Shown here: one piece after another, positions 1-36,930 of the stretch | How positions within the stretch are numbered: position 1 is the stretch's first letter | Layout of the letters: every line of letters begins with the position of its first letter | Assembly (NCBI GenBank): GCA_964645815.1 | Contig: CAZYCR010000003.1 | Location: forward strand, 1-36,930 | Length of the DNA stretch: 36,930 bases | Source of the DNA: an uncultured Gammaproteobacteria bacterium | GTDB lineage: Bacteria > Patescibacteriota > Patescibacteriia > UBA9934 | Direction: 5' to 3' | The notes under the pieces: model-generated | Told to the model about the DNA's origin: nothing | Databases searched by the model: none | Seen by the model: only the letters and a program-made list of their open reading frames with translations | Program-made: the position numbers and the translations under genes

Positions 1-20
1 CTATTTTTGTTTGTATAAAT

Positions 21-50
21 TTGTAATAACCAGCATTTTTTTTATATAAT
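21..50 (+). promoter_or_regulatory. putative sigma70-type promoter of parAB (TTGTAA-N18-TATAAT)
   Basis: TTGTAA at 21-26 and a perfect TATAAT at 45-50. The first ATG of the ParA frame (62) lies only 11 nt past the -10, so the mRNA would be leaderless or nearly so. Confidence 0.4.
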
Positions 51-61
51 TGTCCCGTCTT

Positions 62-823
62 ATGGCACAAATGGTTTCGATCGTTAATCAAAAGGGAGGG
101 GTGGGAAAATCAACGACCGCCATTAATTTGGCTGCTTTTTTAGCTAGTTTGGGAAAGTTTGTGCTTTTGGTTGATTTGGATCCGCAAGGCAATGCCTCGA
201 GTGGTCTTGGTTTAAATATCTCAGATCTCCGAGGTACTTACGAAGCCATGGCCGGAACTCATTCGGCCAAAGATTTGGTCGTCAAAACTAATCACGAAGG
301 ACTTTTTGTGTTGCCGGCTAATCCAAATTTGGCCGGAGCTTCTGTGGAATTGGTTAACGAAATTAATCGTGAACGGAAGTTACACAATGCGCTTTTGGAA
401 ATTAGAAATGATTTTGATTATATATTGATCGATAATCCACCTTCTCTTGGCATGTTGACGATTAATGGTTTAGTGGCGGCTGACAGTGTGCTAATTCCGG
501 TGCAAGCTGAATATTATGCTTTGGAAGGCATGGGGCAACTCATGAATACTATCAATTTGATCAAGCAGTCAATTAAACCAGAGCTTGAAATTATGGGTGC
601 AGTGATCACCATGTTTGATTCAAGAACCAGACTTTCAAACCAAGTACTGGAGGAATTGTATAAATATTTTCCAGAGAAGATTTTCCGAGCAGTTATTCCG
701 CGCAGCATTCGTTTGGCTGAAGCACCAAGTTTTGGCCAGTCAATTTTACACTACGATCCAGCTTCAAAAGCCGCTCGGGCTTATGAGCGGTTGGCCAACG
801 AGTTTTTAATGAGAGAAAAATAA
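62..823 (+). CDS. parA: ParA/Soj chromosome-partitioning ATPase
   Basis: Track ORF 50..823. Deviant Walker A NQKGGVGKST at the N-terminus, DLDPQGN, ParA-type C-terminus. The track start at 50 is TTG; ATG at 62 (or 71) is preferred. Confidence 0.9.
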   Translation: MAQMVSIVNQKGGVGKSTTAINLAAFLASLGKFVLLVDLDPQGNASSGLGLNISDLRGTYEAMAGTHSAKDLVVKTNHEGLFVLPANPNLAGASVELVNEINRERKLHNALLEIRNDFDYILIDNPPSLGMLTINGLVAADSVLIPVQAEYYALEGMGQLMNTINLIKQSIKPELEIMGAVITMFDSRTRLSNQVLEELYKYFPEKIFRAVIPRSIRLAEAPSFGQSILHYDPASKAARAYERLANEFLMREK

Positions 824-824
824 T

Positions 825-1682
825 ATGCCATCACCACAAGGAGGATTGGGACGAGGCTTAGGTGCCTTGATCCCGCAAAAAATTGCCCCAGAACCAGATA
901 CTGATGCCGGTCGTGCAGCCAATGCCGGGGTCAGTCAAGTTTCGGTCGACAATATTGTTGCTAATCCGCACCAGCCGCGTAAGAATTTCGCTTCGTCTGA
1001 TTTGGAAGATTTGTTGTCTTCAATCAAAGAACACGGTGTTTTGATGCCGTTGGTGGTCACAGATAGAGGAGATGGTACTTATGAATTAATTGCTGGTGAA
1101 AGACGTCTGCGAGCTTCAAAGATGTTGGGTTTGAAAAATGTGCCGGTAGTTGTTCGCAGTGCCACAGAACAACAAAAATTAGAATTAGCTTTGATCGAAA
1201 ACATTCAACGCGCTGATCTAGATCCAGTTGAGGAAGCGCAAGCGTATCAGGCTTTAGTTGATCAGTTTTCATTAAAACAAGAAGAGGTTGCGGCCAGAGT
1301 CGGTAAGAGCCGATCGCATGTAACCAACACCATGCGCTTGTTGGAGCTTGATCCTGAAGTTCTCGATGCGCTGTCATCGGGAAAAATTAGCCGAAGTCAT
1401 GCCAGGACTTTGTTGGCTGAATCAAACCTGGAGAAGAGAAAAGCATTATTCAAAGAAATGCTTCAAGGTGGGATGACTGTCCGGGAAGCTGAAGCTAGAG
1501 CCGGCAATCAAGCTCGAGAAAAGAAGGCTAAGGATCCTAATGTTGCTGCGCTCGAGAGTCAGTTACGGGAGGCCTTGGGCACCAAAGTAGAACTTTCCAT
1601 GAAAGGAAACGCCGGGAAGCTGATTGTCCATTTTTACTCGAAAGAGGAACTGAAAAATATTATTGAAAGATTAGAGGAATAA
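825..1682 (+). CDS. parB: ParB/Spo0J partition protein
   Basis: GLGRGLGALI N-terminal box, ELIAGERRLRA arginine patch, IENIQRADL, HTH segment. The ATG is 1 nt after the parA stop. Confidence 0.9.
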   Translation: MPSPQGGLGRGLGALIPQKIAPEPDTDAGRAANAGVSQVSVDNIVANPHQPRKNFASSDLEDLLSSIKEHGVLMPLVVTDRGDGTYELIAGERRLRASKMLGLKNVPVVVRSATEQQKLELALIENIQRADLDPVEEAQAYQALVDQFSLKQEEVAARVGKSRSHVTNTMRLLELDPEVLDALSSGKISRSHARTLLAESNLEKRKALFKEMLQGGMTVREAEARAGNQAREKKAKDPNVAALESQLREALGTKVELSMKGNAGKLIVHFYSKEELKNIIERLEE

Positions 1683-1712
1683 ACGAGCCACGGAGTTCGT
1701 TTATTCGAAAAG

Positions 1713-1746
1713 AAACACCCCGCCACATGGAACGAGGTGTTTTTTG
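1713..1746. terminator. bidirectional intrinsic terminator between parB and the convergent membrane-protein gene
   Basis: Imperfect stem aacaccccg / cgaggtgtt. It is followed by TTTTTT on the + strand and preceded by an A-run, which reads as a T-run on the - strand. Confidence 0.5.
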
Positions 1747-1754
1747 GAATAATG

Positions 1755-2123
1755 TTATTTATTTCGATTTTTGATGAAATTAAATAGTTTTGCTGTGATT
1801 AAGAAAAAAAGCCCGAGGTAGAAAGCAAAACTGAAGTGGATCATTAAGAATTCGAACCACTGCGCTGGACCAGAGTCTAATCCAAGTCCTGCGCACCAGC
1901 TTGTTGCGGTGTAAGGATCGCTAATAAGACAAACTGGATAGAGAATAATTGAAGTTGAGAAAATACCAGTAAGAATCGGAATTTTGATAATTGCGACAAC
2001 CAGATCTGGTAATGAGAAAGAATAATAAAAAGAAGTGACGGTAAATAAAAGAGAAATTAAAAAACCGATTAGAGCGCCAATACCACCAATGAGTATTTCT
2101 TTTTTTGTGAAAAACTTTTTCAT
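1755..2123 (-). CDS. small integral membrane protein, unknown function
   Basis: 122-aa ORF made almost entirely of hydrophobic helices. It starts 1 nt after the stop of the Rel-like gene, so it is probably co-transcribed. Confidence 0.6.
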   Translation of the reverse strand: MKKFFTKKEILIGGIGALIGFLISLLFTVTSFYYSFSLPDLVVAIIKIPILTGIFSTSIILYPVCLISDPYTATSWCAGLGLDSGPAQWFEFLMIHFSFAFYLGLFFLITAKLFNFIKNRNK

Positions 2124-2124
2124 A

Positions 2125-3612
2125 TCATCGCTTCATTAAGCTGCGCAAGATTGATTTTTTGCCGCCACGCAAAGCGTCTTTGATTTTACTACGTGCGTGG
2201 TGAGTTTTAACAAATTTGAGCCAATCGGCATTCGGTGTCCGGCGGTTTTTGTCGACCACAATTTCACACATGTCACCAGACTTTAACTCAGTGTCGAGGT
2301 TAGCAATTTGGTGATTGATCCTGGCGGCCGTGGCTTTGTTTCCAACGTCGGTGTGGACATGGTAGGCAAAATCAACCGGTGTTGACCCAACAGGCAAATC
2401 AAAAACGTCACCGTTTGGTGTGAAGACAAAAATCCGATCTTGAAACATGTCGAGCTTTAACTCATTGAGGCGCTCAATAAAATCTGATTCTTTTAATTCC
2501 TTTTGCACCTTTGTTAATTCTTCCATCCACTTCACTTTCTTCTCTCGAATTTTTTGACCTTCTTTATAACGCCAGTGGGCAGCCACACCGTATTCAGCTT
2601 CTTCATGCATTTCTACAGTTCTAATCTGGAATTCCATAATTGAACCATCGTCAGAAAAAACAGTGGTGTGGAGCGATTGATAACCGTTTGGTTTAGGCTG
2701 CGCAATATAATCTTTAATACGGCCGGAAAGTGGTTTGTACATGCCGTGTAAAATACCCAGAGCCGCATAACAATCGGTAACGTCATTAACAATAATGCGC
2801 AGGGCCACAATATCGTAGATTTTGTTGATGTCGTTGTTGTAGCGCAGGAGTTTGCGGTAAAGGCTATAGCAGAATTTGATCCGTCCGTGGACGTTTTGTG
2901 GCGCAATGTCGTGCTTTAAAAGTTCACGCTCAACATCGTGCATGGCATTGTTCATGGCCGGACCGAATTTTTTTACTCGCTGCTCCAAAAGATGTTTGGT
3001 CCAGTTATATTCTTTTGGTTGTAGATACTTGAAGCTGTAATCCTCGAACAAACCGCGGTATTCTCCCATTCCCAATCGATTGGCAATTGGAGCATAGATT
3101 TCCATGACTTCGTTGGCGATTCGGGTCCGCTTTTGTTCAGGCAAAACATAGAGAGTTTCCATGTTGTGCATGCGGTCAGCAAATTTAATAAAGATAACCC
3201 GAACGTCTTCAGCCATGGCAATGAACATCTTACGCAAATTTTCCACGTAACGCTCAATACCGCGATACTGCACATGACCAAGTTTGGTGACACTTTGGAC
3301 CATGCCAACGACGTCAGCGCCAAATTGACTTTCCAGATCTTCGGCAGTGACGTCGGCATCTTCTAAAACGTCGTGTAAAAGACCAGCCGTGATAACTTCC
3401 GCCGGCAAGAGCAACTGAGCTAGTTTCATGCCAGTGGCGAAACAATGGTTGAAATACGGCTCGCCAGTGAAACGGGTTTGGTTCTCATGAGCCTTTTTGG
3501 CAACATTATAGGCCTTTTTAATGAGTGCACGGTCTTCATCTGAATAACGCTCACCTTCCAAAAGGGAGGAGAGTCTGGAAAAATCGGTATTTGAGCTAAT
3601 ATTTAGTGGCAT
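2125..3612 (-). CDS. rel: RelA/SpoT-family (p)ppGpp synthetase/hydrolase, short form ending after the TGS domain
   Basis: HD hydrolase motif LHDVLED, synthetase block YIAQPKPNGYQSLHTTV and EFQIRT..MHEEAEYGVAAHWRYK, TGS block IFVFTPNGDVFDLPVGSTPVDFAYHVH. At 495 aa it has no room for the usual C-terminal regulatory domains. Confidence 0.9.
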   Translation of the reverse strand: MPLNISSNTDFSRLSSLLEGERYSDEDRALIKKAYNVAKKAHENQTRFTGEPYFNHCFATGMKLAQLLLPAEVITAGLLHDVLEDADVTAEDLESQFGADVVGMVQSVTKLGHVQYRGIERYVENLRKMFIAMAEDVRVIFIKFADRMHNMETLYVLPEQKRTRIANEVMEIYAPIANRLGMGEYRGLFEDYSFKYLQPKEYNWTKHLLEQRVKKFGPAMNNAMHDVERELLKHDIAPQNVHGRIKFCYSLYRKLLRYNNDINKIYDIVALRIIVNDVTDCYAALGILHGMYKPLSGRIKDYIAQPKPNGYQSLHTTVFSDDGSIMEFQIRTVEMHEEAEYGVAAHWRYKEGQKIREKKVKWMEELTKVQKELKESDFIERLNELKLDMFQDRIFVFTPNGDVFDLPVGSTPVDFAYHVHTDVGNKATAARINHQIANLDTELKSGDMCEIVVDKNRRTPNADWLKFVKTHHARSKIKDALRGGKKSILRSLMKR

Positions 3613-3689
3613 AACCTTCTAACAGGTTATCGCTCTTCTTGTCTTGGTGCAAGTATTTTTGGTAAACTTAACCATAATAATTATGCTTT

Positions 3690-4994
3690 ATGAATAAAAT
3701 TATCGGCGAGGGAGGTTATCGAGAACCTGGCAGGATACCGGTTGAGGCCAGGAAAATAAAAGATTATGGTTATGTCAGCTCTGATGATGAGGTTGAAATG
3801 TTGACCGAAGAAGAAGAGCGGACTGAACGTGAACGCCAAGCGGCAGAGAAATTGGCAGAAGAACAAAGAGACGATGTGGAAATGCCAGCACCGGTTGATT
3901 ATGAATTGCCTCAGCCAGAATCAGAAGCTGACAGAGCTGCTCGACTTCAGGATATTGAACTAAAAGTAATTAATGATCCAGAGACAATCCCTGAACAGAA
4001 GGCGATCGATTCTAAGACAGAAGCCGAATACGTAAAAAATTATTTACCGGCTAAGATTGAAAAGGCTAGTCTTGAAAGCGATCAGAAACAGCTTACAGAA
4101 TATTTCAAAGAATTGAGTGATAGAATGCAGCGTTTACAAGCGGTAAAAGGTGGTGCTCAAGAATTTGATTTTGGCAAATTTACAACCGTTGTTAAAAACG
4201 TCAAAGAAAAAATGGCAGATAATGCTGTTAAGATTCAAGCTGCAGAGAAGCGAATTGCACTTTTTGAAGAGCATCTCCGTCAAGCTGAGAGCAGAGATTC
4301 TTTGGTTTTTCCCGGAGTTGAATCAGCAGAAGAACAACAGGCGAGAGTTGAAAACGCGGAGATGGATGCTTTAGAGGGCAGGGGAATTTTTAATCTTGAA
4401 ACTGCAAAACAATTAGGTCTAGAGGCTGAGCAAGAGCCTTATCTTAAAGCAAGACAAAAATTGTTTGTGATAAAAAGCGATATTAAAGTCATGCAGAACT
4501 ACTTAACAAGATTGCGCGAGCGTAATGCAGATTTGAAAGCGCGAGGAATCGTAGATGTTTACGCCGATAAAGCACAAGAAATTGAGGCAGCGATTAAAGC
4601 AGAAATGGATGAAAAGAATAAAGAAGTAAAAGAATTGACTACGCAACTTGATGCTTTTGAAGATATGGTGCGGCGAGAGATCCATCGTCGGGAAACTGGT
4701 ATGCCGGCAACTACTAATCAAGAAGCTTTTAAAGATGCAGCTAAAGATTTGGCGGTAATGACAGCCAAAGCCGGTGCTTATGGCGCTGGTGTTGCGGCAA
4801 CTGTGGGAGCTTTAATGGTTAAGAAAACCGGCGAAGCAGGTATTAAAGGAGCTAAAAAAATTGCGGCTGCGCCAGGTGCAGCTGTTCGAGGTGCTGGTAC
4901 GGCGGGAGCGCTCGGCAGTGGCTTCTTCTTGGGATCTTTGGTTGCTTTTGGCAAAGCGATTCGAGAAGCTTTCTTCCCAAATCGAAATAAGTAG
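3690..4994 (+). CDS. acidic coiled-coil protein with Gly/Ala-rich hydrophobic C-terminal tail, unknown function
   Basis: 434-aa ORF. It has long Glu/Lys/Gln-rich heptad-like stretches. The last ~90 aa are AGAYGAGVAATVGALMV...GSGFFLGSLVAFG. I recognise no family. Confidence 0.6.
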   Translation: MNKIIGEGGYREPGRIPVEARKIKDYGYVSSDDEVEMLTEEEERTERERQAAEKLAEEQRDDVEMPAPVDYELPQPESEADRAARLQDIELKVINDPETIPEQKAIDSKTEAEYVKNYLPAKIEKASLESDQKQLTEYFKELSDRMQRLQAVKGGAQEFDFGKFTTVVKNVKEKMADNAVKIQAAEKRIALFEEHLRQAESRDSLVFPGVESAEEQQARVENAEMDALEGRGIFNLETAKQLGLEAEQEPYLKARQKLFVIKSDIKVMQNYLTRLRERNADLKARGIVDVYADKAQEIEAAIKAEMDEKNKEVKELTTQLDAFEDMVRREIHRRETGMPATTNQEAFKDAAKDLAVMTAKAGAYGAGVAATVGALMVKKTGEAGIKGAKKIAAAPGAAVRGAGTAGALGSGFFLGSLVAFGKAIREAFFPNRNK

Positions 4995-5000
4995 AAAATA

Positions 5001-5034
5001 AATTCGGCTCTGGTTTGTACCAAGAGCCGAATTT
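5001..5034. terminator. bidirectional intrinsic terminator between the coiled-coil gene and topA
   Basis: aattcggctctgg-tttgta-ccaagagccgaatt, a 13-bp stem with one G-A mismatch. It is flanked by an A-run upstream and a T-run downstream. Confidence 0.75.
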
Positions 5035-7311
5035 TTATTTACTCTTTCTACCCCAATTTCGTTTCGGGGCGTGTCGTTTCTTTTCTAAAAGTTCAACTGC
5101 TTCCTCTAGGGTAATGCTTTCTGGTTCAGTGCCTTTGCGAATTGAAACATTAGTTTTTCCGTCAGTAATGTATGGCCCATAGCGTCCGACTTTGACTTGA
5201 ATCTCGCCGCCGCTATTTGGATCTTTGCCAAGTTCAGAGATTGGAGTTTGTTGTTGTTTTTTAAGTTCTGCGGCCGCGGAAATAATTTGTCGCGCCTCAG
5301 CCTCAGTAACGGTCAAAACATTATAATCGTCTGGCAAGGAAGCGTTGGTTTTTCCTGCTTTCAAATATGGTCCGTACGGTCCAATTTGGGCCGTGATTTC
5401 AGTACCATCAATTAGAGAGCCAACGGTTCGTGGAAGTTCCATGAGTTTCAGGGCTTCTTCCAAAGTTACCGATTCGGCATTCATGGTTTTTGGCAGTGAA
5501 ACCATTTTTGGTTTGTTGATCTTGGCTTTTCGATCTTCTTCGCTCCACTCGCCAAGTTGTAAATAAGGTCCAAAACGGCCGGTTCGAGCAATAATTATTT
5601 TACCGGTTTCCGGATCAGGACCAAGCTCGCGAGATGGCATGACATCTTCGCGTGAAAGATCTTTAGACTTTTCTTCCAGGTTTTGATGGAACGGACCATA
5701 GAAAGCCTCGAGCATCGGCACCCAATCAATTTGACCCTCAGCAATTTCATCGAGTGATTTTTCCATTGTTGCCGTAAAGTCGTAGTCAACAATGTCTTTA
5801 AAGTGCTCCATGAGGAGATCTGTGACAACAAAAGCGATATCGGTTGGAAATAGTTTTTTATTGTCGTCCCGATCAACATAGCCGCGATCGATAATTGTAC
5901 TAATCGTCGGTGCGTAAGTTGAAGGTCGGCCAATACCATAGTCTTCCAACTCTTTAATCAAAGTCGCATCTGAATAACGAGCTGGCGGTTCAGTAAAGTG
6001 TTGCTTTGGTTCAATTGTTTTTGCAACGACTGTATCCTTTTCTGAAAGTTCAGGCAGTAACTTCTCAGTGGCGTTTTTGTAGACTTTCATAAAGCCATCG
6101 AAAACGATCACGCTGCCATTAGCGCGGAAAGTATAATCTTTGGCTTCCAAATCAACAGCCGTTCTTTCCAGTTTGGCCGATGGCAGTTGGCTAGCCACGG
6201 TGCGGCGCCAGATCAAATCGTAAAGTTTAAACATCTGGGCATCTACTTTTCCTTCGAGAGCTTCTGGAGTGAGGGTGACATCGGTTGGCCGGATTGCTTC
6301 GTGAGCTTCTTGAGCGCCTTTGGTGGTAGTTTTATAAGTGATTGGGCCTTTGGCATAGGCAGCACCAAAGTTACTAGAAATGAAATCCTGTGCTTCAGCC
6401 AAAAACTTATCAGCCAAGTTAACGGAGTCGGTACGCATGTAAGTAATGCGACCTGTTTCGTATAATTTTTGTGCCAGTTGCATTGTCTGCTTGGCGCTGA
6501 AACCAAATTTGTTGTTTGCTTCTTGTTGCAAAACAGAGGTTTTCAATGGTGTTGGTGCTTTACGGGTTGCTTGTTTTTTACTAACCGCAGTAACGGTAAA
6601 AGGTTGATCTTTAACAGCTTGAACGATCGCTTCCGCTGCTTCTTGAGTTTTAATTTCCAGTTTTTTGACAGCCTTACCTTTAATGGCCTGAAGTTTACCT
6701 TCGAATTCAGTGTTGTTTTTAGAAAATAAACCATCGATTGTCCAATACTCCTCACTCTTAAAAGCCAAACGTTCTCGCTCACGCTCAACTATTAGGCGCA
6801 CGGCAACTGATTGGACACGACCGGCAGAAAGTCCACGACGAACTTTTTTCCAAAGAAAAGGAGAAAGTTCGTAACCAACGATACGGTCGAGAATTCGTCG
6901 AGTTTGCTGAGCGTCAACCAAATCCATGGCAAGATGTCGTGGCTGGGTTAGCGCATCTTCAATAGCTGCTTTAGTGATTTCGTGGAAAGTAATTCGTTTT
7001 GCTTTTTCCGGATCGAGCCCTAAGATCTCGGCAATATGCCAAGCGATCGCTTCTCCTTCTCGGTCTTCGTCAGTCGCCAGATAGATTTCGTTGGCGGTTT
7101 TGGCAGCGGTCTTTAATTCAGTGACCCGTTTCTTTTTATCGGCTGGAATAACGTATTTTGGTTCAAAACCATTATTAAAATCCACACCCATCTCTTTAGT
7201 AGGAAGATCACGGATGTGGCCAAATGAAGAAATGACCTGATAGTCTTTGCCTAAAAATTTCTTGATTGTTCGAGCTTTTGTTGGAGACTCGACAATTAAA
7301 AGTTTGCTCAT
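5035..7311 (-). CDS. topA: DNA topoisomerase I
   Basis: TOPRIM N-terminus LLIVESPTKARTI, DEDREGE, active-site block RITYMRTDS, and C-terminal repeats GRFGPY / GPYGPY / GRYGPY. ATG at 7311 is preferred over the TTG at 7329 used by the track. Confidence 0.93.
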   Translation of the reverse strand: MSKLLIVESPTKARTIKKFLGKDYQVISSFGHIRDLPTKEMGVDFNNGFEPKYVIPADKKKRVTELKTAAKTANEIYLATDEDREGEAIAWHIAEILGLDPEKAKRITFHEITKAAIEDALTQPRHLAMDLVDAQQTRRILDRIVGYELSPFLWKKVRRGLSAGRVQSVAVRLIVERERERLAFKSEEYWTIDGLFSKNNTEFEGKLQAIKGKAVKKLEIKTQEAAEAIVQAVKDQPFTVTAVSKKQATRKAPTPLKTSVLQQEANNKFGFSAKQTMQLAQKLYETGRITYMRTDSVNLADKFLAEAQDFISSNFGAAYAKGPITYKTTTKGAQEAHEAIRPTDVTLTPEALEGKVDAQMFKLYDLIWRRTVASQLPSAKLERTAVDLEAKDYTFRANGSVIVFDGFMKVYKNATEKLLPELSEKDTVVAKTIEPKQHFTEPPARYSDATLIKELEDYGIGRPSTYAPTISTIIDRGYVDRDDNKKLFPTDIAFVVTDLLMEHFKDIVDYDFTATMEKSLDEIAEGQIDWVPMLEAFYGPFHQNLEEKSKDLSREDVMPSRELGPDPETGKIIIARTGRFGPYLQLGEWSEEDRKAKINKPKMVSLPKTMNAESVTLEEALKLMELPRTVGSLIDGTEITAQIGPYGPYLKAGKTNASLPDDYNVLTVTEAEARQIISAAAELKKQQQTPISELGKDPNSGGEIQVKVGRYGPYITDGKTNVSIRKGTEPESITLEEAVELLEKKRHAPKRNWGRKSK

Positions 7312-7345
7312 AACGCTGGCATAATGCAAAGGTTCGCGAAATTTG

Positions 7346-8626
7346 TCAAATAGGGAAGCTGGAACGGTGCTTTAAGATCTCACTTTCCGGAATCCAGAAA
7401 CTGCGCATTTCTCCAGAGAGGAACAAGGAGCCAGTGACTACAATAATCTCATCATCCTGACGCAGTTTTTTAACGTGTTTTAAGGCGTCCTTATGATCGA
7501 TAAAATAGCCAGCTCTTTTTTGTTTTGGTACTTGTTTGAGAAGGTCAGCCGGATTAGCAGCTTTCCGAAATTCCATACTGAACCTGGTTGTGGTCACTGA
7601 AACAACAACCGGCACCAATTGTTTCATCATTTCATCGGCTTCTTTGTTGGCAGCACAGCCAAAAATCAGACGGACCGGTTTGCCAAGCTTTTTGATACGC
7701 TCAACTGTAGAGGCAATCTTAGCAGGGGAATGAGCACCATCGAGAATAATTTGTGGGCGTTTCTGAATTGTTTCAAAACGACACGGTAAGCTCTTAATTT
7801 TTTTCATGGCGCGCTTGATTACGGCATCTGCGACACCGATCTCTTTAGCTGCTCGCTCGGCTAGTGCAGCATTGTGCTGTTGGTGGCTACCGAAATTTTC
7901 ATCAATCTTATTGCCAGTTGGTGCAGGGATAAAAAATAGTGCCGCTTGTTCTTTAATAGCTTCCTTGGTGAAGATTTTTTTAAGCGACGGTCTGGTTTCA
8001 CCACAAAGCACCGTAGAACCTTTTTTAATGATCCCGGCTTTTTCGTAAGCAATCAAAGATAGGGAATCGCCCAAGATATCTGTGTGGTCTTTATTAATGT
8101 TGGTAATGATAGCCACGACCGGCCGAGGAATGATATTTGTTGCATCCCAGCGTCCGCCGCAGCCGGCTTCCAAAATACACCAATCCACTCCGGCTTTTTT
8201 CATTGAATAGATTGCCAAGCAGGTTGCCAGTTCAAAGAAAGATAAAATTTCTCCGGTCGCTAAAAATTTTTGAAACTCATTCAAAATAAAACGCATCTGT
8301 TTGGCGAGAACATTGGGATCCATGAGTCCATTGTCCAAACGAAAACGTTCCAGAAAACTGGTTGTGTGTGGTGAGAGATAAGTACCAACTTTTTGTCCAT
8401 CCTCGACTAAAATCTGATGGATCATGTTGGCTGTTGAGCCTTTGCCGCTGGTGCCGGTAATGTGGATGAAGTCGAGATGCTTTTCAGGATTGCCAATTTG
8501 ATTCAGAAAAGCCTCGAGTCTTTGCTGCGATCGCAAAAGTTCTGCTTTTGAATCTGAAAATTGTTTGAGCTGCAAATTATTCAAAGAGAGCATCTCTTGA
8601 TAGGCTCGTAGAAAGGCATGTTGCAT
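7346..8626 (-). CDS. folC: folylpolyglutamate synthase / dihydrofolate synthase (Mur-ligase family)
   Basis: P-loop HITGTSGKGST, YLSPHTTSFLERF, EAGCGGRWDATN, NINKDHTDILGDSL..IAYEKAGIIK. Confidence 0.8.
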   Translation of the reverse strand: MQHAFLRAYQEMLSLNNLQLKQFSDSKAELLRSQQRLEAFLNQIGNPEKHLDFIHITGTSGKGSTANMIHQILVEDGQKVGTYLSPHTTSFLERFRLDNGLMDPNVLAKQMRFILNEFQKFLATGEILSFFELATCLAIYSMKKAGVDWCILEAGCGGRWDATNIIPRPVVAIITNINKDHTDILGDSLSLIAYEKAGIIKKGSTVLCGETRPSLKKIFTKEAIKEQAALFFIPAPTGNKIDENFGSHQQHNAALAERAAKEIGVADAVIKRAMKKIKSLPCRFETIQKRPQIILDGAHSPAKIASTVERIKKLGKPVRLIFGCAANKEADEMMKQLVPVVVSVTTTRFSMEFRKAANPADLLKQVPKQKRAGYFIDHKDALKHVKKLRQDDEIIVVTGSLFLSGEMRSFWIPESEILKHRSSFPI

Positions 8627-8644
8627 AGCGAGAATATTGTAGCG

Positions 8645-9721
8645 CTAAACAAGAATGTAGTACATACCACCAATTTGTTGAACACGTCCTTTTATTTCTA
8701 AGAGTGATAGCGTACTGGCAATAGTGGCGCTGGAAAGTTGCGTTTGACGAATGATTTCATTGATGTGGATAGGCGTCTTGGAAAGTAACTCCAAAATATT
8801 TTTTTCTTCTTCACTACCTGGTTCATATTTTTCTTTGTGTACTGGTCGACTGTCGACTTCAAAAACATTGAAAATGTCTTGTGCTTCGGTGACAACATGA
8901 GCGCCGAGTTTTAATAAGTTGTTAGTTCCTTTGGAGGTCTCGGCATTAATCGGACCGGGAATAGCAAAGACGTCGCGGTTTTGGTCGAGTGCGGCCCGCG
9001 CAGTTATTAAGGAACCGGATTTTTCTGCTGCTTCAATTACCAAAGTGCCTTGGCTCAATCCAGAGATGATGCGGTTGCGATACGGGAAGTGATGATTGAG
9101 GGCGGCAGCATGGAGAGGGAACTCAGAAACAACTGCCCCGCCGCCTTCAATAATTTTTTTCGAGAGATATCGTTGACGACTATCAAGATGAAGCAAGCCA
9201 CAAGCCAGGACCGCCACTGTAATTCCGTCGGCTTCTAAAGCAGCTTGATGAGCCACCTCATCAATGCCATAAGCTAAGCCACTGACAATGACAACACCGG
9301 CTTCTGCCAGAGTAAAACTCAAGTCGTGCGCATTTTTAAGTCCGTAATTGGTGGCGTGGCGTGAACCGACTACAGCCAAATGTTTAGTCTCGTTTGGCGG
9401 TAGATAACCAGCCACGTAGAGAACTCCTGGCGGATCATAAATCTCTCGTAAGAGCTCGGGGTAAGTATCATCAGCGAGAGTTAGGGCCTGCAAGTTGTTC
9501 TCCTGCATTTCTTTGACGATTTTTTCTGGTCGAATTTCCTGGCGGAGTTCCTGGAAATGTTTGACTTGATTTTCGCTTAGCCCGGCAGCAACCAAATCTT
9601 CTCCATTTGCAAAAAACGCCTCTTTCATATTTGGAAAATGATTGAGGAGTTTTTTAAATGCTTGCGGGCCAAATTTTGGATTCTCATTGAGCCCGAGCCA
9701 GTAGGGAAGATCGGAATTCAT
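8645..9721 (-). CDS. dprA: DNA-processing protein DprA/Smf
   Basis: Rossmann-like core VVGSRHATNYG, SGLAYGIDEVAHQAAL, GSLITARAALDQNRDVFAIPG, and a C-terminal wHTH-like tail. Confidence 0.88.
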   Translation of the reverse strand: MNSDLPYWLGLNENPKFGPQAFKKLLNHFPNMKEAFFANGEDLVAAGLSENQVKHFQELRQEIRPEKIVKEMQENNLQALTLADDTYPELLREIYDPPGVLYVAGYLPPNETKHLAVVGSRHATNYGLKNAHDLSFTLAEAGVVIVSGLAYGIDEVAHQAALEADGITVAVLACGLLHLDSRQRYLSKKIIEGGGAVVSEFPLHAAALNHHFPYRNRIISGLSQGTLVIEAAEKSGSLITARAALDQNRDVFAIPGPINAETSKGTNNLLKLGAHVVTEAQDIFNVFEVDSRPVHKEKYEPGSEEEKNILELLSKTPIHINEIIRQTQLSSATIASTLSLLEIKGRVQQIGGMYYILV

Positions 9722-9723
9722 GT

Positions 9724-10296
9724 TTATTCTTCGGTCAGGTTTTCAGTTAAACTTTCGATACCGACTTTGAAAGCCTGATTAATTTTTTCAGCAACGGTCG
9801 CAGTCACCTTAGGCAATGATTCTTGTTCCTGATTATCGAATTTTGAGAGCACCCAATCTTCCAATAACATTGGTTCTACAGGTTCTCCAATACCAACTCG
9901 CAAACGGACAAAATCTTCTTGACCAAGTTGTTCAATGAGTGATTTTATTCCATTGTGTCCGCCAGCTGAACCTTCCAGACGAATACGCAAAGTTCCAAAA
10001 GGCAAGGCAGCATCATCATAGACTACCCAAATTTGTGCTGCGTCGGTCAATTTAAATTTCGCCGCTGCTTTTTGGACAGCTTCGCCAGAGCGGTTCATAA
10101 AAGTTTCAGGCTTCAATAAAATAATTTTTTCGCCGGAAAGATTAGTCTCAACAATGGCGGCGTCGAGGTCGTTGTCTCTGCTAAATTTTACATCCAAAAT
10201 TTCTGCCAAACGATCAAGAACCATGTAGCCCATGTTGTGTCTGGTGTTTTTATATTGTTCATCGGGATTTCCCAGTCCAACGATTAATTTAGTCAT
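9724..10296 (-). CDS. pth: peptidyl-tRNA hydrolase
   Basis: Signature LIVGLGNPDEQYKNTRHNMG and GGHNGIKS. ATG at 10296 gives a canonical N-terminus (MTKLIVGLGNP). It overlaps the der stop by 8 nt. The longer track ORF (to 10350) runs into der. Confidence 0.88.
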   Translation of the reverse strand: MTKLIVGLGNPDEQYKNTRHNMGYMVLDRLAEILDVKFSRDNDLDAAIVETNLSGEKIILLKPETFMNRSGEAVQKAAAKFKLTDAAQIWVVYDDAALPFGTLRIRLEGSAGGHNGIKSLIEQLGQEDFVRLRVGIGEPVEPMLLEDWVLSKFDNQEQESLPKVTATVAEKINQAFKVGIESLTENLTEE

Positions 10297-11686
10297 ACTT
10301 TTCATATTCTTGACCAGTAATGGAACGTTTACGTTCACCGGCGCCGACAATTACCCTAATAGGTGTGCCATCGAAACCGTACTGGTCGCGTAATTGATTT
10401 TCTAGGTAGCGCAAATATGTTTCATTAAGCGCTGTTTTGTATCTTTGTTTGAGTCCCAAACGGAAGGTTGGCGGATTAACGTCAATTTGATGGAAGGAAG
10501 TGATTTTTGGATAAGCCGGCCCAGTTCCTTTGCTTGGTAAATGCTTTTTAATCGCCTTGCTGATGAATTGATAGGTTTCGCGATGATCAAGCTCGGTAAA
10601 GCGATTTTGGTAAACTTCATCGATCAAATTAAAGAGACCCTGAACACGCTTACCGGTTATGGCTGAAGTGAAAACAATCGGCGCATAATCCAGTTGTGGT
10701 AAATTACCCCGAATGTAGTCTTCGAATTTATTGATCGTTTTTGAATCTTTGTCAGGAATCTGATCCCATTTGTTGGCAATAATAATCACGCTAGCTTTTC
10801 CTTCGGCGATTTCACCGGCCAGATGTTTGTCTTGAGTTTGGATTGATTTGGTAACATCGATGACAAAAAGAATAACGTGAGCTCTTTTTACGGCTTGCAA
10901 TGAACGATGAACACCGGCAATCTCCAACTCTGATTTACCGGCTTTCATTTTAGCAGTCTTGCGCATGCCGGCCGTATCAATGAGGAGATAGGTTTTACCG
11001 TCAACATGAATAACAGTGTCGTTTGGTTCTCGAGTTGTGTGTTCTTTTTCTGAGGTAATGAAACGATGATGACCCACGAGAGAATTGAGAAGTGTTGATT
11101 TACCAACATTTGGTTTACCAAGTACGGCTACTCTGATTGCCATCAGTTCTTGAATTTCAACAGCCGGATTATTGACTTCATCGAGCGCTTCAAAGACTCG
11201 GTCCAAAAGATCACCAGTACCCGATCCACGTGAAGCAGAAATTGGCAGTGGTGTTCCCAAATTCCATTTGTACCATTCTTTTTCGCCGGCTAAGGAGCGG
11301 AGTTTAACAGTATCGGCCTTGTTGCCAGCCAAAATCACTGGCTTGTTACTTTTCATCAGTTCTTTAGCCAGTTGACGATCATCGTCTTGGAGTCCGCTGG
11401 TGAGGTCAACAACAAAAATTATGGCCGCAGCTTCTTTGATCGCCAAGCGGGCTTGTTCAATAGTTTCGGCATCAACTTTAGCTGCCGGATTAATATCCAT
11501 GCCGCCTGTGTCAATGAGCCGGATAACTCGACCGCGCCACAAACAATCAGCTTCAAAACGATCTCTGGTGGTTCCAGGGATCTTAGAAACTAAGGACTTT
11601 TGCTTTTCGATCAGTCGGTTAAAAAGAGTTGACTTACCAACATTAACGCGACCGATGATAGCTACTTTTGGCGGTTGAACGGTCAT
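10289..11686 (-). CDS. der: ribosome-associated GTPase Der/EngA
   Basis: Two tandem GTPase domains (GRVNVGKSTLFN..DTGG..NKAD and GKPNVGKSTLLN..DTAG..NKWD) plus a KH-like C-terminus. Confidence 0.92.
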   Translation of the reverse strand: MTVQPPKVAIIGRVNVGKSTLFNRLIEKQKSLVSKIPGTTRDRFEADCLWRGRVIRLIDTGGMDINPAAKVDAETIEQARLAIKEAAAIIFVVDLTSGLQDDDRQLAKELMKSNKPVILAGNKADTVKLRSLAGEKEWYKWNLGTPLPISASRGSGTGDLLDRVFEALDEVNNPAVEIQELMAIRVAVLGKPNVGKSTLLNSLVGHHRFITSEKEHTTREPNDTVIHVDGKTYLLIDTAGMRKTAKMKAGKSELEIAGVHRSLQAVKRAHVILFVIDVTKSIQTQDKHLAGEIAEGKASVIIIANKWDQIPDKDSKTINKFEDYIRGNLPQLDYAPIVFTSAITGKRVQGLFNLIDEVYQNRFTELDHRETYQFISKAIKKHLPSKGTGPAYPKITSFHQIDVNPPTFRLGLKQRYKTALNETYLRYLENQLRDQYGFDGTPIRVIVGAGERKRSITGQEYEKYD

Positions 11687-11730
11687 GAGAAAATTTTTTG
11701 GCCAAGCAGGCCAGGGTCCAATTAAACTAA

Positions 11731-13200
11731 TTAGCGATAGACAAGATTCTCCGCAGTTTGGCCTAAAATAACCAAAAAGTCAATTGGTTCATCGGTAGTA
11801 ATCAAATCTTCTCCTGGTGTGGCAATAGTCAGCTCTCGTGGTACCACTTCATCGGCAAAAATCCAGCCTGTGGCTGACATAGAGACATCAGCCTCGAGAA
11901 AATCTTTGAGGATGGCCAATTCCTCAGCTTTCTTACCCTCGGTTAGGTCGTAAATGATCGTTTGTTCGTAGCCCTTGGAATCTGCGTTGCCGATCTGGCG
12001 TACGTCAAAGCCGGCGCTCATGAGCATTTGCGAAGTTTGAAAAGCAAGACCAGCAACACTGGTGCCATTTTGAATTTCGATGCGAACCGGTTCGGCGGCC
12101 AAACTTTTTATGGTTGAACTATCGTCAGCTTCGGCACTGTAAATGTTGGCAGCAATTTCTCGTACCTGTGACCAATCGTCACGTTTTGGCAAAAGGACGT
12201 AAGCGCCGTTGATGTTAGTCTCGTAAAGTGGACTGTCTGGGCTAGAGTCCAAAACTGTCAGATGAATATTGTCGGTACTGACGTCTGGAGCAAAACGAGC
12301 CAGCTTAGTCATTTCCCAAAAGGTCAAATTAGTTTCAACGTTGTCTTGGAAAGTCTGAATGATTTTGTTGAGTTTACCAGGGCTCAAAAGTACAGCTGGA
12401 GAGAGAACCTTTTCTTTAACGGCTAAGAGAATCTTTTGTTGTCGCTCGGCGCGGGCAAAGTCTGAACCTTCACCATTGGTACCGTGACGCGAACGAGCAA
12501 ACTTCAAAGCCGTCGATCCATCCATATGTGTCCAGCCTTCATCGAATTCAATTGTCTCCACCAAATAGTCATCGGTTGGATACGTATAGTCGGCAAAGCT
12601 ACGATCAACATAAACATCGATGCCGCCAACGGCGTCGATCAACTCTTCAAAACCATCAAAGTCAACTTTTACAGTGTAGTGAATTTTTTGGTCAACTATT
12701 TCTCCAACCAAATTCGCAGTTTCTTCTATACCACTTCCAGGATTTTCCATTTCAGCGTAAGCATTAACGGAATTAATCTTGCGATATCCGTAGTCAGGAA
12801 TTGGGACAACCAAGTCACGTGGAATAGACAATAAACCCACTTCCGAAGTTGACGGTTGGAAACTGCCGAACATAATCGTGTCAGTCAGCTCCGGACCTTC
12901 GTGGCCTTCGCCGCCAATACCCAAGAGCAGGAAGTTAATGCGATCATCTTCTTCACCAACCAAATCTTTTTCACCAGAGGTCACCAGATTTTTAAATGAG
13001 GAGAAAAGGGAAAGGCTTGGATCACTGCCATTTTGGGTTGGCACTTTGATTTGGAAGGAAAGAGCAATACCGGTCATGGCCAAGAAAACAAAAACAATAA
13101 CCACCGCTTTTAAGGCGGTCCGGTGCTTTTTTTGGCTCTGACGATCAGGTACTAGCTGATACTTCTTCTTAAGAAAATCAACGGATTTTTCTTCGTCCAT
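11731..13200 (-). CDS. LytR-CpsA-Psr (LCP) family cell-envelope phosphotransferase with C-terminal LytR_C-like domain
   Basis: N-terminal TM helix. LCP core INFLLLGIGG..TDTIMF..SIPRDL..KINSVNAY..KFARSRH. Confidence 0.85.
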   Translation of the reverse strand: MDEEKSVDFLKKKYQLVPDRQSQKKHRTALKAVVIVFVFLAMTGIALSFQIKVPTQNGSDPSLSLFSSFKNLVTSGEKDLVGEEDDRINFLLLGIGGEGHEGPELTDTIMFGSFQPSTSEVGLLSIPRDLVVPIPDYGYRKINSVNAYAEMENPGSGIEETANLVGEIVDQKIHYTVKVDFDGFEELIDAVGGIDVYVDRSFADYTYPTDDYLVETIEFDEGWTHMDGSTALKFARSRHGTNGEGSDFARAERQQKILLAVKEKVLSPAVLLSPGKLNKIIQTFQDNVETNLTFWEMTKLARFAPDVSTDNIHLTVLDSSPDSPLYETNINGAYVLLPKRDDWSQVREIAANIYSAEADDSSTIKSLAAEPVRIEIQNGTSVAGLAFQTSQMLMSAGFDVRQIGNADSKGYEQTIIYDLTEGKKAEELAILKDFLEADVSMSATGWIFADEVVPRELTIATPGEDLITTDEPIDFLVILGQTAENLVYR

Positions 13201-13250
13201 AAGATGGGATTATTGTAGCAGATAGCCCTGGGTTTGGCGAGAGGGAAAAT

Positions 13251-13279
13251 TTGCATTTTGCTTATTTTTATGCTATCTT
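13251..13279 (+). promoter_or_regulatory. putative promoter of lepB-hisS (TTGCAT-N17-TATCTT)
   Basis: -35 at 13251-13256, 17-nt spacer, -10 at 13274-13279. The ATG at 13289 is only 9 nt after the -10. Confidence 0.4.
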
Positions 13280-13288
13280 TCCTGTAAT

Positions 13289-13900
13289 ATGCTTTTTTAC
13301 CGTAAAAACGCAGACCAAGAGCCATGGGTTTTCCGAGTTTTTGGTGCTTCTTTGGGAGCTGTTGTTTTATTTTTGATCGAAGTTGTTCAGATCGTTATTC
13401 TGGCAGCGGCAATCATTATTCCGGTCCGCTACTTTTTGATTCAACCGTTTGTAGTTACCGGCGCTTCCATGGAACCAAACTTTTACGACAGCGAATACTT
13501 GATCATCGACGAGGTCTCTTATCGCTTGCGCGATATTCATCGCGGCGAGATCGTGGTCTTTAGACCACCGAACAGTCCGGAGTCATTCTATATTAAAAGA
13601 GTGATCGGTTTGCCAGGAGAGACTGTTCAGATCTTGGAAGGTGAAATTACAATTTTCAATGACGATTATCCAAACGGCAAAGTCTTGGTTGAAGATTATA
13701 TTGAAGACTACACCAGTGGTCAGGTTAGAGTGACACTTGGTTTGAATGAATATTATTTGTTGGGCGATAATCGTGATGCCAGTCTAGACTCGAGAAAGAT
13801 TGGTCCGATTTCGGCAGACAACATTGTTGGCAGAGTTTGGTTGCGTGGTTTACCACTCGAGCGACTCGGTACAATTTCAAGTCCGGATTATACATTTTAA
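13289..13900 (+). CDS. lepB: signal peptidase I (S26)
   Basis: N-terminal TM helix. Catalytic boxes GASMEPN, YIKRVIGLPGE, GDNRDASLDSR. Confidence 0.9.
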   Translation: MLFYRKNADQEPWVFRVFGASLGAVVLFLIEVVQIVILAAAIIIPVRYFLIQPFVVTGASMEPNFYDSEYLIIDEVSYRLRDIHRGEIVVFRPPNSPESFYIKRVIGLPGETVQILEGEITIFNDDYPNGKVLVEDYIEDYTSGQVRVTLGLNEYYLLGDNRDASLDSRKIGPISADNIVGRVWLRGLPLERLGTISSPDYTF

Positions 13901-13901
13901 T

Positions 13902-15221
13902 ATGCCTAAGAAAGCAACGAAAAAAGACTCGGAGGACGCTAAGAAATCAAAGACGCCAACGCTCCTGCGAGGTTTTCGCGATATCTTGCCAGAAGAACAG
14001 TTGATCTGGGAAAAGATTGAGAGTGTGGCTACCAACTTGTCCAATGCCTACAGCTTTGGCAGAATTCGTTTACCACTTTTGGAGAAACGAAATCTTTTTG
14101 AACGAACAGTCGGTAAGGGAACAGACATAGTTGAAAAAGAATTGTTTTCATTCGAAGATCAAGGCGGCGACAAGGTTGCCTTGCGACCGGAAGCGACAGC
14201 ACAAATTGCTCGTGCCTACATAGAGCACGGTATGGTCAACAAACCACAACCAGTGAAACTTTGGTACTTTGGTCCAATGTTCCGCTACGATCGGCCGCAA
14301 GCCGGCAGATACCGACAGTTTTGGCAATGGGGTTTGGAGGCACTTGGCTCCGATGATCCGATTTTGGACGCGCAACTGATTTTGATTATTGATCGTTTCT
14401 TTAAAGAGTTGGGACTCAACGTAACTTTTAAGATCAATTCTTTGGGAACTGTTGAAACTCGCCGTGAATATGTCATGGAATTGGTGAGTTACTTTAAGCA
14501 ATTCAGAAAGAAATTATCAGAAGTAGATAAAAAACGTTTGACCAAGAATCCTCTGCGGCTTTTGGATTCAAAAGAGGAAGGAATGGCTGAACTTAAAGTC
14601 GATGCTCCGCAGATTGTTGATTGGCTCGATGACGATTCAAAACAGCATTTCATGAAAGTGATCGAGTACTTAGATGACGCCGAAGTTACTTATGAGCTCG
14701 ATCCATTCTTGGTTCGTGGACTAGATTACTACAACCGCACAGTTTTTGAGATTGTTTTAACCGGCGATGACGACAGTTTGTCTCAGAATTCTTTGGGTGG
14801 CGGAGGACGCTACGATGATTTGGTGCCGCAGCTTGGTGGTCGCGAAGGAGTTGGCGCAGTTGGCGCAGCGATTGGTATTGAACGTGTGGTCTTAGCTTTA
14901 AAGGAAGCTGGCTTGGAAATGCCCAAGCAACGACAGGTTGATGTCTTCTTCTGTCAGTTGGGTGATGCAGCTCGCCGCAAAGGTCTTATGATTTTTGAAG
15001 AGTTCCGAAAGGCAAATATTTCGATCGCTGAAGCTTTTGGTAAAGGTTCGCTCAAAGCTCAGCTGGAAGCTGCGGATAAGCAAGCAGCTCGGATTGCTTT
15101 GATCTTGGGACAAAAAGAAGTGCTCGATGAAACAATTATTGTTCGCGATATGGATTCCGGCGCACAAGAAATTGTTGATGTGAGAAAAGTGGTGGATATT
15201 GTTAAAAAGCAGTTGGGATAA
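13902..15221 (+). CDS. hisS: histidine--tRNA ligase
   Basis: LLRGFRDILPEE, ALRPEATAQIARAY, FGPMFRYDRPQAGRYRQF, GGGGRYDDL, and an anticodon-binding C-terminus. The ATG at 13902 is 1 nt after the lepB stop. The track start at 13800 overlaps lepB and is rejected. Confidence 0.92.
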   Translation: MPKKATKKDSEDAKKSKTPTLLRGFRDILPEEQLIWEKIESVATNLSNAYSFGRIRLPLLEKRNLFERTVGKGTDIVEKELFSFEDQGGDKVALRPEATAQIARAYIEHGMVNKPQPVKLWYFGPMFRYDRPQAGRYRQFWQWGLEALGSDDPILDAQLILIIDRFFKELGLNVTFKINSLGTVETRREYVMELVSYFKQFRKKLSEVDKKRLTKNPLRLLDSKEEGMAELKVDAPQIVDWLDDDSKQHFMKVIEYLDDAEVTYELDPFLVRGLDYYNRTVFEIVLTGDDDSLSQNSLGGGGRYDDLVPQLGGREGVGAVGAAIGIERVVLALKEAGLEMPKQRQVDVFFCQLGDAARRKGLMIFEEFRKANISIAEAFGKGSLKAQLEAADKQAARIALILGQKEVLDETIIVRDMDSGAQEIVDVRKVVDIVKKQLG

Positions 15222-15240
15222 AAGAAGAAAAATTTAAACA

Positions 15241-15270
15241 AAAAGCAGGCTAGAAAAAGCCTGTTTTTTT
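15241..15270 (+). terminator. intrinsic terminator after hisS
   Basis: aaaagcaggc-tagaaaaa-gcctgttttttt hairpin followed by a T-run. Confidence 0.75.
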
Positions 15271-15298
15271 GTTTTAGGCCAAATTTGACTATTTTATA

Positions 15299-15327
15299 TT
15301 GACAAAAGCGAAATTTTATGCTAGATT
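15299..15327 (+). promoter_or_regulatory. promoter of GC-rich orphan A (TTGACA-N17-TAGATT)
   Basis: Consensus -35 at 15299-15304, 17-nt spacer, -10 at 15322-15327. GGAGG sits at 15342-15346, 6 nt before the ATG at 15353. Confidence 0.55.
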
Positions 15328-15352
15328 ATTACGTCAAAGTTGGAGGTTTGGC

Positions 15353-15700
15353 ATGTCCGAAGAAAACCGGGCAGATCTCGAGATCTGCTTCAAGAACTAC
15401 GTCTACGCCCTGCGGCCCACGCCGTACGGCAAGCTGAAGAAGCTGTTCCGGAGGGAGTCGGTGCACGGGTCAACCGTGTGCTGGATTTTCTCCGACGACA
15501 AGGAGTTCCCGGCCAGTGGCACGGTCGAGAAGCTGGAGGAGATTCGAACCTTCAGCCGCGAGCTCGGACTGAAGATCGTCGGTTCCGAGTTCCACGTACC
15601 GTGCTCGAGTGGCTGGTACGAGAAGGACCTCGACGAGGCTGATTACCGTATCTTCCGCTTCCCGCCCACGCGCGAGAAGTTTGAGGAAGCGCTAGACTGA
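15353..15700 (+). CDS. GC-rich orphan protein A (115 aa), unknown function
   Basis: ATG preceded by GGAGG. 96 of 115 codons end in G or C by hand count. Two 60-nt lines give 34/60 and 38/60 G+C. The track start at 15299 is a TTG lying inside the promoter. I recognise no family. Confidence 0.65.
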   Translation: MSEENRADLEICFKNYVYALRPTPYGKLKKLFRRESVHGSTVCWIFSDDKEFPASGTVEKLEEIRTFSRELGLKIVGSEFHVPCSSGWYEKDLDEADYRIFRFPPTREKFEEALD

Positions 15701-15748
15701 CCGCCCCAGAAAAGACCAACTCGGTCTTTCCGGGGCGGTCTTTTCTTA
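15701..15748 (+). terminator. strong intrinsic terminator after orphan A
   Basis: ccgccccagaaaagacc-aactc-ggtctttccggggcgg long GC-rich stem followed by tcttttctt. Confidence 0.75.
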
Positions 15749-15751
15749 TAC

Positions 15752-15780
15752 TTGACTAAAGTCAGCAAATTTGATACATT
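15752..15780 (+). promoter_or_regulatory. promoter of rpsU (TTGACT-N17-TACATT)
   Basis: -35 at 15752-15757, 17-nt spacer, -10 at 15775-15780. Purine-rich SD aaaagggg lies ahead of the ATG at 15807. Confidence 0.5.
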
Positions 15781-15806
15781 CTAGCCACCTAGAAAAGGGG
15801 AAACAC

Positions 15807-16055
15807 ATGTCTACAATCGATATCAAACGGAAGAAAGGTGAAAGTTTTGAAGCAATGTTTCGACGTTTTAGTCGACGCTTGCAGCAAAGCGGAAAAGTGC
15901 TCAGTTTACGATCTCGACGGACTCATTTGAGAAAGCCGAATCATAATAAAGTGCACGAAAGCGCCTTACGACGTTTGGAGATGGGGGCCAAGCGAGAGTA
16001 TCTGCTTCGATCAGGTAAACTGATTGAAGAAGATCGTCGCAGCCACCGCAGATAG
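15807..16055 (+). CDS. rpsU: 30S ribosomal protein bS21
   Basis: 82-aa, very basic. FEAMFRRFSRRLQQSGKV..RSRRTHLRKP fits the bS21 pattern. The track start at 15771 is a non-ATG upstream extension. Confidence 0.85.
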   Translation: MSTIDIKRKKGESFEAMFRRFSRRLQQSGKVLSLRSRRTHLRKPNHNKVHESALRRLEMGAKREYLLRSGKLIEEDRRSHRR

Positions 16056-16065
16056 TGTTTCTTTG

Positions 16066-16146
16066 GAAAACAGGCCCTTAATGCAATCCTGAACGAAGTG
16101 AAGGATCTCTCAAATCGGAGTTGCGTCAAGGGTCTGTTTTCTTTTT
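16066..16146 (+). terminator. long-stem terminator-like hairpin in the rpsU 3' region, carrying the dispersed repeat in its loop
   Basis: gaaaacaggccc (16066-16077) pairs with gggtctgttttc (16130-16141) over 12 bp including one G-U. A ttttt run follows. The 52-nt loop contains the inner hairpin ATCCT/AGGAT. Confidence 0.5.
16086..16108 (+). repeat. dispersed 23-nt hairpin repeat, copy 1 (atcctgaacgaagtgaaggatct)
   Basis: Exact reverse-complement match to 26558-26580. Confidence 0.9.
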
Positions 16147-16180
16147 GATAAAAGCAAAGGCCGACCCAGAGGGGTCGGCC
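16147..16180 (-). terminator. intrinsic terminator of GC-rich orphan B
   Basis: On the - strand: ggccgacccc-tctg-ggtcggcc stem, then tttgcttttatc. Confidence 0.7.
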
Positions 16181-16193
16181 CGTAGAACGAGAA

Positions 16194-16559
16194 CTAGATG
16201 GTGATGACGATGGAGACATCGCTGACGTCGCAATCCGTACATGAGTTGAACTTGGGATCGTCGAAGGTCTTCATGTGCTTCTGGCGATCTTCGGGACGAT
16301 CATGATCTTCGGGGCCGACGAACTGCTCGCGTGTCACGACGCAGAGGCAGTCGGAGCAGCCGAGCAGAAACTCGTCGGCCACATCCCAAACCTGCTTGGC
16401 GTCGATGGGCTCCTGGTTGATGACGATTGCCTCGTACAGACGGAGCTCGGAGTCGAGCGCCCCCACGACCGACAGCGCTCGGTTGCCGTTACAGGAGCTC
16501 ATGATCTTGAGGACGACCTTGCCGTCGTGGATCACGCTGATCACTGCTGCGATGCCCAT
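16194..16559 (-). CDS. GC-rich orphan protein B (121 aa), unknown function
   Basis: ATG at 16559 preceded by AGGAGAGG. Codons end overwhelmingly in G or C. The track start at 16607 lies upstream of the SD and is rejected. I recognise no family; the protein has several Cys residues (SSCNG, GCSDCLC, NSCTDCD). Confidence 0.65.
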   Translation of the reverse strand: MGIAAVISVIHDGKVVLKIMSSCNGNRALSVVGALDSELRLYEAIVINQEPIDAKQVWDVADEFLLGCSDCLCVVTREQFVGPEDHDRPEDRQKHMKTFDDPKFNSCTDCDVSDVSIVITI

Positions 16560-16586
16560 GTTCCTCTCCTGGTTAATGGACAGGGG

Positions 16587-16615
16587 AAGGTAACATATTT
16601 TTGGCAATCTGTCAA
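16587..16615 (-). promoter_or_regulatory. promoter of orphan B (TTGACA-N17-TACCTT on the - strand)
   Basis: tgtcaa at 16610-16615 and aaggta at 16587-16592 on the + strand, separated by 17 nt. Confidence 0.45.
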
Positions 16616-16674
16616 TGCTAGCTTACCAGAAGTATTTTTTGCCTTTTTGACCCGACTAGGGCAAAATTAAACGT

Positions 16675-17013
16675 ATGAAACATCTAGATAAGTATTTGAA
16701 TCAAGTTATTCACGTCACGATTGATCGACCAAAAGGGAGTAAACATCCTAAGTTTGATTTTGAATATCCAATTAACTACGGCTATATGCCAGATACTATT
16801 TCTGGTGATGGAAAAGAGATCGATGCGTATATTCTGGGAGTAGAAGAGCCATTAAAACAATTTACAGGGAAGTGCATTGCCATTATCGAACGCCACGATG
16901 ACGATGACCCGAAATTAGTGTTAGCCCCAGAAGGGATGATGTTTTCTGATGAAGAAATTATCAAAGCAGTGCATTTTCAGGAACAATGGTTTGATTCATA
17001 TATAAAACGTTAA
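16675..17013 (+). CDS. short inorganic-pyrophosphatase-like protein
   Basis: YPINYGYMPDT, GDGKEIDAYILG and DDDDPKLVLAP parallel the family I PPase blocks YPxNYGFIPxT, DGDPLDVLVL and DExDxKIIAV. At 112 aa it is shorter than canonical PPase. Confidence 0.6.
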   Translation: MKHLDKYLNQVIHVTIDRPKGSKHPKFDFEYPINYGYMPDTISGDGKEIDAYILGVEEPLKQFTGKCIAIIERHDDDDPKLVLAPEGMMFSDEEIIKAVHFQEQWFDSYIKR

Positions 17014-17040
17014 AAACCGCCCTCGGGCGGTTTTTGCTTT
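17012..17040 (+). terminator. intrinsic terminator after the PPase-like gene
   Basis: aaaaaccgcc-ctcg-ggcggttttt, then gctttt. Confidence 0.8.
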
Positions 17041-17077
17041 TCTCAGCCAATTATATAACCTCGTTAAGCTATGAAAT

Positions 17078-17106
17078 TTGACAACTTTTCCATAGATTGA
17101 TATTAT
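17078..17106 (+). promoter_or_regulatory. promoter of the type I R-M operon (TTGACA-N17-TATTAT)
   Basis: -35 at 17078-17083, 17-nt spacer, -10 at 17101-17106. The ATG at 17118 is 11 nt after the -10. The promoter is flanked and overlapped by CTATGAAA repeats. Confidence 0.55.
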
Positions 17107-17117
17107 CTCGATAACCT

Positions 17118-18818
17118 ATGAAAAATGTCAATACCTACAAAATCAGTGACGTTGCCGAGATGTTCGGAATTCACGAAGACACTCTTCGTAATTGGGAAAA
17201 AGAGGGTCTCATTACCCCTATTCGTATTGGGACGCGTGGAGACCGCCGCTATACCCAAGAACATATAGATCAGATCGTTGAGAAGAAACTGGCGAAGATC
17301 GTCCGTCGGCTTGATGAAGAGCATGAGCTTGAGGAAAAAATGACTCTTGCTCAGCTAAAACAGTTCCTCTGGAAATCGGCCGACATTCTCCGTGGCCGCG
17401 TAGACGGATCGCAATATAAGGAATACATCTTTGCTCTCCTCTTCTATAAGCGGATGAGTGACATTTGGGATGAAGAGTACCGAACTATTCTGGATCAGTT
17501 TCATGATGAGGCGATCGCGAAGGCGGATTACAATCACCGCTTCAATGTGCCGGAAGATTGTCGTTGGGGTGTCATCGCCGACCAGTCTGAAAATATAGGC
17601 GCGAAACTCAATGAAATTTTCGATAAACTCACAAATGCAAATAGTCCGAAGCTGGACAAGATTTTCAACAAACTCGACTTCGCGGACAAGGATCGTTTTC
17701 CGAACGAAACTATGCAACGTTTGGTGAATCACTTCTCCAAGCATAATTTTGCAAATCAATATATCAGCTCGGATGTTCTTGGTGATGCGTATGAATATCT
17801 GATTGAGCAATTCGCAGCGGGTGCGGGAAAAAAAGGCGGTGAATTTTATACTCCACGCGAAATTGAGCGTGTTATCATGCATATTCTTGATCCTCACGAA
17901 AAGGATCATATTTACGACCCGACTGTTGGTTCCGGTGGATTTTTGCTTGAGGCGTACCATTATGTGCGCGATAAGTATGATGAATCAAAAGCACGTTCGC
18001 TCTACCTCTACGGACAGGAGTTCAACATGAGCACGTTTACAATTGCGCGTATTAACATGTTCCTTCACGGTCTCGACAGTGCAGATATTCGTATGGGCGA
18101 TACGCTTGCGGATCCAAAATTCCTCACGACAGAAAACCAATTGCAAACGTTCGATATCTGCGTTAGCAATTTCCCCTATTCTGTGAAGGAATGGGCGCAA
18201 GATACATTTGCCGCAAATAGGTTTGGTCGACTGGATGGTTACGAGATGCCGCCAGAGAAAAATGGCGATTATGCATTTATTCTGCATATCATTAAGTCGC
18301 TAAACGAAAATGGAAAAGCTGGGGTCGTCGTACCACACGGAGTCTTGTTTAAAGGTGACGCGCCTGGGCGGATTCGAAAACAGATTCTAACGAACGATCT
18401 CATAGAAGCTGTGATCGCGCTGCCTTCTAAGCTTTTTTACGGAGTGGGCATTCCTGTTGCCGTGCTCATCCTTAATAAAAACAAACCGGAAGTTCGCAAG
18501 AATAAGGTGATGATTATTGACGCGGAAAAGGATTATCAAGAAGGTAAAAAGCAAAACCGTCTCCGCATCAAAGATATCGAAAAAATCAGCACGGCGTTTC
18601 ATGACTTCAAAGACATTGAACGCTATGCTCGCGTCGTAGATTTGAAGGAAATTGCTGAGAACGATTACAACTTGAACATCCGCCGCTATGTCGACACGAG
18701 CGAACAAGAAGAAACAATTGATGTGAGTGCTGAGTGGAAAAAATTGCAAAAGATTGAAAAGGAGGCAAAAGAAATCGATGAGAAAGTTGAGAATTTTTTG
18801 AAGGGTCTGAAGTATTAA
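17118..18818 (+). CDS. hsdM: type I restriction-modification methyltransferase subunit HsdM with N-terminal MerR-type HTH extension
   Basis: The HsdM N-terminal block LWKSADILRG starts just after Met75. AdoMet motif DPTVGSGGFL. Catalytic motif NFPY (an NPPF/Y variant). The first ~70 aa, YKISDVAEMFGIHEDTLRNWEKEGLITPIR..GDRRYT, form a MerR-like HTH. Confidence 0.9.
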   Translation: MKNVNTYKISDVAEMFGIHEDTLRNWEKEGLITPIRIGTRGDRRYTQEHIDQIVEKKLAKIVRRLDEEHELEEKMTLAQLKQFLWKSADILRGRVDGSQYKEYIFALLFYKRMSDIWDEEYRTILDQFHDEAIAKADYNHRFNVPEDCRWGVIADQSENIGAKLNEIFDKLTNANSPKLDKIFNKLDFADKDRFPNETMQRLVNHFSKHNFANQYISSDVLGDAYEYLIEQFAAGAGKKGGEFYTPREIERVIMHILDPHEKDHIYDPTVGSGGFLLEAYHYVRDKYDESKARSLYLYGQEFNMSTFTIARINMFLHGLDSADIRMGDTLADPKFLTTENQLQTFDICVSNFPYSVKEWAQDTFAANRFGRLDGYEMPPEKNGDYAFILHIIKSLNENGKAGVVVPHGVLFKGDAPGRIRKQILTNDLIEAVIALPSKLFYGVGIPVAVLILNKNKPEVRKNKVMIIDAEKDYQEGKKQNRLRIKDIEKISTAFHDFKDIERYARVVDLKEIAENDYNLNIRRYVDTSEQEETIDVSAEWKKLQKIEKEAKEIDEKVENFLKGLKY

Positions 18819-18822
18819 ATTT

Positions 18823-19536
18823 ATGAAAGACAAATTAATCAAAGCATCAAAAGTACTAGCCAAGGTTGTCTTTGTTTCGGTAGGAGTAATTATGTTCTAC
18901 TCTGGAGTTTCTTTTTTAATCAAAACACTAAATTTAACTATTTCGACTCTTATCCTGGAATACATACAAACGCTAGTATGGCCTAGTGTTATTTTCGTTT
19001 TAATATTTACATTCAAAACCAATTTTTCCGGACTACTTGATAGGCTGGCGGAGTTTTCTCTGCCCGGTGGAGTTACTGGGAAAATAAACCCGCAGGCACA
19101 ACAGCAAGATACAAAACCCGAGGACTCTATAGATAAAAGCGCAGATTTTACTCAACTATTGACTGAAAAAGAAGAACAACTCGCTGAATTTGTAACTTCA
19201 AATGTGGGTCTTGAACAAAAAATAAGTACACTAGAAATTGAGTTAGACTTCGAGAGAATTTATAACATAATTTTTGCTAGCCAAATTGATCTATTGTTAA
19301 AGATGAATAATTTCGACAGTGTAGAGTTTTCTTATGTGGATGACCACTTCAACAAAGCACAACAATCCGCAATGAGTATGTTGAACGGTTGGAATACGAA
19401 ACAATACATTAACTTTCTCATTAATAATGGTCTTATTGAATATCCTGTTGGAACCAATCTTTTAAAGATTGCACTTAAGGGCAAGGTCTTTCTGAGTTAT
19501 CTTTCAGTTCGTAACTATAAAAAGTACGGAATATAA
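18823..19536 (+). CDS. two-TM membrane protein with coiled-coil linker and C-terminal globular domain, unknown function, embedded between hsdM and hsdS
   Basis: 237-aa ORF starting 4 nt after the hsdM stop. Hydrophobic helices lie at about aa 12-35 and 40-65. A Gln/Glu-rich segment follows, then a ~100-aa C-terminal domain. AT-richer than hsdM. Confidence 0.7.
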   Translation: MKDKLIKASKVLAKVVFVSVGVIMFYSGVSFLIKTLNLTISTLILEYIQTLVWPSVIFVLIFTFKTNFSGLLDRLAEFSLPGGVTGKINPQAQQQDTKPEDSIDKSADFTQLLTEKEEQLAEFVTSNVGLEQKISTLEIELDFERIYNIIFASQIDLLLKMNNFDSVEFSYVDDHFNKAQQSAMSMLNGWNTKQYINFLINNGLIEYPVGTNLLKIALKGKVFLSYLSVRNYKKYGI

Positions 19537-19539
19537 GTT

Positions 19540-20688
19540 ATGAGCGTAAAAACAGTACAACAAAATATTCCGAGTGGATGGAACGTCAAACTCCTGGGCA
19601 AAGTGATTGTTGAAAAAGATAAATCTATACTGAAAGTCGGTGATGCGGACAATAGCAGTGTCTATCCATTCTTTACTAGTGGTGAAAAAGTTTTAAGTCA
19701 TAGTAAGGCTCTGGTGTCTGGTCGAAATATTTATGTGGCCACAGGCGGTGTAGCCAATATTAAATTTTTTGATGGTGAAGCAAGTTATTCAACAGATACC
19801 TATTGTTTTACTTCAAAAGAAGATACAGAATTTATTTACTATGCCCTCCTCAATAATTTAAGAGATATAAACAAACATTTGTTTTCTGGTAGCGGCTTAA
19901 GGCACTTACAAAAAAAGGACTTCAAAAAGAAGGAAATACTTCTCCCGCCAATTACAGAGCAACAAAAGATCGCAGAGATTCTGAGCTCAGTTGATGACGA
20001 CATTCGTGCGACACAAGATGTTATCGATCAAAATGAGCAAATCAAAAAAGGTTTGATGCAGGATTTGTTTACAAAAGGAATTGGTCATACGAAGTTTAAG
20101 GACAGCGAGCTTGGAAAGATTCCAGAAGAGTGGCAGATGGTTCATCTTGAAGATGTGGCCCATTTTACTAATGGAAAAGGTCACGAAAAACATATTTCAA
20201 AGGGTGGGAAATATATCGTTGTCAACTCAAAATTCATCTCATCTAATGGAAATGTGATTAAATGTTCAGATAAGGCATTTTTACCACTTTCCAAAGAAGA
20301 GGTTGTTATGGTGATGAGCGATGTTCCGAATGGTCAGGCTTTGGCAAAATGCTTCTTTATCGATGAAGACGATACTTACACTTTAAATCAACGAATCTGT
20401 TCATTCCGTTTTAAAACTGGCCTACCACGTTTTTATTATCATTTACTTAATAGAAATGCTTACTTTTTGAAGTTTAATAATGGAACCGGGCAGACTAACT
20501 TGCGGAAACAGCAAGTGCTAGATTGCCCGATTGCGCTTCCCCCAGAAGGCGAACAAAGAGAAATTGTTGATTTTCTTGATGCATTGGAACACAAATTGGT
20601 GTCGTGGCAAGAAAAGAAGATCGTACTAGAAAATCTTAAGGATGGCCTAATGCAAGATTTATTGTCGGGTGAGGTGAGAGTTGAGTAA
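19540..20688 (+). CDS. hsdS: type I restriction-modification specificity subunit HsdS
   Basis: Two target-recognition domains, each followed by a conserved helical spacer: LPPITEQQKIAEILSSVDDDI and LPPEGEQREIVDFLDALEHKL. Confidence 0.88.
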   Translation: MSVKTVQQNIPSGWNVKLLGKVIVEKDKSILKVGDADNSSVYPFFTSGEKVLSHSKALVSGRNIYVATGGVANIKFFDGEASYSTDTYCFTSKEDTEFIYYALLNNLRDINKHLFSGSGLRHLQKKDFKKKEILLPPITEQQKIAEILSSVDDDIRATQDVIDQNEQIKKGLMQDLFTKGIGHTKFKDSELGKIPEEWQMVHLEDVAHFTNGKGHEKHISKGGKYIVVNSKFISSNGNVIKCSDKAFLPLSKEEVVMVMSDVPNGQALAKCFFIDEDDTYTLNQRICSFRFKTGLPRFYYHLLNRNAYFLKFNNGTGQTNLRKQQVLDCPIALPPEGEQREIVDFLDALEHKLVSWQEKKIVLENLKDGLMQDLLSGEVRVE

Positions 20689-20692
20689 GTAT

Positions 20693-21691
20693 ATGGCCAG
20701 AGGCACATACCAGAGAACTAAGTTAGCCAATCGATCGACTCATGCTTTTATTTCTTCGCTTAATGCCTTCAATAATGCAAGTGATGAATACCGAGTTGAA
20801 GCCGCTTTGTTCTTGATGGTCAATGCCGTCGAACTGCTTTCAAAAGCCCTTGTATTAAAACATGGAGGAAAAATTTACGAGAAAGGTACAAAGGAGAGAA
20901 CGATATCTGCAGAAGCGAGTATTTGGCTATTGTTTAATCAGTATCACAAGATTGATGAGCTTGAACATGGAGCTTTGCAACAACTAATCTCATTGAGAAA
21001 CGAGGCATCACACAATATTTTACCGAGTGTCAAGAATGATGTGCTGCACTATTTAATGTTCTCTGCGTTTAAAGTCTACCGTCGACTTATCAATGACAAT
21101 TTTCGTTCTCACAACAGAATTTTTAAAAAAAGCTTCTTGTCTATTTCAACAGATGAAAACACTACTTACGCCGATAGTGTTGAGGGGTTGTTGAGATCAA
21201 GTAAAAAGTCCGAATCCCAAAGACGGCTTCTCTACTTACTGGAAAGAGGTGTGTCGTATAAAGGAGACACATACATTACACAGGATGCTTTTGAGAAAAA
21301 TTTTAGAAAACAAAAGAACAAAAGGTTGATTAACAGAAGTAAATTAGGCAAATTTTTATCCGAGGCAGATCTTCTGAAGGTTGTATTTATTCAGGCACCT
21401 AAAAATCACACCATCAACATTGATATTGCTAAGGGAATAGGTTCTCAGAAAGAAGCCCTTACCGTCTTTACCAGGCGTACTGATATCAATAAAGATTACC
21501 CGTATATCCTGACGACGTTAGCTGAAAAGTTGGGAAAAGGAAGAAATGTAACCTTACAAGCAATTAAGCAGTTGAGCGTCAAAGGTGACAAGGAGCTACA
21601 TCAGGAAGTAAAAACTGGTAAACAAAGTTCCACACATAAATATTCTGATGCCGCCTTCCAGAAATTGAAAAATCATTTCGACAATCTATGA
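20693..21691 (+). CDS. HEPN-motif protein (putative RNase) embedded between hsdS and hsdR
   Basis: Rx4H motif in LISLRNEASHN after an all-helical N-terminal half. The ATG at 20693 is 4 nt after the hsdS stop; the TTG at 20681 is an alternative start. The stop overlaps the hsdR start (ATGA). Confidence 0.7.
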   Translation: MARGTYQRTKLANRSTHAFISSLNAFNNASDEYRVEAALFLMVNAVELLSKALVLKHGGKIYEKGTKERTISAEASIWLLFNQYHKIDELEHGALQQLISLRNEASHNILPSVKNDVLHYLMFSAFKVYRRLINDNFRSHNRIFKKSFLSISTDENTTYADSVEGLLRSSKKSESQRRLLYLLERGVSYKGDTYITQDAFEKNFRKQKNKRLINRSKLGKFLSEADLLKVVFIQAPKNHTINIDIAKGIGSQKEALTVFTRRTDINKDYPYILTTLAEKLGKGRNVTLQAIKQLSVKGDKELHQEVKTGKQSSTHKYSDAAFQKLKNHFDNL

Positions 21692-24606
21692 AATTCAACG
21701 AACAAGTAACAATTGAAAACCACATCATCAAATTCCTAAAAAAGGAACTTGGGTTTGAGTTTGTGAAACCGGAGGAGATGAAAGGGTTGCGCGAGTACGA
21801 GACGGAATATCTTGTGACATCATATCTACGAGACGCGATAGCGAAGATAAATGGCATTTCCGATGAAACGATCCTCGATTCGATCATTCGCGAGATTAAA
21901 AAAGTCGATACGAACCAGGGTTTTTTGGAGTTGATCCGCGGCGGAGTTGATTTAGTTGACGGCAAGACGCAAAAAACGCACACCTATCAAGTGATTGACT
22001 TTCAGAATCCGGAAAACAATCATTTTGTTGTTACTAACCAGTTTTATTTTGAAGGAGATACAGAAAACATTCGTCCGGATGTTTTGGTATTTGTAAATGG
22101 TATTCCGGTTGTGGATATTGAAGCAAAGTCGGCGACGGCTGCGCTCTCTGTCGATTACACAAAAGGCATCGGTCAGATTAAGCGTTATGAACGTGTTGCA
22201 AAAAGGCTGTTTATTCCAAACTGTTTTAACATCGCAACCGATGGCGTTCAGACAGTTTATGGAGCAACATTTGCACCGGAGCAATATTTCTTAACTTGGA
22301 AGGATGAAGAACTCGATAAAAAGTATGGCGAAGGAGCGGTAGAAGTTTCACTGGAGAATCTGCTTAGACCAGAAAATCTATTGGACATCATTGCGAACTT
22401 TATTGTTTTTGAACAAACAAAAAATGGTCTGGTTAAAAAGGTTGCTTATTATCAACAAAAACGAGCCACGAATAAAATTGTTGAACGAGTTGTAAAACGA
22501 GATGGAAAACGCGGACTTATATGGCACACACAAGGATCCGGAAAGACGCTGACCATGTTTTTCACGGCATGGAAACTTCGTTTTCATCAAGAATTGGCTA
22601 GTCCAAAAGTGTTTATTTTGGTTGATCGTATTGATTTGGACGATCAGGTGTATGACGAGTTCACCAATCATGGTGGGAAAAACATTATTCGAGTTACTTC
22701 CCGCAAACATCTTGAAGAAGTAATCGGCTCGGATGAGCGTGGAATTTTTATTTCAACAATTCAAAAATTCTCCGAGTTGGGGGCTGGTATTAAAAACCTC
22801 AAAGAGAATATTATCGTTCTTTCTGACGAAGCTCATCGTGGAGATGAAGGTGTTGCAGGGATTAACTTGCGCGACTCTCTCGGCAATGCTTTCCTTTTTG
22901 GCTTTACCGGAACACCGATTGATAAGACGACTCTAAATACACACAGAAATTATGGTGAGGCTGGTGAGCGGTATTTGGACTATTATTCGATCGAACAAGC
23001 TATTAAGGACGGAACCACATTGCCCGTCACCTACGAAGCACGTCTTTCAAAGTTTTTCATTGATGAAGAGCGTGCTGACGAACAGTTCGATGAGTTGACA
23101 ACCGAATTGGACGACAAGCAAAAAGAAGAATTACTGAAACGGCACACGCGAAAATCTCAGCTTACAAACTTGGATGCGCGGGTTGATGCGATTGTTCATG
23201 ATATTGTTGAGCACTTTAAAGCCTATATAGAACCGAATGGATTCAAGGCGCAGGTTGTTTGTAACGGAAAGGAAGCGGTAGTGATGTACAAAAAACATTT
23301 CGATAAGTTACTCGGAAGCGAGGCGACGGCTGTTGTGTTTTCTTCCGGGGACCCTAACAGCACGCCAGAAGAACAGAAAAAGTACGAAACAGCAAAGAAG
23401 GAACGCGATGAAATTATTCGCAACTTTAAGAACCCAGCACATCCTTTGAAGTTTATTATCGTAACAGACATGCTTTTGACGGGCTTCGATGCCCCGATTG
23501 AGCAGGTTATGTATTTGGATAAGCCTCTGCGCGACCATACATTACTCCAGGCCATTGCTCGCACGAACCGAGTTTATCCCAATAAGGTAGCTGGAAAGAT
23601 TATCGACTACTATGGAATCACAAAGAATCTTTATGATGCGCTTGATTTTAGCGAAGATATCGTTGATTCGGCGATGGTAGATATCGATGTCATGAAGGAA
23701 CGATTTGTTGAAGTTTTGCACCAGAACATGGATTTATTCGGTAAAGTGAATATCGAAGATCCTTCCATGGAAAATCTGCGTCACAATATCAAGATTTTTA
23801 TTGACAACGAAGATAAGCAGCAATTCTTTAAGAAAAAGTACAACCAACTGAAATCGCTCTACGAATTTCTTGCTCCGGATCCATTCTTGAAAGAATATAT
23901 TCGTCACTTTGAATGGCTCACAAGCTTTTACATTGCATTTCAAAAGGAATTTTTCTCTACTCCAGATGCACACTTGCTTGCGGGTTACGGCGAGAAAGTT
24001 AAAGAGATTATCCAAGACAATGTTGATTATGCGGGGATTACAAAGACATTCCGTGAGCTTAGGATTGATGATGTGGCGGCTATGAATAAGCTGGACGAAA
24101 TGGACGATGAAGAAAAGGCTCTAAATCTTGAAAAAATGTTAAAGCAAGAAATTTCTGAGCACATCGACCTTAACCCTGCCTTCCAGACCTTTAGCGAGCG
24201 TCTTCAAAAAATCCGGGAGGATTTTGAACAGAAACAAATGGACTTAGCGGAGCGCATCAAACACTATCAGGAGTTAATGAAGGATATTCAAGATGCTCGT
24301 AGCATCGCGGAAGAAAAAGGATACACGCTCTCAGAATATGGGCTTTACATGGTCAGTAAGGAATATTTGCCAGATGTTAGTGAGGAATTAATGCATGAGT
24401 TCATTAAAGAAATGGCGCAAAAAATTAAGGACGTTCTTGATAAAGGTTGGAAGGAGTCATCGAAGTACGATTTCTTTATCAAGGAAATCAAGCGAACGTT
24501 CCAGGAGCTTATTCTGAAGGATTACCGCGGTAAAATTACTATCGACATTGGAGAATTCCACGGCTATGTGAACCGACTTGTCGACATGGTTATTAAATAC
24601 TTCTAG
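21688..24606 (+). CDS. hsdR: type I restriction enzyme endonuclease/translocase subunit HsdR
   Basis: N-terminal PD-(D/E)XK block DVLVFVNGIPVVDIEAK. SF2 helicase motifs HTQGSGKTLTM, LSDEAHRG, FGFTGTP, QAIARTNR. Long helical C-terminus. Confidence 0.92.
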   Translation: MKFNEQVTIENHIIKFLKKELGFEFVKPEEMKGLREYETEYLVTSYLRDAIAKINGISDETILDSIIREIKKVDTNQGFLELIRGGVDLVDGKTQKTHTYQVIDFQNPENNHFVVTNQFYFEGDTENIRPDVLVFVNGIPVVDIEAKSATAALSVDYTKGIGQIKRYERVAKRLFIPNCFNIATDGVQTVYGATFAPEQYFLTWKDEELDKKYGEGAVEVSLENLLRPENLLDIIANFIVFEQTKNGLVKKVAYYQQKRATNKIVERVVKRDGKRGLIWHTQGSGKTLTMFFTAWKLRFHQELASPKVFILVDRIDLDDQVYDEFTNHGGKNIIRVTSRKHLEEVIGSDERGIFISTIQKFSELGAGIKNLKENIIVLSDEAHRGDEGVAGINLRDSLGNAFLFGFTGTPIDKTTLNTHRNYGEAGERYLDYYSIEQAIKDGTTLPVTYEARLSKFFIDEERADEQFDELTTELDDKQKEELLKRHTRKSQLTNLDARVDAIVHDIVEHFKAYIEPNGFKAQVVCNGKEAVVMYKKHFDKLLGSEATAVVFSSGDPNSTPEEQKKYETAKKERDEIIRNFKNPAHPLKFIIVTDMLLTGFDAPIEQVMYLDKPLRDHTLLQAIARTNRVYPNKVAGKIIDYYGITKNLYDALDFSEDIVDSAMVDIDVMKERFVEVLHQNMDLFGKVNIEDPSMENLRHNIKIFIDNEDKQQFFKKKYNQLKSLYEFLAPDPFLKEYIRHFEWLTSFYIAFQKEFFSTPDAHLLAGYGEKVKEIIQDNVDYAGITKTFRELRIDDVAAMNKLDEMDDEEKALNLEKMLKQEISEHIDLNPAFQTFSERLQKIREDFEQKQMDLAERIKHYQELMKDIQDARSIAEEKGYTLSEYGLYMVSKEYLPDVSEELMHEFIKEMAQKIKDVLDKGWKESSKYDFFIKEIKRTFQELILKDYRGKITIDIGEFHGYVNRLVDMVIKYF

Positions 24607-24609
24607 CCT

Positions 24610-25170
24610 ATGAAAAAGGAGGTGCAAATTGAAAATAGTACGCTCCAATACTCGATAAAAAAGAGTAAGAGGGCGAAGCGAATGAGAATCGCAGTTTATT
24701 GCGATTGTTCGATTGTTGTTACATCTCCTCAATCGATTTCAGAAACCCAAATTCAAAAATTTATTCGACTGAAATCGGATTGGATTGCAAAGAAGATTGC
24801 ATTCTTCTCCTCTTTGCAGATACACCCTGATATCGCTATTCAGTCAGAACAACATTACTTACAACATAAAGAGAAGGCGTTGAAGACAATCTCTCAGAGA
24901 GTTCAGAAGCTGAGTGAAAAGTATCAATTTGAACCTAATCAAATTCGAGTAAAAATGTTAAAAACTAAATGGGGTAGCTGTTCTGGGAAGAAGAATCTCA
25001 ATTTCAATTACAAGTTGATTTTTCTTAATCAAGATTTGCAAGATTACGTTATCATCCATGAACTATGTCATTTAAAAGAGTTGAATCATACAAAGAAATT
25101 TTGGGCACACGTTGCTTCATTTATACCTGAATATAAGAAGATAAAAAATAGACTACAAATTTTTAACTAA
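24610..25170 (+). CDS. DUF45/COG1451 (YgjP-like) zinc-dependent hydrolase
   Basis: TKWGSCS and HELCHLKELNH (HExxH plus a downstream His). Starts 3 nt after the hsdR stop. Confidence 0.8.
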   Translation: MKKEVQIENSTLQYSIKKSKRAKRMRIAVYCDCSIVVTSPQSISETQIQKFIRLKSDWIAKKIAFFSSLQIHPDIAIQSEQHYLQHKEKALKTISQRVQKLSEKYQFEPNQIRVKMLKTKWGSCSGKKNLNFNYKLIFLNQDLQDYVIIHELCHLKELNHTKKFWAHVASFIPEYKKIKNRLQIFN

Positions 25171-25171
25171 T

Positions 25172-25918
25172 ATGCCTTTTTATAATCCACACCGAGGAGC
25201 ATCCTTCAACTACGGCGGGAAGCAATGGAAACTTAGCCGGGGGAAGATTGATCTCTTTCTCCGCTGCCCGCGGTGTTTTTATTTGGACAACAAACTCGGC
25301 ACCAAACGACCTACGTGCCCACCGTATAATATTAATACCGCCGTAGACTCGCTCCTCAAACAAGAATTTGATGGCTATCGGGCCCGGGGGATGAAACACC
25401 CTTTGCAGAAAAAATATAAAATCGACGCCATCCCGGCTAAGCATGAGCAAATCGATGATTGGCGCGAGAATTTTAAGGGTGTTCAGTATTTACACCAGCC
25501 AACCGGATTATTGGTTACCGGCGCTATTGATGATTTGTGGCAGAGTAAAAAAGGTGAGTATATTGTGGTCGATTATAAGGCCACGGCCAAGTCTGATCCT
25601 GTAACTGAGCTGAATGATGATTGGCACGAAGGTTACAAACGTCAAATGGAAATTTATCAATGGTTATTGCGTCAAAATGGTCTTAAGGTTTCCAACACCG
25701 GTTATTTTGTTTATTGCACCGGTCGGCCGGACGAAAAAGCTTTTGACGGTAAAGTGGAATTTGACGTGCATTTGATTGCTTACACCGGTGACGACTCATG
25801 GGTCGAAAAGACTCTAGCTCAGATTAAAAAGACCCTGAGTAGCAAAAAAATACCTAAAGCTGCCGCAGATTGTGAGTATTGTCAGTATCGAGCCGCAGCC
25901 GCTCGGCACGAAAAATAA
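25172..25918 (+). CDS. Cas4/RecB-like PD-(D/E)XK nuclease with four terminal cysteines
   Basis: CPRCFY near the N-terminus, GAIDDLW, VVDYKA, QMEIYQ, and C-terminal CEYCQY. Starts 1 nt after the DUF45 stop. Confidence 0.7.
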   Translation: MPFYNPHRGASFNYGGKQWKLSRGKIDLFLRCPRCFYLDNKLGTKRPTCPPYNINTAVDSLLKQEFDGYRARGMKHPLQKKYKIDAIPAKHEQIDDWRENFKGVQYLHQPTGLLVTGAIDDLWQSKKGEYIVVDYKATAKSDPVTELNDDWHEGYKRQMEIYQWLLRQNGLKVSNTGYFVYCTGRPDEKAFDGKVEFDVHLIAYTGDDSWVEKTLAQIKKTLSSKKIPKAAADCEYCQYRAAAARHEK

Positions 25919-25940
25919 AGTGTGCTATTCTAAAAACCAT

Positions 25941-26408
25941 ATGAATCTCTATCAAAAAATTCAAAACGACATTAAGGAGGCGATGAAGGGTAAAGACATG
26001 AAGACTCTTGGAGTCTTGCGTGTTCTTTTTGCTTCCATGAAAAATAAAGCCATTGATCTCAAACGTGAGCTTGAGGATCAAGAAGTTTTAGCTGCTGTCC
26101 GAGGAGACATCAAAAAATTGCAGGACGCTCTCACGGATTTTGAAAGAGGGGCGCGGCAAGATTTGATCGACAAAACCAATGAGGAGATTGCCATTTTAAA
26201 AACATATCTCCCACCAGAAATGGATGAGAGTGAGTTGCGCGCGATTGTTCACAAAAAAATTACTGAGCTCGATGCCAATGATATGAAAATGATGGGGCAG
26301 GTAATGGGAGCTGTGATGGCGGATGTTAAGGATAAGGTGGATGGAAGTAAAGTGAAGAAGATGGTTGAGGAGTTGTTGGGGAATAAAAAAGACGAAGAAA
26401 AAGGTTAA
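25941..26408 (+). CDS. yqeY: GatB/YqeY-domain protein
   Basis: MNLYQKIQNDIKEAMKGKD..LGVLR, the typical YqeY N-terminus, and MGQVMGAVMADVKDKVDGSKV, the typical C-terminus. ATG at 25941. The track start at 25872 overlaps the nuclease gene. Confidence 0.8.
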   Translation: MNLYQKIQNDIKEAMKGKDMKTLGVLRVLFASMKNKAIDLKRELEDQEVLAAVRGDIKKLQDALTDFERGARQDLIDKTNEEIAILKTYLPPEMDESELRAIVHKKITELDANDMKMMGQVMGAVMADVKDKVDGSKVKKMVEELLGNKKDEEKG

Positions 26409-26860
26409 TAAAAACAGACAATGCATTTCGGCACCGGATGCCTGGAGGCACTTCGTCTTTTAGATTCTCGTATCTGCAATCCTGAGCCTGACGAAGGATC
26501 TTCATGATTTACTTCTGGAGGCACTTCGTCCTCCCTCACGGTTGCAATATGAACAAAAGATCCTTCACTTCGTTCAGGATGGTACGTACTCTGTCGTGTT
26601 TACCATCCCGAGCGAAGCCGAGGGATCTTTTGAATTGATTCACGTCTGGGGTCTTCCAGCCCCAGGCCTCCAGACCCTGGGTTCAGTGATTCCTTGTAGA
26701 AATATCACTTCACCCGTCTCGGCGGTTCGAAGACAAACTATTGTCTTCTCACTTCGCCTCGACTCCTCGCTGAGTACGAGGAAAATATCATTCCACAGCC
26801 GGACTGCAGAAAACTCCCAAACTCCTGTATAATAAGGATACAAAATTCACTGCTTGTCGT
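26409..26860. other. non-coding, hairpin- and repeat-dense region (candidate structured RNA or long 5' UTR), strand undetermined
   Basis: Hairpins: a long imperfect one at 26558-26628, plus 26517-26534, 26646-26665, 26729-26748 and 26764-26782. A 16-nt direct repeat lies at 26442-26457 and 26515-26530. There are four exact CACTTCG heptamers. There is no convincing ORF. Confidence 0.5.
26558..26580 (-). repeat. dispersed 23-nt hairpin repeat, copy 2
   Basis: The reverse complement of agatccttcacttcgttcaggat equals 16086-16108 exactly. Confidence 0.9.
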
Positions 26861-28588
26861 GTGAGAAATATTGAGCGAACCTGGCTTAAAAAGTTTTTAC
26901 GTGGAGCCGTTTTTAGTGCGGTAATTTTTGCGTTGTGGCAAACGCCAACGTTTTTTGTAGAAGCTCAAACCGCTCTTGAGCGAACCGGTGCAGCGGCTAG
27001 TTTTCAAGAAGTTGAATTGGCAACAGTTATCGGTCGAATCATTGCTGTCTTCTTGGGAGTCTTGGGCGTTGTCTTTTTGGGCCTAGTCATCTATGCCGGC
27101 GTTTTGTTCATGACTGCTGCCGGTCGCGATGATCGAGTAGAAAAAGCTAAGAAAGTATTAACCAGCGCGGTCATCGGACTTATTATCACCATGAGCGCTT
27201 ATTCCATTACAGCTTTTGTAGTGCAAAGAATCACTGGCCAAGGTCTTTTTGGCACTAGCGGCGGCGGTGGCACTAGCGGCGGAGTTTCGATTGAACCTTT
27301 CTCCGGCTCTTTGGGCCGAGGAATCCGTGACCACTATCCGGCTCGCAACGCCACTAACGTTGCCCGCAACACCAAAATTTTCGTGACCTTCTCGGAGCAA
27401 ATGAATATTGAATCATTTATCGACGGTTATGACGTTTCTGGTTCACCGCTCGATCTTTCGGACGACACACCAGCTTCTGGTCTCAACGACCGTTTGATCA
27501 AAATTTACCCAACCGCTCAAGGCGAATCGGCCGCTTTAACTGCAACTGATGTCAGCGTGACTTTCACCGATGACTTGAGAACTTTTGTTTTCACTCCACC
27601 AATCCTGGGATCGGCTACGACCAATGTTCAGTACACTGTTGCACTAGATGATCGTCTGGAAAGCGCAACCGGTAATTCTATACTCAATGACGGTGGCTAT
27701 ATTTGGTCTTTCACTGTGGGAACTGTTTTGGATACTGAACCGCCAACTGTCACTCGAGTTACACCGCTCGCTGGCGGTACTTATGATCGTAACATCACAG
27801 TGCAGTTAACTTTTTCCGAAGCGCTTGATCCAACTTCGGCCAGCGGTCGATACAATCCGGCCAATGGCGAAAATTTTGAAAGTATTACTGTAGCCGGAAC
27901 TAGCAGCGGCGCAGTTTCGGGTGAATATTTAATTAGCAATGAATACAAAACAATTACTTTCCAGCCATCGGCAGCCTGCGGCATAAATTCTTGCGGCAAT
28001 ACTTTGTATTGTTTGAGCTCGGCCGACAGTATGACAGTCACTGCTTTTGCTGCCACCAATGATTTGTTCCCGTACAACGGAATTGTTGACGTTAATGGTA
28101 ATGCTTTGGACGGCGACGCCGACGGTCAGGCTGGCGGAAATTATAGTTGGGGCTTTACCACCACTGGCGACGTTCGTTTGAGCGGACCGGAAATTACTTT
28201 GATTACACCTGACATTGAGTCAAGCAACATCAATCTCGATCAGGATGTGATGATTACTTTTGATTCAGAATTAATGAGCTCCACTGTTAGCACGGAAAAT
28301 TTTGTACTGACCTCAAAACCGGAGCATGAGATGTGGTTCCGCACCAGCCAAGAATCAACGGCCGACAGTACTACAGTCACAGTCAAACATGGCGTTTTCT
28401 TGGAATCAACGGCCGACCAGACTTATTTGTACGGCATGAGCGTTGGGGAAGGTGTGCAAGATATTTATCAAAACTGTTTCCGACCGGCCAAAGGTCCGGG
28501 TAAAAATGGAGGTAGTTGTGGTACCAGTGCCAGTGCACCGTTTTGTTGCAATGGCGTGCCGCAATCAACCGAGTGCCAACTTTTTTAA
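26861..28588 (+). CDS. secreted/surface protein with N-terminal VirB2/TrbC-like pilin module, Gly-rich linker and Ig-like domains
   Basis: 575-aa ORF with a GTG start. It has a signal-like N-terminus. Two hydrophobic helices flank MTAAGRDDRVEKAKKVL. A GGGGTSGG linker follows, then beta-rich repeats of the SbsA/Big type and a Cys-rich C-terminus. Confidence 0.8.
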   Translation: MRNIERTWLKKFLRGAVFSAVIFALWQTPTFFVEAQTALERTGAAASFQEVELATVIGRIIAVFLGVLGVVFLGLVIYAGVLFMTAAGRDDRVEKAKKVLTSAVIGLIITMSAYSITAFVVQRITGQGLFGTSGGGGTSGGVSIEPFSGSLGRGIRDHYPARNATNVARNTKIFVTFSEQMNIESFIDGYDVSGSPLDLSDDTPASGLNDRLIKIYPTAQGESAALTATDVSVTFTDDLRTFVFTPPILGSATTNVQYTVALDDRLESATGNSILNDGGYIWSFTVGTVLDTEPPTVTRVTPLAGGTYDRNITVQLTFSEALDPTSASGRYNPANGENFESITVAGTSSGAVSGEYLISNEYKTITFQPSAACGINSCGNTLYCLSSADSMTVTAFAATNDLFPYNGIVDVNGNALDGDADGQAGGNYSWGFTTTGDVRLSGPEITLITPDIESSNINLDQDVMITFDSELMSSTVSTENFVLTSKPEHEMWFRTSQESTADSTTVTVKHGVFLESTADQTYLYGMSVGEGVQDIYQNCFRPAKGPGKNGGSCGTSASAPFCCNGVPQSTECQLF

Positions 28589-28591
28589 AAC

Positions 28592-31500
28592 ATGACTAAG
28601 AAAATTCTCACAATTTCCTTGCTTTTCTTGGCCACACTGACCGTGGGTCTCATTTTGATGCATACCCCAACCTTAGCTCAAGTCGATACCGGGTTGGAGA
28701 CTGTGGGCACTGAAGCTGGTTTGGCTGGTGACAGTCTGGGATTGATTATTGGACGGATTATTCAAGTGATTCTGGGTATTTTAGGTGTTGTTCTTTTGGG
28801 CTTCATGATTTACGGCGGCTATCTCTGGATGACCGCAGCCGGCAGTGACGAAAAAGTGGCTCGGGCCAAAAAAGTTTTAGTTAATGCCACCATTGGTTTG
28901 ATTATCGCTTTAGCTTCCTTTGCTATCACCACTTATGTTATTTCTGCAGTCGGCGGTAATGCCGGCGGCGGAGGTGGCACAGGAGGCGGCGGAGGAGGAG
29001 GTAGTGGTATTGGCTTGGGTCATGGCTCAGTGGCGCTTTTTACGGTCACAGGTTTTCAGCCGGACGGTGAAGTACCAATCAGAAACATTGCTTTACAAAT
29101 AACTTTTAGTAAAACTGTCGATGAGACTACGATAGATGGCGCAGTTCATGTCAGGCGAGCCGACAGTGGGGAAGAGGTCGCTGGAAGTTTGGAGGTTAAT
29201 TATAATCGGGTCACTTTCCGACCAAGTACAGCTTGTCCGGCACCGGACGAGGATCGTTTCTGCTTTGATGAAAACACTACTTATAACGTTTTGGTTGACT
29301 CTTCGATCGAAAGTCAGACAGGTTTGCAACTTAATTGCGCTTCCGGCTGTAGTTCCAGCTTTACCAGTGGCAGCATTGTTGATACGGATAATCCTTCTGT
29401 CGAATTAACTTACCCGCAAAGTGGTGCCAGGATCGCAGCCGGCGCAGTAAGTTTGGTTGAAGCTATGGCCGAGGATGACGCCGGGCTTTCCGGTGTTGAT
29501 TTTCTGAGTGAAGAACAAATCTTTGATTCAGTTTTGGTAACTTCGGAAGAAACCGGATCTCCACTTTCGGCGATAGTCGAAAGTTATTGGGAAACCTCAG
29601 GATTGCCGGAAGACAATTATTATACTTTGCGAGTGACAGCCTTCGACTTGGCCGGTAATACTGATGAAGATTCTTTGCGTGTTAAGATCAACCCAAGTAG
29701 TTGCTCTAATGGTAGGCTTGATGCTGACTTGGGAGAGACCGGCCTTGATTGTGGCGGAAGTTGCGGCGAATGTGACGGTGCTACTTGTGAAATAAATGAC
29801 GCATGCTCAAGCGGACTTTGCTTAACTGGAACTTGTACCACTCTGCCAACCATTTTATCGGTTACTCCGTCTAATGGCGCACCGGGCACCTATGTAACAA
29901 TTTCTGGTACAGATTTTGGCAGCAGTGGTGGCTATGTTGAGTTTACTGCTATCGGCGGCGGAACAGTGGCTGCAACTATTCCATCTTGCAGCAATGGTTG
30001 GAGTGCCGCTGAGGTCGTGGTGGAAGTGCCAAATGAAGCGATTGATGGTCCAATTTCCCTAACTACCAGAAACAATTTATTTGACAGTACTGATAATGAA
30101 TTTGGACCGATCATAAATAATTTTGATGTTAATACCACTTTGCGACCATCAATTTGTCGTTTGTCGCCAACTGCCGGAGTTGCCGGGTCAACACTTAATC
30201 TTTTTGGTAAAAACTTTGGCGGTAGCCAAGGAACTTCGGATATTAGATTTAATAATGATTTGGCAGCAACTTATCCAGCCTGGAGTGATGGTTCAGCGAG
30301 CGCTGTTGTGCCAAATCTAGCAGCAACAAATTACGGCGTGGCCGTGAACGTCGGCGGCGTGCTTTCCAATAGTTTGAATTTTAATCTGGGATCAACTGGT
30401 GAGGGCGGTACAGGTGGCACTGGCGGTACTGGTACCAGCGATCAGCCAATTATTAGTTATTTAAGTCCTGGTGACGGCGGTGTTGGTCAATATGTGACAA
30501 TTGTTGGTTCAGGTTTTGGCGATTTGGTCGGTTCGGTCTTCTTTGAAAATCAGTTGACCGGCGAACTGGCTCAGGGCGCCATTGATTTTCCGGCACTTTG
30601 TTTGGATGATTTTTGGAATAATCAAGAAATTACCGTAATTGTCCCAGTAAATTACACAAATGGTTCAGCTGTTGATTTGGGGGCATATGAAGTTTATGTG
30701 GCTCGCCAAGATGGGGCAGTTTCTCCAAGAGCCAATTTCACTGTAACCAGTGCCGAGCCTTTACCAGGCCTTTGTCGAATTGTTCCAAATCGGGCAGAGA
30801 CTGGAACCTCGGTCACTTTGATTGGTGATGGTTTTGGAAACAATCCAGGATCGATAACTTTTTATAATGAAGCCGGGGCTTTGAATATTGCTTCTTGGCG
30901 AGATGGAGAAGTGGAAGTCAGCGTGCCGGCAGCGGCCAGCTCTGGTCCGGTTCATCTCACTTCTGCAGCCGGTGGAAGATCTAATGAGGTTAATTTTGAG
31001 GTAGGCGCCGCAATAGTTCCTGGTGAAGAAGTAACTGTTGGTGCGGCAGCTTATGCCTGGAGTTTTTCAACCGGTATTTTGCCACGTACACCAGAACTGG
31101 CGATCGCCTGTACTGACACCTTGATCAGCGGTGTACCAAATAGCCTGTTCACTGATGCAGTTTGCGTTAATGCTAATGTTTATGGCGAGTTTAGTGTGCT
31201 CATGCAGAGCGCGGCCTTGGCTTATGGAGAAGCTGTTGTGGTTGAGGAATGTTTAAATGATCGTTGTTCCAATACAACGCCTGTTCCGGGTTCGGCACAA
31301 ATCAGCAGCAGTACCGGAGCGACAACTTTCCGCTGGCAGCCAAGCTCCAGTTACAACGGAGGTCTTTTCAAGACTTCAACAAAATATCAAGTTCGGATTA
31401 CCACTGACGCTACTTCTGTCGCCGGAGTGCCTCTAGCTCAAGAAGTAGTTTGGGATTTCACCACCAGTGAAAGCAGTGACAATTGTACAGTTGAAAAAGT

Positions 31501-34500
31501 ACGTGTTAGCCCAATTAAGGAAACTTTAAATATTCAAGGTGAGACTACTGAATTTGCCGCAGTTGCCAGCACCAATGATTGTCAGGTGCTCGATGCTGAT
31601 GCTTACGCTTGGGATTGGAGTATTGACCCATCGGTTGCATCCATCAACGACGGCACTTGCGAAAATACATCATCGGACGCTTGTGCAACGGCAGCGGCTT
31701 TAGCCGAAGGAGAGACGCCGGTTAGAGCAACCGAGCGTTCTAGTCAAATTTTTGGCGAAGGACTGCTAATTATCGATTATACTGATCCTTATATTATCAA
31801 CCAGGCACCTAATTGTGGTGAAGCCTGCGTTAATGCTGAAGTTGAAGCCAACTTTAATGTACCAATGGATATTGCCTCGGTTGAACGTGCGGGAGCGGCA
31901 ACACTTTATCGTTGTCAAAACGAACTTTGTCTTTCTTTCCCGGAAATGGTTTCCAATTCGGCCCAGTGTGTTTATGGGGAAGGCAGTGTTTGTTTGGGTC
32001 TTAAATTCAGCAACTTACCGACTCTCAAGACTGGAAATTATTATCGAGTCGTGATTTCTGGTGACGTTAAATCAGTTTCCGGTGTGCCACTCACCAGAAC
32101 CAATTATGGCGATGATTATTCTTGGACTTTTAGAGTTCGCGATTCTGCTGAAGCTTGTTCAATTTCACGGATTGATCTCTTACCAAGCGACGTTACTTTG
32201 AAAAATATTGGTGATCGGCAGATCTTTGCGGTGGCTGCCTACGGCGAAGCTGATTCATGCTCAGTCGCCGGTCAAAAATTGAGCAGCAGTAATTACAACT
32301 GGAACTGGGAAGACCCAATTATCGATCGCGCTGGCGTGGCTGAGTGGCTTAAAGTTAATGGCGTCTTGCTTGATTCTTCGATCAGTTCCGGAGTTTCCGG
32401 CTGTACCAGTTCCTGTTTGCCAACCGGCAGTCAACCTTATGGTGGAGTTTGTGGTAATGGAGTTTTGGATGTTGGCGAAGATTGTGACGACAGCAATATT
32501 ACTGACGGCGACGGTTGTTCATCAATTTGTTTGGCCGAAGGCCATTTGCCAGGTTCAATTTGTGGCGACGGCGTGATTGCTAATATCTCCGGTGCCGGAG
32601 AAGAGTGCGACGACGGTAATACAGACGACGGTGATGGTTGTTCGGCTCAGTGTACCAGAGAAGGCAGTGCTTCAGTTGGAGCAACTTGTGGCAATAACGA
32701 TGTGGCTAGAAATGAATTTGGCGCCGGTGAGGATTGCGACGACGGTAATCGCAGTTCAGGCGATGGTTGTTCCTCGGTTTGTCTTAATGAGGGTACACCA
32801 AAGATCGTCAGCATCTTGGCGACTTGTGGCAATAATGTTATTGAACCTCCGTTTGAAAGCTGTGACGACGGTAACTTAGCCAACAACGATGGTTGTTCCT
32901 CTGTTTGCGTTCGTGAAGGTTTAATCGCCGGAGCAACCTGCGGTAACGGTACAGTCGAGAGAAACAGCTTTACCAGTGCTGGTGAAGATTGTGATGGTGG
33001 TGAAGGTTGCGGCCGCGATTGTCGCTGGTTGGGATCCTCGTTTAATTATTCAGAACCATCGGTTTGTGCCGACGGTATTGCCGGAATCGGTGAGTACGAT
33101 CAATGTGAAATTGGAGCTGCCGGAGACGGTCGGCCAGACGGCAGCCAAGTGGCCATTATCAGTGAAGGAGCAGGAGAGTTTGTTGATCCAGATCTTTCCA
33201 AAGCCGAGGCTACTATTAGAGTCTCAACTCCATCCTCATCCTTGAGCGGCCGAGCAACTTTGGCTTTGTCTTGCGTTGCTGAAACTGATGCAGACTGTGA
33301 AGACGGCTATGGTCCGGCTGATAACCGCTGTTGCCTAGCTCGACCAAATCCTGATCTATTCCCGGCTGGAAACGATGTTTGTCGCAATGCCGCTATTTAT
33401 GCCATTTTTGATCAGAGAATGGATCTAAATTCATTCAATGGTAATGCCTATGTTCGACTTGTTGGCGGAAGTTGCCCAAGTTCACATGAAGTTGCTTTAG
33501 GGGACAACGCTTCTTGGTTGGCCAGATTGTGGCAAAAGATTTCAAACTTTGTGGCACCAGAACTTTTAGCTCAATCTGCTGGAGATTGTTTATTGCCACT
33601 CTCAGGATTTTCTCAATTTGAACGTCCAGACGGTACTTTCCAAGTTATCTTTAATTACAGTGTTGCCTTGGAGACCAACAGTGAATATGAAATCGTGCTC
33701 GAGGGCGACCAATTAGGCGATATCGCTGATAATGGTCGGGCTTTGGCAGACGGTATTTTGTCGGCTTCTGGCGTGGCCATGGAAGGCTCGCGAGTTCATC
33801 ATTTTATTACTTCTGATCGTTTGTGTGACTTGTCTAGAGTTGAAGTTTTGGATTCGTTCTCAGAACATCCGGGAGTCTTTAGAACTGCCAATGAACCGCA
33901 TGATTTATTTGCTACAGCTCTTACTAATCACAACGGCAGTTACGAAGAATTACAACCAATTCCTGGCGTATACGAATGGGAGTGGGCTGATTGGCAAGAA
34001 GATACCAATGGACGTTTTGTTACTTTGAGTAATCAAAATAATAATACTGTTACAGCGAGTTCCACCGAAGATTCTGGTCGTTCTCATGTCACGGCTACAG
34101 CTCGTTTAACTACTGACACAATCAATAATTCAATTGACCCAACTTCAGGTTTTGGTCAATCAGTCTCTGGAGACATCAGCTTTACAGCCGTGATTTGTAA
34201 TAATCCATGGCCAGCTTATGGTACTGATTTTCCTTACGAAAATAATGATTTCAATTTCTCTCTATATTATTGTCGCGACAGCGGCGGCCGGGAAACAGAT
34301 GATGACTTGCCGGCTCTTGCTGCACCTGTTGAGTCACCGGCTTCAGGTTCGGGCATTGTTTTGGGCGAATATTTCTTCCGCGTGTTACCAAACTTACCTG
34401 ATCTTGTTCCAACTAACCGTTCCAATGATGCCATTGGTTTGCGTATAGCGGAAAATCCAAATTACTTAAGCCCAACTGATTGGTATTTTGAGAACGGCTT

Positions 34501-36930
34501 TGTTGGCAGTCCACGTGAATTAACAGTTGATGGCTTTGAGGCGATTGAGGTTGGCAGAAGTATCTACGTTGCTGCACCAAATATTGCCGGCAGCCAGATT
34601 TATCCAAATATTTACGTTCTTTCTTATAATGAACTAGCCAGCTCGAGTACTGTTGAAATTTATAATCAGCTGGTTGAAAATTTCAGTCTACTGATTAATA
34701 AAACCGTAAATCTTTGTCGTCGAGCCGATGGCGGTTATACTCATACGGTTTGTTCCTCAGATTGGGACTGTCTTGGTGATGCCGAAGCTGTTGAATGTGG
34801 CGCTGATGGTTTGAAACTTCGTCGTGACATGAAGCGTTTAACTGATCTAACGCATCTGTCCAAGGTCATTTCCACTTACGGCAGCGACAATCGACGATGT
34901 TCCTTAACGACATCACAAGTTTGTACCACGGCTCAGGATTGTCCGGGTACGGAAACTTGTTTGCCAAGCACACCGCAATTATCATCTGGTACGTTCCTGC
35001 GATCCGGTTCAGCCAGCACCTGGAACTCTTGGAATAATGAATTGGCAGGAACTTTGGGCGAAAGCATCCCGGCTGATCCACTCAATGGTTATGCCGGCAG
35101 TTGTGGAGATGGTACAGACTATCCTGGTTTTACTGCTGCAACTTGTACCAATGAAACCAGTGGTCAATATGTTTGCCCGCTTGGTAGTTACACTTATCAT
35201 TACTTTGCTAAAGGTCAGTTTGGTTATGAACTAAACGTTGATTTGGAATACTCTGGTCAAGGTGAATACTGGGCTTTTCCAATCGATAATGACTTGGGCG
35301 ACAGTAAAGTCCTTCGAGTTAACAATCACGCTGCCGGGGAAGACGGATTTTCCGGTGCGCCATTCTGCGATGGAACCATTTACGGCGCATCCAATATTTG
35401 TGGCGACGGTGTAGTCGGTACAGATGAAGCTTGTGAACTGGGTCAGAGAAGCAATGCTCAGCCGACAACTTGTGCCGATGGTTATCCGGGTACAATTTCT
35501 CAGGTTTGCGCTACTGATTGTTCCGGTTTTGTCGATGCTCCAATCGACCAATGTGTGCCAATTTCTTGTGGTAATGGAGTGAGAGAAATCGGCGAAGAAT
35601 GCGATGACGGTTCATTTAATGGTCGTTACGGTTATTGTGGCAATAATTGTTCTTACACCAATGCACTTTATTGTGGCGATGGTTCTCTGGCTGCTGGAGA
35701 AATTTGTGATTGCGGCTCAACAGTTGCTTCTGGTTTAACCTACGGCGGTTTTTCATGCAATAAAGTTAACGGATCTTATAGTACCAACCCGGCTGCCAGC
35801 TGTTCTTGGGATTGCCGCGGGCCGGCTTCTTATTGTGGCGACGGCGTAGTTGATAGTGGCGAGCAGTGCGACGGCACAGTTAACGAGTATGCCGGCAAAC
35901 TATGTGCTGGCTCGATTAGTTTGCGCTTTGGACAGACTTGTGAAAACGATGCGCAATGTCCAACCTTTGACGGAGGAACCTCGGCTTGTGGTTCAAATTT
36001 GGCTAATTATAGCTGGGCTAATGAATGTCCAACGACAACTGTTTGTATTGCCGGTGATCCTCTTCGCATTGGCTACCCATGTCAAACTGACATTGATTGT
36101 GGCGCGACTGGTGTTTGCTCACAAAATCCGGTAGAAACCACGCGTACCATGACTTGTTTGGACGACGGAGCTGCTGGTGAACAATGCAAATGGCAGTCAA
36201 ACACCTGGCGTTCAATTGATTGTAAAGCAGCGACTTCTTGCGGTAATGGTCAATTAGAACCTGGAGAAGATTGTGATGACGGCAACAATGACACCAATGA
36301 CAGTTGTACCAATGAGTGTCGCTTAAATGTTTGTGGCGATGGTTATCTCTATCTTGGTATTGAAGACTGTGATTCTGGTGATGAGAACGGACAACTCTGT
36401 TCTGCTGCCTACAACTCAAGCTGCAGTTATTGTTCATCCAGCTGTAAACTACTGACAACTTCTGGAACTTTCTGTGGTGATAATATTATCAACGGTGGGG
36501 AATATTGCGATGGCAGTTCAGTGCCACTTGGTTTTGGAATCTGTAATGGCGGTGACAATAATGGCGAGATTTGTTCTGCTGACGGGGATTGCCCAGGCTT
36601 TAGTTGTTCATTCCCGGTTTGTGCTAATGACTGTCGAACTTCGTGTCCAACGACTTATAAGTTTGCCAGTATTGAAATGAGGACTAATCAAACAGGTGCG
36701 CCACGAACAACTGCGGTTGAGCTGGAGTCAGCATTATTGGAAAGCCAGAATTTTAATATTGATACAGCAACTCTTTATCTGCCACAATGCAATGCAGCCA
36801 CTGCTTTACGTGGCGATGTAATTTTTGAAAATATTGATTTTTCCAACGCTTACGTAGTTTTTGTCACAGATCTTTCGAGTTCCATGAGTACAATTGTAGG
36901 TAGTGAACAGAGCGGCAACCAGATCACTCT
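28592..36930 (+). CDS. giant surface protein (partial, >2779 aa): pilin-like head, Ig-like domains, 4 IPT/TIG repeats, two arrays of Cys-rich CGxG..CDDGN..DGCS repeats, vWA domain starting at the window edge
   Basis: Hand translation from the ATG at 28592 meets no stop up to base 36930 (2779 codons plus 2 nt). All + strand track ORFs after 28588 lie in another frame (coordinate mod 3 = 0), whereas this ORF is in mod 3 = 2. That fits an open frame that went unreported because it has no stop in the window. Confidence 0.9.
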   Translation, partial: MTKKILTISLLFLATLTVGLILMHTPTLAQVDTGLETVGTEAGLAGDSLGLIIGRIIQVILGILGVVLLGFMIYGGYLWMTAAGSDEKVARAKKVLVNATIGLIIALASFAITTYVISAVGGNAGGGGGTGGGGGGGSGIGLGHGSVALFTVTGFQPDGEVPIRNIALQITFSKTVDETTIDGAVHVRRADSGEEVAGSLEVNYNRVTFRPSTACPAPDEDRFCFDENTTYNVLVDSSIESQTGLQLNCASGCSSSFTSGSIVDTDNPSVELTYPQSGARIAAGAVSLVEAMAEDDAGLSGVDFLSEEQIFDSVLVTSEETGSPLSAIVESYWETSGLPEDNYYTLRVTAFDLAGNTDEDSLRVKINPSSCSNGRLDADLGETGLDCGGSCGECDGATCEINDACSSGLCLTGTCTTLPTILSVTPSNGAPGTYVTISGTDFGSSGGYVEFTAIGGGTVAATIPSCSNGWSAAEVVVEVPNEAIDGPISLTTRNNLFDSTDNEFGPIINNFDVNTTLRPSICRLSPTAGVAGSTLNLFGKNFGGSQGTSDIRFNNDLAATYPAWSDGSASAVVPNLAATNYGVAVNVGGVLSNSLNFNLGSTGEGGTGGTGGTGTSDQPIISYLSPGDGGVGQYVTIVGSGFGDLVGSVFFENQLTGELAQGAIDFPALCLDDFWNNQEITVIVPVNYTNGSAVDLGAYEVYVARQDGAVSPRANFTVTSAEPLPGLCRIVPNRAETGTSVTLIGDGFGNNPGSITFYNEAGALNIASWRDGEVEVSVPAAASSGPVHLTSAAGGRSNEVNFEVGAAIVPGEEVTVGAAAYAWSFSTGILPRTPELAIACTDTLISGVPNSLFTDAVCVNANVYGEFSVLMQSAALAYGEAVVVEECLNDRCSNTTPVPGSAQISSSTGATTFRWQPSSSYNGGLFKTSTKYQVRITTDATSVAGVPLAQEVVWDFTTSESSDNCTVEKVRVSPIKETLNIQGETTEFAAVASTNDCQVLDADAYAWDWSIDPSVASINDGTCENTSSDACATAAALAEGETPVRATERSSQIFGEGLLIIDYTDPYIINQAPNCGEACVNAEVEANFNVPMDIASVERAGAATLYRCQNELCLSFPEMVSNSAQCVYGEGSVCLGLKFSNLPTLKTGNYYRVVISGDVKSVSGVPLTRTNYGDDYSWTFRVRDSAEACSISRIDLLPSDVTLKNIGDRQIFAVAAYGEADSCSVAGQKLSSSNYNWNWEDPIIDRAGVAEWLKVNGVLLDSSISSGVSGCTSSCLPTGSQPYGGVCGNGVLDVGEDCDDSNITDGDGCSSICLAEGHLPGSICGDGVIANISGAGEECDDGNTDDGDGCSAQCTREGSASVGATCGNNDVARNEFGAGEDCDDGNRSSGDGCSSVCLNEGTPKIVSILATCGNNVIEPPFESCDDGNLANNDGCSSVCVREGLIAGATCGNGTVERNSFTSAGEDCDGGEGCGRDCRWLGSSFNYSEPSVCADGIAGIGEYDQCEIGAAGDGRPDGSQVAIISEGAGEFVDPDLSKAEATIRVSTPSSSLSGRATLALSCVAETDADCEDGYGPADNRCCLARPNPDLFPAGNDVCRNAAIYAIFDQRMDLNSFNGNAYVRLVGGSCPSSHEVALGDNASWLARLWQKISNFVAPELLAQSAGDCLLPLSGFSQFERPDGTFQVIFNYSVALETNSEYEIVLEGDQLGDIADNGRALADGILSASGVAMEGSRVHHFITSDRLCDLSRVEVLDSFSEHPGVFRTANEPHDLFATALTNHNGSYEELQPIPGVYEWEWADWQEDTNGRFVTLSNQNNNTVTASSTEDSGRSHVTATARLTTDTINNSIDPTSGFGQSVSGDISFTAVICNNPWPAYGTDFPYENNDFNFSLYYCRDSGGRETDDDLPALAAPVESPASGSGIVLGEYFFRVLPNLPDLVPTNRSNDAIGLRIAENPNYLSPTDWYFENGFVGSPRELTVDGFEAIEVGRSIYVAAPNIAGSQIYPNIYVLSYNELASSSTVEIYNQLVENFSLLINKTVNLCRRADGGYTHTVCSSDWDCLGDAEAVECGADGLKLRRDMKRLTDLTHLSKVISTYGSDNRRCSLTTSQVCTTAQDCPGTETCLPSTPQLSSGTFLRSGSASTWNSWNNELAGTLGESIPADPLNGYAGSCGDGTDYPGFTAATCTNETSGQYVCPLGSYTYHYFAKGQFGYELNVDLEYSGQGEYWAFPIDNDLGDSKVLRVNNHAAGEDGFSGAPFCDGTIYGASNICGDGVVGTDEACELGQRSNAQPTTCADGYPGTISQVCATDCSGFVDAPIDQCVPISCGNGVREIGEECDDGSFNGRYGYCGNNCSYTNALYCGDGSLAAGEICDCGSTVASGLTYGGFSCNKVNGSYSTNPAASCSWDCRGPASYCGDGVVDSGEQCDGTVNEYAGKLCAGSISLRFGQTCENDAQCPTFDGGTSACGSNLANYSWANECPTTTVCIAGDPLRIGYPCQTDIDCGATGVCSQNPVETTRTMTCLDDGAAGEQCKWQSNTWRSIDCKAATSCGNGQLEPGEDCDDGNNDTNDSCTNECRLNVCGDGYLYLGIEDCDSGDENGQLCSAAYNSSCSYCSSSCKLLTTSGTFCGDNIINGGEYCDGSSVPLGFGICNGGDNNGEICSADGDCPGFSCSFPVCANDCRTSCPTTYKFASIEMRTNQTGAPRTTAVELESALLESQNFNIDTATLYLPQCNAATALRGDVIFENIDFSNAYVVFVTDLSSSMSTIVGSEQSGNQIT
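29843..31006 (+). repeat. four tandem IPT/TIG-like domains inside the giant ORF
   Basis: Recurrent openings: ILSVTPSNGAPGTYVTISGTDFG, ICRLSPTAGVAGSTLNLFGKNFG, IISYLSPGDGGVGQYVTIVGSGFG, LCRIVPNRAETGTSVTLIGDGFG. Confidence 0.7.
32450..33110 (+). repeat. array 1 of six Cys-rich repeats (CGNG..GE.CDDGN...DGCS..C)
   Basis: Repeat-initial TGT/TGC codons at 32450, 32561, 32687, 32825, 32939 and 33065, giving periods of 37-46 codons. Example: CGNGVLDVGEDCDDSNITDGDGCSSICLAEG. Confidence 0.85.
35399..36650 (+). repeat. array 2 of more divergent Cys-rich repeats
   Basis: CGDGVVGTDEACE, CGNGVREIGEECDDGSFNGRYGYCGNNC, CGDGSLAAGEICDCG, CGDGVVDSGEQCDG, CGNGQLEPGEDCDDGNNDTNDSCTNEC, CGDGYLYLGIEDCDSG, CGDNIINGGEYCDG. 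Confidence 0.8.

What the first reader, a model, noticed from the sequence alone, without database searches (positions are those of the whole stretch)
15299..16615. Two GC-rich orphan gene cassettes bracket the core gene rpsU
ORF A (15353-15700, +) and ORF B (16194-16559, -) are sharp compositional outliers.
- Composition: two 60-nt lines of ORF A count 34/60 and 38/60 G+C, and 96 of its 115 codons end in G or C. Lines of hsdS and rpsU count 24/60 and 26/60.
- Sharp boundaries: the shift starts at the start codon and ends with the terminator hairpin. The promoters (TTGACA-N17-TAGATT and TTGACA-N17-TACCTT), the ~20-nt leaders and the SD boxes remain AT-rich and host-like.
- Shared design: both cassettes have the same layout and both end in GC-rich stem terminators.
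- Function: neither protein matches a family I know.

This looks like two independently expressed acquisitions from a high-GC donor. For an epibiotic CPR cell, a high-GC host or its phage is an obvious candidate, but that is inference. Function could be host interaction, anti-defence or toxin-like.
Basis: partly seen in the sequence, partly recalled or inferred. Interest (0 to 1): 0.65.

Follow-up and report, generated by a model that had tools for sequence, protein, structure and literature searches.

The report
Two foreign GC-rich genes flanking rpsU
Two small, self-contained genes on either side of the ribosomal protein gene rpsU in an uncultured Patescibacteria (Uhrbacteria-like) genome were acquired from a source with about 60% G+C. 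One belongs to a previously unnamed bacteriophage protein family; this is a clear but ordinary kind of gene transfer into a recurrent insertion site.

Summary
ORF A (15353-15700, +) and ORF B (16194-16559, -) have 59% GC and GC3 of 0.83 and 0.82. The other 26 genes in the window have GC3 of 0.31-0.48 (z about 7).

Each ORF has a host-type promoter-like site, a Shine-Dalgarno box and a strong intrinsic terminator. Contigs assembled independently from four sediment metagenomes carry every junction at even depth, so this is not an assembly chimera.

Comparison with about 100 related loci shows that lepB-hisS-rpsU-yqeY is the ancestral order, with gaps of about 90 and 100 bp. ORF A's cassette fills the hisS|rpsU gap. 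ORF B lies at the edge of a 9.8-kb type I restriction-modification island in the rpsU|yqeY gap. A close relative (RpsU 90% identical) lacks both ORF B and the island. Both gaps also hold insertions in other Uhrbacteria, and several of those insertions are GC-rich too.

ORF B is not an orphan. It is a divergent member of an unnamed, mostly acidic phage protein family of about 110-140 aa with a BFD-like cysteine motif. The family occurs in huge-phage contigs and in an isolated 59%-GC jumbo phage. ORF A has no detectable homologue but codes equally well under a 59%-GC phage codon model.

Best reading: these are moron-like, horizontally acquired transcription units, probably of phage origin. Expression and function were not tested.

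The parts
13902..15221 (+). hisS (histidyl-tRNA synthetase), the left core flank of the first insertion site
   Evidence: 88% identical to the HisS of the closest Patescibacteria MAG. lepB-hisS-rpsU order is conserved in about 70 loci.
15240..15269 (+). Intrinsic terminator after hisS. It lies inside the inserted segment; relatives with a short gap have no terminator here.
   Evidence: Terminator scan. Intergenic sequences of L006 and L009. 32 of 34 nt (15235-15268) also occur in a different, deeper contig in all four runs.
15299..15327 (+). Promoter-like site of cassette A: TTGACA-N17-TAGATT with a TG extended -10
   Evidence: 10 of 12 matches.
15342..15346 (+). Shine-Dalgarno GGAGG, 6 nt before the ORF A start codon
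   Evidence: Read from the sequence.
15353..15700 (+). ORF A: 115 aa, GC3 0.83, pI 5.3, no detectable homologue
   Evidence: No hits. Its frame scores +37 nats under a 59%-GC phage codon model against +2 for the next-best frame.
15371..15388 (.). Perfect 18-bp palindrome GCAGATCTCGAGATCTGC inside ORF A (codons 7-12); significance unknown
   Evidence: Longest perfect palindrome in the window. Also listed as a hairpin.
15699..15748 (+). Intrinsic terminator of cassette A (nested GC-rich hairpin plus T tract)
   Evidence: I2, I5; -30.5 kcal/mol, z -6.9.
15752..15780 (+). Native rpsU promoter TTGACT-N17-TACATT. It marks the right edge of the variable hisS|rpsU segment.
   Evidence: Conserved in L006, L009 and L098. 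Homology with L098 starts exactly at 15752.
15807..16055 (+). rpsU (ribosomal protein S21), a native core gene with GC3 0.42
   Evidence: Pfam Ribosomal_S21 at 23.6 bits, below the 27-bit cut-off; tblastn to RpsU of relatives; composition.
16066..16147 (+). rpsU terminator: an extended 76-nt hairpin plus T tract. It holds about 48 nt more in its loop than the simple hairpin of relative L098.
   Evidence: I1; -36.7 kcal/mol, z -5.3.
16148..16181 (-). Intrinsic terminator of cassette B (GGGCCGACCC-CTCT-GGGTCGGCCT plus TTTGCTTTT)
16194..16559 (-). ORF B: 121 aa, GC3 0.82, pI 4.5, 6 Cys. A divergent member of an unnamed phage protein family with a BFD-like Cys motif.
16563..16570 (-). Shine-Dalgarno AGGAGAGG upstream of the ORF B start codon
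   Evidence: Read from the sequence.
16587..16615 (-). Promoter-like site of cassette B: TTGACA-N17-TACCTT with TGn. The -10 matches 3 of 6 positions and falls below the scan's threshold.
   Evidence: Read from the sequence; absent from the list.
16148..25937 (.). The 9.8-kb segment inserted between rpsU and yqeY. It holds ORF B, a PPase-like 112-aa gene, hsdM (with a MerR HTH), a 237-aa unknown, hsdS, DUF3644, hsdR, a YgjP-like peptidase and a PD-(D/E)XK nuclease.
   Evidence: Pfam. Relative L098 has rpsU-terminator-yqeY without this segment. The median rpsU-yqeY gap is 101 bp.
25941..26408 (+). yqeY, the right core flank of the second insertion site
   Evidence: Pfam YqeY 1.2e-41; tblastn.

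Best explanation
ORF A and ORF B are two horizontally acquired, self-contained transcription units ('moron-like' cassettes). Each consists of a promoter, an SD box, a foreign ORF and an intrinsic terminator. They sit in two recurrent insertion sites on either side of rpsU in a roughly 44%-GC Patescibacteria (Uhrbacteria-like) chromosome.

Shown:
- The coding parts keep the codon usage of a source with about 59-62% GC.
- ORF B is a divergent copy of a phage accessory protein family, so at least that gene ultimately came from a phage gene pool.
- ORF A has the same compositional signature and is statistically indistinguishable from B in codon usage.

Inferred:
- ORF A is most simply from the same kind of source as B.
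- The hisS terminator, the cassette terminators and the convergent arrangement would let both genes be transcribed on their own without reading into or out of rpsU.
- The AT-rich, host-type promoters were either supplied by an intermediate vector circulating among Patescibacteria or selected in place.
- The likely function is a phage-derived accessory role in phage-host conflict next to the type I restriction-modification island (about 40%). A recent, still intact passenger with little or no function is about as likely.
- ORF B has lost several near-invariant family residues, so it probably no longer does what its phage relatives do.
For: Foreign composition:
- GC3 0.83 and 0.82 against 0.31-0.48 for the rest, z about 7.
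- Codon log-likelihood ratio, 59%-GC phage model against native model: +0.52 (A) and +0.51 (B), against -0.45 to -0.62 for hisS, rpsU, yqeY and the PPase-like gene.
- GC1/2/3 of genes in a 59%-GC jumbo phage are 0.60/0.40/0.75, matching A and B.

Insertion:
- lepB-hisS-rpsU-yqeY order is conserved.
- Median gaps are 88 bp (84 loci) and 101 bp (50 loci), against 585 and 9885 bp in the window.
- L098 (RpsU 90% identical) has rpsU-terminator-yqeY and the same downstream gene, with no ORF B and no island. Its homology with the window starts exactly at the rpsU -35.
- L002 (HisS 88% identical) has different DNA after hisS.

Real DNA: contigs assembled separately from four runs span every junction at 100% identity and depth of about 5. 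There are no joints or variants.

Cassette signals: and the sequence.

Phage link for B:
- 27 homologues in a full HMMER scan, best E 3e-9.
- 54 homologues by profile search.
- Their contexts are phage-like, on contigs up to 597 kb, next to AcrVA2-like, Phage_ABA_S, ART, PARP, DNA methylase and sigma-factor genes.
- Six IMG/VR loci.
- gp18 of the isolated Tunturiibacter phage Tunturi_5.
- In those contigs the gene's GC tracks the contig's GC (0.28-0.58), whereas in the window it does not.

ORF A is coding-like: +37 nats in its own frame against +2 for the next-best frame, comparable to ORF B (+44 against +19). A and B codon usage are homogeneous, p = 0.43.

The design recurs: L004 and L008 carry GC-rich orphan ORFs with a TTGAC promoter, GGAGG and a terminator in the same gap.

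Literature: the definition of morons (PMC3594210); genomic islands, including a full type I R-M system, in Patescibacteria (PMC12455944).
Against: - No expression data exist, because no RNA run holds the locus.
- ORF A has no homologue among 1.84 billion representative proteins, so its origin and even its translation are inferred from composition alone.
- ORF B differs from the family at positions where 66-69 of the 70 sequences in the alignment (ORF B among them) agree: T3I, G22S, P106S, R107C, G111D, plus Y95H and W108T. This fits decay as well as it fits a new function.
- The closest ORF B homologues are only 33-37% identical and several come from AT-rich contigs, so no donor is identified.
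- No copy at 80% identity or more in another context is present in the same samples.
- The AT-rich promoter abutting a GC-rich ORF is not explained by simple one-step transfer.
- No integrase, att site or clear target duplication was found. Only an 8-bp palindrome, CAAATTTG, lies at both edges of cassette A: 7 copies in the window, 2.7 expected, and 3 of 100 shuffles reach 7.
- The window is chromosomal, so these are not morons in the strict sense.
Confidence: 0.75

Rival explanations
1. The cassettes are decaying relics: foreign DNA that arrived recently and has not yet been purged. ORF A may be just an open frame that persists because GC-rich DNA has few stop codons.
For: ORF B is the only one of the 70 aligned sequences that departs from the residue shared by the other 69 at G22, P106, R107 and G111, and it also differs at T3 (66 of 70 have T). 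ORF A has no homologue anywhere. The -10 of ORF B's promoter matches only 3 of 6 positions (against the scan rules). No expression data are available.
Against: Both frames are intact over 115 and 121 codons. Both show strong three-base periodicity and coding scores far above the alternative frames. Both keep an SD box, a -35 hexamer, a TGn extended -10 and a strong terminator. Patescibacteria genomes are streamlined, so non-functional DNA would be expected to be lost (established knowledge; inference).
Confidence: 0.2
2. The genes came directly from the chromosome of a high-GC cellular partner (for example the host of this epibiont), not from a phage.
For: The composition fits any source with about 60% GC. 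Other insertions at the same site in L019 and L042 are MopE-repeat lipoproteins, which look cellular rather than phage-derived. ORF A has no phage homologue.
Against: Every inspected context of the ORF B family is phage-like, and the family is found in IMG/VR and in an isolated phage. No high-GC contig with a copy at 80% identity or more occurs in the same four samples.
Confidence: 0.15
3. ORF B arrived as an integral part of the type I R-M island in one event. On this reading only ORF A is an independent cassette, or A and B work as a pair with the island.
For: ORF B lies at the left edge of the segment missing in L098. It shares a divergent 115-bp control region with the island's first gene. 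The family's neighbours in phages include DNA methylases and anti-defence-like genes.
Against: All other island genes have GC 0.33-0.45 and GC3 0.32-0.48, so ORF B has a different history from them. A and B are convergent and separated by native rpsU with its native promoter. Neither has a PADLOC or Pfam defence or toxin-antitoxin match.
Confidence: 0.1
4. The GC-rich ORFs are native genes with unusual composition, or an assembly or binning chimera.
For: None beyond the a priori possibility. Coverage is low, at about 5x.
Against: Both ORFs are absent from all roughly 100 related loci. The skew is concentrated at synonymous sites and unmatched by any other gene, including rpsU. Contigs assembled independently in four runs cross every junction at 100% identity and the same depth as the flanks.
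Confidence: 0.03

Closest known systems
Phage morons (e.g. HK97 gene 15; reviewed in 'The moron comes of age', PMC3594210)
   Same: An extra gene between two genes that are adjacent in relatives. [quoted passage not shown]
   Different: The flanks are core chromosomal genes (hisS, rpsU, yqeY), not prophage genes. No phage structural, integrase or repressor genes lie in the window. Expression has not been shown.
Chromosomal HGT hot spots and genomic islands in Patescibacteria, including islands carrying a full type I R-M system (PMC12455944)
   Same: Variable cargo lies between conserved core genes. A complete hsdM/S/R island is present in the window, and different cargo sits at the same site in relatives (paper).
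   Different: That study found mostly Patescibacteria-to-Patescibacteria transfers. Here the two small genes carry a signature of about 60% GC, foreign to the recipient, and they have single-gene cassette architecture.
Unnamed phage protein family of ORF B (alignments A1 and A2; includes the N-terminal domain of gp18 of Tunturiibacter phage Tunturi_5, PP885688.1)
   Same: Similar length and end-to-end alignment. K18, G25, F99 and N105 are invariant, and the C23/C68/C71 triad is present. Acidic like most members (median pI 4.7).
   Different: ORF B lacks the near-invariant T3, G22, P106-R107-W108 and G111. It is encoded in a bacterial chromosome whose GC does not match its own.
BFD-like [2Fe-2S]-binding domain (Pfam PF04324)
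   Same: The C-x-C ... C-x2-C layout and spacing are seen in 17 of 70 family members. 10 of 70 members give Fer2_BFD matches at E up to 1 (best E 2e-5, 25.3 bits against a cut-off of 26) over residues of about 20-61.
   Different: No member reaches the curated cut-off. ORF B itself gives no match and has only 3 of the 4 Cys. About 10 members have Ser at these positions. Cofactor binding is untested.
Integron gene cassettes
   Same: Small single-gene units of foreign composition accumulate at one site.
   Different: There is no integrase, no attC-like repeat shared by A and B, and each unit has its own promoter.

Membership tests
Moron (autonomous transcription unit added to a genome) | Extra gene located between two genes that are adjacent in related genomes | tested here: met
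   The hisS-rpsU gap is 585 bp against a median of 88 bp. The rpsU-yqeY gap is 9885 bp against a median of 101 bp. L098 has rpsU directly followed by yqeY.
Moron (autonomous transcription unit added to a genome) | Own promoter and own factor-independent terminator | tested here: met
   Met at the sequence level only. A: TTGACA-N17-TAGATT plus a hairpin of -30.5 kcal/mol. B: TTGACA-N17-TACCTT (weak -10, TGn present) plus a 10-bp GC stem and T tract. Activity was not tested.
Moron (autonomous transcription unit added to a genome) | Nucleotide composition different from the neighbouring genes | tested here: met
   GC3 0.83 and 0.82 against 0.31-0.48, z about 7.
Moron (autonomous transcription unit added to a genome) | Resides in a phage or prophage genome | tested here: not met
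   The flanks are lepB, hisS, rpsU and yqeY. The window has no phage structural, integrase or repressor genes. I therefore call these units 'moron-like', not morons.
ORF B phage protein family (alignments A1 and A2) | Significant full-length sequence similarity to members | tested here: met
   phmmer against 1.84 billion representatives: 27 hits, best E 3e-9, 27-38% identity over about 105-120 residues. tblastn to phage loci gives E from 1e-14 to 1e-3.
ORF B phage protein family (alignments A1 and A2) | Invariant K18, G25, F99 and N105, plus the Cys triad C23/C68/C71 found in 51 of 70 members | tested here: met
   All are present in ORF B.
ORF B phage protein family (alignments A1 and A2) | C-terminal motif F-N-P-R-W-x-x-G-T-A and N-terminal M-x-T (at least 90% conserved) | tested here: not met
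   ORF B has FNSCT..DVS and MGI. It is the only one of the 70 aligned sequences that departs from the shared residue at G22, P106, R107 and G111. It is a divergent, possibly degenerating member.
ORF B phage protein family (alignments A1 and A2) | Encoded in phage genomes | tested here: met
   This holds for the family, not for ORF B itself. The contexts are phage-like, there are six IMG/VR loci, and the family is in the isolated phage Tunturi_5.
BFD-like [2Fe-2S] domain (PF04324) | Match to the Pfam model above the gathering score | tested here: not met
   ORF B gives no hit. The best family member scores 25.3 bits against a cut-off of 26. 10 of 70 members match at E up to 1.
BFD-like [2Fe-2S] domain (PF04324) | Four cysteines in the layout C-x-C ... 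C-x2-C that bind a [2Fe-2S] cluster | tested here: inconclusive
   ORF B has S21 and C23 ... C68-x2-C71, which is 3 of 4. 17 of 70 members have all four. Cluster binding cannot be tested with these tools.
Integron gene cassette | attC recombination site, nearby integron integrase, usually no promoter | tested here: not met
   No integrase domain in the window. No repeat is shared by the two cassettes beyond 10-13-nt chance matches. Both have their own promoter-like sites.
Toxin-antitoxin or known anti-phage defence system | Adjacent co-transcribed partner genes and/or a match to known defence or TA families | tested here: not met
   A and B are convergent and separated by rpsU. No PADLOC, Pfam, NCBIfam or PHROG match: the only PADLOC hit is TGT at E 0.047 for A.
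Anti-restriction DNA mimics (ArdA/Ocr-like) | Highly acidic surface that mimics DNA; homology or fold similarity to ArdA or Ocr; inhibition of type I R-M | not testable with these tools
   ORF B is acidic (pI 4.5, D+E 21 against K+R 11) and lies next to a type I R-M system. There is no sequence match, and the structure model was too poor to compare (pLDDT 38.7).

The most novel reading that the evidence does not exclude
The hisS|rpsU|yqeY neighbourhood may be a dedicated capture site in Uhrbacteria. On this reading it repeatedly fixes promoter-equipped single genes taken from high-GC partners or their phages. GC-rich cargo at this site is also seen in L004, L008, L016, L019 and L042. The unameliorated cargo would then be a molecular record of the physical host (or the host's virome) of an uncultured epibiont. 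ORF A and ORF B would be active phage-derived conflict genes working alongside the adjacent type I R-M island.
Probability: 0.12. Interest if true: 0.6.

Novelty: new member of a known kind. Interest (0 to 1): 0.35.

Why it matters
This is a clean, well-bounded case of foreign gene capture in a streamlined Patescibacteria genome.
- It pinpoints two insertion sites beside rpsU that are used repeatedly across Uhrbacteria.
- It links one cargo gene to an undescribed family of small, mostly acidic proteins with a BFD-like cysteine motif, carried by phages including jumbo phages.

If the source of such unameliorated genes could be identified in the same habitat, it would give a sequence-based clue to the partners of uncultured epibionts. 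As it stands, this is ordinary horizontal transfer with unknown function.

Tried and rejected
- Family and homology searches: Pfam, PHROGs, PADLOC and NCBIfam scans of both proteins gave nothing. The word-indexed search of 5.8 billion proteins found nothing for A and only B itself.
- tblastn against GenBank phages and PLSDB plasmids found nothing for A. For B it found a spurious 35-aa match to an HNH endonuclease.
- IMG/VR scan for ORF A: none.
- PDB sequence searches, for ORF A alone and for the ORF B family profile: only chance-level matches, E at least 0.3.
- Structure prediction: single-sequence AlphaFold2 models of A and B were unusable (pLDDT 37.0 and 38.7), so I ran no fold search.
- Rfam, at gathering thresholds on the window and again at E up to 0.1 on the window plus L002: nothing in the window.
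- tRNA genes as integration targets: none in the window.
- Repeats flanking or shared by the cassettes: only short matches. The 8-bp palindrome CAAATTTG at both edges of cassette A is suggestive, but 3 of 100 shuffles give as many copies in the window.
- RNA runs: none hold the locus.
- Donor copies in the same four metagenomes at 80% identity or more: none.
- Extending the genome beyond the window through an exact-protein look-up failed, so genome-wide GC3 could not be assessed.
- I worried that GC2 (0.34-0.40) was too low for a high-GC donor. I dropped this after genes of a 59%-GC jumbo phage showed GC2 of 0.40.
- Similarity among the GC-rich orphans at this site (window A and B, and the L004, L008 and L025 ORFs): only L004_270 and L008_284 are related, at 28% identity.
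- L004_270 against phages: no match.
Full report
**1. The observation**

ORF A (15353-15700, +, 115 codons) and ORF B (16194-16559, -, 121 codons) are both present as described.
- Composition: ORF A has GC 0.592 and ORF B 0.587, in a window of 0.437 overall. GC1/2/3 are 0.55/0.40/0.83 for A and 0.60/0.34/0.82 for B.
- No other gene in the window exceeds GC3 0.48.
- Against 891 in-frame 115-codon windows taken from the other 26 genes, the two ORFs lie 7.0 and 6.8 sd above the mean.
- Their synonymous codon choice is the least native-like in the window. All 15 Lys codons are AAG, and there is no AAT, TAT, CAA, TTA, TTG or CTT.
- The compositional step is sharp for A: 30% GC in the 131 nt upstream, and a drop from 14 to 4 G+C per 20 nt after the terminator. 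It is softer on the start side of B.

**2. Expression signals**

| Unit | Promoter-like site | SD | Terminator |
|---|---|---|---|
| Cassette A | TTGACA-N17-TAGATT with TG extended -10 (15299-15327) | GGAGG, 6 nt before ATG | Nested hairpin plus T tract, -30.5 kcal/mol, z -6.9 |
| Cassette B (minus strand) | TTGACA-N17-TACCTT (16615->16587) | AGGAGAGG | 10-bp stem with 8 GC pairs, then TTTGCTTTT |

- The -10 of cassette B matches only 3 of 6 positions, so the scan did not list it. It is preceded by TGn, like the promoters of ORF A, rpsU and hsdM.
- rpsU keeps its own promoter (TTGACT-N17-TACATT, 15752-15780) and a long terminator hairpin (16066-16141, -36.7 kcal/mol).
- The layout is therefore three insulated units: hisS-T | P-A-T | P-rpsU-T T-B-P.

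**3. The DNA is real**

- ORF B's exact protein is recorded on a 1647-bp Logan contig of SRR14492172 that is 100% identical to window 16148-17794.
- Four sediment-metagenome runs of one study hold the locus.
- Their separately assembled contigs cross every junction without a mismatch, at the same depth as the flanks (about 5x), with no joints or variants. The junctions are hisS/cassette A, cassette A/rpsU, rpsU/cassette B and cassette B/PPase-like/hsdM.
- A chimera is therefore excluded.

**4. Organism and synteny**

- HisS places the window among Patescibacteria close to Candidatus Uhrbacteria. The best hit is 88% identical and named Uhrbacteria MAGs are about 60-71% identical.
- Across the fetched loci the order lepB-hisS-rpsU(-yqeY) is conserved as far out as Falkowbacteria.
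- The hisS-rpsU gap has a median of 88 bp (84 loci) and the rpsU-yqeY gap a median of 101 bp (50 loci). In the window they are 585 and 9885 bp.
- The rpsU promoter and leader are conserved with L006, L009 and L098. Homology between the window and L098 (RpsU 90% identical, 82% at the nucleotide level) begins exactly at the -35 hexamer (15752). Cassette A, including the hisS terminator and its AT-rich promoter, therefore occupies the variable segment 15222-15751.
- L098 has rpsU, a simple terminator, yqeY and then the same downstream gene as the window. The segment 16148-25937 is therefore an insertion. It comprises ORF B, a PPase-like 112-aa gene, hsdM with a MerR HTH, a 237-aa unknown, hsdS, DUF3644, hsdR, a YgjP-like peptidase and a PD-(D/E)XK nuclease.
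- All island genes except ORF B have GC3 0.32-0.48. ORF B therefore has a separate history from the island it adjoins.

**5. A recurrent, variable site**

- 15 of 84 loci have more than 400 bp between hisS and rpsU, and 6 of 50 have more than 400 bp between rpsU and yqeY.
- The cargo differs even between close relatives. L004 and L008 have flanks 76-89% identical at the DNA level, yet share only a 53-bp terminator/promoter piece inside the gap. L002 (HisS 88% identical) has unrelated DNA after hisS.
- Several insertions are again GC-rich relative to their genomes:

| Locus | Coordinates | GC3 of insert | GC of locus |
|---|---|---|---|
| L004 | 8256-9068 | 0.75 | 0.44 |
| L008 | 7543-8397 | 0.68 | 0.46 |
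| L019 | 6168-7694 | 0.98 | 0.53 |
| L042 | 7617-9653 | 0.80 | 0.48 |

- The L019 and L042 inserts are MopE-repeat lipoproteins.
- The L004 and L008 units show the same design as the window's cassettes: a terminator, a TTGAC promoter, GGAGG, a GC-rich orphan ORF, and a terminator ending in GGGTGGGACTTTTGCTTTT.
- GC3 outliers are not confined to this site. L008 has another at 119-577.

**6. What ORF B is**

- The word-indexed search found only ORF B itself. A full HMMER scan of 1.84 billion representatives, run with A and B concatenated, found 27 proteins matching the B half. The best E-value is 3e-9, identities are 27-38%, and most are 111-157 aa (one is 239 aa).
- The alignments (A1, then A2 with 70 sequences) give this consensus: MATQG..SIV..G.V..K.V.GCNG.NA..LA ... 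FGC..CLVV ... LY..TF.DPKFNPRWE.GTADY.
- K18, G25, F99 and N105 are invariant. The Cys triad C23/C68/C71 is present in 51 of 70 members, and a fourth Cys completing C-x-C...C-x2-C is present in 17 of 70.
- The only Pfam family that recurs is Fer2_BFD: 10 of 70 members match at E up to 1, with a best score of 25.3 bits against a cut-off of 26. The core is BFD-like in pattern, but membership is not established.
- No member carries an informative name: the sources give 'hypothetical protein' or nothing, apart from one 'uncharacterized Rmd1/YagE family protein' label.
- Their contexts are phage-like: arrays of small unannotated genes, on contigs up to 597 kb. Neighbours include AcrVA2-like, DUF6166, Phage_ABA_S, ART-PolyVal, PARP, DNA methylase, a sigma factor and an SNF2 helicase.
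- Six members lie in IMG/VR contigs of 9-463 kb.
- One member is the N-terminal domain of gp18 of the isolated 309-kb Tunturiibacter phage Tunturi_5, among replication and methyltransferase genes.
- In those contigs the gene's GC follows the contig's GC (0.28-0.58). Only in the window does it clash with its surroundings.
- ORF B is the most aberrant member. It alone departs from the residue shared by the other 69 aligned sequences at G22, P106, R107 and G111, and it also lacks T3, Y95 and W108.

**7. What ORF A is**

- I detected no homologue by any route.
- It is nevertheless coding-like. Under a codon model trained on 11 genes of the 59%-GC phage, its frame scores +37 nats against +2 for the next-best frame. 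ORF B, the positive control, scores +44 against +19.
- Both ORFs prefer that phage model over the native model by +0.5 nats per codon, while hisS, rpsU, yqeY and the PPase-like gene prefer the native model by 0.45-0.62.
- The phage genes have GC1/2/3 of 0.60/0.40/0.75, which is the pattern of A and B.
- A and B do not differ in synonymous usage (permutation p = 0.43, low power). A common type of source is compatible with the data but not proven.

**8. Interpretation**

- The features match the definition of a moron: an added gene between otherwise adjacent genes, with its own promoter, its own terminator and deviant GC (PMC3594210). The one difference is that the recipient here is a chromosome, not a prophage.
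- Acquisition of islands, including a type I R-M system, is documented for Patescibacteria (PMC12455944).
- I therefore read the finding as two moron-like acquisitions in two hot spots beside rpsU, ultimately from a gene pool of about 60% GC. For ORF B that pool is a phage gene pool.
- Shown: foreign composition, insertion status, cassette signals at the sequence level, and family membership of B.
- Inferred: transcription, the route of transfer, a shared source for A and B, and any function.
- The AT-rich native-type promoters next to unameliorated coding sequence are best explained in one of two ways. Either there was an intermediate vector already adapted to Patescibacteria, or a promoter was selected within native intergenic DNA. 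Neither was tested.
- For function, I put about 40% on a phage-derived role in phage-host conflict. The grounds are the location at the edge of a defence island, the family's neighbours in phages and the acidic nature of the protein. A barely functional recent passenger is about as likely, and the loss of conserved residues in ORF B points that way.

**9. Limits**

- No RNA data exist for this locus.
- Only 36.9 kb of this genome could be examined.
- The donor is not identified. The nearest ORF B homologues are 33-37% identical, and no near-identical copy lies in the same samples.

Noticed in passing
window 16066-16147: The rpsU terminator is an unusually long hairpin (76 nt, -36.7 kcal/mol). 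Compared with the simple hairpin of relative L098, it carries about 48 extra nucleotides in its loop. A 33-nt piece of that insert (16076-16108) also occurs in an unrelated 359-nt contig of run X2, which hints at a small repeated or mobile element.
   Followed up: partly
window 15235-15268: The terminator hairpin after hisS matches 32 of 34 nt of a different, more abundant contig (depth 7-8x, contigs of 1.1-9.6 kb) in all four metagenome runs. The flanks are unrelated.
   Followed up: no
window 15371-15388: A perfect 18-bp palindrome, GCAGATCTCGAGATCTGC, lies inside ORF A (codons 7-12). It is the longest perfect palindrome in the window, with about 0.001 expected in a 348-bp ORF. It could be an operator, an mRNA hairpin or chance.
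   Followed up: partly
window 15280-15287 and 15766-15773: The 8-bp palindrome CAAATTTG lies at both edges of cassette A. The left copy is followed by TTGACT-like sequence that resembles the rpsU -35. It could be a target duplication or a recombination scar, but the window holds 7 copies (2.7 expected) and 3 of 100 shuffles reach 7.
   Followed up: partly
window 17118-18818: The type I methylase HsdM carries an N-terminal MerR-type helix-turn-helix domain. The island also encodes DUF3644, a YgjP-like metallopeptidase, a PD-(D/E)XK/Cas4-like nuclease and a 237-aa unknown protein with a weak winged-helix match. It has no integrase.
   Followed up: partly
window 16675-17013: A 112-aa protein with only a partial inorganic pyrophosphatase match (Pfam 1.1e-06 over residues 28-83). 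It is much shorter than the full Pfam and NCBIfam pyrophosphatase models (153-185 positions), is divergently transcribed from ORF B, and is AT-rich (GC3 0.32).
   Followed up: no
window 28589-36928: A single open frame of at least 2780 aa with a signal-peptide-like N-terminus runs off the right end of the window. It is preceded by a protein with T4SS-pilin and Big_5 domains (26861-28588).
   Followed up: no
L002 7380-7875: In the closest genome (HisS 88% identical), the DNA after hisS holds GC-rich nested palindromes (7479-7556), then a promoter-like site and a GC-rich, RNA-like stretch that runs to the contig end. Rfam gives only spurious miRNA-hairpin matches.
   Followed up: partly
L004 8256-9068; L008 7543-8397 and 8502-9290; L019 6168-7694; L042 7617-9653: Other Uhrbacteria carry GC-rich genes in the same hisS|rpsU gap. 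These are orphan proteins distantly related between L004 and L008, and MopE-repeat lipoproteins in L019 and L042. The L004 and L008 units share a near-identical terminator (GGGTGGGACTTTTGCTTTT).
   Followed up: partly
L092 4632-4931 and 5001-5294: One IMG/VR contig carries two tandem paralogues of the ORF B family.
   Followed up: no
L117 3998-4600 (PP885688.1 20432-21034): gp18 of Tunturiibacter phage Tunturi_5 has the ORF B family domain at its N-terminus but lacks the cysteines, as do about 10 other members. Any metal site is therefore not universal in the family.
   Followed up: partly

What the first reader, a model, noticed from the sequence alone, without database searches (positions are those of the whole stretch)
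17078..25918. Seven-gene, translationally coupled type I R-M operon carrying four non-canonical passengers
One promoter (17078-17106) is followed by hsdM, a 2-TM protein, hsdS, a HEPN-motif protein, hsdR, a DUF45 zinc hydrolase and a Cas4-like nuclease. The junctions are +4, +3, +4, -4 (ATGA overlap), +3 and +1 nt. I saw no internal terminator.

The three canonical subunits are therefore interleaved with a membrane protein, a putative RNase, a metallohydrolase and a second nuclease. That packing argues for co-regulation and probably physical or functional coupling. In other words, it may be a composite defence module (restriction plus a second-line or abortive effector) rather than a plain R-M system.

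The block lies between a PPase-like gene with a strong terminator and yqeY, next to the GC-rich cassettes, so the neighbourhood looks accessory.
Basis: partly seen in the sequence, partly recalled or inferred. Interest (0 to 1): 0.75.

Follow-up and report, generated by a model that had tools for sequence, protein, structure and literature searches.

The report
Restriction operon carrying embedded defence genes
This is a six-gene type I restriction-modification island in a Patescibacteria (CPR) genome that carries two embedded defence-type genes, a known kind of arrangement; the seventh gene, a Cas4-like nuclease, is an ordinary host gene that sits next to it.

Summary
Seven co-directional ORFs (17118-25918) have junctions of +4, +3, +4 (or -8 from a TTG start), -4, +3 and +1 nt. 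They follow a strong sigma-70-like promoter, and every domain call was right.

- HsdM, HsdS, HsdR and the DUF45/YgjP metallopeptidase form a constant backbone. It recurs in related and distant operons, in Klebsiella plasmids and in the published E. coli RRDM island. DUF45 is therefore a usual accessory, not a passenger.
- Two slots hold exchangeable cargo. The hsdS-hsdR slot holds a DUF3644 HEPN protein (PADLOC PDC-S19) with invariant Ex3K and Rx4H motifs; a 44%-identical homolog sits alone in a ribosomal-protein operon.
- The hsdM-hsdS slot holds an unannotated two-TM protein with a winged-helix-like C-terminus. Its family lies in that slot in 12 of about 19 contexts examined but also occurs outside R-M loci.
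- Sister operons carry other cargo in the same slots: ThsB-like TIR plus PDC-M50A, PDC-S32, Shedu, RhuM.
- The Cas4-like gene is a conserved Patescibacteria gene. It has at least 8000 homologs, no R-M genes nearby in eight other contexts, host-like GC, and lies next to the same PPase in the nearest relative.

Overall this is a new member of a known kind. The two-TM family is the one part worth following up.

The parts
17011..17036 (+). Hairpin terminator after the PPase gene. It marks the left edge of the inserted block.
   Evidence: Stem of 11 pairs followed by a T-run, detected on both strands.
17069..17106 (+). Operon promoter: -35 TTGACA at 17078-17083 and extended -10 TATTAT at 17101-17106, with a conserved upstream motif CTATGAAATTTGACAA.
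   Evidence: Matches 11 of 12 consensus positions with a TG extension. The 16-nt stretch across the -35 is identical in the sister operon L004. A second shared motif, GATA(A/T)CCTATGAAA, overlaps the hsdM start codon at 17110-17123. Its role as an operator is inferred.
17118..18818 (+). hsdM, the type I methyltransferase subunit, fused to an N-terminal MerR-type HTH (aa 7-53).
   Evidence: N6_Mtase 4.6e-109, HsdM_N 3.4e-25, MerR_1 4.9e-13. TIGR00497 scores above its cut-off. Motif I is DPTVGSGGF; motif IV is NFPY, as in L001. HsdM is 67% identical in L001 and L004, both also MerR-fused.
18823..19536 (+). Cargo in slot 1 (hsdM-hsdS): a 237-aa protein of an unannotated family, with two TM helices, a disordered linker, a coiled coil and a winged-helix-like C-terminal domain.
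   Evidence: No Pfam, PADLOC or PHROG family; only sub-threshold HTH_45 and Sso10a hits. AF2 model: pLDDT about 88 for aa 130-230, with MarR/ArsR-like Foldseek hits at E 0.05-0.3. The family lies between hsdM and hsdS in 12 distinct contexts. The N-terminal module is shared with TM-DUF4145 proteins.
19540..20688 (+). hsdS, the specificity subunit, with two target-recognition domains.
   Evidence: Methylase_S 4.6e-42 in two stretches. PADLOC Specificity_I 1.6e-53.
20693..21691 (+). Cargo in slot 2 (hsdS-hsdR): a DUF3644 HEPN protein with a C-terminal winged-helix-like domain, a predicted RNase. The alternative TTG start is at 20681.
   Evidence: DUF3644 2.4e-15. PADLOC PDC-S19 2.8e-26. E47x3K51 and R102-N103-x3-H107 are invariant or nearly so across 25 homologs. 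AF2 pLDDT 80; the top 11 Foldseek hits are all HEPN proteins (2hsb prob 1.0; HepT; SO_3166).
21688..24606 (+). hsdR, the restriction/translocase subunit.
   Evidence: TIGR00348 537 bits against a cut-off of 285. HSDR_N, SWI2_SNF2, T1R_D3 and T1RH-like_C domains. GSGKT, DEAH and PD...ExK motifs are present.
24610..25170 (+). DUF45/YgjP-like zinc metallopeptidase (GenBank names: 'SprT family' or 'M48 family'). It is the regular accessory downstream of hsdR and the last gene of the island.
   Evidence: YgjP-like 1.4e-44 with an HELCH motif. It follows hsdR in L001, L004, L006-8 and L009-12 and in a Klebsiella plasmid; in a Priestia plasmid it lies next to hsdR on the opposite strand. GC is 0.333 against 0.454 for the next gene.
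25172..25918 (+). Host gene, not part of the island: a conserved Patescibacteria PD-(D/E)XK / Cas4-like nuclease with four Cys. It is probably reached by read-through from the operon.
   Evidence: At least 8000 homologs, the best 120 at 65-80% identity. Eight other contexts have no R-M genes within 10 kb. The same PPase (67% identical) lies directly beside it in the nearest relative. TIGR00372 cas4 scores 39 bits, below its cut-off of 65.

Best explanation
The block is a horizontally acquired six-gene type I restriction-modification island, about 17040-25170, in a Patescibacteria (CPR) chromosome.

Backbone. It consists of HsdM (fused to a MerR-type HTH), HsdS, HsdR and a DUF45/YgjP zinc metallopeptidase.

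Cargo slots. Two junctions of the backbone act as slots.
- The hsdS-hsdR slot holds a DUF3644 HEPN protein with a winged-helix tail. It is most likely a self-contained RNase-type defence or abortive-infection effector.
- The hsdM-hsdS slot holds a membrane-anchored winged-helix-like protein from an unannotated family. It is most likely another embedded defence or accessory gene.

Expression. All six genes are transcribed from one sigma-70-like promoter. That promoter may be autoregulated by the HTH on HsdM. The close spacing allows translational coupling.

Insertion site. The island sits between two host genes, PPase and a Cas4-like nuclease, that are adjacent (in the opposite order) in the nearest relative. 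The Cas4-like gene and yqeY are host genes that now lie directly downstream and are probably read through.

Shown here: gene content, motifs, synteny and cassette exchange. Inferred: RNase activity, defence function, autoregulation and co-transcription.
For: Backbone constancy:
- L001 and L004 have HsdM 67%, HsdR 62% and DUF45 48-49% identical, in the same order.
- Distant operons (HsdM 36-37%, HsdR 28-29%) also end in YgjP-like.
- Klebsiella plasmids carry hsdM-hsdS-(2 cargo genes)-hsdR-SprT/DUF45.
- The published RRDM island is RptR-HsdM-HsdS-DarT-DarG-HsdR-M48 (PMC12255303).

Cassette exchange:
- Window: M|g2|S|DUF3644|R.
- L004: M|g2|S|PDC-S32|R.
- L001: M|PDC-M50A + ThsB-like TIR + 193 aa|S|DUF3644|R.
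- L036: M|RhuM|g2|S|Shedu|R.
- L108: M|DUF3800|g2|S|DUF6602|R.

Autonomy of g4: a 44%-identical homolog sits alone between rplB and rpsS, and another lies next to a recombinase and McrB.

HEPN identity of g4: Pfam and PADLOC hits, invariant motifs and fold. The DUF3644-bearing HEC-08 gave phage defence that depended on the motif histidine (bioRxiv 10.1101/2024.01.29.577857).

g7 as a host gene.

Core neighbourhood.
Against: - No recombinase or flanking direct repeat of 9 nt or more marks the island ends.
- GC evidence is mixed: hsdM has GC 0.44 and the host PPase 0.366.
- PPase and the Cas4-like gene are adjacent in the relative but in the opposite order, so a simple insertion between them does not fully explain the layout.
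- The g2 family occupies the same slot in 12 contexts, across very different HsdM and HsdR lineages. That could indicate functional coupling to the methyltransferase core rather than autonomy.
- No function was tested experimentally.
Confidence: 0.7

Rival explanations
1. One reading: all seven genes form one integrated composite defence machine, in which the membrane protein, HEPN protein, DUF45 and Cas4-like nuclease are physically or functionally coupled to HsdMSR.
For: Uniform tight junctions, a single strong promoter and no convincing internal terminator.
Against: - g7 is a conserved host gene never seen with R-M genes elsewhere.
- g2 and g4 are swapped independently among sister operons.
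- Both occur outside R-M loci.
- Tight gaps are common throughout this genome.
Confidence: 0.07
2. g4 works like PrrC: a latent HEPN RNase held inactive by binding the HsdMSR complex, and released when a phage anti-restriction protein disables the enzyme.
For: It sits between hsdS and hsdR, exactly as prrC does in EcoprrI. Anantharaman et al. proposed this logic for HEPN families found in R-M operons, including the family that overlaps DUF3644 (PMC3710099). The start codons overlap (ATGA with hsdR).
Against: - g4 has no ABC-ATPase domain, which PrrC uses for regulation.
- A 44%-identical homolog lives alone in a ribosomal-protein operon with no R-M genes nearby, so the protein must be controllable without HsdMSR.
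- The DUF3644-bearing HEC-08 was identified embedded in Hma rather than in a type I R-M system.
Confidence: 0.2
3. g2 is a true accessory subunit of this class of type I enzymes rather than an autonomous defence gene. It might tether the M2S core to the membrane or modulate its DNA binding.
For: - It is always in the hsdM-hsdS slot: hsdM at -1 in 15 loci and hsdS at +1 in 14 loci.
- It is better conserved than the enzymes around it: 76/47/41% identity for g2, against 67/37/36% for HsdM and 62/29/29% for HsdR.
- It overlaps its neighbours in L009.
- It has a cytoplasmic winged-helix-like domain.
Against: - The closest sister operon, L001, keeps the same backbone without g2 and has TIR-type cargo in its place.
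- Full-length homologs sit in non-R-M contexts: L026, L030, L034, L107, L103.
- The wider family is large, 3163 clusters, with one distant member sampled outside R-M.
Confidence: 0.22
4. The Cas4-like nuclease has been functionally recruited to the island, for example to process restriction products, even though it is of host origin.
For: There is a 1-nt gap after DUF45 with no promoter or terminator between them. In L009-12 a different putative nuclease-family gene, DUF2779, follows DUF45.
Against: - Eight other contexts show housekeeping or repair neighbours: PPase, NrdR, SerRS and, twice, UDG.
- There is no sequence similarity to the DUF2779 gene.
- L001 and L004 have no such gene after DUF45.
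- g7 homologs are often tightly packed behind unrelated genes.
Confidence: 0.05

Closest known systems
RRDM island of enteropathogenic E. coli (RptR-HsdM-HsdS-DarT-DarG-HsdR-M48; PMC12255303)
   Same: Both are multi-ORF type I R-M islands driven from one upstream promoter. Both have an HTH regulator at the 5' end, a toxin-type defence module embedded between hsdS and hsdR, and a zinc metallopeptidase after hsdR that GenBank annotates as 'M48 family', a name also applied to homologs of g6.
   Different: Here the HTH is MerR-type and fused to HsdM, rather than a separate 9-kDa RptR. The embedded module is a single HEPN protein rather than DarTG. There is a second cargo gene between hsdM and hsdS. 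The host is a CPR bacterium. I did not check by sequence that the EPEC M48 protein is in the same family as g6.
PrrC / EcoprrI (anticodon nuclease embedded in a type Ic R-M system)
   Same: A HEPN-domain RNase gene lies between hsdS and hsdR of a type I operon (PMC3710099).
   Different: g4 lacks the ABC-ATPase domain and carries a winged-helix tail instead. Close homologs exist without any R-M genes.
DUF3644 / EC042_2821 HEPN family; PADLOC PDC-S19; HEC-08
   Same: g4 passes the Pfam DUF3644 threshold and hits PDC-S19 models. It has the Rx4H and Ex3K motifs and a HEPN fold matching SO_3166, the same PDB match reported for HEC-08. The family is described as fused to wHTH and occurring in R-M operons.
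   Different: [quoted passage not shown] PDC-S19 itself is an untested candidate.
'Guilt-by-embedding' cargo in type I R-M, BREX, DISARM and Hma loci (Payne et al. 2024), e.g. TgvAB in V. cholerae VPI-2
   Same: The cargo genes are co-oriented and nested between hsd genes. Sister operons carry known or candidate defence genes in the same slots: ThsB-like TIR, PDC-M50A, PDC-S32, Shedu, RhuM.
   Different: The g2 family matches no PADLOC v2 model, so it is not among the listed candidates.
TM-DUF4145 proteins
   Same: They share the N-terminal hydrophobic module (LEYIKVLIWP...PGG) with g2: hhalign probability 98.7%, E 4e-16 over 50 columns.
   Different: Their C-terminal domain is DUF4145 rather than the winged-helix-like domain. 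They have one hydrophobic helix rather than two. None of the loci with long flanks showed R-M genes in my HMM scan.

Membership tests
Type I restriction-modification system | An HsdM subunit with an N6-adenine methyltransferase domain and the SAM-binding and catalytic motifs | tested here: met
   TIGR00497 scores 266 bits against a cut-off of 243. N6_Mtase 4.6e-109. Motif I is DPTVGSGGF. Motif IV is NFPY, a variant of NPPY/F that is conserved in sister locus L001.
Type I restriction-modification system | An HsdS subunit with two target-recognition domains | tested here: met
   Methylase_S 4.6e-42 in two stretches. PADLOC Specificity_I hit covers aa 23-382.
Type I restriction-modification system | An HsdR subunit with a PD-(D/E)xK nuclease domain and SF2 ATPase motifs | tested here: met
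   TIGR00348 scores 537 bits against a cut-off of 285. GSGKT, DEAH and D...ExK motifs are present.
Type I restriction-modification system | Sequence-specific methylation and ATP-dependent restriction activity | not testable with these tools
   This needs methylome data or biochemistry.
HEPN superfamily (DUF3644 / EC042_2821 clade; PADLOC PDC-S19) | An Rx4-6H motif and an upstream Ex3[KR] motif | tested here: met
   R102 and N103 are invariant and H107 is conserved in at least 90% of 25 homologs. E47 and K51 are invariant.
HEPN superfamily (DUF3644 / EC042_2821 clade; PADLOC PDC-S19) | A profile match above the curated threshold | tested here: met
   Pfam DUF3644 scores 57.0 bits against a cut-off of 27.6. 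PDC-S19 2.8e-26.
HEPN superfamily (DUF3644 / EC042_2821 clade; PADLOC PDC-S19) | A helical-bundle HEPN fold | tested here: met
   AF2 model has pLDDT 80. The top 11 Foldseek PDB hits are all HEPN proteins (2hsb prob 1.00, TM-score 0.77 on the target). E-values are only 0.04-0.2.
HEPN superfamily (DUF3644 / EC042_2821 clade; PADLOC PDC-S19) | Metal-independent RNase activity or a defence phenotype | not testable with these tools
   Inferred from the family (PMC3710099; the HEC-08 result in bioRxiv 10.1101/2024.01.29.577857).
PrrC-type anticodon nuclease | An N-terminal ABC/Rad50-like NTPase domain fused to the HEPN domain | tested here: not met
   No ATPase domain appears in the Pfam, NCBIfam or PADLOC scans of g4.
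PrrC-type anticodon nuclease | The gene is embedded in hsdMSR and depends on it | tested here: inconclusive
   g4 is embedded between hsdS and hsdR here and in L001, but homologs occur without R-M genes. Dependence itself cannot be tested here.
YgjP-like / DUF45 zinc metallopeptidase | A profile match and an HExxH motif | tested here: met
   PF01863 scores 153 bits against a cut-off of 26. HELCH is present in the sequence.
YgjP-like / DUF45 zinc metallopeptidase | Recurrent position immediately downstream of hsdR | tested here: met
   It follows hsdR in L001, L004, L006-8 and L009-12. It does so in one Klebsiella plasmid inspected, out of 355 Klebsiella plasmid records with a g6 homolog. In a Priestia plasmid it lies next to hsdR on the opposite strand. 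It is not universal: two of four plasmid contexts inspected had no hsdR.
CRISPR-associated Cas4 | A score above the equivalog cut-off | tested here: not met
   TIGR00372 scores 39.3 bits against a cut-off of 65. Pfam Cas_Cas4 is only just above threshold, 26.2 against 22.7.
CRISPR-associated Cas4 | Adjacency to cas1/cas2 or a CRISPR array | tested here: not met
   No cas genes were found among the window's ORFs scanned against Pfam. None appeared among the called genes of L013-L015 or the flanking ORFs scanned in L017-L022.
MADS (methylation-associated defence system) | A MAD2 methyltransferase equivalog plus the other mad genes | tested here: not met
   NF047738 scores 88 bits against a cut-off of 720. 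The mad1, mad2 and mad5 hits are weaker than the type I models.
RRDM-type regulated type I island | An RptR repressor with TAGCTA direct repeats in the promoter | tested here: not met
   There is no separate small ORF upstream of hsdM; the HTH is MerR-type and fused to HsdM. The promoter region read contains no TAGCTA. Different conserved motifs are present instead.

The most novel reading that the evidence does not exclude
The g2 family (two TM helices plus a winged-helix-like domain, about 240 aa, with no database annotation) may be a previously unrecognised component adapted to the hsdM-hsdS junction of type I R-M operons. It could be a membrane-anchored DNA or anti-restriction sensor that triggers membrane damage when the methyltransferase core is attacked. 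Alternatively it could be a tether that places the enzyme at the membrane where foreign DNA enters. It shares a portable N-terminal membrane module with TM-DUF4145 (HEPN-like) proteins, which hints at a wider class of membrane-anchored effectors.
Probability: 0.25. Interest if true: 0.6.

Novelty: new member of a known kind. Interest (0 to 1): 0.35.

Why it matters
Type I R-M operons that carry embedded defence genes and a trailing metallopeptidase are already described, so the locus as a whole is not surprising.

Two things have some value:
- It extends the 'embedded cargo slot' picture to CPR/Patescibacteria. Three sister operons give a clean natural experiment of cassette exchange on a constant backbone.
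- It points to an unannotated membrane-anchored protein family that sits between hsdM and hsdS in a dozen independent contexts. That makes it a concrete new candidate for functional testing. The role of the ubiquitous DUF45 partner of HsdR also remains unknown.

Tried and rejected
- Rfam at gathering thresholds and tRNA scans of the whole window found nothing. A permissive Rfam scan of 15200-17120 gave only sub-threshold hits.
- No direct repeats of 9 nt or more link the two island junctions, so no att sites were identified.
- Foldseek on the g2 model gave no significant PDB match, only a consistent list of weak winged-helix hits.
- The DUF2779 gene that follows DUF45 in L009-12 shows no similarity to g7, so a recurring 'DUF45 plus Cas4-like' pair is not supported. 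The 278-aa slot-2 gene of L004 is unrelated to g4.
- The genome-contig scan with g7 returned only 7 loci, too few for statistics.
- My iterated HMM for g2 absorbed the TM-DUF4145 family through the shared N-terminal module and overstated full-length homology. I corrected this with Pfam and hhalign.
- Makarova et al. 2011, which I remember as noting a link between COG1451 and type I R-M, is not held in the library. Literature searches for DUF45 or COG1451 with restriction were uninformative. The DUF45-hsdR link therefore rests on the loci examined here and on PMC12255303.
- I considered MADS because of the mad1 and mad2 hits and rejected it on score.
- An alternative genetic code was not tested directly. 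Six of the seven genes end in TAA or TAG, and all backbone genes translate to full-length family matches under table 11.

Full report
**What is in the sequence**

- g1 17118-18818
- g2 18823-19536
- g3 19540-20688
- g4 20693-21691 (an in-frame TTG at 20681 is an alternative start)
- g5 21688-24606
- g6 24610-25170
- g7 25172-25918

The junctions are +4, +3, +4 (or -8), -4, +3 and +1 nt. The site at 17078-17106 (TTGACA, 17 nt, TG-extended TATTAT) is the best promoter-like match in the 11 kb scanned. It follows a strong hairpin at 17011-17036, and inside the block only weak terminator-like hits occur.

This genome is compact throughout. Six of 15 other co-directional gaps are also 4 nt or less. 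The packing is real, but on its own it is weak evidence for functional coupling.

**Gene identities**

- g1 is HsdM (TIGR00497 above its cut-off).
- g3 is HsdS.
- g5 is HsdR, with intact GSGKT, DEAH and PD...ExK motifs.
- g6 is a YgjP-like/DUF45 zinc metallopeptidase with an HELCH motif.
- g7 is a PD-(D/E)XK nuclease with four cysteines. It scores below the Cas4 equivalog cut-off.

g4 passes the Pfam DUF3644 threshold and hits PADLOC candidate PDC-S19. Across 25 homologs, E47x3K51 and R102-N103-x3-H107 are invariant or nearly so. These are the two signatures of catalytic HEPN domains described by Anantharaman et al. (PMC3710099). The AlphaFold model (pLDDT 80) finds HEPN proteins as its 11 best PDB matches. 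One of them is SO_3166, the match reported for the validated DUF3644 defence protein HEC-08. The C-terminal 70 residues fold as a winged-helix-like unit.

g2 has no family in Pfam, NCBIfam, PADLOC or PHROGs. It has two hydrophobic helices (aa 15-33 and 43-64), a disordered linker, a coiled coil and a confidently modelled C-terminal domain. That domain resembles MarR/ArsR-type winged helices only weakly.

**The host and the neighbourhood**

The window appears to be a whole 36.9-kb contig (searches give 36930 as the longest contig). Homologs of g2, g4 and g7 come from Patescibacteria/CPR.

Upstream of the block the annotated genes are housekeeping: ParA, ParB, RelA/SpoT, TopA, a Mur ligase, DprA, Pth, Der, LytR, signal peptidase, HisRS, S21 and a short PPase. 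Downstream are YqeY and two pilin-Ig surface proteins, one a giant ORF that runs off the contig end. The setting is therefore core chromosome, not an accessory region.

**The Cas4-like gene is a host gene**

- It has at least 8000 homologs; the best 120 listed are 65-80% identical and come from across Patescibacteria.
- In eight other distinct contexts (53-80% identity) there is no hsdM, hsdR or DUF45 within 10 kb. Most neighbours are housekeeping or repair genes: NrdR, SerRS, a HAD hydrolase, MgtC and, twice, UDG.
- In the nearest relative (80% identity) the gene lies directly beside a 112-aa PPase that is 67% identical to the one flanking the block on the other side in the window.
- Its GC (0.454) matches the host and differs sharply from DUF45 (0.333) one nucleotide upstream.

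The island therefore ends at 25170. It separates two genes that are adjacent, though in the opposite order, in the relative. Homologs of g7 are often packed tightly behind unrelated genes, so the 1-nt gap is not informative.

**DUF45 is a standard partner of HsdR**

A YgjP-like gene follows hsdR in every related operon recovered. These are L001 and L004 (HsdR 62% identical), and L006-8 and L009-12 (HsdR 28-29% identical).

In plasmids, 549 records carry a homolog, 355 of them from Klebsiella. The one Klebsiella plasmid inspected has hsdM-hsdS-(2 cargo genes)-hsdR-SprT/DUF45, with overlapping ends. A Priestia plasmid has it next to hsdR on the opposite strand. Two other plasmid contexts lack R-M genes.

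The published RRDM island of E. coli is RptR-HsdM-HsdS-DarT-DarG-HsdR-M48 (PMC12255303). 'M48 family metallopeptidase' is one of the GenBank names applied to homologs of g6. What DUF45 does is unknown. Proteolytic control of HsdR is a guess.

**Two cargo slots**

The three closest operons share the backbone but differ in cargo:
- Window: M | g2 | S | DUF3644 | R | DUF45
- L004: M | g2 (76%) | S | PDC-S32 | R | DUF45
- L001: M | PDC-M50A + ThsB-like TIR (8e-63) + 193 aa | S | DUF3644 (61%) | R | DUF45

More distant operons add other cargo:
- L036: M | RhuM | g2 | S | Shedu SduA | R
- L108: M | DUF3800 | g2 | S | DUF6602 | R

g2 and g4 are thus exchanged independently of each other. The slots often hold known or candidate defence genes. 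This is the 'embedding' pattern of Payne et al., exemplified by PrrC, TgvAB and DarTG.

**How autonomous is the cargo?**

g4 homologs occur alone. One, 44% identical, is inserted between rplB and rpsS of a Taylorbacteria ribosomal-protein operon. Another lies beside a serine recombinase, a ParB-methylase and McrB. This argues against an obligate PrrC-like dependence on HsdMSR. g4 also lacks PrrC's ATPase domain.

g2 is more intriguing. Among contexts with informative flanks, 12 have it between hsdM and hsdS. These span HsdM proteins of 517-814 aa and HsdR proteins with and without a DUF45 partner. Two more contexts are R-M-proximal: L035 and L105. At least six are unrelated to R-M: L026, L030, L034, L040, L107 and the distant L103.

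g2 is better conserved than the enzymes around it. An exhaustive profile search finds 3163 clusters. Many are single-TM proteins of about 210 aa that cover the whole C-terminal domain. The N-terminal module (aa 38-87) is homologous to the N-terminus of a separate TM-DUF4145 family.

My best reading is an embedded defence or accessory gene with a strong preference for the M-S slot. A true accessory-subunit role remains possible at about 0.2.

**Regulation (inferred)**

The MerR-type HTH fused to HsdM is shared by L001 and L004. The window and L004 share an identical 16-nt stretch across the -35, CTATGAAATTTGACAA, and a related motif over the start codon. This suggests autoregulation, analogous to RptR in RRDM. 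It was not tested.

**Verdict**

The locus is a six-gene type I R-M island with two embedded cargo genes and the usual DUF45 accessory. It lies directly upstream of a host nuclease gene. It is a new member of a described kind. The two-TM family is the only element with real discovery potential.

Noticed in passing
window 17118-17276 (HsdM aa 1-53) and 17069-17123: HsdM carries an N-terminal MerR-type HTH, also present in the sister operons L001 and L004. The window and L004 share an identical 16-nt stretch across the -35 (CTATGAAATTTGACAA) and a GATA(A/T)CCTATGAAA motif over the start codon. These may be autoregulatory operators.
   Followed up: partly
L002 10001-11023 and L003 5934-6956: A 44%-identical DUF3644 HEPN gene sits alone between rplB and rpsS inside the ribosomal-protein operon of a Taylorbacteria genome. 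That is a striking place for a predicted RNase toxin.
   Followed up: no
L045-L098 (alignment A4), e.g. L080 8001-8654: There is a family of proteins of about 220 aa with the same N-terminal hydrophobic module as g2 (LEYIKVLIWP...PGG), fused to a DUF4145 (HEPN-related) domain in which the motif arginine is replaced (CNAAIHG). In six loci an acyl-CoA dehydrogenase gene lies directly upstream.
   Followed up: partly
window 28589-36928 and 26861-28588: A giant ORF of at least 2780 aa runs off the contig end. It has an N-terminal T4SS_pilin-like segment, Big_5, TIG and DUF4215 domains. It abuts, with no gap, a 575-aa paralogous-looking pilin-Big_5 protein. Both are probably CPR surface proteins.
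   Followed up: partly
window 16194-16670: A GC-rich segment (0.556, against about 0.44 around it) has overlapping ORFs of 131 and 137 aa on opposite strands. Neither has any family hit, and there is no Rfam match. Its nature is unexplained.
   Followed up: partly
window 18168-18179 (HsdM aa 351-354): Catalytic motif IV of HsdM reads NFPY rather than the usual NPPY/F. The same variant occurs in L001, whereas the distant L006 and L009 enzymes have NPPF.
   Followed up: partly
window 16675-17013; L013 8762-9100: The PPase-like gene is only 112 aa, against a Pfam profile of 153 positions of which about 60 are matched. It is conserved at that length (67% identity) next to the Cas4-like gene in the nearest relative. 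It may be a truncated or repurposed pyrophosphatase-like protein.
   Followed up: no
L001 7285-8959: The hsdM-hsdS slot of the sister operon holds PDC-M50A (a 135-aa TM protein), a ThsB-like TIR protein and a 193-aa unknown. A large serine recombinase lies just upstream of hsdM, which suggests the island is mobile there.
   Followed up: partly
L015 2583-11406: In one Patescibacteria genome the g7 homolog lies among Fic, an N6/N4 methylase, a DEAD/ResIII helicase, an SMC/AAA_15 ATPase and a dnd-associated protein. That is a defence-island-like setting, unlike its other contexts.
   Followed up: no

What the first reader, a model, noticed from the sequence alone, without database searches (positions are those of the whole stretch)
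20681..21691. HEPN-motif protein in the PrrC position of a type I R-M locus
The 332-336-aa ORF between hsdS and hsdR carries a clean Rx4H HEPN signature (SLRNEASH) at the end of an all-helical N-terminal half. The polar Asn after the Arg is typical of HEPN RNases. The C-terminal half (about 150 aa, Lys-rich, with a possible wHTH around YILTTLAEKLGKGRNVTLQAIKQL) is unassigned.

Its stop overlaps the hsdR start (ATGA). In the E. coli prr locus the HEPN anticodon nuclease PrrC sits in exactly this position, between hsdS and hsdR. There it is kept latent by the R-M complex and fires when phage inhibits restriction.

This protein lacks PrrC's ATPase domain, so it would be a different and possibly undescribed solution to the same logic.
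Basis: partly seen in the sequence, partly recalled or inferred. Interest (0 to 1): 0.7.

Follow-up and report, generated by a model that had tools for sequence, protein, structure and literature searches.

The report
HEPN RNase gene inside type I R-M operon
A 332-residue protein encoded between hsdS and hsdR is a genuine HEPN-type predicted RNase, but it belongs to a family (Pfam DUF3644, PADLOC candidate PDC-S19) already described as embedded in restriction-modification operons, so it is a new member of a known kind of defence gene.

Summary
A 332-aa ORF (ATG 20693 to stop 21691) lies between hsdS and hsdR, overlaps the hsdR start (ATGA), and carries RNEASH at residues 102-107.

An Rx4H motif occurs by chance in about half of shuffled copies. 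The evidence is its conservation: R102 and N103 are invariant and H107 is present in 31 of 32 homologs. E47-x3-K51 in helix 2 is also invariant.

The protein matches Pfam DUF3644 (57 bits, cut-off 27.6). A 2013 survey classed DUF3644 as the HEPN family "EC042_2821", noted as occurring in R-M operons. It also matches PADLOC candidate PDC-S19, which was derived from genes embedded in type I R-M, BREX and DISARM. The predicted structure's best PDB matches are HEPN domains.

Ten of 22 informative homolog loci have the gene in the same hsdS-hsdR slot. Twelve do not, including standalone copies among housekeeping genes.

The "undescribed" claim fails, and an obligate PrrC-like dependence on the R-M complex is weakened. 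The most likely function is a self-contained HEPN RNase defence effector with a C-terminal nucleic-acid-binding sensor. No activity, target or trigger has been tested. Interest is modest.

The parts
20693..21691 (+). CDS of the 332-aa DUF3644/PDC-S19 HEPN protein. An alternative TTG start at 20681 would give 336 aa.
   Evidence: ORF list and sequence. ATG start supported by the alignment of 32 homologs. Pfam DUF3644 E 2.3e-15, 57.1 bits against a cut-off of 27.6. PADLOC PDC-S19 E 2.7e-26.
20711..21133 (+). HEPN domain, about residues 7-147, a helical bundle.
   Evidence: AF2 model with pLDDT mostly 86-98. Foldseek PDB top hits are HEPN 2hsb (prob 1.00, TMt 0.77), HepT/SO_3166 (5yep, 7bxo, 6m6w) and 1ufb. 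PDB profile search top 3 are HepT (E 0.2). hhalign to the E. coli 042 DUF3644 protein gives prob 92%.
20831..20845 (+). E47-x3-K51 (ELLSK) in helix 2, the second conserved HEPN active-site element.
   Evidence: E47 and K51 are invariant in 32 homologs. They lie in helix 34-56. The Ex3[KR] motif in helix 2 is described as a HEPN feature in PMC3710099.
20996..21013 (+). R102-N-E-A-S-H107, the predicted catalytic Rx4H motif.
   Evidence: R102 and N103 invariant, H107 in 31 of 32 homologs. It lies at the C-terminal end of helix 89-107, before the loop to helix 115-136. That is where PMC3710099 places the motif, at the end of helix 3. It aligns with RDQAVH of the E. coli 042 protein.
21134..21484 (+). 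Family-specific middle region (residues ~148-264). It is basic and holds the invariant Y159 and L182-L183-x-R185-G186, followed by two strands.
   Evidence: Invariant columns. pLDDT is 70-91 in the full-length model but about 50 when modelled alone. Profile search of 1.84 billion representatives finds this part only in proteins of DUF3644 length or in fragments. No fold was assigned.
21485..21685 (+). C-terminal MerR/excisionase-like winged-helix module (residues ~265-331).
   Evidence: pLDDT 84-96. Foldseek hits are RacA DNA-binding domain (prob 0.9, rmsd ~2 A over 56 residues), NmlR/MtaN (MerR), BldC and Xis. All E-values are weak, at 0.66 or above. The same ~75-aa module occurs at the C-terminus of SLFN_AlbA_2 proteins. 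There are sub-threshold hits to Pfam PF18740 in 6 of 19 members.
17078..17106 (+). Near-consensus sigma-70-like promoter (TTGACA-17-TATTAT, with TG) 12 nt upstream of hsdM. It is the likely operon promoter.
   Evidence: Consensus scan, 11 of 12 matches. A bidirectional terminator at 17011-17036 precedes it. This is a pattern match only.
17118..18818 (+). hsdM, with an N-terminal MerR-type HTH.
   Evidence: Pfam N6_Mtase E 5e-109, HsdM_N, MerR_1.
18823..19536 (+). 237-aa embedded gene of unknown function in the variable hsdM-hsdS slot.
   Evidence: No family above threshold. No homolog in the related cassettes.
19540..20688 (+). hsdS.
   Evidence: Pfam Methylase_S, two stretches, E 5e-42.
21688..24606 (+). 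hsdR. Its start overlaps the HEPN gene's stop by 4 nt.
   Evidence: Pfam HSDR_N, SWI2_SNF2, ResIII, T1R_D3-like, T1RH-like_C. The overlap is read from the sequence.
24610..25170 (+). YgjP-like metallopeptidase. It follows hsdR in 8 of the related cassettes.
   Evidence: Pfam PF01863 E 1.4e-44. Conserved position in L001, L005, L015, L018, L026, L028 and L029.

Best explanation
The gene encodes a single-polypeptide defence effector of the DUF3644 (EC042_2821) HEPN family, the family that PADLOC lists as candidate PDC-S19.

Shown:
- The N-terminal ~145 residues have the HEPN fold and the full conserved active-site signature: E47-x3-K51 in helix 2 and R102-N-x3-H107 at the end of helix 3.
- The C-terminal half is basic and ends in a MerR/excisionase-like winged helix.
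- The gene is packed into a seven-gene string: hsdM, unknown, hsdS, HEPN, hsdR, YgjP-like, Cas4-like. Gaps or overlaps are 1-4 nt, and one strong promoter-like site precedes hsdM.
- Homologs occupy the same hsdS-hsdR slot in 10 of 22 informative loci.

Inferred from what is known of HEPN nucleases (PrrC, RloC, RNase L, HepT, ApeA, DARNA):
- Two HEPN domains dimerise to form a metal-independent RNase site that is held inactive in uninfected cells.
- The C-terminal half acts as sensor and auto-inhibitor, probably by binding a nucleic acid species that appears on phage or plasmid invasion.
- Once activated, the enzyme cuts cellular RNA, most likely tRNA anticodon loops. This stops translation and aborts the infection or clears the invader.

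Co-transcription with hsdMSR makes it a second layer behind restriction. Family members also live outside R-M loci, so I take its control to be built into the protein itself rather than supplied by HsdMSR.
For: - **Family:** Pfam DUF3644 at 57.1 bits against a cut-off of 27.6. Eight PDC-S19 models match, the best at E 2.7e-26, and one covers residues 9-326.
- **HEPN identity of DUF3644** and its association with R-M operons: PMC3710099.
- **Active-site conservation:**. The position of the motifs in the model matches the published HEPN description.
- **Fold:** the top Foldseek PDB hits are HEPN domains, and the top PDB profile hits are HepT.
- **Prototype:** hhalign to the E. coli 042 DUF3644 protein gives 92%, with the Rx4H motifs aligned.
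- **C-terminal wHTH:**
- **Basic composition:**
- **Operon packing:**
- **Context:** 10 of 22 loci are in the hsdS-hsdR slot. Others sit next to GmrSD, DNA methyltransferases, a PLD-SNF2 plus Eco57I-type system, recombinases or an Xre HTH, or among housekeeping genes.
- **Mobile elements:** N-terminal-domain relatives occur in Staphylococcus phages and Streptococcus satellite phages.
- **Precedents:** HEC-08 is DUF3644 plus Zn ribbons, and its defence is lost in the H128 mutant. The Ishtar proteins carry a DUF4145 or DUF3644 HEPN plus an alpha/beta C-domain and act as monogenic anti-plasmid systems. DARNA has an N-terminal HEPN plus a C-terminal ssDNA sensor and is a tRNA anticodon nuclease. 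ApeA is another example.
Against: - No activity, target or trigger has been measured for this protein or for any close homolog.
- All fold-search E-values are weak: 0.027 at best for HEPN and 0.66 for the wHTH.
- The middle region (148-264) has no assigned fold.
- The steady hsdS-hsdR placement with a 4-nt overlap onto hsdR in the Patescibacteria-type cassettes could mean functional coupling to the R-M enzyme. That would contradict the 'autonomous' part of this explanation.
- The close homologs with this C-terminal half for which a source or organism name was obtained all come from metagenomes or MAGs. Nothing is known about their phages.
Confidence: 0.6

Rival explanations
1. PrrC-like guard without an ATPase. 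The HEPN protein binds the HsdMSR complex, perhaps through its C-terminal half, and is kept latent by it. It fires as an RNase when a phage anti-restriction protein disables the R-M enzyme.
For: - It occupies the same slot as prrC (own knowledge for the gene order; for the embedding).
- The stop/start overlap with hsdR is conserved: 4 nt in the window, L018, L026 and L028, and 1 nt in L029.
- Ten loci have the gene in this slot, in two kinds of type I cassette.
- Within the Patescibacteria-type cassettes the HEPN gene is a constant component, while the hsdM-hsdS slot is variable.
Against: - Twelve of 22 informative loci lack hsdS/hsdR neighbours. One copy lies between rplB and rpsS, and one lies between ligA and a SpoU methylase gene. 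The protein can therefore be tolerated without HsdMSR.
- By contrast, PrrC is reported as almost exclusively embedded in type I R-M.
- There is no ABC ATPase domain, which in PrrC is the regulatory part.
Confidence: 0.2
2. Ishtar-like anti-plasmid factor. The HEPN RNase removes an RNA needed for replication of incoming plasmids or other mobile DNA, causing loss of the element rather than death of the cell.
For: The Ishtar proteins are monogenic. [quoted passage not shown] The window protein likewise has four strands and several helices in its last ~95 residues.
Against: The Ishtar sequences could not be obtained, so homology of the C-terminal domains is untested. Primer degradation is itself only the authors' favoured hypothesis. 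This rival differs from the best explanation only in target and outcome.
Confidence: 0.1
3. A non-catalytic accessory or regulator of the R-M system. The winged helix binds DNA and the protein controls hsdR expression or R-M assembly, with the HEPN domain serving only as a dimerisation or binding scaffold.
For: There is a C-terminal MerR/Xis-like wHTH, the gene sits directly upstream of and overlapping hsdR, and the protein is basic. HEPN domains that lack conserved polar residues are thought to be binding domains.
Against: The catalytic signature is strictly conserved (E47, K51, R102 and N103 invariant; H107 in 31 of 32), which is not expected of a scaffold. Homologs occur without any R-M genes. 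In the DUF3644 protein HEC-08 the motif histidine is needed for defence.
Confidence: 0.06
4. A selfish toxin or addiction module that stabilises the R-M cassette, or simply hitch-hikes in it, without a role in phage defence.
For: HEPN toxins such as HepT act in toxin-antitoxin pairs. The cassette has lower G+C than its flanks, 38-42% against 43-48%. Payne et al. note that embedding may give an embedded gene a selfish benefit.
Against: There is no MNT or other candidate antitoxin next to it in the window or in the related cassettes. A single-gene toxin with no antidote could not be maintained unless it were self-regulated, which is the best explanation.
Confidence: 0.04

Closest known systems
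DUF3644 (Pfam PF12358), the EC042_2821 HEPN family of Anantharaman et al. 2013 (PMC3710099)
   Same: - The match is above the Pfam threshold over profile positions 2-161 of 183.
- The Rx4H motif aligns with that of the E. coli 042 DUF3644 protein (hhalign 92%).
- The family was described as occurring in R-M operons and as fused to wHTH domains, among others.
   Different: - The E. coli 042 protein is 437 aa, with ~98 extra N-terminal residues and a C-terminal domain that the authors call REase-like.
- That protein lies next to an integrase at ssrA, not in a type I operon.
- The C-terminal halves are not detectably homologous: hhalign 1.6%, and PF18740 hits are only sub-threshold.
- Identity over the HEPN domain is only ~22%.
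PADLOC phage-defence candidate PDC-S19 (Payne et al. 2024 preprint, 10.1101/2024.01.29.577857)
   Same: Eight PDC-S19 HMMs match, the best at E 2.7e-26, and one covers nearly the full length (residues 9-326 against model positions 8-309 of 333). The PDC set was derived from genes embedded in BREX, DISARM and type I R-M systems, which is the context seen here.
   Different: The PDC systems are described as untested candidates. I found no text describing PDC-S19 itself. The strongest models match only the N-terminal ~130 residues.
PrrC anticodon nuclease of the E. coli prr locus (and RloC)
   Same: It is a HEPN RNase domain with Rx4H, encoded inside a type I R-M operon between hsdS and hsdR. It is a plausible second line of defence (gene order from own knowledge).
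   Different: - It has no ABC ATPase domain.
- The HEPN domain is N-terminal rather than C-terminal.
- It belongs to a different HEPN family.
- Homologs are often outside R-M loci, whereas PrrC is almost exclusively embedded.
HEC-08 (DUF3644 HEPN plus zinc ribbons; embedded in Hma systems)
   Same: It has an N-terminal DUF3644 HEPN domain whose structural matches include SO_3166/HepT (5YEP), as found here. It is a single-gene system found by embedding, and its motif histidine is required for defence.
   Different: The HEC-08 C-terminus is made of zinc-finger-like domains. The window protein has no cysteine at all. The host system is Hma rather than type I R-M.
Ishtar (Ist1/Ist2), DARNA (PD-T7-3) and ApeA: single-protein HEPN defences with a separate sensor domain
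   Same: All combine a HEPN effector with a non-catalytic domain of their own that controls it. DARNA has an N-terminal HEPN (R117x4H122) and a C-terminal domain that binds ssDNA, and it cuts tRNA anticodon loops. ApeA is ligand-activated. The Ishtar proteins carry a DUF4145 or DUF3644 HEPN.
   Different: DARNA's C-domain is an all-helical Pds5-like fold of ~300 aa, and ApeA belongs to a different HEPN family. None of the three is reported as a fixed component of a type I operon.

Membership tests
HEPN superfamily | Conserved Rx4-6H motif with a polar residue after the R, placed at the end of helix 3. | tested here: met
   R102-N-E-A-S-H107. R and N are invariant and H is present in 31 of 32 homologs. 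The motif lies at the end of helix 89-107, before the loop to helix 115-136. The criterion is taken from PMC3710099.
HEPN superfamily | Conserved acidic residue in helix 2, typically within Ex3[KR]. | tested here: met
   E47-L-L-S-K51. Both residues are invariant and lie in helix 34-56.
HEPN superfamily | Four-helix up-down bundle fold similar to solved HEPN domains. | tested here: met
   The Foldseek PDB top hit is 2hsb (HEPN, prob 1.00, TMt 0.77), followed by HepT/SO_3166, MntA-HepT complexes and 1ufb. The best E-value is only 0.027. The PDB profile search top 3 are HepT at E 0.2.
HEPN superfamily | Metal-independent RNase activity that depends on the R and H of the motif. | not testable with these tools
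   This needs biochemistry or genetics.
DUF3644 / EC042_2821 HEPN family | Match to Pfam PF12358 above the gathering score that covers the HEPN core, not only the AbiJ-NTD2-like part that the 2013 paper says contaminates the model. | tested here: met
   57.1 bits against a cut-off of 27.6, residues 11-164 on profile positions 2-161 of 183. The Rx4H motif aligns with that of the E. coli 042 DUF3644 protein.
DUF3644 / EC042_2821 HEPN family | C-terminal EC042_2821_CTD (REase-like, Pfam PF18740), as in the prototype. | tested here: inconclusive
   The window protein has no PF18740 hit. Six of 19 homolog C-halves hit it below threshold, with a best E of 2.7e-4. hhalign of the C-half against the E. 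coli protein gives 1.6%. The modelled fold of the last 65 residues is wHTH-like, not REase-like, and no conserved acidic catalytic set is seen.
PADLOC PDC-S19 | Match to the PDC-S19 HMMs. | tested here: met
   Eight models match, with E from 2.7e-26 to 1.1e-4. PDLC04953 covers residues 9-326. PADLOC's own thresholds were not available.
PrrC / RloC anticodon nucleases | N-terminal ABC-ATPase domain fused to a C-terminal HEPN nuclease. | tested here: not met
   No ATPase family appears in Pfam, NCBIfam or PADLOC, and the HEPN domain is N-terminal. The criterion comes from PMC3710099 Table 1.
PrrC / RloC anticodon nucleases | Latency imposed by the type I R-M complex and activation by an anti-restriction factor. 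| not testable with these tools
   Only indirect evidence is available: 12 of 22 homolog loci are outside type I operons.
HEC-08 | DUF3644 HEPN followed by C-terminal zinc-ribbon domains. | tested here: not met
   The protein contains no cysteine. The architecture is described.
Ishtar (Ist1/Ist2) | N-terminal HEPN (DUF4145 or DUF3644) plus a shared C-terminal domain of 5-7 strands and 3 helices, with an anti-plasmid phenotype. | not tested
   The HEPN part is compatible. The Ishtar sequences (XZW63086.1, MGQ1310977.1) could not be fetched, so the C-terminal domains were not compared.

The most novel reading that the evidence does not exclude
In the Patescibacteria-type cassette (MerR-hsdM, variable gene, hsdS, HEPN, hsdR, YgjP-like) the HEPN protein is a true subunit-like partner of the type I enzyme. 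It would be an ATPase-less functional analogue of PrrC, whose C-terminal half docks on HsdMSR or on the DNA the enzyme is bound to. Its RNase would be released when restriction is blocked or stalls. That would be a second, independently evolved 'guard of restriction' design.
Probability: 0.2. Interest if true: 0.6.

Novelty: new member of a known kind. Interest (0 to 1): 0.3.

Why it matters
The result gives a firm assignment to a gene that public records label only as hypothetical or DUF3644. It is a HEPN RNase with an intact active-site signature, carried as a fixed component of a type I R-M cassette in uncultivated Patescibacteria-type bacteria.

The family is on PADLOC's list of untested candidates, and no one has yet shown what triggers DUF3644 nucleases. 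The constant hsdS-hsdR placement in one lineage, set against standalone copies elsewhere, offers a natural comparison for one question: does embedding in an R-M operon mean functional coupling, as for PrrC, or only co-transfer? The finding does not reveal a new kind of system.

Tried and rejected
- **PDB sequence search with the single protein:** nothing relevant.
- **NCBIfam:** no family.
- **Papers mentioning PDC-S19, and supplements of the Payne preprint:** nothing under 'PDC-S19', 'S19', 'PF12358', 'DUF3644' or 'HEPN'.
- **Foldseek against BFVD viral structures:** no significant match, only small HTH/excisionase and HEPN hits.
- **Plasmid collection:** two partial N-terminal matches only.
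- **REase-like C-terminal half, as in EC042_2821:** not supported. hhalign gives 1.6%, the PF18740 hits are sub-threshold, and no conserved acidic catalytic set is present.
- **Modelling the C-terminal half alone:** this gave low confidence for residues 148-264, so that region stays unassigned.
- **The 237-aa neighbour as a conserved partner:** rejected, because it has no homolog in any related cassette.
- **Rx4H as significant on its own:** rejected, because it appears in 50% of shuffles.
- **Ishtar sequences:** they could not be retrieved, so that comparison was not made.
- **tRNA scan of the window:** none found.
Full report
**1. The observation**

The + strand carries an ORF from 20681 (TTG) or 20693 (ATG) to the TGA at 21689-21691. 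All 32 aligned homologs start at the position of the ATG with MA(R/K/T)..., so the likely product has 332 residues.

The gene follows hsdS (19540-20688) after 4 nt. Its stop overlaps the hsdR start in ATGA at 21688-21691. Pfam confirms the neighbours:
- hsdM at 17118-18818: N6_Mtase E 5e-109, HsdM_N, and an N-terminal MerR HTH.
- hsdS: Methylase_S, two stretches.
- hsdR at 21688-24606: HSDR_N, SWI2_SNF2, ResIII, T1R_D3-like, T1RH-like_C.

The string continues with a YgjP-like metallopeptidase (24610-25170) and a Cas4-like PD-(D/E)XK protein (25172-25918). The seven genes are separated by 1-4 nt or overlap. A bidirectional terminator-like hairpin (17011-17036) and a near-consensus promoter-like site (17078-17106) precede hsdM. 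Nothing comparable lies around the HEPN gene. Co-transcription is therefore likely, though this is inferred.

RNEASH is at residues 102-107 (nt 20996-21013). A bare Rx4H is not evidence, because half of the shuffled versions of this protein contain one. Conservation is the evidence. In 32 homologs that are 28-67% identical to the window protein, N27, E47, L48, K51, E74, Q96, Q97, S100, R102 and N103 are invariant. H107 is kept in 31 of the 32.

**2. What it is**

Pfam places residues 11-164 in DUF3644 (PF12358) at 57.1 bits, against a gathering score of 27.6. Anantharaman et al. 2013 (PMC3710099) identified DUF3644 as a HEPN family. [quoted passage not shown] The same paper gives the HEPN hallmarks:
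- an Rx4-6H motif with a polar residue (N, D or H) after the R;
- that motif placed at the end of helix 3;
- an acidic residue in helix 2, usually within Ex3[KR].

The AlphaFold2 model (mean pLDDT 82, and 86-98 over most of the N-terminal half) has helices at 7-27, 34-56, 73-83, 89-107 and 115-136. E47-x3-K51 therefore lies in helix 2, and R102...H107 lies at the end of the helix that precedes the last core helix. Every hallmark is met.

Foldseek against the PDB returns HEPN domains first: 2hsb (prob 1.00, TM 0.77 on the target), then HepT/SO_3166 (5yep, 7bxo, 6m6w) and 1ufb. The E-values are weak, 0.027 at best. A sequence profile of the family also picks HepT as its top three PDB hits, at E 0.2.

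I located the DUF3644 protein of E. coli 042 (WP_001222856.1, 437 aa, beside an integrase at ssrA). This is presumably EC042_2821. It aligns to the family profile with 92% probability, and its RDQAVH falls on RNEASH. The paper warns that the Pfam model also contains AbiJ-NTD2 sequences. That caveat does not apply here, because the match includes the catalytic motif.

The protein also matches eight PADLOC PDC-S19 models, the best at E 2.7e-26. One of them covers residues 9-326. According to Payne et al. (bioRxiv 10.1101/2024.01.29.577857), the 145 PDC candidates were derived from genes embedded in BREX, DISARM and type I R-M systems, and they are untested.

**3. The C-terminal half**

Residues 148-332 are basic (pI 9.7) and contain no cysteine. 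That rules out the zinc ribbons of HEC-08.

Modelled alone, only the last ~65 residues are confident, with pLDDT 84-96. Their best PDB fold matches are the RacA DNA-binding domain (prob ~0.9, rmsd ~2 A over 56 residues), MerR-family regulators, BldC and excisionases. E-values are again weak.

A profile of the C-terminal half was searched against 1.84 billion representative proteins and found 193 hits. The whole half occurs only in proteins of DUF3644 length or in fragments; 26 representatives score below E 1e-30. The last ~75 residues also occur at the C-terminus of other proteins, several of them with Schlafen AlbA_2 domains.

Some of these proteins, and 6 of 19 family members, give sub-threshold hits to Pfam PF18740, the 'EC042_2821-like REase-like domain'. 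A direct profile comparison of the C-half with the E. coli protein is not significant, at 1.6%. I see no conserved acidic catalytic set.

I therefore treat the terminal module as a nucleic-acid-binding winged helix. The link to the prototype's C-terminal domain stays open. Residues 148-264, which hold the invariant Y159 and LL-x-RG (182-186), remain unassigned.

**4. Genomic context of homologs**

Thirty-seven close homologs were found. The few that carry an organism name are Patescibacteria: Moraniibacteriota, Taylorbacteria and Paceibacterota. Ten further representative clusters were looked up; all come from metagenomic or MAG data, and only one carries an organism name (Candidatus Moranbacteria).

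I obtained informative neighbourhoods for 22 loci, counting the window.

*In the hsdS-X-hsdR slot (10 loci):*
- the window itself;
- L005 (61% identity);
- L026 (58%);
- L029, L028, L018 and L015 (45-47%);
- L017 (40%);
- L001 (38%, Eubacteriales);
- L021-23 (32%).

In the Patescibacteria-type cassettes hsdM and hsdR are 58-68% identical to the window's, and the HEPN protein 45-61%. The 4-nt overlap with hsdR recurs, and a YgjP-like gene follows hsdR.

The hsdM-hsdS slot is variable. It holds DUF3800, PemK, KilA-N, Bro-N, PRiA4_ORF3 or unknown genes, and the window's 237-aa gene has no homolog in the other loci.

*Outside any type I operon (12 loci):*
- between rplB and rpsS in a ribosomal protein operon (L013/L014);
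- between ligA and a SpoU methylase gene (L002);
- after an Xre-type HTH in a mobile-element region (L016);
- beside a large serine recombinase;
- after a GmrSD protein and a T5orf172-helicase (L007);
- after two DNA methyltransferases (L008);
- after a PLD-SNF2 protein and an Eco57I-type methylase (L009, L012);
- beside a MUG113 protein (L004);
- three others (L006, L020, L027).

N-terminal-domain relatives also occur in Staphylococcus phages and Streptococcus satellite phages.

The link to type I R-M is strong, and the position is fixed whenever the link is present. It is not obligatory. Payne et al. report PrrC as almost exclusively embedded in type I R-M.

**5. Mechanism**

*Shown:* a HEPN domain with an intact, conserved active-site signature; a basic C-terminal half ending in a wHTH-like module; tight operonic packing with hsdMSR; and frequent but non-obligate embedding.

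*Inferred from family knowledge.* HEPN nucleases are metal-independent RNases that use the R and H of the motif, shown by mutagenesis for RNase L, PrrC and RloC. They usually act as dimers with a composite site. They are held inactive until a signal arrives.

Known modes of control include:
- protein partners (PrrC);
- RNA antitoxins (AbiF);
- covalent modification (HepT);
- ligands bound by a separate domain.

ApeA binds deoxydinucleotides, and DARNA binds ssDNA through its C-terminal domain and then cuts tRNA anticodon loops. Two other DUF3644-type proteins act as single genes. HEC-08 loses defence when its motif histidine is mutated. The Ishtar proteins clear plasmid RP4.

I therefore favour a self-contained effector (confidence 0.6). 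The HEPN dimer is the RNase. The C-terminal half senses an invasion-associated nucleic acid or protein and relieves auto-inhibition. RNA cleavage, most likely of tRNA, then halts translation.

The PrrC-like guard model is kept as the main rival (0.2). The constant slot and the overlap with hsdR argue for it. The twelve R-M-free loci and the missing ATPase argue against it.

Lesser rivals are an Ishtar-like anti-plasmid role (0.1), a non-catalytic regulator of hsdR (0.06) and a selfish toxin (0.04).

**6. Comparison and novelty**

The protein is a member of the HEPN superfamily and of DUF3644, with all sequence and fold criteria met, and it matches PDC-S19. It is not a PrrC/RloC member, because it has no ABC ATPase. 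It is not HEC-08-like in architecture, because it has no zinc ribbons. Membership of the Ishtar family could not be tested.

The family, its HEPN nature and its association with R-M operons are all published. What this window adds is a well-conserved Patescibacteria-type composite cassette in which the HEPN gene is a fixed component, together with a C-terminal half that is specific to a small subfamily known almost only from metagenomes.

I rate it a new member of a known kind, with interest 0.3. The most novel reading not excluded is an ATPase-less functional analogue of PrrC that is physically coupled to the type I enzyme (probability about 0.2).

Noticed in passing
window 18823-19536 (+): A 237-aa gene lies between hsdM and hsdS. 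It has two N-terminal hydrophobic helices and only weak C-terminal winged-helix hints (HTH_45 E 0.0046, Sso10a E 1.9e-4). It has no homolog in the related cassettes. In those, this slot holds different genes: DUF3800, PemK, KilA-N, Bro-N, PRiA4_ORF3 or unknowns. The hsdM-hsdS slot looks like a variable cargo site.
   Followed up: partly
window 17118-17290 (+), N-terminus of hsdM: HsdM carries an N-terminal MerR-type HTH at residues 7-53 (MerR_1 E 5e-13). The same fusion is annotated in the related cassettes L015, L018, L026 and L028.
   Followed up: partly
window 24610-25918 (+): A YgjP-like metallopeptidase and a Cas4-like PD-(D/E)XK protein follow hsdR with gaps of 3 and 1 nt. The YgjP-like gene follows hsdR in most related cassettes. 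A 59%-identical Cas4-like gene sits about 150-180 nt downstream of hsdR in L021/L023, although hsdM and hsdR there are only 26-34% identical to the window's.
   Followed up: partly
window ~17000-25500: The R-M cassette has lower G+C (38-42%) than its flanks (43-50%). This is consistent with horizontal acquisition.
   Followed up: no
window ~28590-36930 (+): One open reading frame of more than 2780 codons runs from about 28.6 kb off the end of the window. It starts with a signal-peptide-like or TM-like segment. It follows a 575-aa ORF (26861-28588) that also starts with hydrophobic segments. Neither was analysed.
   Followed up: no
L013 7062-9023 and L014 5290-6956: In a Candidatus Taylorbacteria genome, a 44%-identical homolog of the HEPN gene sits inside the ribosomal protein operon between rplB and rpsS, together with a pilin-like N_methyl gene. 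This is seen in two independent assemblies.
   Followed up: no
window 17011-17106: A strong bidirectional terminator-like hairpin (11-bp stem, 17011-17036) is followed by a near-consensus sigma-70-like promoter with an extended -10 TG (17078-17106), just upstream of hsdM.
   Followed up: no
P0097, P0104, P0108, P0129 (proteins): The ~75-residue C-terminal winged-helix-like module of the HEPN protein also ends proteins whose N-terminus is a Schlafen AlbA_2 domain. It is therefore a mobile module shared between different putative defence proteins.
   Followed up: partly

What the first reader, a model, noticed from the sequence alone, without database searches (positions are those of the whole stretch)
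26963..28946. Paralogous VirB2/TrbC-like pilin heads on two adjacent large surface proteins
Both proteins open the same way. A signal-like segment is followed by two hydrophobic helices around a short charged loop, and then by a poly-Gly linker (GGGGTSGG in the first, GGNAGGGGGTGGGGGGGSG in the second). By hand alignment, 38 of 64 residues are identical between GRIIAVFLGVLGVVFLGLVIYAGVLFMTAAGRDDRVEKAKKVLTSAVIGLII... and GRIIQVILGILGVVLLGFMIYGGYLWMTAAGSDEKVARAKKVLVNATIGLII....

This layout matches the conjugative-pilin fold. From memory, it is the family annotated as T4SS pilin that is common in CPR genomes, where it usually occurs as small stand-alone proteins.

Here it acts as the membrane or filament anchor for hundreds to thousands of extracellular residues. 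That suggests pilus-displayed or envelope-anchored adhesins for attachment to a host cell.
Basis: partly seen in the sequence, partly recalled or inferred. Interest (0 to 1): 0.65.

Follow-up and report, generated by a model that had tools for sequence, protein, structure and literature searches.

The report
Giant surface proteins with conjugative-pilin heads
Two neighbouring genes of an uncultivated ultra-small bacterium (Candidatus Uhrbacteria) attach a small conjugation-type pilin module to very large adhesin-like surface proteins, one about 3,100 residues long, which makes them strong candidates for how these cells hold on to a host.

Summary

- **The two genes.** P1 (26861-28588, 575 aa) and P2 (28592 to the window end, at least 2,779 aa; complete orthologues about 3,050-3,500 aa) open the same way. 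Each has a Sec signal peptide, a two-helix hairpin with a basic loop, and a Gly-rich linker.
- **Family.** Both heads pass Pfam PF18895 (T4SS_pilin) above its cut-off. They are 49% identical over 100 aa (E 2e-29).
- **Bodies.** P1 carries three Ig-like domains. P2 carries Ig-like and TIG arrays, Cys-rich acidic repeats and a terminal VWA domain with a MIDAS motif.
- **Topology.** The positive-inside rule puts the bodies outside the cell.
- **Conservation.** The pair is a core operon of Uhrbacteria. At least 292 species genomes encode a P1 relative. A second head-bearing ORF follows P1 in 78 of the 80 loci fetched, and the other two end at the contig edge.
- **Context.** The operon sits between housekeeping genes and ftsA/ftsZ. 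No T4SS gene lies within 10 kb.
- **VirB4.** It was reported absent from 2 of 7 pair-bearing assemblies.

I read these as modular VirB2-like pilins acting as envelope-anchored adhesin fibres. Whether they ever enter a pilus is unresolved. The family is known. I did not find the fusion to giant adhesins in the papers I searched, so I rate it a new variant of a known kind.

The parts
26861..28588 (+). P1 gene, 575 aa: pilin head, Gly linker and three Ig-like domains
   Evidence: ORF. Pfam PF18895 and Big_5 x3. 68 homologues of 517-885 aa, 65 of them carrying precomputed PF18895 plus PF13205 and all 68 carrying PF13205. AF2 mean pLDDT 86.
26861..26965 (+). P1 signal peptide, aa 1-35, predicted cleavage VEA|QT
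   Evidence: Basic n-region with 5 K+R, a hydrophobic core and an AXA-like site. Helix 7-26 in the model.
27017..27235 (+). P1 pilin head, aa 53-125: helix, basic loop (AAGRDDRVEKAKKVL), helix
   Evidence: PF18895 at aa 53-119, 36 bits when scored alone. Helices 53-84 and 90-125. Signature residues Y78, G80, M84, T85, A86, G88 and G106 are invariant or nearly so in 62 orthologues.
27236..27295 (+). P1 Gly-rich flexible linker, including GGGGTSGG
   Evidence: Sequence read directly. pLDDT 39 for residues 130-140.
27296..28585 (+). P1 extracellular body: three beta-sandwich Ig-like domains and a Cys-rich C-terminal end (CCNG...C..LF)
   Evidence: Big_5, 1.6e-21, three stretches. pLDDT above 90. 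Foldseek matches to the Ig-like domains of LdtMt2, S-layer proteins SbsC, SbsB and EA1, cadherin and titin. Eight Cys positions are invariant or nearly invariant.
28592..36930 (+). P2 gene, first 2,779 codons, cut by the window end
   Evidence: No stop codon. Collinear with orthologues at 39-44% identity over about 2,800 aa, and 71.5% to L001. Complete orthologues have reading frames of 3,058-3,450 codons stop to stop. Three were read from a start codon or called as genes: L034 3,056 aa, 3,103 aa on the 617-kb contig, and L085 3,455 aa.
28592..28678 (+). P2 signal peptide, aa 1-29, predicted cleavage TLA|QV
   Evidence: Helix 2-24 in the model.
28727..28954 (+). P2 pilin head, aa 46-121
   Evidence: PF18895 at aa 46-116, 40.6 bits when scored alone. 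NCBIfam NF045849 at 38.9 bits, against a cut-off of 40. About 50% identical to stand-alone pilins. Helices 49-82 and 86-121.
28955..29017 (+). P2 poly-Gly linker
   Evidence: Sequence read directly.
29084..29575 (+). P2 Big_5 and Big_7 Ig-like domains
   Evidence: Pfam best stretches at aa 165-258 and 268-328.
29846..31006 (+). P2 array of about four IPT/TIG domains, aa 419-805
   Evidence: PF01833, 5.3e-21, three stretches. The repeat starts were read from the sequence.
32441..33001 (+). P2 Cys-rich acidic repeats, aa about 1284-1470
   Evidence: TIGR02232, 3.4e-39, six stretches. DUF4215.
35369..36631 (+). P2 second Cys-rich region, aa about 2260-2680
   Evidence: Sequence. P2 holds 128 Cys in total and is strongly acidic.
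36851..36928 (+). Start of the P2 terminal VWA domain, with MIDAS D2760-x-S-x-S; the rest lies beyond the window
   Evidence: The window ends in VVFVTDLSSSMS. In orthologue L034, PF00092 VWA scores 7e-17 at aa 2803-2957. DxSxS, T and D motifs are conserved in 13 orthologues.

Best explanation
P1 and P2 are modular pilins. Each has a PF18895 (VirB2-like, 'T4SS pilin') module at the N-terminus with a large adhesin-like module grafted onto its C-terminus.

Proposed sequence of events; everything from export to membrane insertion is inferred from the sequence:
1. The proteins are exported by Sec and the signal peptide is cut.
2. The two hydrophobic helices insert as a hairpin in the cytoplasmic membrane, with the basic loop facing the cytoplasm and both ends outside.
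3. The Gly-rich linker lets the C-terminal stalk pass through the thin envelope.
4. P1 displays three Ig-like domains. P2 displays a stalk of about 3,000 residues (Ig-like, TIG and Cys-rich acidic repeats, the acidic repeats probably binding Ca2+) and ends in a metal-dependent VWA ligand-binding domain.

The two genes are three bases apart with no terminator-like site in the short spacer between them, so they are probably co-transcribed. They are a core operon of Candidatus Uhrbacteria.

I think they most likely work as envelope-anchored adhesin fibres for contact with a host cell or a surface. The pilin-type hairpin would be the anchor and would probably also mediate association with itself or with other PF18895 pilins. 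Anchoring as such would not need a T4SS.

What is shown: family membership, architecture and conservation. What is inferred: topology, surface display, adhesion, and any association between heads.
For: - **Family.** PF18895 matches above cut-off on both heads.
- **Retained pilin signature.** The heads keep the signature that is invariant in stand-alone pilins, Y-G-G-x-L-W-M-T-A-x-G ... I-G-L. They are about 50% identical to stand-alone pilins.
- **Topology.** Each has a signal peptide with an AXA-type site and a loop with 4-5 K+R between two hydrophobic helices, so the C-terminus is outside.
- **Extracellular bodies.** Big_5, Big_7, TIG, Cys-rich repeats and VWA. P2 has 128 Cys and a large acidic excess. 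P1's model is confident and resembles the Ig-like arrays of surface proteins.
- **Conservation.** A second head-bearing ORF follows P1 in 78 of 80 species-level loci. At least 292 genomes encode a P1 relative. P2 is collinear over about 2,800 aa.
- **Fixed housekeeping context.** Upstream of P1-P2 lie TopA-Mur ligase-DprA-Pth-Der-LytR ... signal peptidase-HisRS-an unannotated 84-aa gene-YqeY. Downstream lie two TSP3-repeat proteins, an unknown protein, YbeY, DagK, FtsA and FtsZ. No T4SS genes appear.
- **VirB4.** Reported absent from 2 of 7 pair-bearing assemblies.
- **Head versus body.** The head is the best conserved part between the paralogues: 49% identity, against at most 30% over 97 aa in the bodies.
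Against: - No experiment exists. Topology comes from the positive-inside rule only.
- A plain single transmembrane helix would do for anchoring. The strict retention of the full pilin signature therefore hints at a pilin-specific activity such as assembly or recognition by a machine.
- Some relatives have a small stand-alone pilin gene between P1 and P2 (L042, L061, L075, L081), which makes the locus look like a pilin array.
- VirB4 is present in 5 of the 7 pair-bearing assemblies checked. The two absences could be gaps in draft genomes.
- The ligand and the host are unknown.
Confidence: 0.6

Rival explanations
1. Pilus-incorporated modular pilins. The heads are pulled out of the membrane by a VirB4-type T4SS encoded elsewhere and polymerise with small PF18895 pilins into a VirB2-like pilus. 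P1 and P2 would be minor or tip subunits that decorate the filament with adhesin modules.
For: - The heads keep the full stand-alone pilin signature.
- The Gly linker would let the bodies project from a filament surface.
- A small pilin lies between P1 and P2 in four relatives.
- P1 and P2 heads of one genome are more alike (46.3%) than heads of different genomes (41.2%), in 61 of 70 genomes, Wilcoxon p 1e-10. Exact shared nucleotide runs reach 37 nt in some genomes.
- VirB4 is present in 5 of 7 pair-bearing assemblies.
- PF18895 arrays are essential in S. epibionticum and lie within its T4SS locus (PMC10633639, PMC12857230).
- T4SS pilin genes are among the most highly expressed genes of unknown function in cultured Patescibacteria (PMC10936435).
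Against: - No T4SS gene lies within 10 kb in any locus.
- VirB4 is reported absent in 2 of 7 pair-bearing assemblies and in 18 of 36 Uhrbacteria assemblies.
- No pilus has been shown for any Patescibacteria T4SS (PMC12857230).
- A 3,000-residue module on every subunit could not pack in a filament; this is my inference.
- The within-genome head similarity may partly reflect base composition, since GC ranges from 0.38 to 0.70 across the loci.
Confidence: 0.2
2. Structural envelope proteins. P1 and P2 would be S-layer-like or wall-spanning scaffolds, possibly linked to division, and not adhesins.
For: - P1's body resembles the Ig-like arrays of the S-layer proteins SbsC, SbsB and EA1.
- The pair is core and syntenic with ftsA/ftsZ.
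- P2 is conserved along its whole length at about 40% identity, rather than being hypervariable as many adhesins are.
Against: - A conserved terminal VWA domain with complete MIDAS residues points to ligand binding.
- Ig-like hits in Foldseek are generic.
- Gene neighbourhood alone is weak evidence for a role in division.
Confidence: 0.1
3. The head is only a generic two-helix membrane hairpin, and its match to a 'pilin' family says nothing about function or ancestry.
For: - Family members give many sub-threshold hits to unrelated membrane families such as DctQ, FixQ and Cyt_bd_oxida_II.
- Foldseek finds nothing specific for the head; the best hit has E 6.9.
- hhalign against true VirB2 gives a probability of only 14.5%.
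Against: - The heads pass PF18895's curated cut-off.
- Specific non-hydrophobic signature residues are invariant.
- One head of the family member P0082 passes Pfam TrbC/VirB2 at 51 bits, 1.5e-13.
- The hhalign score of 24.5 exceeds the reversed control (11.4) and all 40 column shuffles (maximum 16.1), and the alignment is in register.
- Published work finds these genes near virB4 in 1,135 assemblies (PMC12102498).
Confidence: 0.05

Closest known systems
Stand-alone PF18895 'T4SS pilin' proteins of Patescibacteria, such as the essential six-gene pilin array of Southlakia epibionticum (PMC10633639, PMC12102498, PMC12857230)
   Same: - Same Pfam family and the same signature motif.
- Same layout of signal peptide, helix, basic loop and helix.
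- About 50% identity to the P2 head.
- Occurrence as adjacent paralogues.
   Different: - Those proteins are about 120-160 aa with nothing after the second helix. P1 and P2 add about 450 and 3,000 extracellular residues.
- The S. epibionticum array lies inside a T4SS locus. The P1-P2 pair lies among housekeeping genes.
TrbC/VirB2 conjugative pilins (Pfam PF04956; Agrobacterium VirB2 and relatives)
   Same: - Long signal peptide, two hydrophobic helices around a short basic loop, and both ends outside.
- An in-register but weak profile match.
- Some PF18895 members also pass PF04956.
   Different: - P1 and P2 do not match PF04956 themselves.
- There is no adjacent VirB1, VirB3 or VirB4 (compare).
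- A giant C-terminal module is incompatible with the head-to-tail cyclisation known for VirB2 and TrbC. That is established knowledge, not tested here.
- The host is a monoderm.
Modular type IV pilins, such as Streptococcus sanguinis PilB, which has a VWA module (PMC8179133)
   Same: The design principle is the same: a pilin module carries an adhesion module grafted onto its C-terminus, and in both cases that includes a VWA domain with MIDAS.
   Different: - The pilin superfamily and assembly machine are unrelated. Those are type IV pili with a class III signal peptide.
- P1 and P2 lack the G|FTLxE prepilin motif.
- The module in P2 is an order of magnitude larger.
Giant repetitive adhesins with an N-terminal cell anchor, an Ig-like extender and distal ligand-binding domains, such as Marinomonas MpAFP/MpIBP (PMC4083281)
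   Same: - An N-terminal anchor.
- A long acidic Ig-like extender that probably binds Ca2+.
- Ligand-binding domains at the far end.
   Different: - Those are diderm proteins secreted by T1SS and held in the outer membrane.
- P2 has no RTX Pfam hit, carries a Sec signal peptide, and has a pilin-type hairpin anchor.
T4SS-associated adhesins of Gram-positive conjugation systems, such as PrgB
   Same: They are surface adhesins that stand in for a pilus in monoderm T4SSs. PMC12102498 reports that no PrgB-like adhesin was found in Patescibacteria, which leaves that role open.
   Different: - PrgB is sortase-anchored through LPXTG and encoded in the T4SS operon.
- P1 and the P2 orthologues have no LPXTG and are not linked to T4SS genes.

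Membership tests
Pfam PF18895 T4SS_pilin (VirB2-like pilins of Patescibacteria) | Match to the family HMM above the curated gathering score | tested here: met
   As full proteins, P1 scores 32.2 and P2 34.6 bits. As heads alone they score 36.0 and 40.6 bits. The cut-off is 26.6 bits.
Pfam PF18895 T4SS_pilin (VirB2-like pilins of Patescibacteria) | Signal peptide followed by two hydrophobic helices around a short basic loop | tested here: met
   Hydropathy and charge analysis. AF2 helices.
Pfam PF18895 T4SS_pilin (VirB2-like pilins of Patescibacteria) | Conserved signature YGG(Y/F)LWMTAxG ... IGL | tested here: met
   The same columns are invariant in stand-alone pilins and in 62 P1 orthologues.
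Pfam PF18895 T4SS_pilin (VirB2-like pilins of Patescibacteria) | Small stand-alone protein of about 120-160 aa, the typical architecture | tested here: not met
   P1 is 575 aa and P2 at least 2,779 aa. The top-ranked family members listed are mostly stand-alone proteins of about 120-180 aa. The longer ones checked are tandem multi-head proteins.
Pfam PF18895 T4SS_pilin (VirB2-like pilins of Patescibacteria) | Linkage to virB4 or other T4SS genes (frequent, not universal: 1,135 of 1,948 assemblies in PMC12102498) | tested here: not met
   No T4SS family appears in the window or within 10 kb in relatives. The closest stand-alone arrays are also unlinked.
Pfam PF18895 T4SS_pilin (VirB2-like pilins of Patescibacteria) | Polymerises into an extracellular pilus | not testable with these tools
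   This has not been shown for any member (PMC12857230).
TrbC/VirB2 conjugative pilins (PF04956) | Match to the PF04956 HMM | tested here: not met
   P1 and P2 give no hit at E <= 1. Transitive evidence only: 27 of 87 family members give sub-threshold hits, the best at 1.1e-6, and one head of P0082 scores 51.2 bits, 1.5e-13.
TrbC/VirB2 conjugative pilins (PF04956) | Profile-profile homology to bona fide VirB2 | tested here: inconclusive
   hhalign of A5 against seven MPF_T VirB2 proteins: probability 14.5%, E 0.0019, score 24.5, in register. The reversed control scores 11.4. The best of 40 column shuffles scores 16.1.
TrbC/VirB2 conjugative pilins (PF04956) | Structural match to solved VirB2, TraA or CedA1 pilins | tested here: inconclusive
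   Foldseek of the head model finds nothing with E below 6.9. A profile search of PDB sequences finds nothing. A two-helix hairpin is too simple a fold for this test to discriminate.
TrbC/VirB2 conjugative pilins (PF04956) | Encoded next to VirB1, VirB3 and VirB4 | tested here: not met
   Compare the true virB2 loci with the P1-P2 context.
Type IV pilins (type IV pili and type II secretion; class III signal peptide) | Short basic leader ending in G, followed by F/M-T-L-x-E and a single N-terminal hydrophobic helix | tested here: not met
   The N-termini read MRNIERTWLKKFLRGAVF... and MTKKILTISLLF.... Neither has a prepilin peptidase motif, and each has two transmembrane helices after a Sec-type signal peptide.
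Sortase-anchored pilins and adhesins | C-terminal LPXTG sorting signal | tested here: not met
   P1 ends ...STECQLF. The P2 orthologue ends ...VRLNYCAP.
VWA-tipped adhesins (a functional class, not a single family) | VWA domain with complete MIDAS residues at the end far from the membrane | tested here: met
   PF00092, 7e-17, in the full-length orthologue. DxSxS, T and D are conserved. The window contains the start of the domain, DLSSS.

The most novel reading that the evidence does not exclude
The PF18895 heads of P1 and P2 really are filament subunits. On this reading Uhrbacteria, which are monoderm, would build a VirB2-type lipid-protein pilus or a short stub whose subunits, or a subset of them, carry giant adhesin modules. 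These would be the first modular conjugative-type pilins, and in some genomes they might assemble without a recognisable VirB4. The appended domains would make such filaments easy to recognise by cryo-ET. That would make the open question of whether Patescibacteria T4SS pilins form pili directly testable.
Probability: 0.2. Interest if true: 0.85.

Novelty: new variant of a known kind. Interest (0 to 1): 0.6.

Why it matters
Patescibacteria depend on physical attachment to host cells. For their unusual T4SS, a published survey found no PrgB-like adhesin (PMC12102498). Whether their VirB2-like pilins form pili is an open question (PMC12857230).

A lineage-wide conserved operon in which this pilin module carries Ig-like stalks and a VWA tip does three things:
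- It gives concrete candidate attachment proteins for Uhrbacteria.
- It extends the 'modular pilin' idea from type IV pili to conjugative-type pilins.
- It offers a natural label, the huge appended domains, for locating PF18895 proteins on cells.

It also shows that PF18895 proteins can be kept in genomes and loci that have no linked T4SS genes. That bears on what the family does in general.

Tried and rejected
- **Exact look-up of P1 in the contig index.** Not on record.
- **Head-only word-index search.** It gave only 10 hits. The exhaustive profile search (66,659 cluster representatives at E <= 0.001) and the alignment search (1,335 hits) list only the top 150 and 120. These are small or multi-head proteins, so I could not make a census of fused architectures.
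- **Foldseek of the head and a PDB sequence-profile search.** Neither was informative.
- **Foldseek of P1.** The top hits are L,D-transpeptidases, but only through their two N-terminal Ig-like domains (for example 4hu2), with TM-scores of about 0.15. I reject a transpeptidase reading.
- **First C-terminal alignment, A3.** It was too divergent for the metagenome scan, so I replaced it with A4.
- **Sequencing runs.** Only four sediment-metagenome DNA runs hold the locus and no RNA run was listed, so there is no expression evidence.
- **Promoter and terminator scan.** Nothing above the shuffled expectation, and no terminator-like site in the short P1-P2 spacer.
- **Other readings.** Type IV pilin and sortase-pilin readings are rejected on their motifs. 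A gene-calling artefact is rejected because the head and body form one open frame in about 80 species.
- **Recent gene conversion in this window.** Not seen; the longest nucleotide run shared by the two heads is 10 nt.

Full report
**1. What is in the sequence**

P1 is the ORF at 26861-28588 (+), 575 aa with a GTG start. P2 begins at ATG 28592, three bases after the P1 stop, and stays open for 2,779 codons to the window end.

Counting from GRII, the two heads share 38 identical residues in 64. Both Gly linkers are there. BLASTP of the two N-termini gives 49% identity over 100 aa, E 2e-29.

The bodies are only distantly related. The best match between them is 30% over 97 aa in a Big_5 domain, E 2e-5. 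The head is therefore the module the two proteins share.

**2. Family of the head**

- Both heads match Pfam PF18895 (T4SS_pilin) above the gathering score of 26.6 bits. Full proteins score 32.2 and 34.6 bits. Heads alone score 36.0 and 40.6 bits.
- NCBIfam NF045849 (Mbov_0395 family pilin-like conjugal transfer protein) matches just below its cut-off of 40 bits: P2 38.9 and P1 28.5.
- The closest relatives of the P2 head are stand-alone proteins of 122-149 aa, about 50% identical.
- An exhaustive profile search finds 66,659 cluster representatives at E <= 0.001. A second search lists mostly proteins of about 130-150 aa that sources name 'pilin'.
- The columns invariant in stand-alone pilins (Y74, G76, M80, A82, G84, I101 and G102 in P2 numbering) are also invariant or nearly so in 62 P1 orthologues and in the P1 and P2 head consensus sequences.

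**3. Is PF18895 related to true TrbC/VirB2?**

P1 and P2 do not hit PF04956 themselves. The evidence for a relationship is as follows.
- 27 of 87 stand-alone members give sub-threshold PF04956 hits, the best at 1.1e-6. Many unrelated membrane families also appear in that scan.
- I fetched seven annotated MPF_T VirB2 genes from plasmids. hhalign against the head alignment gives probability 14.5%, E 0.0019 and score 24.5, in register. The reversed control scores 11.4, and the best of 40 column shuffles scores 16.1.
- One head of an eight-head family member, P0082, passes PF04956 at 51.2 bits, 1.5e-13.
- Foldseek of the head model and a PDB profile search found nothing useful.

I conclude that the relationship is likely and transitive. 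It is not demonstrated for P1 and P2 directly.

**4. Topology and structure**

- Each protein has a Sec-type signal peptide, with predicted cleavage at VEA|Q in P1 and TLA|Q in P2.
- An acidic segment follows, then helix 1, a loop with 4-5 K+R, helix 2, and a Gly-rich linker.
- By the positive-inside rule the loop is cytoplasmic and the C-terminal body is outside. This is the same topology as VirB2.
- AF2 gives the hairpin in both proteins.
- For P1 the model has mean pLDDT 86, a disordered linker, and three beta-sandwich domains with pLDDT above 90. These domains resemble the Ig-like arrays of LdtMt2 domains A and B, S-layer proteins, cadherin and titin.

**5. Architecture of P2**

In order, P2 has the head, a poly-Gly linker, Big_5, Big_7, about four TIG domains, more Ig-like domains, six Cys-rich acidic repeats (TIGR02232, 3.4e-39), about 700 aa with no annotation, and a second Cys-rich region.

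The window ends at VVFVTDLSSSMS. In a full-length orthologue of 3,056 aa (L034), this is the start of a VWA domain (PF00092, 7e-17), which is followed by about 100 more residues. The MIDAS residues are conserved in 13 orthologues. P2 has 128 Cys, and 351 D+E against 125 K+R. All of this fits an extracellular fibre that probably binds Ca2+.

**6. Distribution and context**

- P1 has 68 homologues. All carry precomputed PF13205, 65 also carry PF18895, and they are 517-885 aa long (most about 555-690). The few that carry a source name are labelled Patescibacteria or Parcubacteria.
- A scan of species-representative genomes found at least 292 relatives. The best 80 loci are largely Candidatus Uhrbacteria, Parcubacteria or Patescibacteria MAGs. 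About half of the 80 record titles read 'uncultured Gammaproteobacteria', and a few name other taxa. I take these to be placeholder or wrong labels, but I did not check them.
- In 78 of those 80 loci a second head-bearing ORF directly follows P1. Where the sequence allows, it is 3,050-3,500 codons long. The other two loci end at the contig edge. Four loci have an extra small pilin ORF between the two genes.
- P2 orthologues are collinear at 39-44% identity.
- The neighbourhood is conserved. Upstream of P1-P2 lie TopA-Mur ligase-DprA-Pth-Der-LytR ... signal peptidase-HisRS-an unannotated 84-aa gene-YqeY. In L001 the gene before YqeY carries a faint Ribosomal_S21 hit. Downstream lie two TSP3-repeat membrane proteins, an unknown protein of about 321 aa, YbeY, DagK, FtsA, FtsZ, NrdR and pyruvate kinase.
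- No T4SS family appears in the window or in these flanks.
- The organism comes from sediment metagenomes.

**7. Link to a T4SS**

Table S1 of PMC12102498 lists VirB4 as present in 5 of the 7 assemblies that I could match to pair-bearing loci, and as absent in 2. In the part of the table I read, VirB4 is present in 18 of 36 Uhrbacteria assemblies. That is visibly less often than in the neighbouring classes.

These are draft MAGs, so an absence is not proof. Still, the pair looks more universal in the lineage than VirB4 does. The closest stand-alone pilins sit in arrays of 7-10 genes that also lack VirB4 within 10 kb.

The literature treats a Patescibacteria T4SS pilus as a possibility only (PMC12857230, PMC10633639). 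It reports that no PrgB-like adhesin was found (PMC12102498). T4SS pilin genes are highly expressed in cultured parasitic Patescibacteria (PMC10936435). None of the papers I searched describes pilin heads fused to giant proteins.

**8. Head co-variation**

- P1 and P2 heads from the same genome are 46.3% identical. Heads from different genomes are 41.2% identical. The same-genome value is higher in 61 of 70 genomes (Wilcoxon p 1e-10).
- The same-genome value is about equal to the identity between orthologous heads, 45-46.5%.
- Some genomes share exact nucleotide runs of up to 37 nt between the two heads. The maximum between genomes is 21 nt, and in this window it is only 10 nt.
- This suggests occasional gene conversion or co-adaptation. 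The loci span GC 0.38-0.70, so composition bias may explain part of it.

**9. Interpretation**

The evidence fits modular VirB2-like pilins that display adhesin-like stalks outside the cell. P2 would carry the ligand-binding VWA tip.

- *For simple envelope anchoring:* the lack of T4SS linkage, the patchy VirB4, and the sheer size of the modules.
- *Keeping the pilus model alive:* the strict retention of the pilin signature, the array-like variants of the locus, and the head co-variation.

I put 0.6 on envelope-anchored adhesin fibres and 0.2 on true pilus incorporation. The rest goes to a structural, non-adhesive role or a generic membrane hairpin.

**10. Novelty**

The family and its abundance in Patescibacteria are known, and annotation pipelines already tag these proteins. 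I did not find three things in the literature I could search: the conserved fusion to giant VWA-tipped proteins, its status as a core operon of Uhrbacteria, and its separation from T4SS genes. I rate it a new variant of a known kind.

Noticed in passing
window 17118-25918: A type I restriction-modification island. It holds HsdM with an N-terminal MerR-type HTH, an unknown membrane protein, HsdS, a DUF3644 protein, HsdR, a YgjP-like metallopeptidase and a PD-(D/E)XK/Cas4-like nuclease. It lies within the stretch between HisRS and YqeY. In a syntenic 617-kb contig only an unannotated 84-aa gene separates HisRS from YqeY, so this looks like an accessory insertion.
   Followed up: partly
window 26554-26632, also 16086-16108 and 26442/26515: A very stable 79-nt hairpin lies in the 452-nt spacer upstream of P1 (RNA MFE -45.4 kcal/mol, z -8.0). 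It is not conserved in the closest relative, L001, where only the last 70 nt before the P1 start align. Its 23-nt core, AGATCCTTCACTTCGTTCAGGAT, recurs on the other strand at 16086-16108 inside another strong hairpin. A 16-nt direct repeat lies at 26442 and 26515. There is no Rfam match. It may be a small repeat or MITE-like element.
   Followed up: partly
related proteins P0082, P0080 and others: Many PF18895 family members carry 2-8 tandem pilin heads in one ORF. P0082 is 820 aa with eight heads, and P0080 is 555 aa with six. They would be polytopic or polyprotein-like. One head of P0082 passes Pfam TrbC/VirB2.
   Followed up: partly
related protein P0125 (718 aa): The module order is the reverse of P1 and P2: a Cys-rich extracellular module comes before the pilin head, and this arrangement occurs twice in one ORF. 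That fits both ends of the hairpin being outside the cell.
   Followed up: no
L103, L104, L105: The closest stand-alone pilins lie in arrays of 7-10 tandem PF18895 genes with no VirB4 within 10 kb. In L105 the array sits next to Pth-Der-LytR, a housekeeping block that is also in this window at 9724-13200.
   Followed up: no
L082-L095, downstream of P2 (for example L088 11621-14125): Three conserved co-directional genes follow P2 in relatives. Two are membrane proteins with bacterial TSP3 Ca-binding repeats, and one is an unknown protein of about 321 aa. After them come YbeY-DagK-FtsA-FtsZ. They may belong functionally with P1 and P2.
   Followed up: partly
L041, L018, L058, L066: In a few relatives P1 or P2 is split or shortened. 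In L041, for example, the head is divided across two ORFs. These could be frameshifts, assembly errors or real decay.
   Followed up: no
record titles of L002-L081: About half of these loci carry the record title 'uncultured Gammaproteobacteria', and a few are titled Kapaibacterium or Methylomirabilis. They share the P1-P2 locus found in MAGs titled Uhrbacteria or Patescibacteria. I take the labels to be placeholder or wrong taxonomy in the public records. I did not check this.
   Followed up: no

What the first reader, a model, noticed from the sequence alone, without database searches (positions are those of the whole stretch)
28592..36930. Giant multidomain ORF invisible in the supplied ORF track
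From the ATG at 28592 the frame stays open for 2779 codons to the last base of the window. The track shows only short ORFs from other frames across these 8.3 kb, so the region would look empty.

Architecture read from my translation:
- Pilin-like head and Gly linker.
- Ig-like domains (FTVTGFQPDGEVPIRNIALQITFSKTVDETTIDGAV...; DTDNPSVELTYPQSG...).
- A Cys knot (CSNGRLDADLGETGLDCGGSCGECDGATCEINDACSSGLCLTGTC).
- Four IPT/TIG repeats.
- More Ig-like modules.
- Six Cys-rich repeats.
- About 700 aa of unassigned sequence.
- A second Cys-rich array.
- The start of a vWA domain.

It starts one codon after the TAA of the 575-aa paralog. It is probably the dominant surface or host-contact protein of this locus.
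Basis: seen in the sequence. Interest (0 to 1): 0.7.

Follow-up and report, generated by a model that had tools for sequence, protein, structure and literature searches.

The report
Giant pilin-anchored surface protein, truncated
The 8.3-kb open frame is a real gene, cut off by the window end, for a roughly 3,100-residue cell-surface protein of an ultrasmall (Patescibacteria/CPR) bacterium; it belongs to a large, already sequenced but uncharacterised family that probably mediates attachment.

Summary
From ATG 28592 the frame is open for 2779 codons to the last base of the window. It was missing from the ORF track only because ORFs that run off an end are not listed.

It is a genuine gene. It aligns in one collinear piece (71.5% identity, 20 gap positions) with a 3128-aa GenBank protein from a Patescibacteria MAG, so about 350 residues lie beyond the window. 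There are more than 120 full-length homologues of 3000-3700 aa.

- Signal peptide, VirB2-type T4SS-pilin hairpin and Gly linker.
- Big_5 and Big_7 Ig-like domains and a small Cys-rich module.
- Four TIG domains, then more Ig-like modules.
- Five Myxococcus-type Cys-rich acidic repeats.
- A region without Pfam matches.
- A second Cys-rich array and the first strand plus DxSxS motif of a vWA domain.

New here:
- AlphaFold2 resolves the unassigned region into Ig-like domains plus a confidently folded 400-aa module. That module has no significant PDB match but occurs in about 1,200 protein clusters.
- The gene pair (575-aa paralogue plus giant) sits in a strictly conserved chromosomal neighbourhood: YqeY, the pair, TSP3-repeat membrane proteins, YbeY, DgkA, FtsA, FtsZ.
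- No T4SS machinery lies nearby.

Best reading: a membrane-anchored, disulphide-rich fibrillar adhesin. It is a new member of a known kind, of moderate interest.

The parts
28592..36930 (+). Giant ORF, 2779 codons, 3' end cut by the window. About 350 more codons are expected (vWA domain plus a C-terminal domain ending ...CAP in homologues).
26861..28588 (+). 575-aa paralogue: T4SS_pilin head, Gly linker, three Big_5 stretches and a Cys-rich tail. Same frame as the giant ORF, separated by TAA-AAC. This pairing is conserved in every related locus long enough to show it.
28592..28681 (+). Predicted Sec signal peptide (aa 1-30, MTKK plus a hydrophobic core, then ...TLAQ|V). The AQ is conserved in the family consensus.
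   Evidence: hydropathy and consensus; the cleavage site is inferred
28727..28957 (+). VirB2/TrbC-type T4SS_pilin domain (PF18895, aa 46-116). Two hydrophobic helices (aa ~45-82 and ~94-122) flank a basic loop, TAAGSDEKVARAKKVLVN.
28958..29035 (+). Gly-rich linker (aa ~123-148).
29084..29581 (+). Big_5 Ig-like domain (aa 165-258) and Big_7 Ig-like domain (aa 268-330).
29702..29836 (+). Conserved 8-Cys module (aa 371-415). No Pfam match. The cysteines are nearly invariant in the family.
29849..31000 (+). Four IPT/TIG domains: aa 420-496, 519-597, 621-688 (weak) and 729-803.
31151..32446 (+). Second Ig-like block: Big_5 at aa 854-958 and 1063-1181, alternating with two beta-rich modules of ~100 aa that have no Pfam match.
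32450..33022 (+). First array of five Myxococcus-type cysteine-rich acidic repeats (TIGR02232 / DUF4215), aa 1287-1477.
33269..34183 (+). Part of the 'unassigned' region that AlphaFold2 models as beta-sandwich domains. Their Foldseek matches are to tandem Ig-like domains (aa ~1560-1864).
   Evidence: weak Big_5 hit
34184..35416 (+). Family-specific alpha/beta module (aa 1865-2275). AF2 pLDDT 84.6, pTM 0.87. No significant PDB match. 33 invariant residues. Present in ~1,200 representative clusters.
35420..36691 (+). Second Cys-rich region (aa ~2277-2700) with six ExCD-core repeats, including a disintegrin-like CGDGSLAAGEICDCG.
36839..36930 (+). Start of the vWA domain: hydrophobic strand YVVFVT followed by the MIDAS motif D-L-S-S-S (aa 2760-2764, nt 36869-36883). 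The rest lies beyond the window.

Best explanation
The ORF encodes the first ~89% of a ~3,100-aa cell-surface protein of a Patescibacteria (Uhrbacteria-like) bacterium.

Proposed mechanism (topology inferred from sequence features; function inferred from domain content):
1. The protein is exported by Sec and its signal peptide is removed.
2. The VirB2-like two-helix hairpin stays in the cytoplasmic membrane with its basic loop inside. This puts the Gly-rich linker and everything after it outside the cell.
3. The ectodomain is a long string of about 25 small modules: Ig-like, TIG, disulphide-rich acidic repeats and a family-specific 400-aa module. Together they form a stalk or fibril.
4. A metal-dependent (MIDAS) vWA domain near the distal C-terminal end acts as the ligand-binding head.

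It probably works together with the co-transcribed 575-aa paralogue and the downstream single-pass membrane proteins, which carry thrombospondin-type-3 repeat (TSP3_bac) matches. The function would be attachment to a host cell or a surface. Here the VirB2-like domain serves as a membrane anchor and not as a polymerising pilus subunit.
For: Real, conserved gene:
- 124 homologues, most of them 3000-3700 aa with the same Pfam set.
- Collinear 71.5% identity to P0001.

Anchor and topology:
- PF18895 scores 34.6 bits against a gathering threshold of 26.6.
- Hydropathy shows a signal peptide plus exactly two hydrophobic segments and none further, including in full-length P0001.
- The loop between the helices is Lys/Arg-rich.
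- P0001 ends ...LEHCAP with no LPXTG or C-terminal TM, so the only anchor is N-terminal.

Extracellular nature:
- 128 Cys, none in the first 200 residues.
- Most cysteines are invariant or nearly so across 61 sequences.
- TIGR02232 scores 132 bits, TIG 74.9 bits, Big_5 68 bits.

Adhesive head:
- DxSxS follows a hydrophobic strand at aa 2754-2764.
- Homologues carry PF00092/PF13519.
- The family profile hits the vWA domains of pilus-tip adhesins SpaC, GBS104 (PDB 3txa/3tvy/3tw0, deposited as 'cell wall surface anchor family protein'), RrgA (2ww8, same deposited name) and Mfa5, and of collagen VI, at E = 1e-8 to 4e-4. The names GBS104 and RrgA are from my own knowledge of these entries.

Operon partners:
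- The 575-aa paralogue and the downstream membrane proteins with TSP3_bac matches are conserved in every locus that extends far enough.

No T4SS genes:
- None in 28 kb upstream in the window.
- None within 10 kb either side in four related genomes.

Precedent:
- Giant membrane proteins in CPR have been inferred to mediate host attachment (PMC8080830).
- Adhesins are essential for epibiotic growth of a Saccharibacterium (PMC10633639).
Against: - No experiment or expression data bear on this protein.
- The ligand, and even whether this lineage is epibiotic, are unknown.
- The vWA domain itself lies outside the window. In the closest homologue it scores just under Pfam's threshold (22.9 against 23.8 bits).
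- The 400-aa central module has no structural or functional analogue, so a non-adhesive activity cannot be excluded.
- Strict conservation next to ybeY-dgkA-ftsA-ftsZ suits a core envelope component at least as well as a host-specific adhesin.
- Extracellular disulphide formation needs an oxidative folding system that I did not look for.
Confidence: 0.6

Rival explanations
1. It is a specialised subunit of a T4SS-type (VirB2) pilus. The pilin head would be extracted from the membrane by a VirB4-type machine encoded elsewhere. It would then be incorporated at the tip, or at low stoichiometry, and display the 3,000-aa ectodomain as a pilus-borne adhesin. The 575-aa paralogue would be a second such subunit.
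For: - PF18895 match above threshold, and an NF045849 'pilin-like conjugal transfer protein' match just under its cut-off (38.9 against 40 bits).
- Two adjacent pilin-headed genes resemble the VirB2 arrays of 2-11 genes reported in CPR. Such arrays are essential in Southlakia epibionticum.
- vWA adhesins sit at pilus tips in Gram-positive bacteria.
Against: - No VirB4, VirB6, VirD4 or any other T4SS gene within 10 kb in the related genomes whose neighbours carry Pfam calls, nor in 28 kb upstream here.
- The neighbourhood is housekeeping (YqeY, YbeY, DgkA, FtsA, FtsZ) in all loci long enough.
- The T4SS survey of Patescibacteria does not mention Uhrbacteria anywhere in its main text.
- By inference, a C-terminal extension about 30 times the size of the pilin would clash with helical VirB2 packing except at a tip.
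Confidence: 0.15
2. It is a core structural envelope component, such as an S-layer-like or wall-spanning scaffold. Such a component would be needed for cell shape or division, not for binding another organism.
For: - Vertical, single-locus conservation next to ftsA/ftsZ in all 19 comparable loci, down to ~30% identity.
- Conservation is fairly uniform along the whole length (33-56% median per segment). There is no hypervariable tip.
- Weak Foldseek similarity to the S-layer protein SbsC.
- The Big_5 family is typical of S-layer-associated Ig domains. This is from my own knowledge and was not tested here.
Against: - No lattice-forming or wall-binding domain (SLH, LysM and the like) was found.
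- The vWA/MIDAS head and TIG/Ig stalk are the hallmark of adhesins.
- Gene adjacency to ftsAZ may be mere synteny.
Confidence: 0.2
3. It is an artefact: a chimeric or collapsed-repeat assembly, or a non-coding stretch that is open by chance.
For: None beyond the fact that the gene is repetitive at the protein level and is truncated by the window end.
Against: - A collinear 2779-aa alignment to an independent assembly with 20 gap positions.
- A 10.2-kb blastn HSP to the syntenic locus.
- No tandem or long direct DNA repeats.
- More than 1,000 related clusters carry the same central module at the same relative position.
Confidence: 0.01

Closest known systems
Uncharacterised Patescibacteria giant proteins annotated 'Ig-like / IPT/TIG domain-containing protein' or 'cysteine-rich repeat protein' (e.g. 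P0001 from GCA_043822465.1; Candidatus Uhrbacteria P0008, P0020)
   Same: - Orthologues with the same length class (3000-3700 aa) and the same domain order.
- The same upstream 575-630-aa paralogue and the same chromosomal neighbourhood.
- 30-72% identity over 95-100% of the query.
   Different: Nothing essential. The window copy is a new sequence (72% to the nearest) and is truncated. The window carries a ~9.9-kb insertion with a type I R-M system upstream that L001 lacks.
VirB2/TrbC-type T4SS pilins of Patescibacteria (PF18895; pilin arrays of Saccharibacteria)
   Same: N-terminal signal peptide plus a two-helix hairpin with a basic loop. HMM match above threshold. Tandem paralogous genes.
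   Different: - The pilin part is under 4% of the protein.
- No T4SS genes nearby.
- The locus is housekeeping, not a T4SS cluster.
vWA-tipped fibrillar adhesins of Gram-positive bacteria (RrgA, SpaC, GBS104) and giant Ig-repeat adhesins (e.g. SiiE, the Mobiluncus 7651-aa adhesin)
   Same: A stalk of Ig-like/TIG modules presents a MIDAS-type vWA domain distally. The family profile hits the vWA domains of these adhesins.
   Different: - Anchored by an N-terminal membrane hairpin, not by C-terminal LPXTG/sortase or by T1SS retention.
- No RTX or isopeptide-domain matches.
- Very Cys-rich (4.6%), with Myxococcus-type acidic repeats.
Giant membrane proteins of other CPR bacteria (Vampirococcus lugosii, 1392-4163 aa)
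   Same: Very large, membrane-localised, adhesion-type domains, inferred to mediate host recognition (PMC8080830).
   Different: Different lineage and domain sets (WD40, PKD, saposin, integrin). No homology was shown here.

Membership tests
T4SS pilin (VirB2/TrbC-like, Pfam PF18895) | HMM match above the curated gathering score | tested here: met
   34.6 bits against 26.6, aa 46-116 covering profile positions 2-71 of 71. NCBIfam NF045849 scores 38.9 against 40, just below its cut-off.
T4SS pilin (VirB2/TrbC-like, Pfam PF18895) | Signal peptide followed by two hydrophobic helices joined by a short basic loop | tested here: met
   Hydropathy segments at 3-29, 45-82 and 94-122. The loop is TAAGSDEKVARAKKVLVN.
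T4SS pilin (VirB2/TrbC-like, Pfam PF18895) | Small protein (about 70-120 aa mature) that polymerises into a conjugative-type pilus | tested here: not met
   The protein has at least 2779 aa (about 3,100 in full). Polymerisation itself cannot be tested with these tools.
T4SS pilin (VirB2/TrbC-like, Pfam PF18895) | Encoded with T4SS machinery (VirB4, VirB6, VirB3, ...) | tested here: not met
   No T4SS family among the called genes within 10 kb either side in L001-L006, nor in the 28 kb upstream in the window. The rest of the genome was not examined.
von Willebrand factor A (vWA) domain adhesins | vWA fold with a MIDAS DxSxS motif | tested here: inconclusive
   - Only the first strand and D-L-S-S-S (aa 2760-2764) lie inside the window.
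- Many homologues carry PF00092/PF13519.
- The P0001 C-terminus scores 22.9 against 23.8 bits.
- The family profile hits PDB vWA domains at 1e-8.
Sortase-anchored pilus-tip adhesins (RrgA/SpaC type) | C-terminal LPXTG sorting signal and incorporation by sortase | tested here: not met
   Full-length homologues end ...CAP, with no LPXTG and no C-terminal hydrophobic segment.
Myxococcus cysteine-rich acidic repeat (TIGR02232 / PF13948 DUF4215) | Repeat HMM above threshold, with multiple copies | tested here: met
   TIGR02232 scores 132.4 bits against 20.8 with 5 stretches. PF13948 scores 37.6 against 27. The regex finds 5 + 2 canonical units and 11 ExCD cores.
IPT/TIG domain (PF01833) | HMM match above threshold | tested here: met
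   74.9 bits against 20.9. Three stretches are significant, and the fourth scores 15.7 bits (E = 0.015) alone.
RTX / T1SS giant adhesins (LapA, SiiE type) | C-terminal RTX repeats with a T1SS signal, and no Sec signal peptide | tested here: not met
   No RTX family hit in the window protein or in the P0001 C-terminus. An N-terminal Sec-type signal is present.
Type IV pilus pilin / pseudopilin globular domain (my own lead for aa ~2072-2260) | Long alpha-1C helix packed on an antiparallel sheet, recognisable by fold search | tested here: not met
   The AF2 model has a 28-residue helix followed by strands. No pilin appears among the top 50 Foldseek PDB hits, and there was no Pfam hit.

The most novel reading that the evidence does not exclude
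The VirB2-like head may be more than an anchor. The 575-aa and ~3,100-aa pilin-headed proteins, with the TSP3-repeat membrane proteins, would then form a previously undescribed surface organelle of Uhrbacteria-like Patescibacteria. This could be a fibre, or a polar attachment structure, built from giant VirB2-fusion subunits. Its genes are fixed next to the division genes ftsA/ftsZ. Its ligand-binding specificity would reside in the conserved 400-aa module, which has no counterpart among solved structures.
Probability: 0.12. Interest if true: 0.7.

Novelty: new member of a known kind. Interest (0 to 1): 0.35.

Why it matters
Patescibacteria make up a large share of uncultivated bacterial diversity. 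They are thought to live attached to other cells, yet the molecules that mediate contact are mostly unknown outside Saccharibacteria.

This gene is one member of a very large family (about 1,200 clusters at 50% identity) that is vertically conserved and unnamed. It combines a T4SS-pilin-type membrane hairpin with an adhesin-like ectodomain, and it contains a confidently folded module without a structural match. That makes the family a sensible candidate for attachment studies and for structural work.

As an individual finding it is ordinary. Close homologues are already deposited, and the 'invisibility' is a tool artefact.

Tried and rejected
1. Type IV pilin idea. The helix KLRRDMKRLTDLTHLSKVISTYG and the downstream P.DPLN / YHY / LEY motifs (aa ~2072-2260) looked to me like a type IV pilin or pseudopilin globular domain. 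A dedicated AF2 model (pLDDT 84.6) searched with Foldseek gave no pilin hit. The best PDB matches were PsbP/Mog1/DcrB/LpqN-like folds at E >= 4e-3. Rejected.
2. Whole central region. Foldseek on aa 1545-2300 returned only generic tandem Ig-like hits with TM below 0.2.
3. BFVD search of the module. It gave only phage 'lipoproteins' at E ~1e-4 and TM 0.2-0.4, which is not informative.
4. Looking up the window's own contig through the 575-aa protein. It is not on record, so the true 3' end could not be read directly and is inferred from P0001.
5. Read-through or a single interrupted gene. The 575-aa ORF and the giant ORF share a frame across TAA-AAC-ATG. This was rejected because the second ORF has its own signal peptide and pilin head, and the two are separate genes in the loci with gene calls.
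6. Toxin (Rhs-like) reading. The distant hits P0117-P0120 are RHS proteins, but they cover only 8-14% of the query. TIG is the only Pfam family listed for all four that the giant ORF also carries; Big_5 is also listed for P0118.
7. RNA and signal scans. tRNA and Rfam scans found nothing. Promoter and terminator scans were at background level.
8. Literature. I found no paper describing this family. One search failed on syntax.
9. Genome-collection scan. It therefore cannot be used for taxonomic counts.
Full report
**Observation**

Translating window 28592-36930 on the + strand gives 2779 codons without a stop, up to the last base. The upstream 575-aa ORF (26861-28588) ends with TAA. A single AAC codon follows, then the ATG at 28592. 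Both genes are in the same frame.

The ORF-listing tool states that ORFs running off an end are not listed. In this interval it shows only three short off-frame ORFs. That explains why the region looked empty, and the cause is technical, not biological.

**Is it real?**

Yes.
- A protein search returned 124 homologues. Most are full-length at 3000-3700 aa and carry the same set of Pfam domains. Sources label them 'Patescibacteria group bacterium' or 'Candidatus Uhrbacteria bacterium'.
- The nearest, P0001 (3128 aa, GCA_043822465.1), aligns in one collinear HSP: 1-2779 against 1-2775, 71.5% identity, 20 gap positions.
- At the DNA level, window 26791-36909 aligns to the syntenic locus L001 as a single 10.2-kb HSP at 69% identity.
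- There are no tandem repeats, and no direct repeat longer than 52 nt or above 87% identity. Repeat collapse or chimerism is therefore not a concern.
- By comparison with P0001, about 350 residues lie beyond the window. These are the vWA domain and a C-terminal domain ending ...HCAP.

**Architecture**

| Region (aa) | Feature |
|---|---|
| 1-30 | Signal-peptide-like segment |
| 46-116 | PF18895 T4SS_pilin, 34.6 bits against 26.6 |
| ~45-82, ~94-122 | The only two further hydrophobic segments, either side of a Lys/Arg-rich loop |
| ~123-148 | Gly-rich linker |
| 165-258 | Big_5 |
| 268-330 | Big_7 |
| 371-415 | Conserved 8-Cys module, no family match |
| 420-496, 519-597, 621-688, 729-803 | Four TIG domains (the third is weak on its own) |
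| 854-958, 1063-1181 | Big_5, alternating with two unassigned beta-modules |
| 1287-1477 | Five TIGR02232/DUF4215 Cys-rich acidic repeats, 132 bits |
| ~1500-2275 | Stretch without Pfam matches |
| ~2277-2700 | Second Cys-rich region with six ExCD cores |
| 2754-2764 | Strand YVVFVT followed by the MIDAS motif DLSSS |

Homologues carry PF00092/PF13519 at the position of the MIDAS motif. The family profile hits PDB vWA domains at E = 1e-8 to 4e-4. These include collagen VI, SpaC and Mfa5. They also include entries deposited as 'cell wall surface anchor family protein', which I recognise as GBS104 (3txa) and RrgA (2ww8).

The protein has 128 cysteines, none in the first 200 residues. Most are invariant or nearly so across 61 sequences.

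- There are five canonical repeats in the first array, not six.
- 'Cys knot' is only a label.
- The 'pilin-like head' is of the VirB2/TrbC type.

**The unassigned region**

An AlphaFold2 model of aa 1545-2300, built with 24 homologues, reached pLDDT 80.5 and pTM 0.73. Its first ~320 residues are beta-sandwich domains. These dominate the Foldseek results with generic tandem Ig-like hits such as LdtMt2 domains A/B, nectin and TCRs.

A second model of aa 1865-2275 alone reached pLDDT 84.6 and pTM 0.87. It has no PDB match at E <= 1e-3. The best matches are PsbP/Mog1/DcrB/LpqN-like folds at E >= 4e-3. In BFVD it matches only weakly to phage lipoproteins. My own suspicion that aa 2072-2260 is a type IV pilin-like domain was not borne out.

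This module carries 33 invariant residues, many of them Trp, Tyr, Asp, Arg or Asn. An exhaustive phmmer scan of 1.84 billion representatives found it in 1,212 clusters (1,094 at E <= 1e-10). Nearly all are proteins of 2000-4000 aa with the module at the same relative position. It is the hallmark of a large, unnamed family.

**Context**

The 575-aa upstream protein shares 35% identity with the giant over the signal peptide, pilin head, linker and first Big_5 domain. It then continues with further Big_5 stretches.

Four related genomes were fetched through exact protein look-ups. Fourteen more loci came from a genome scan. The gene order is constant in every locus long enough to show it, down to ~30% identity:

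SPase I - HisRS - ... - YqeY - [575-630-aa paralogue] - [giant] - two or three small single-pass membrane proteins carrying thrombospondin-type-3 repeat (TSP3_bac) matches - YbeY - DgkA - FtsA - FtsZ

No T4SS gene appears among the annotated neighbours, nor in the 28 kb upstream here. Housekeeping neighbours are 84-88% identical to L001, whereas the paralogue is 76% and the giant 71.5%. This is the usual faster drift of surface proteins. Conservation along the giant is fairly even, at 33-56% median per segment.

**Mechanism**

The sequence features and conserved context above are shown directly. The rest is inferred.
- Sec export and cleavage after LAQ.
- Retention of the VirB2-like hairpin in the membrane with the basic loop inside, which places the linker and ectodomain outside.
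- A disulphide-stabilised multi-module stalk, with a MIDAS vWA domain near the distal end as the binding head.
- Cooperation with the shorter paralogue and the TSP3-repeat membrane proteins.

This is how vWA-tipped fibrillar adhesins work. However, the protein is not a member of the sortase-anchored or T1SS/RTX adhesin families, because neither LPXTG nor RTX is present.

Literature support is indirect:
- Giant membrane proteins in the CPR bacterium Vampirococcus are inferred to mediate host attachment (PMC8080830).
- Adhesins and a VirB2-type pilin array are essential for epibiotic growth of Southlakia (PMC10633639; PMC12857230).
- VirB2-like proteins and arrays are widespread in CPR (10.1101/2025.01.22.634366).

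I found no paper on this particular family.

**Rivals**

1. A pilus-borne subunit assembled by a T4SS encoded elsewhere. This is possible but lacks local support, since no T4SS genes are nearby.
2. A core envelope or S-layer-like scaffold. The strict, vertical conservation next to ftsA/ftsZ and the even conservation along the protein favour it. The vWA/TIG/Ig content and the lack of wall-binding or lattice domains argue against it.
3. An assembly artefact. This is refuted.

**Verdict**

The gene is a new, truncated member of an already sequenced but uncharacterised family of giant, pilin-hairpin-anchored surface proteins of Patescibacteria. Interest is moderate to low for the finding as such. 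The features worth following are the family-specific 400-aa module with no structural match and the invariant linkage to the division cluster.

Noticed in passing
window 16076-25939: A ~9.9-kb block is absent from the otherwise collinear locus L001 and has lower G+C (38-41% against 43-47%). It holds type I R-M genes: hsdM 17118-18818, a 237-aa unknown, hsdS 19540-20688, DUF3644 20681-21691 and hsdR 21688-24606. It also holds a YgjP-like metallopeptidase (24610-25170) and a PD-(D/E)XK/Cas4-like nuclease (25172-25918). This looks like an inserted defence island. L001 carries a different insert between HisRS and the S21-like gene, with a Cas1-like gene.
   Followed up: partly
window 28586-28594: The 575-aa gene and the giant gene are in the same reading frame, joined by TAA-AAC-ATG within a T/A-rich run (TTTTTTAAAACATG). 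There is no obvious Shine-Dalgarno sequence, which suggests translational coupling. In L006 the two genes overlap by 4 nt.
   Followed up: partly
L001 19389-21889 (downstream of the orthologous giant gene; beyond the window end): Three conserved small proteins (275, 231 and 317 aa). The second and third have a hydrophobic segment followed by D-x-D-x-D-G thrombospondin-type-3-like repeats. The first has a hydrophobic segment, a Cys-rich helical region and one such repeat. They co-occur with the giant gene in nearly all loci.
   Followed up: partly
window 16675-17013: A 112-aa ORF matches only positions 31-90 of the 153-position inorganic pyrophosphatase profile. It is probably a gene fragment at the edge of the inserted block.
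   Followed up: no
window 50-1682 and the whole window: parA and parB are at the start of the window, and GC skew is positive in every 2-kb bin. The locus may lie on one replichore not far from the origin. A published survey notes that CPR T4SS genes often sit near dnaA.
   Followed up: no
window 3690-4994 (+): A 434-aa ORF between relA/spoT and topA has no Pfam match at E <= 1e-3. It also has no counterpart in any of the fetched loci.
   Followed up: no
L007, L008, L012, L013, L018-L020: Several genome records that carry this typically Patescibacteria locus are titled 'uncultured Gammaproteobacteria bacterium' (TPA_asm MAGs). Given the conserved CPR-type synteny, these titles look like mislabels.
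   Followed up: no
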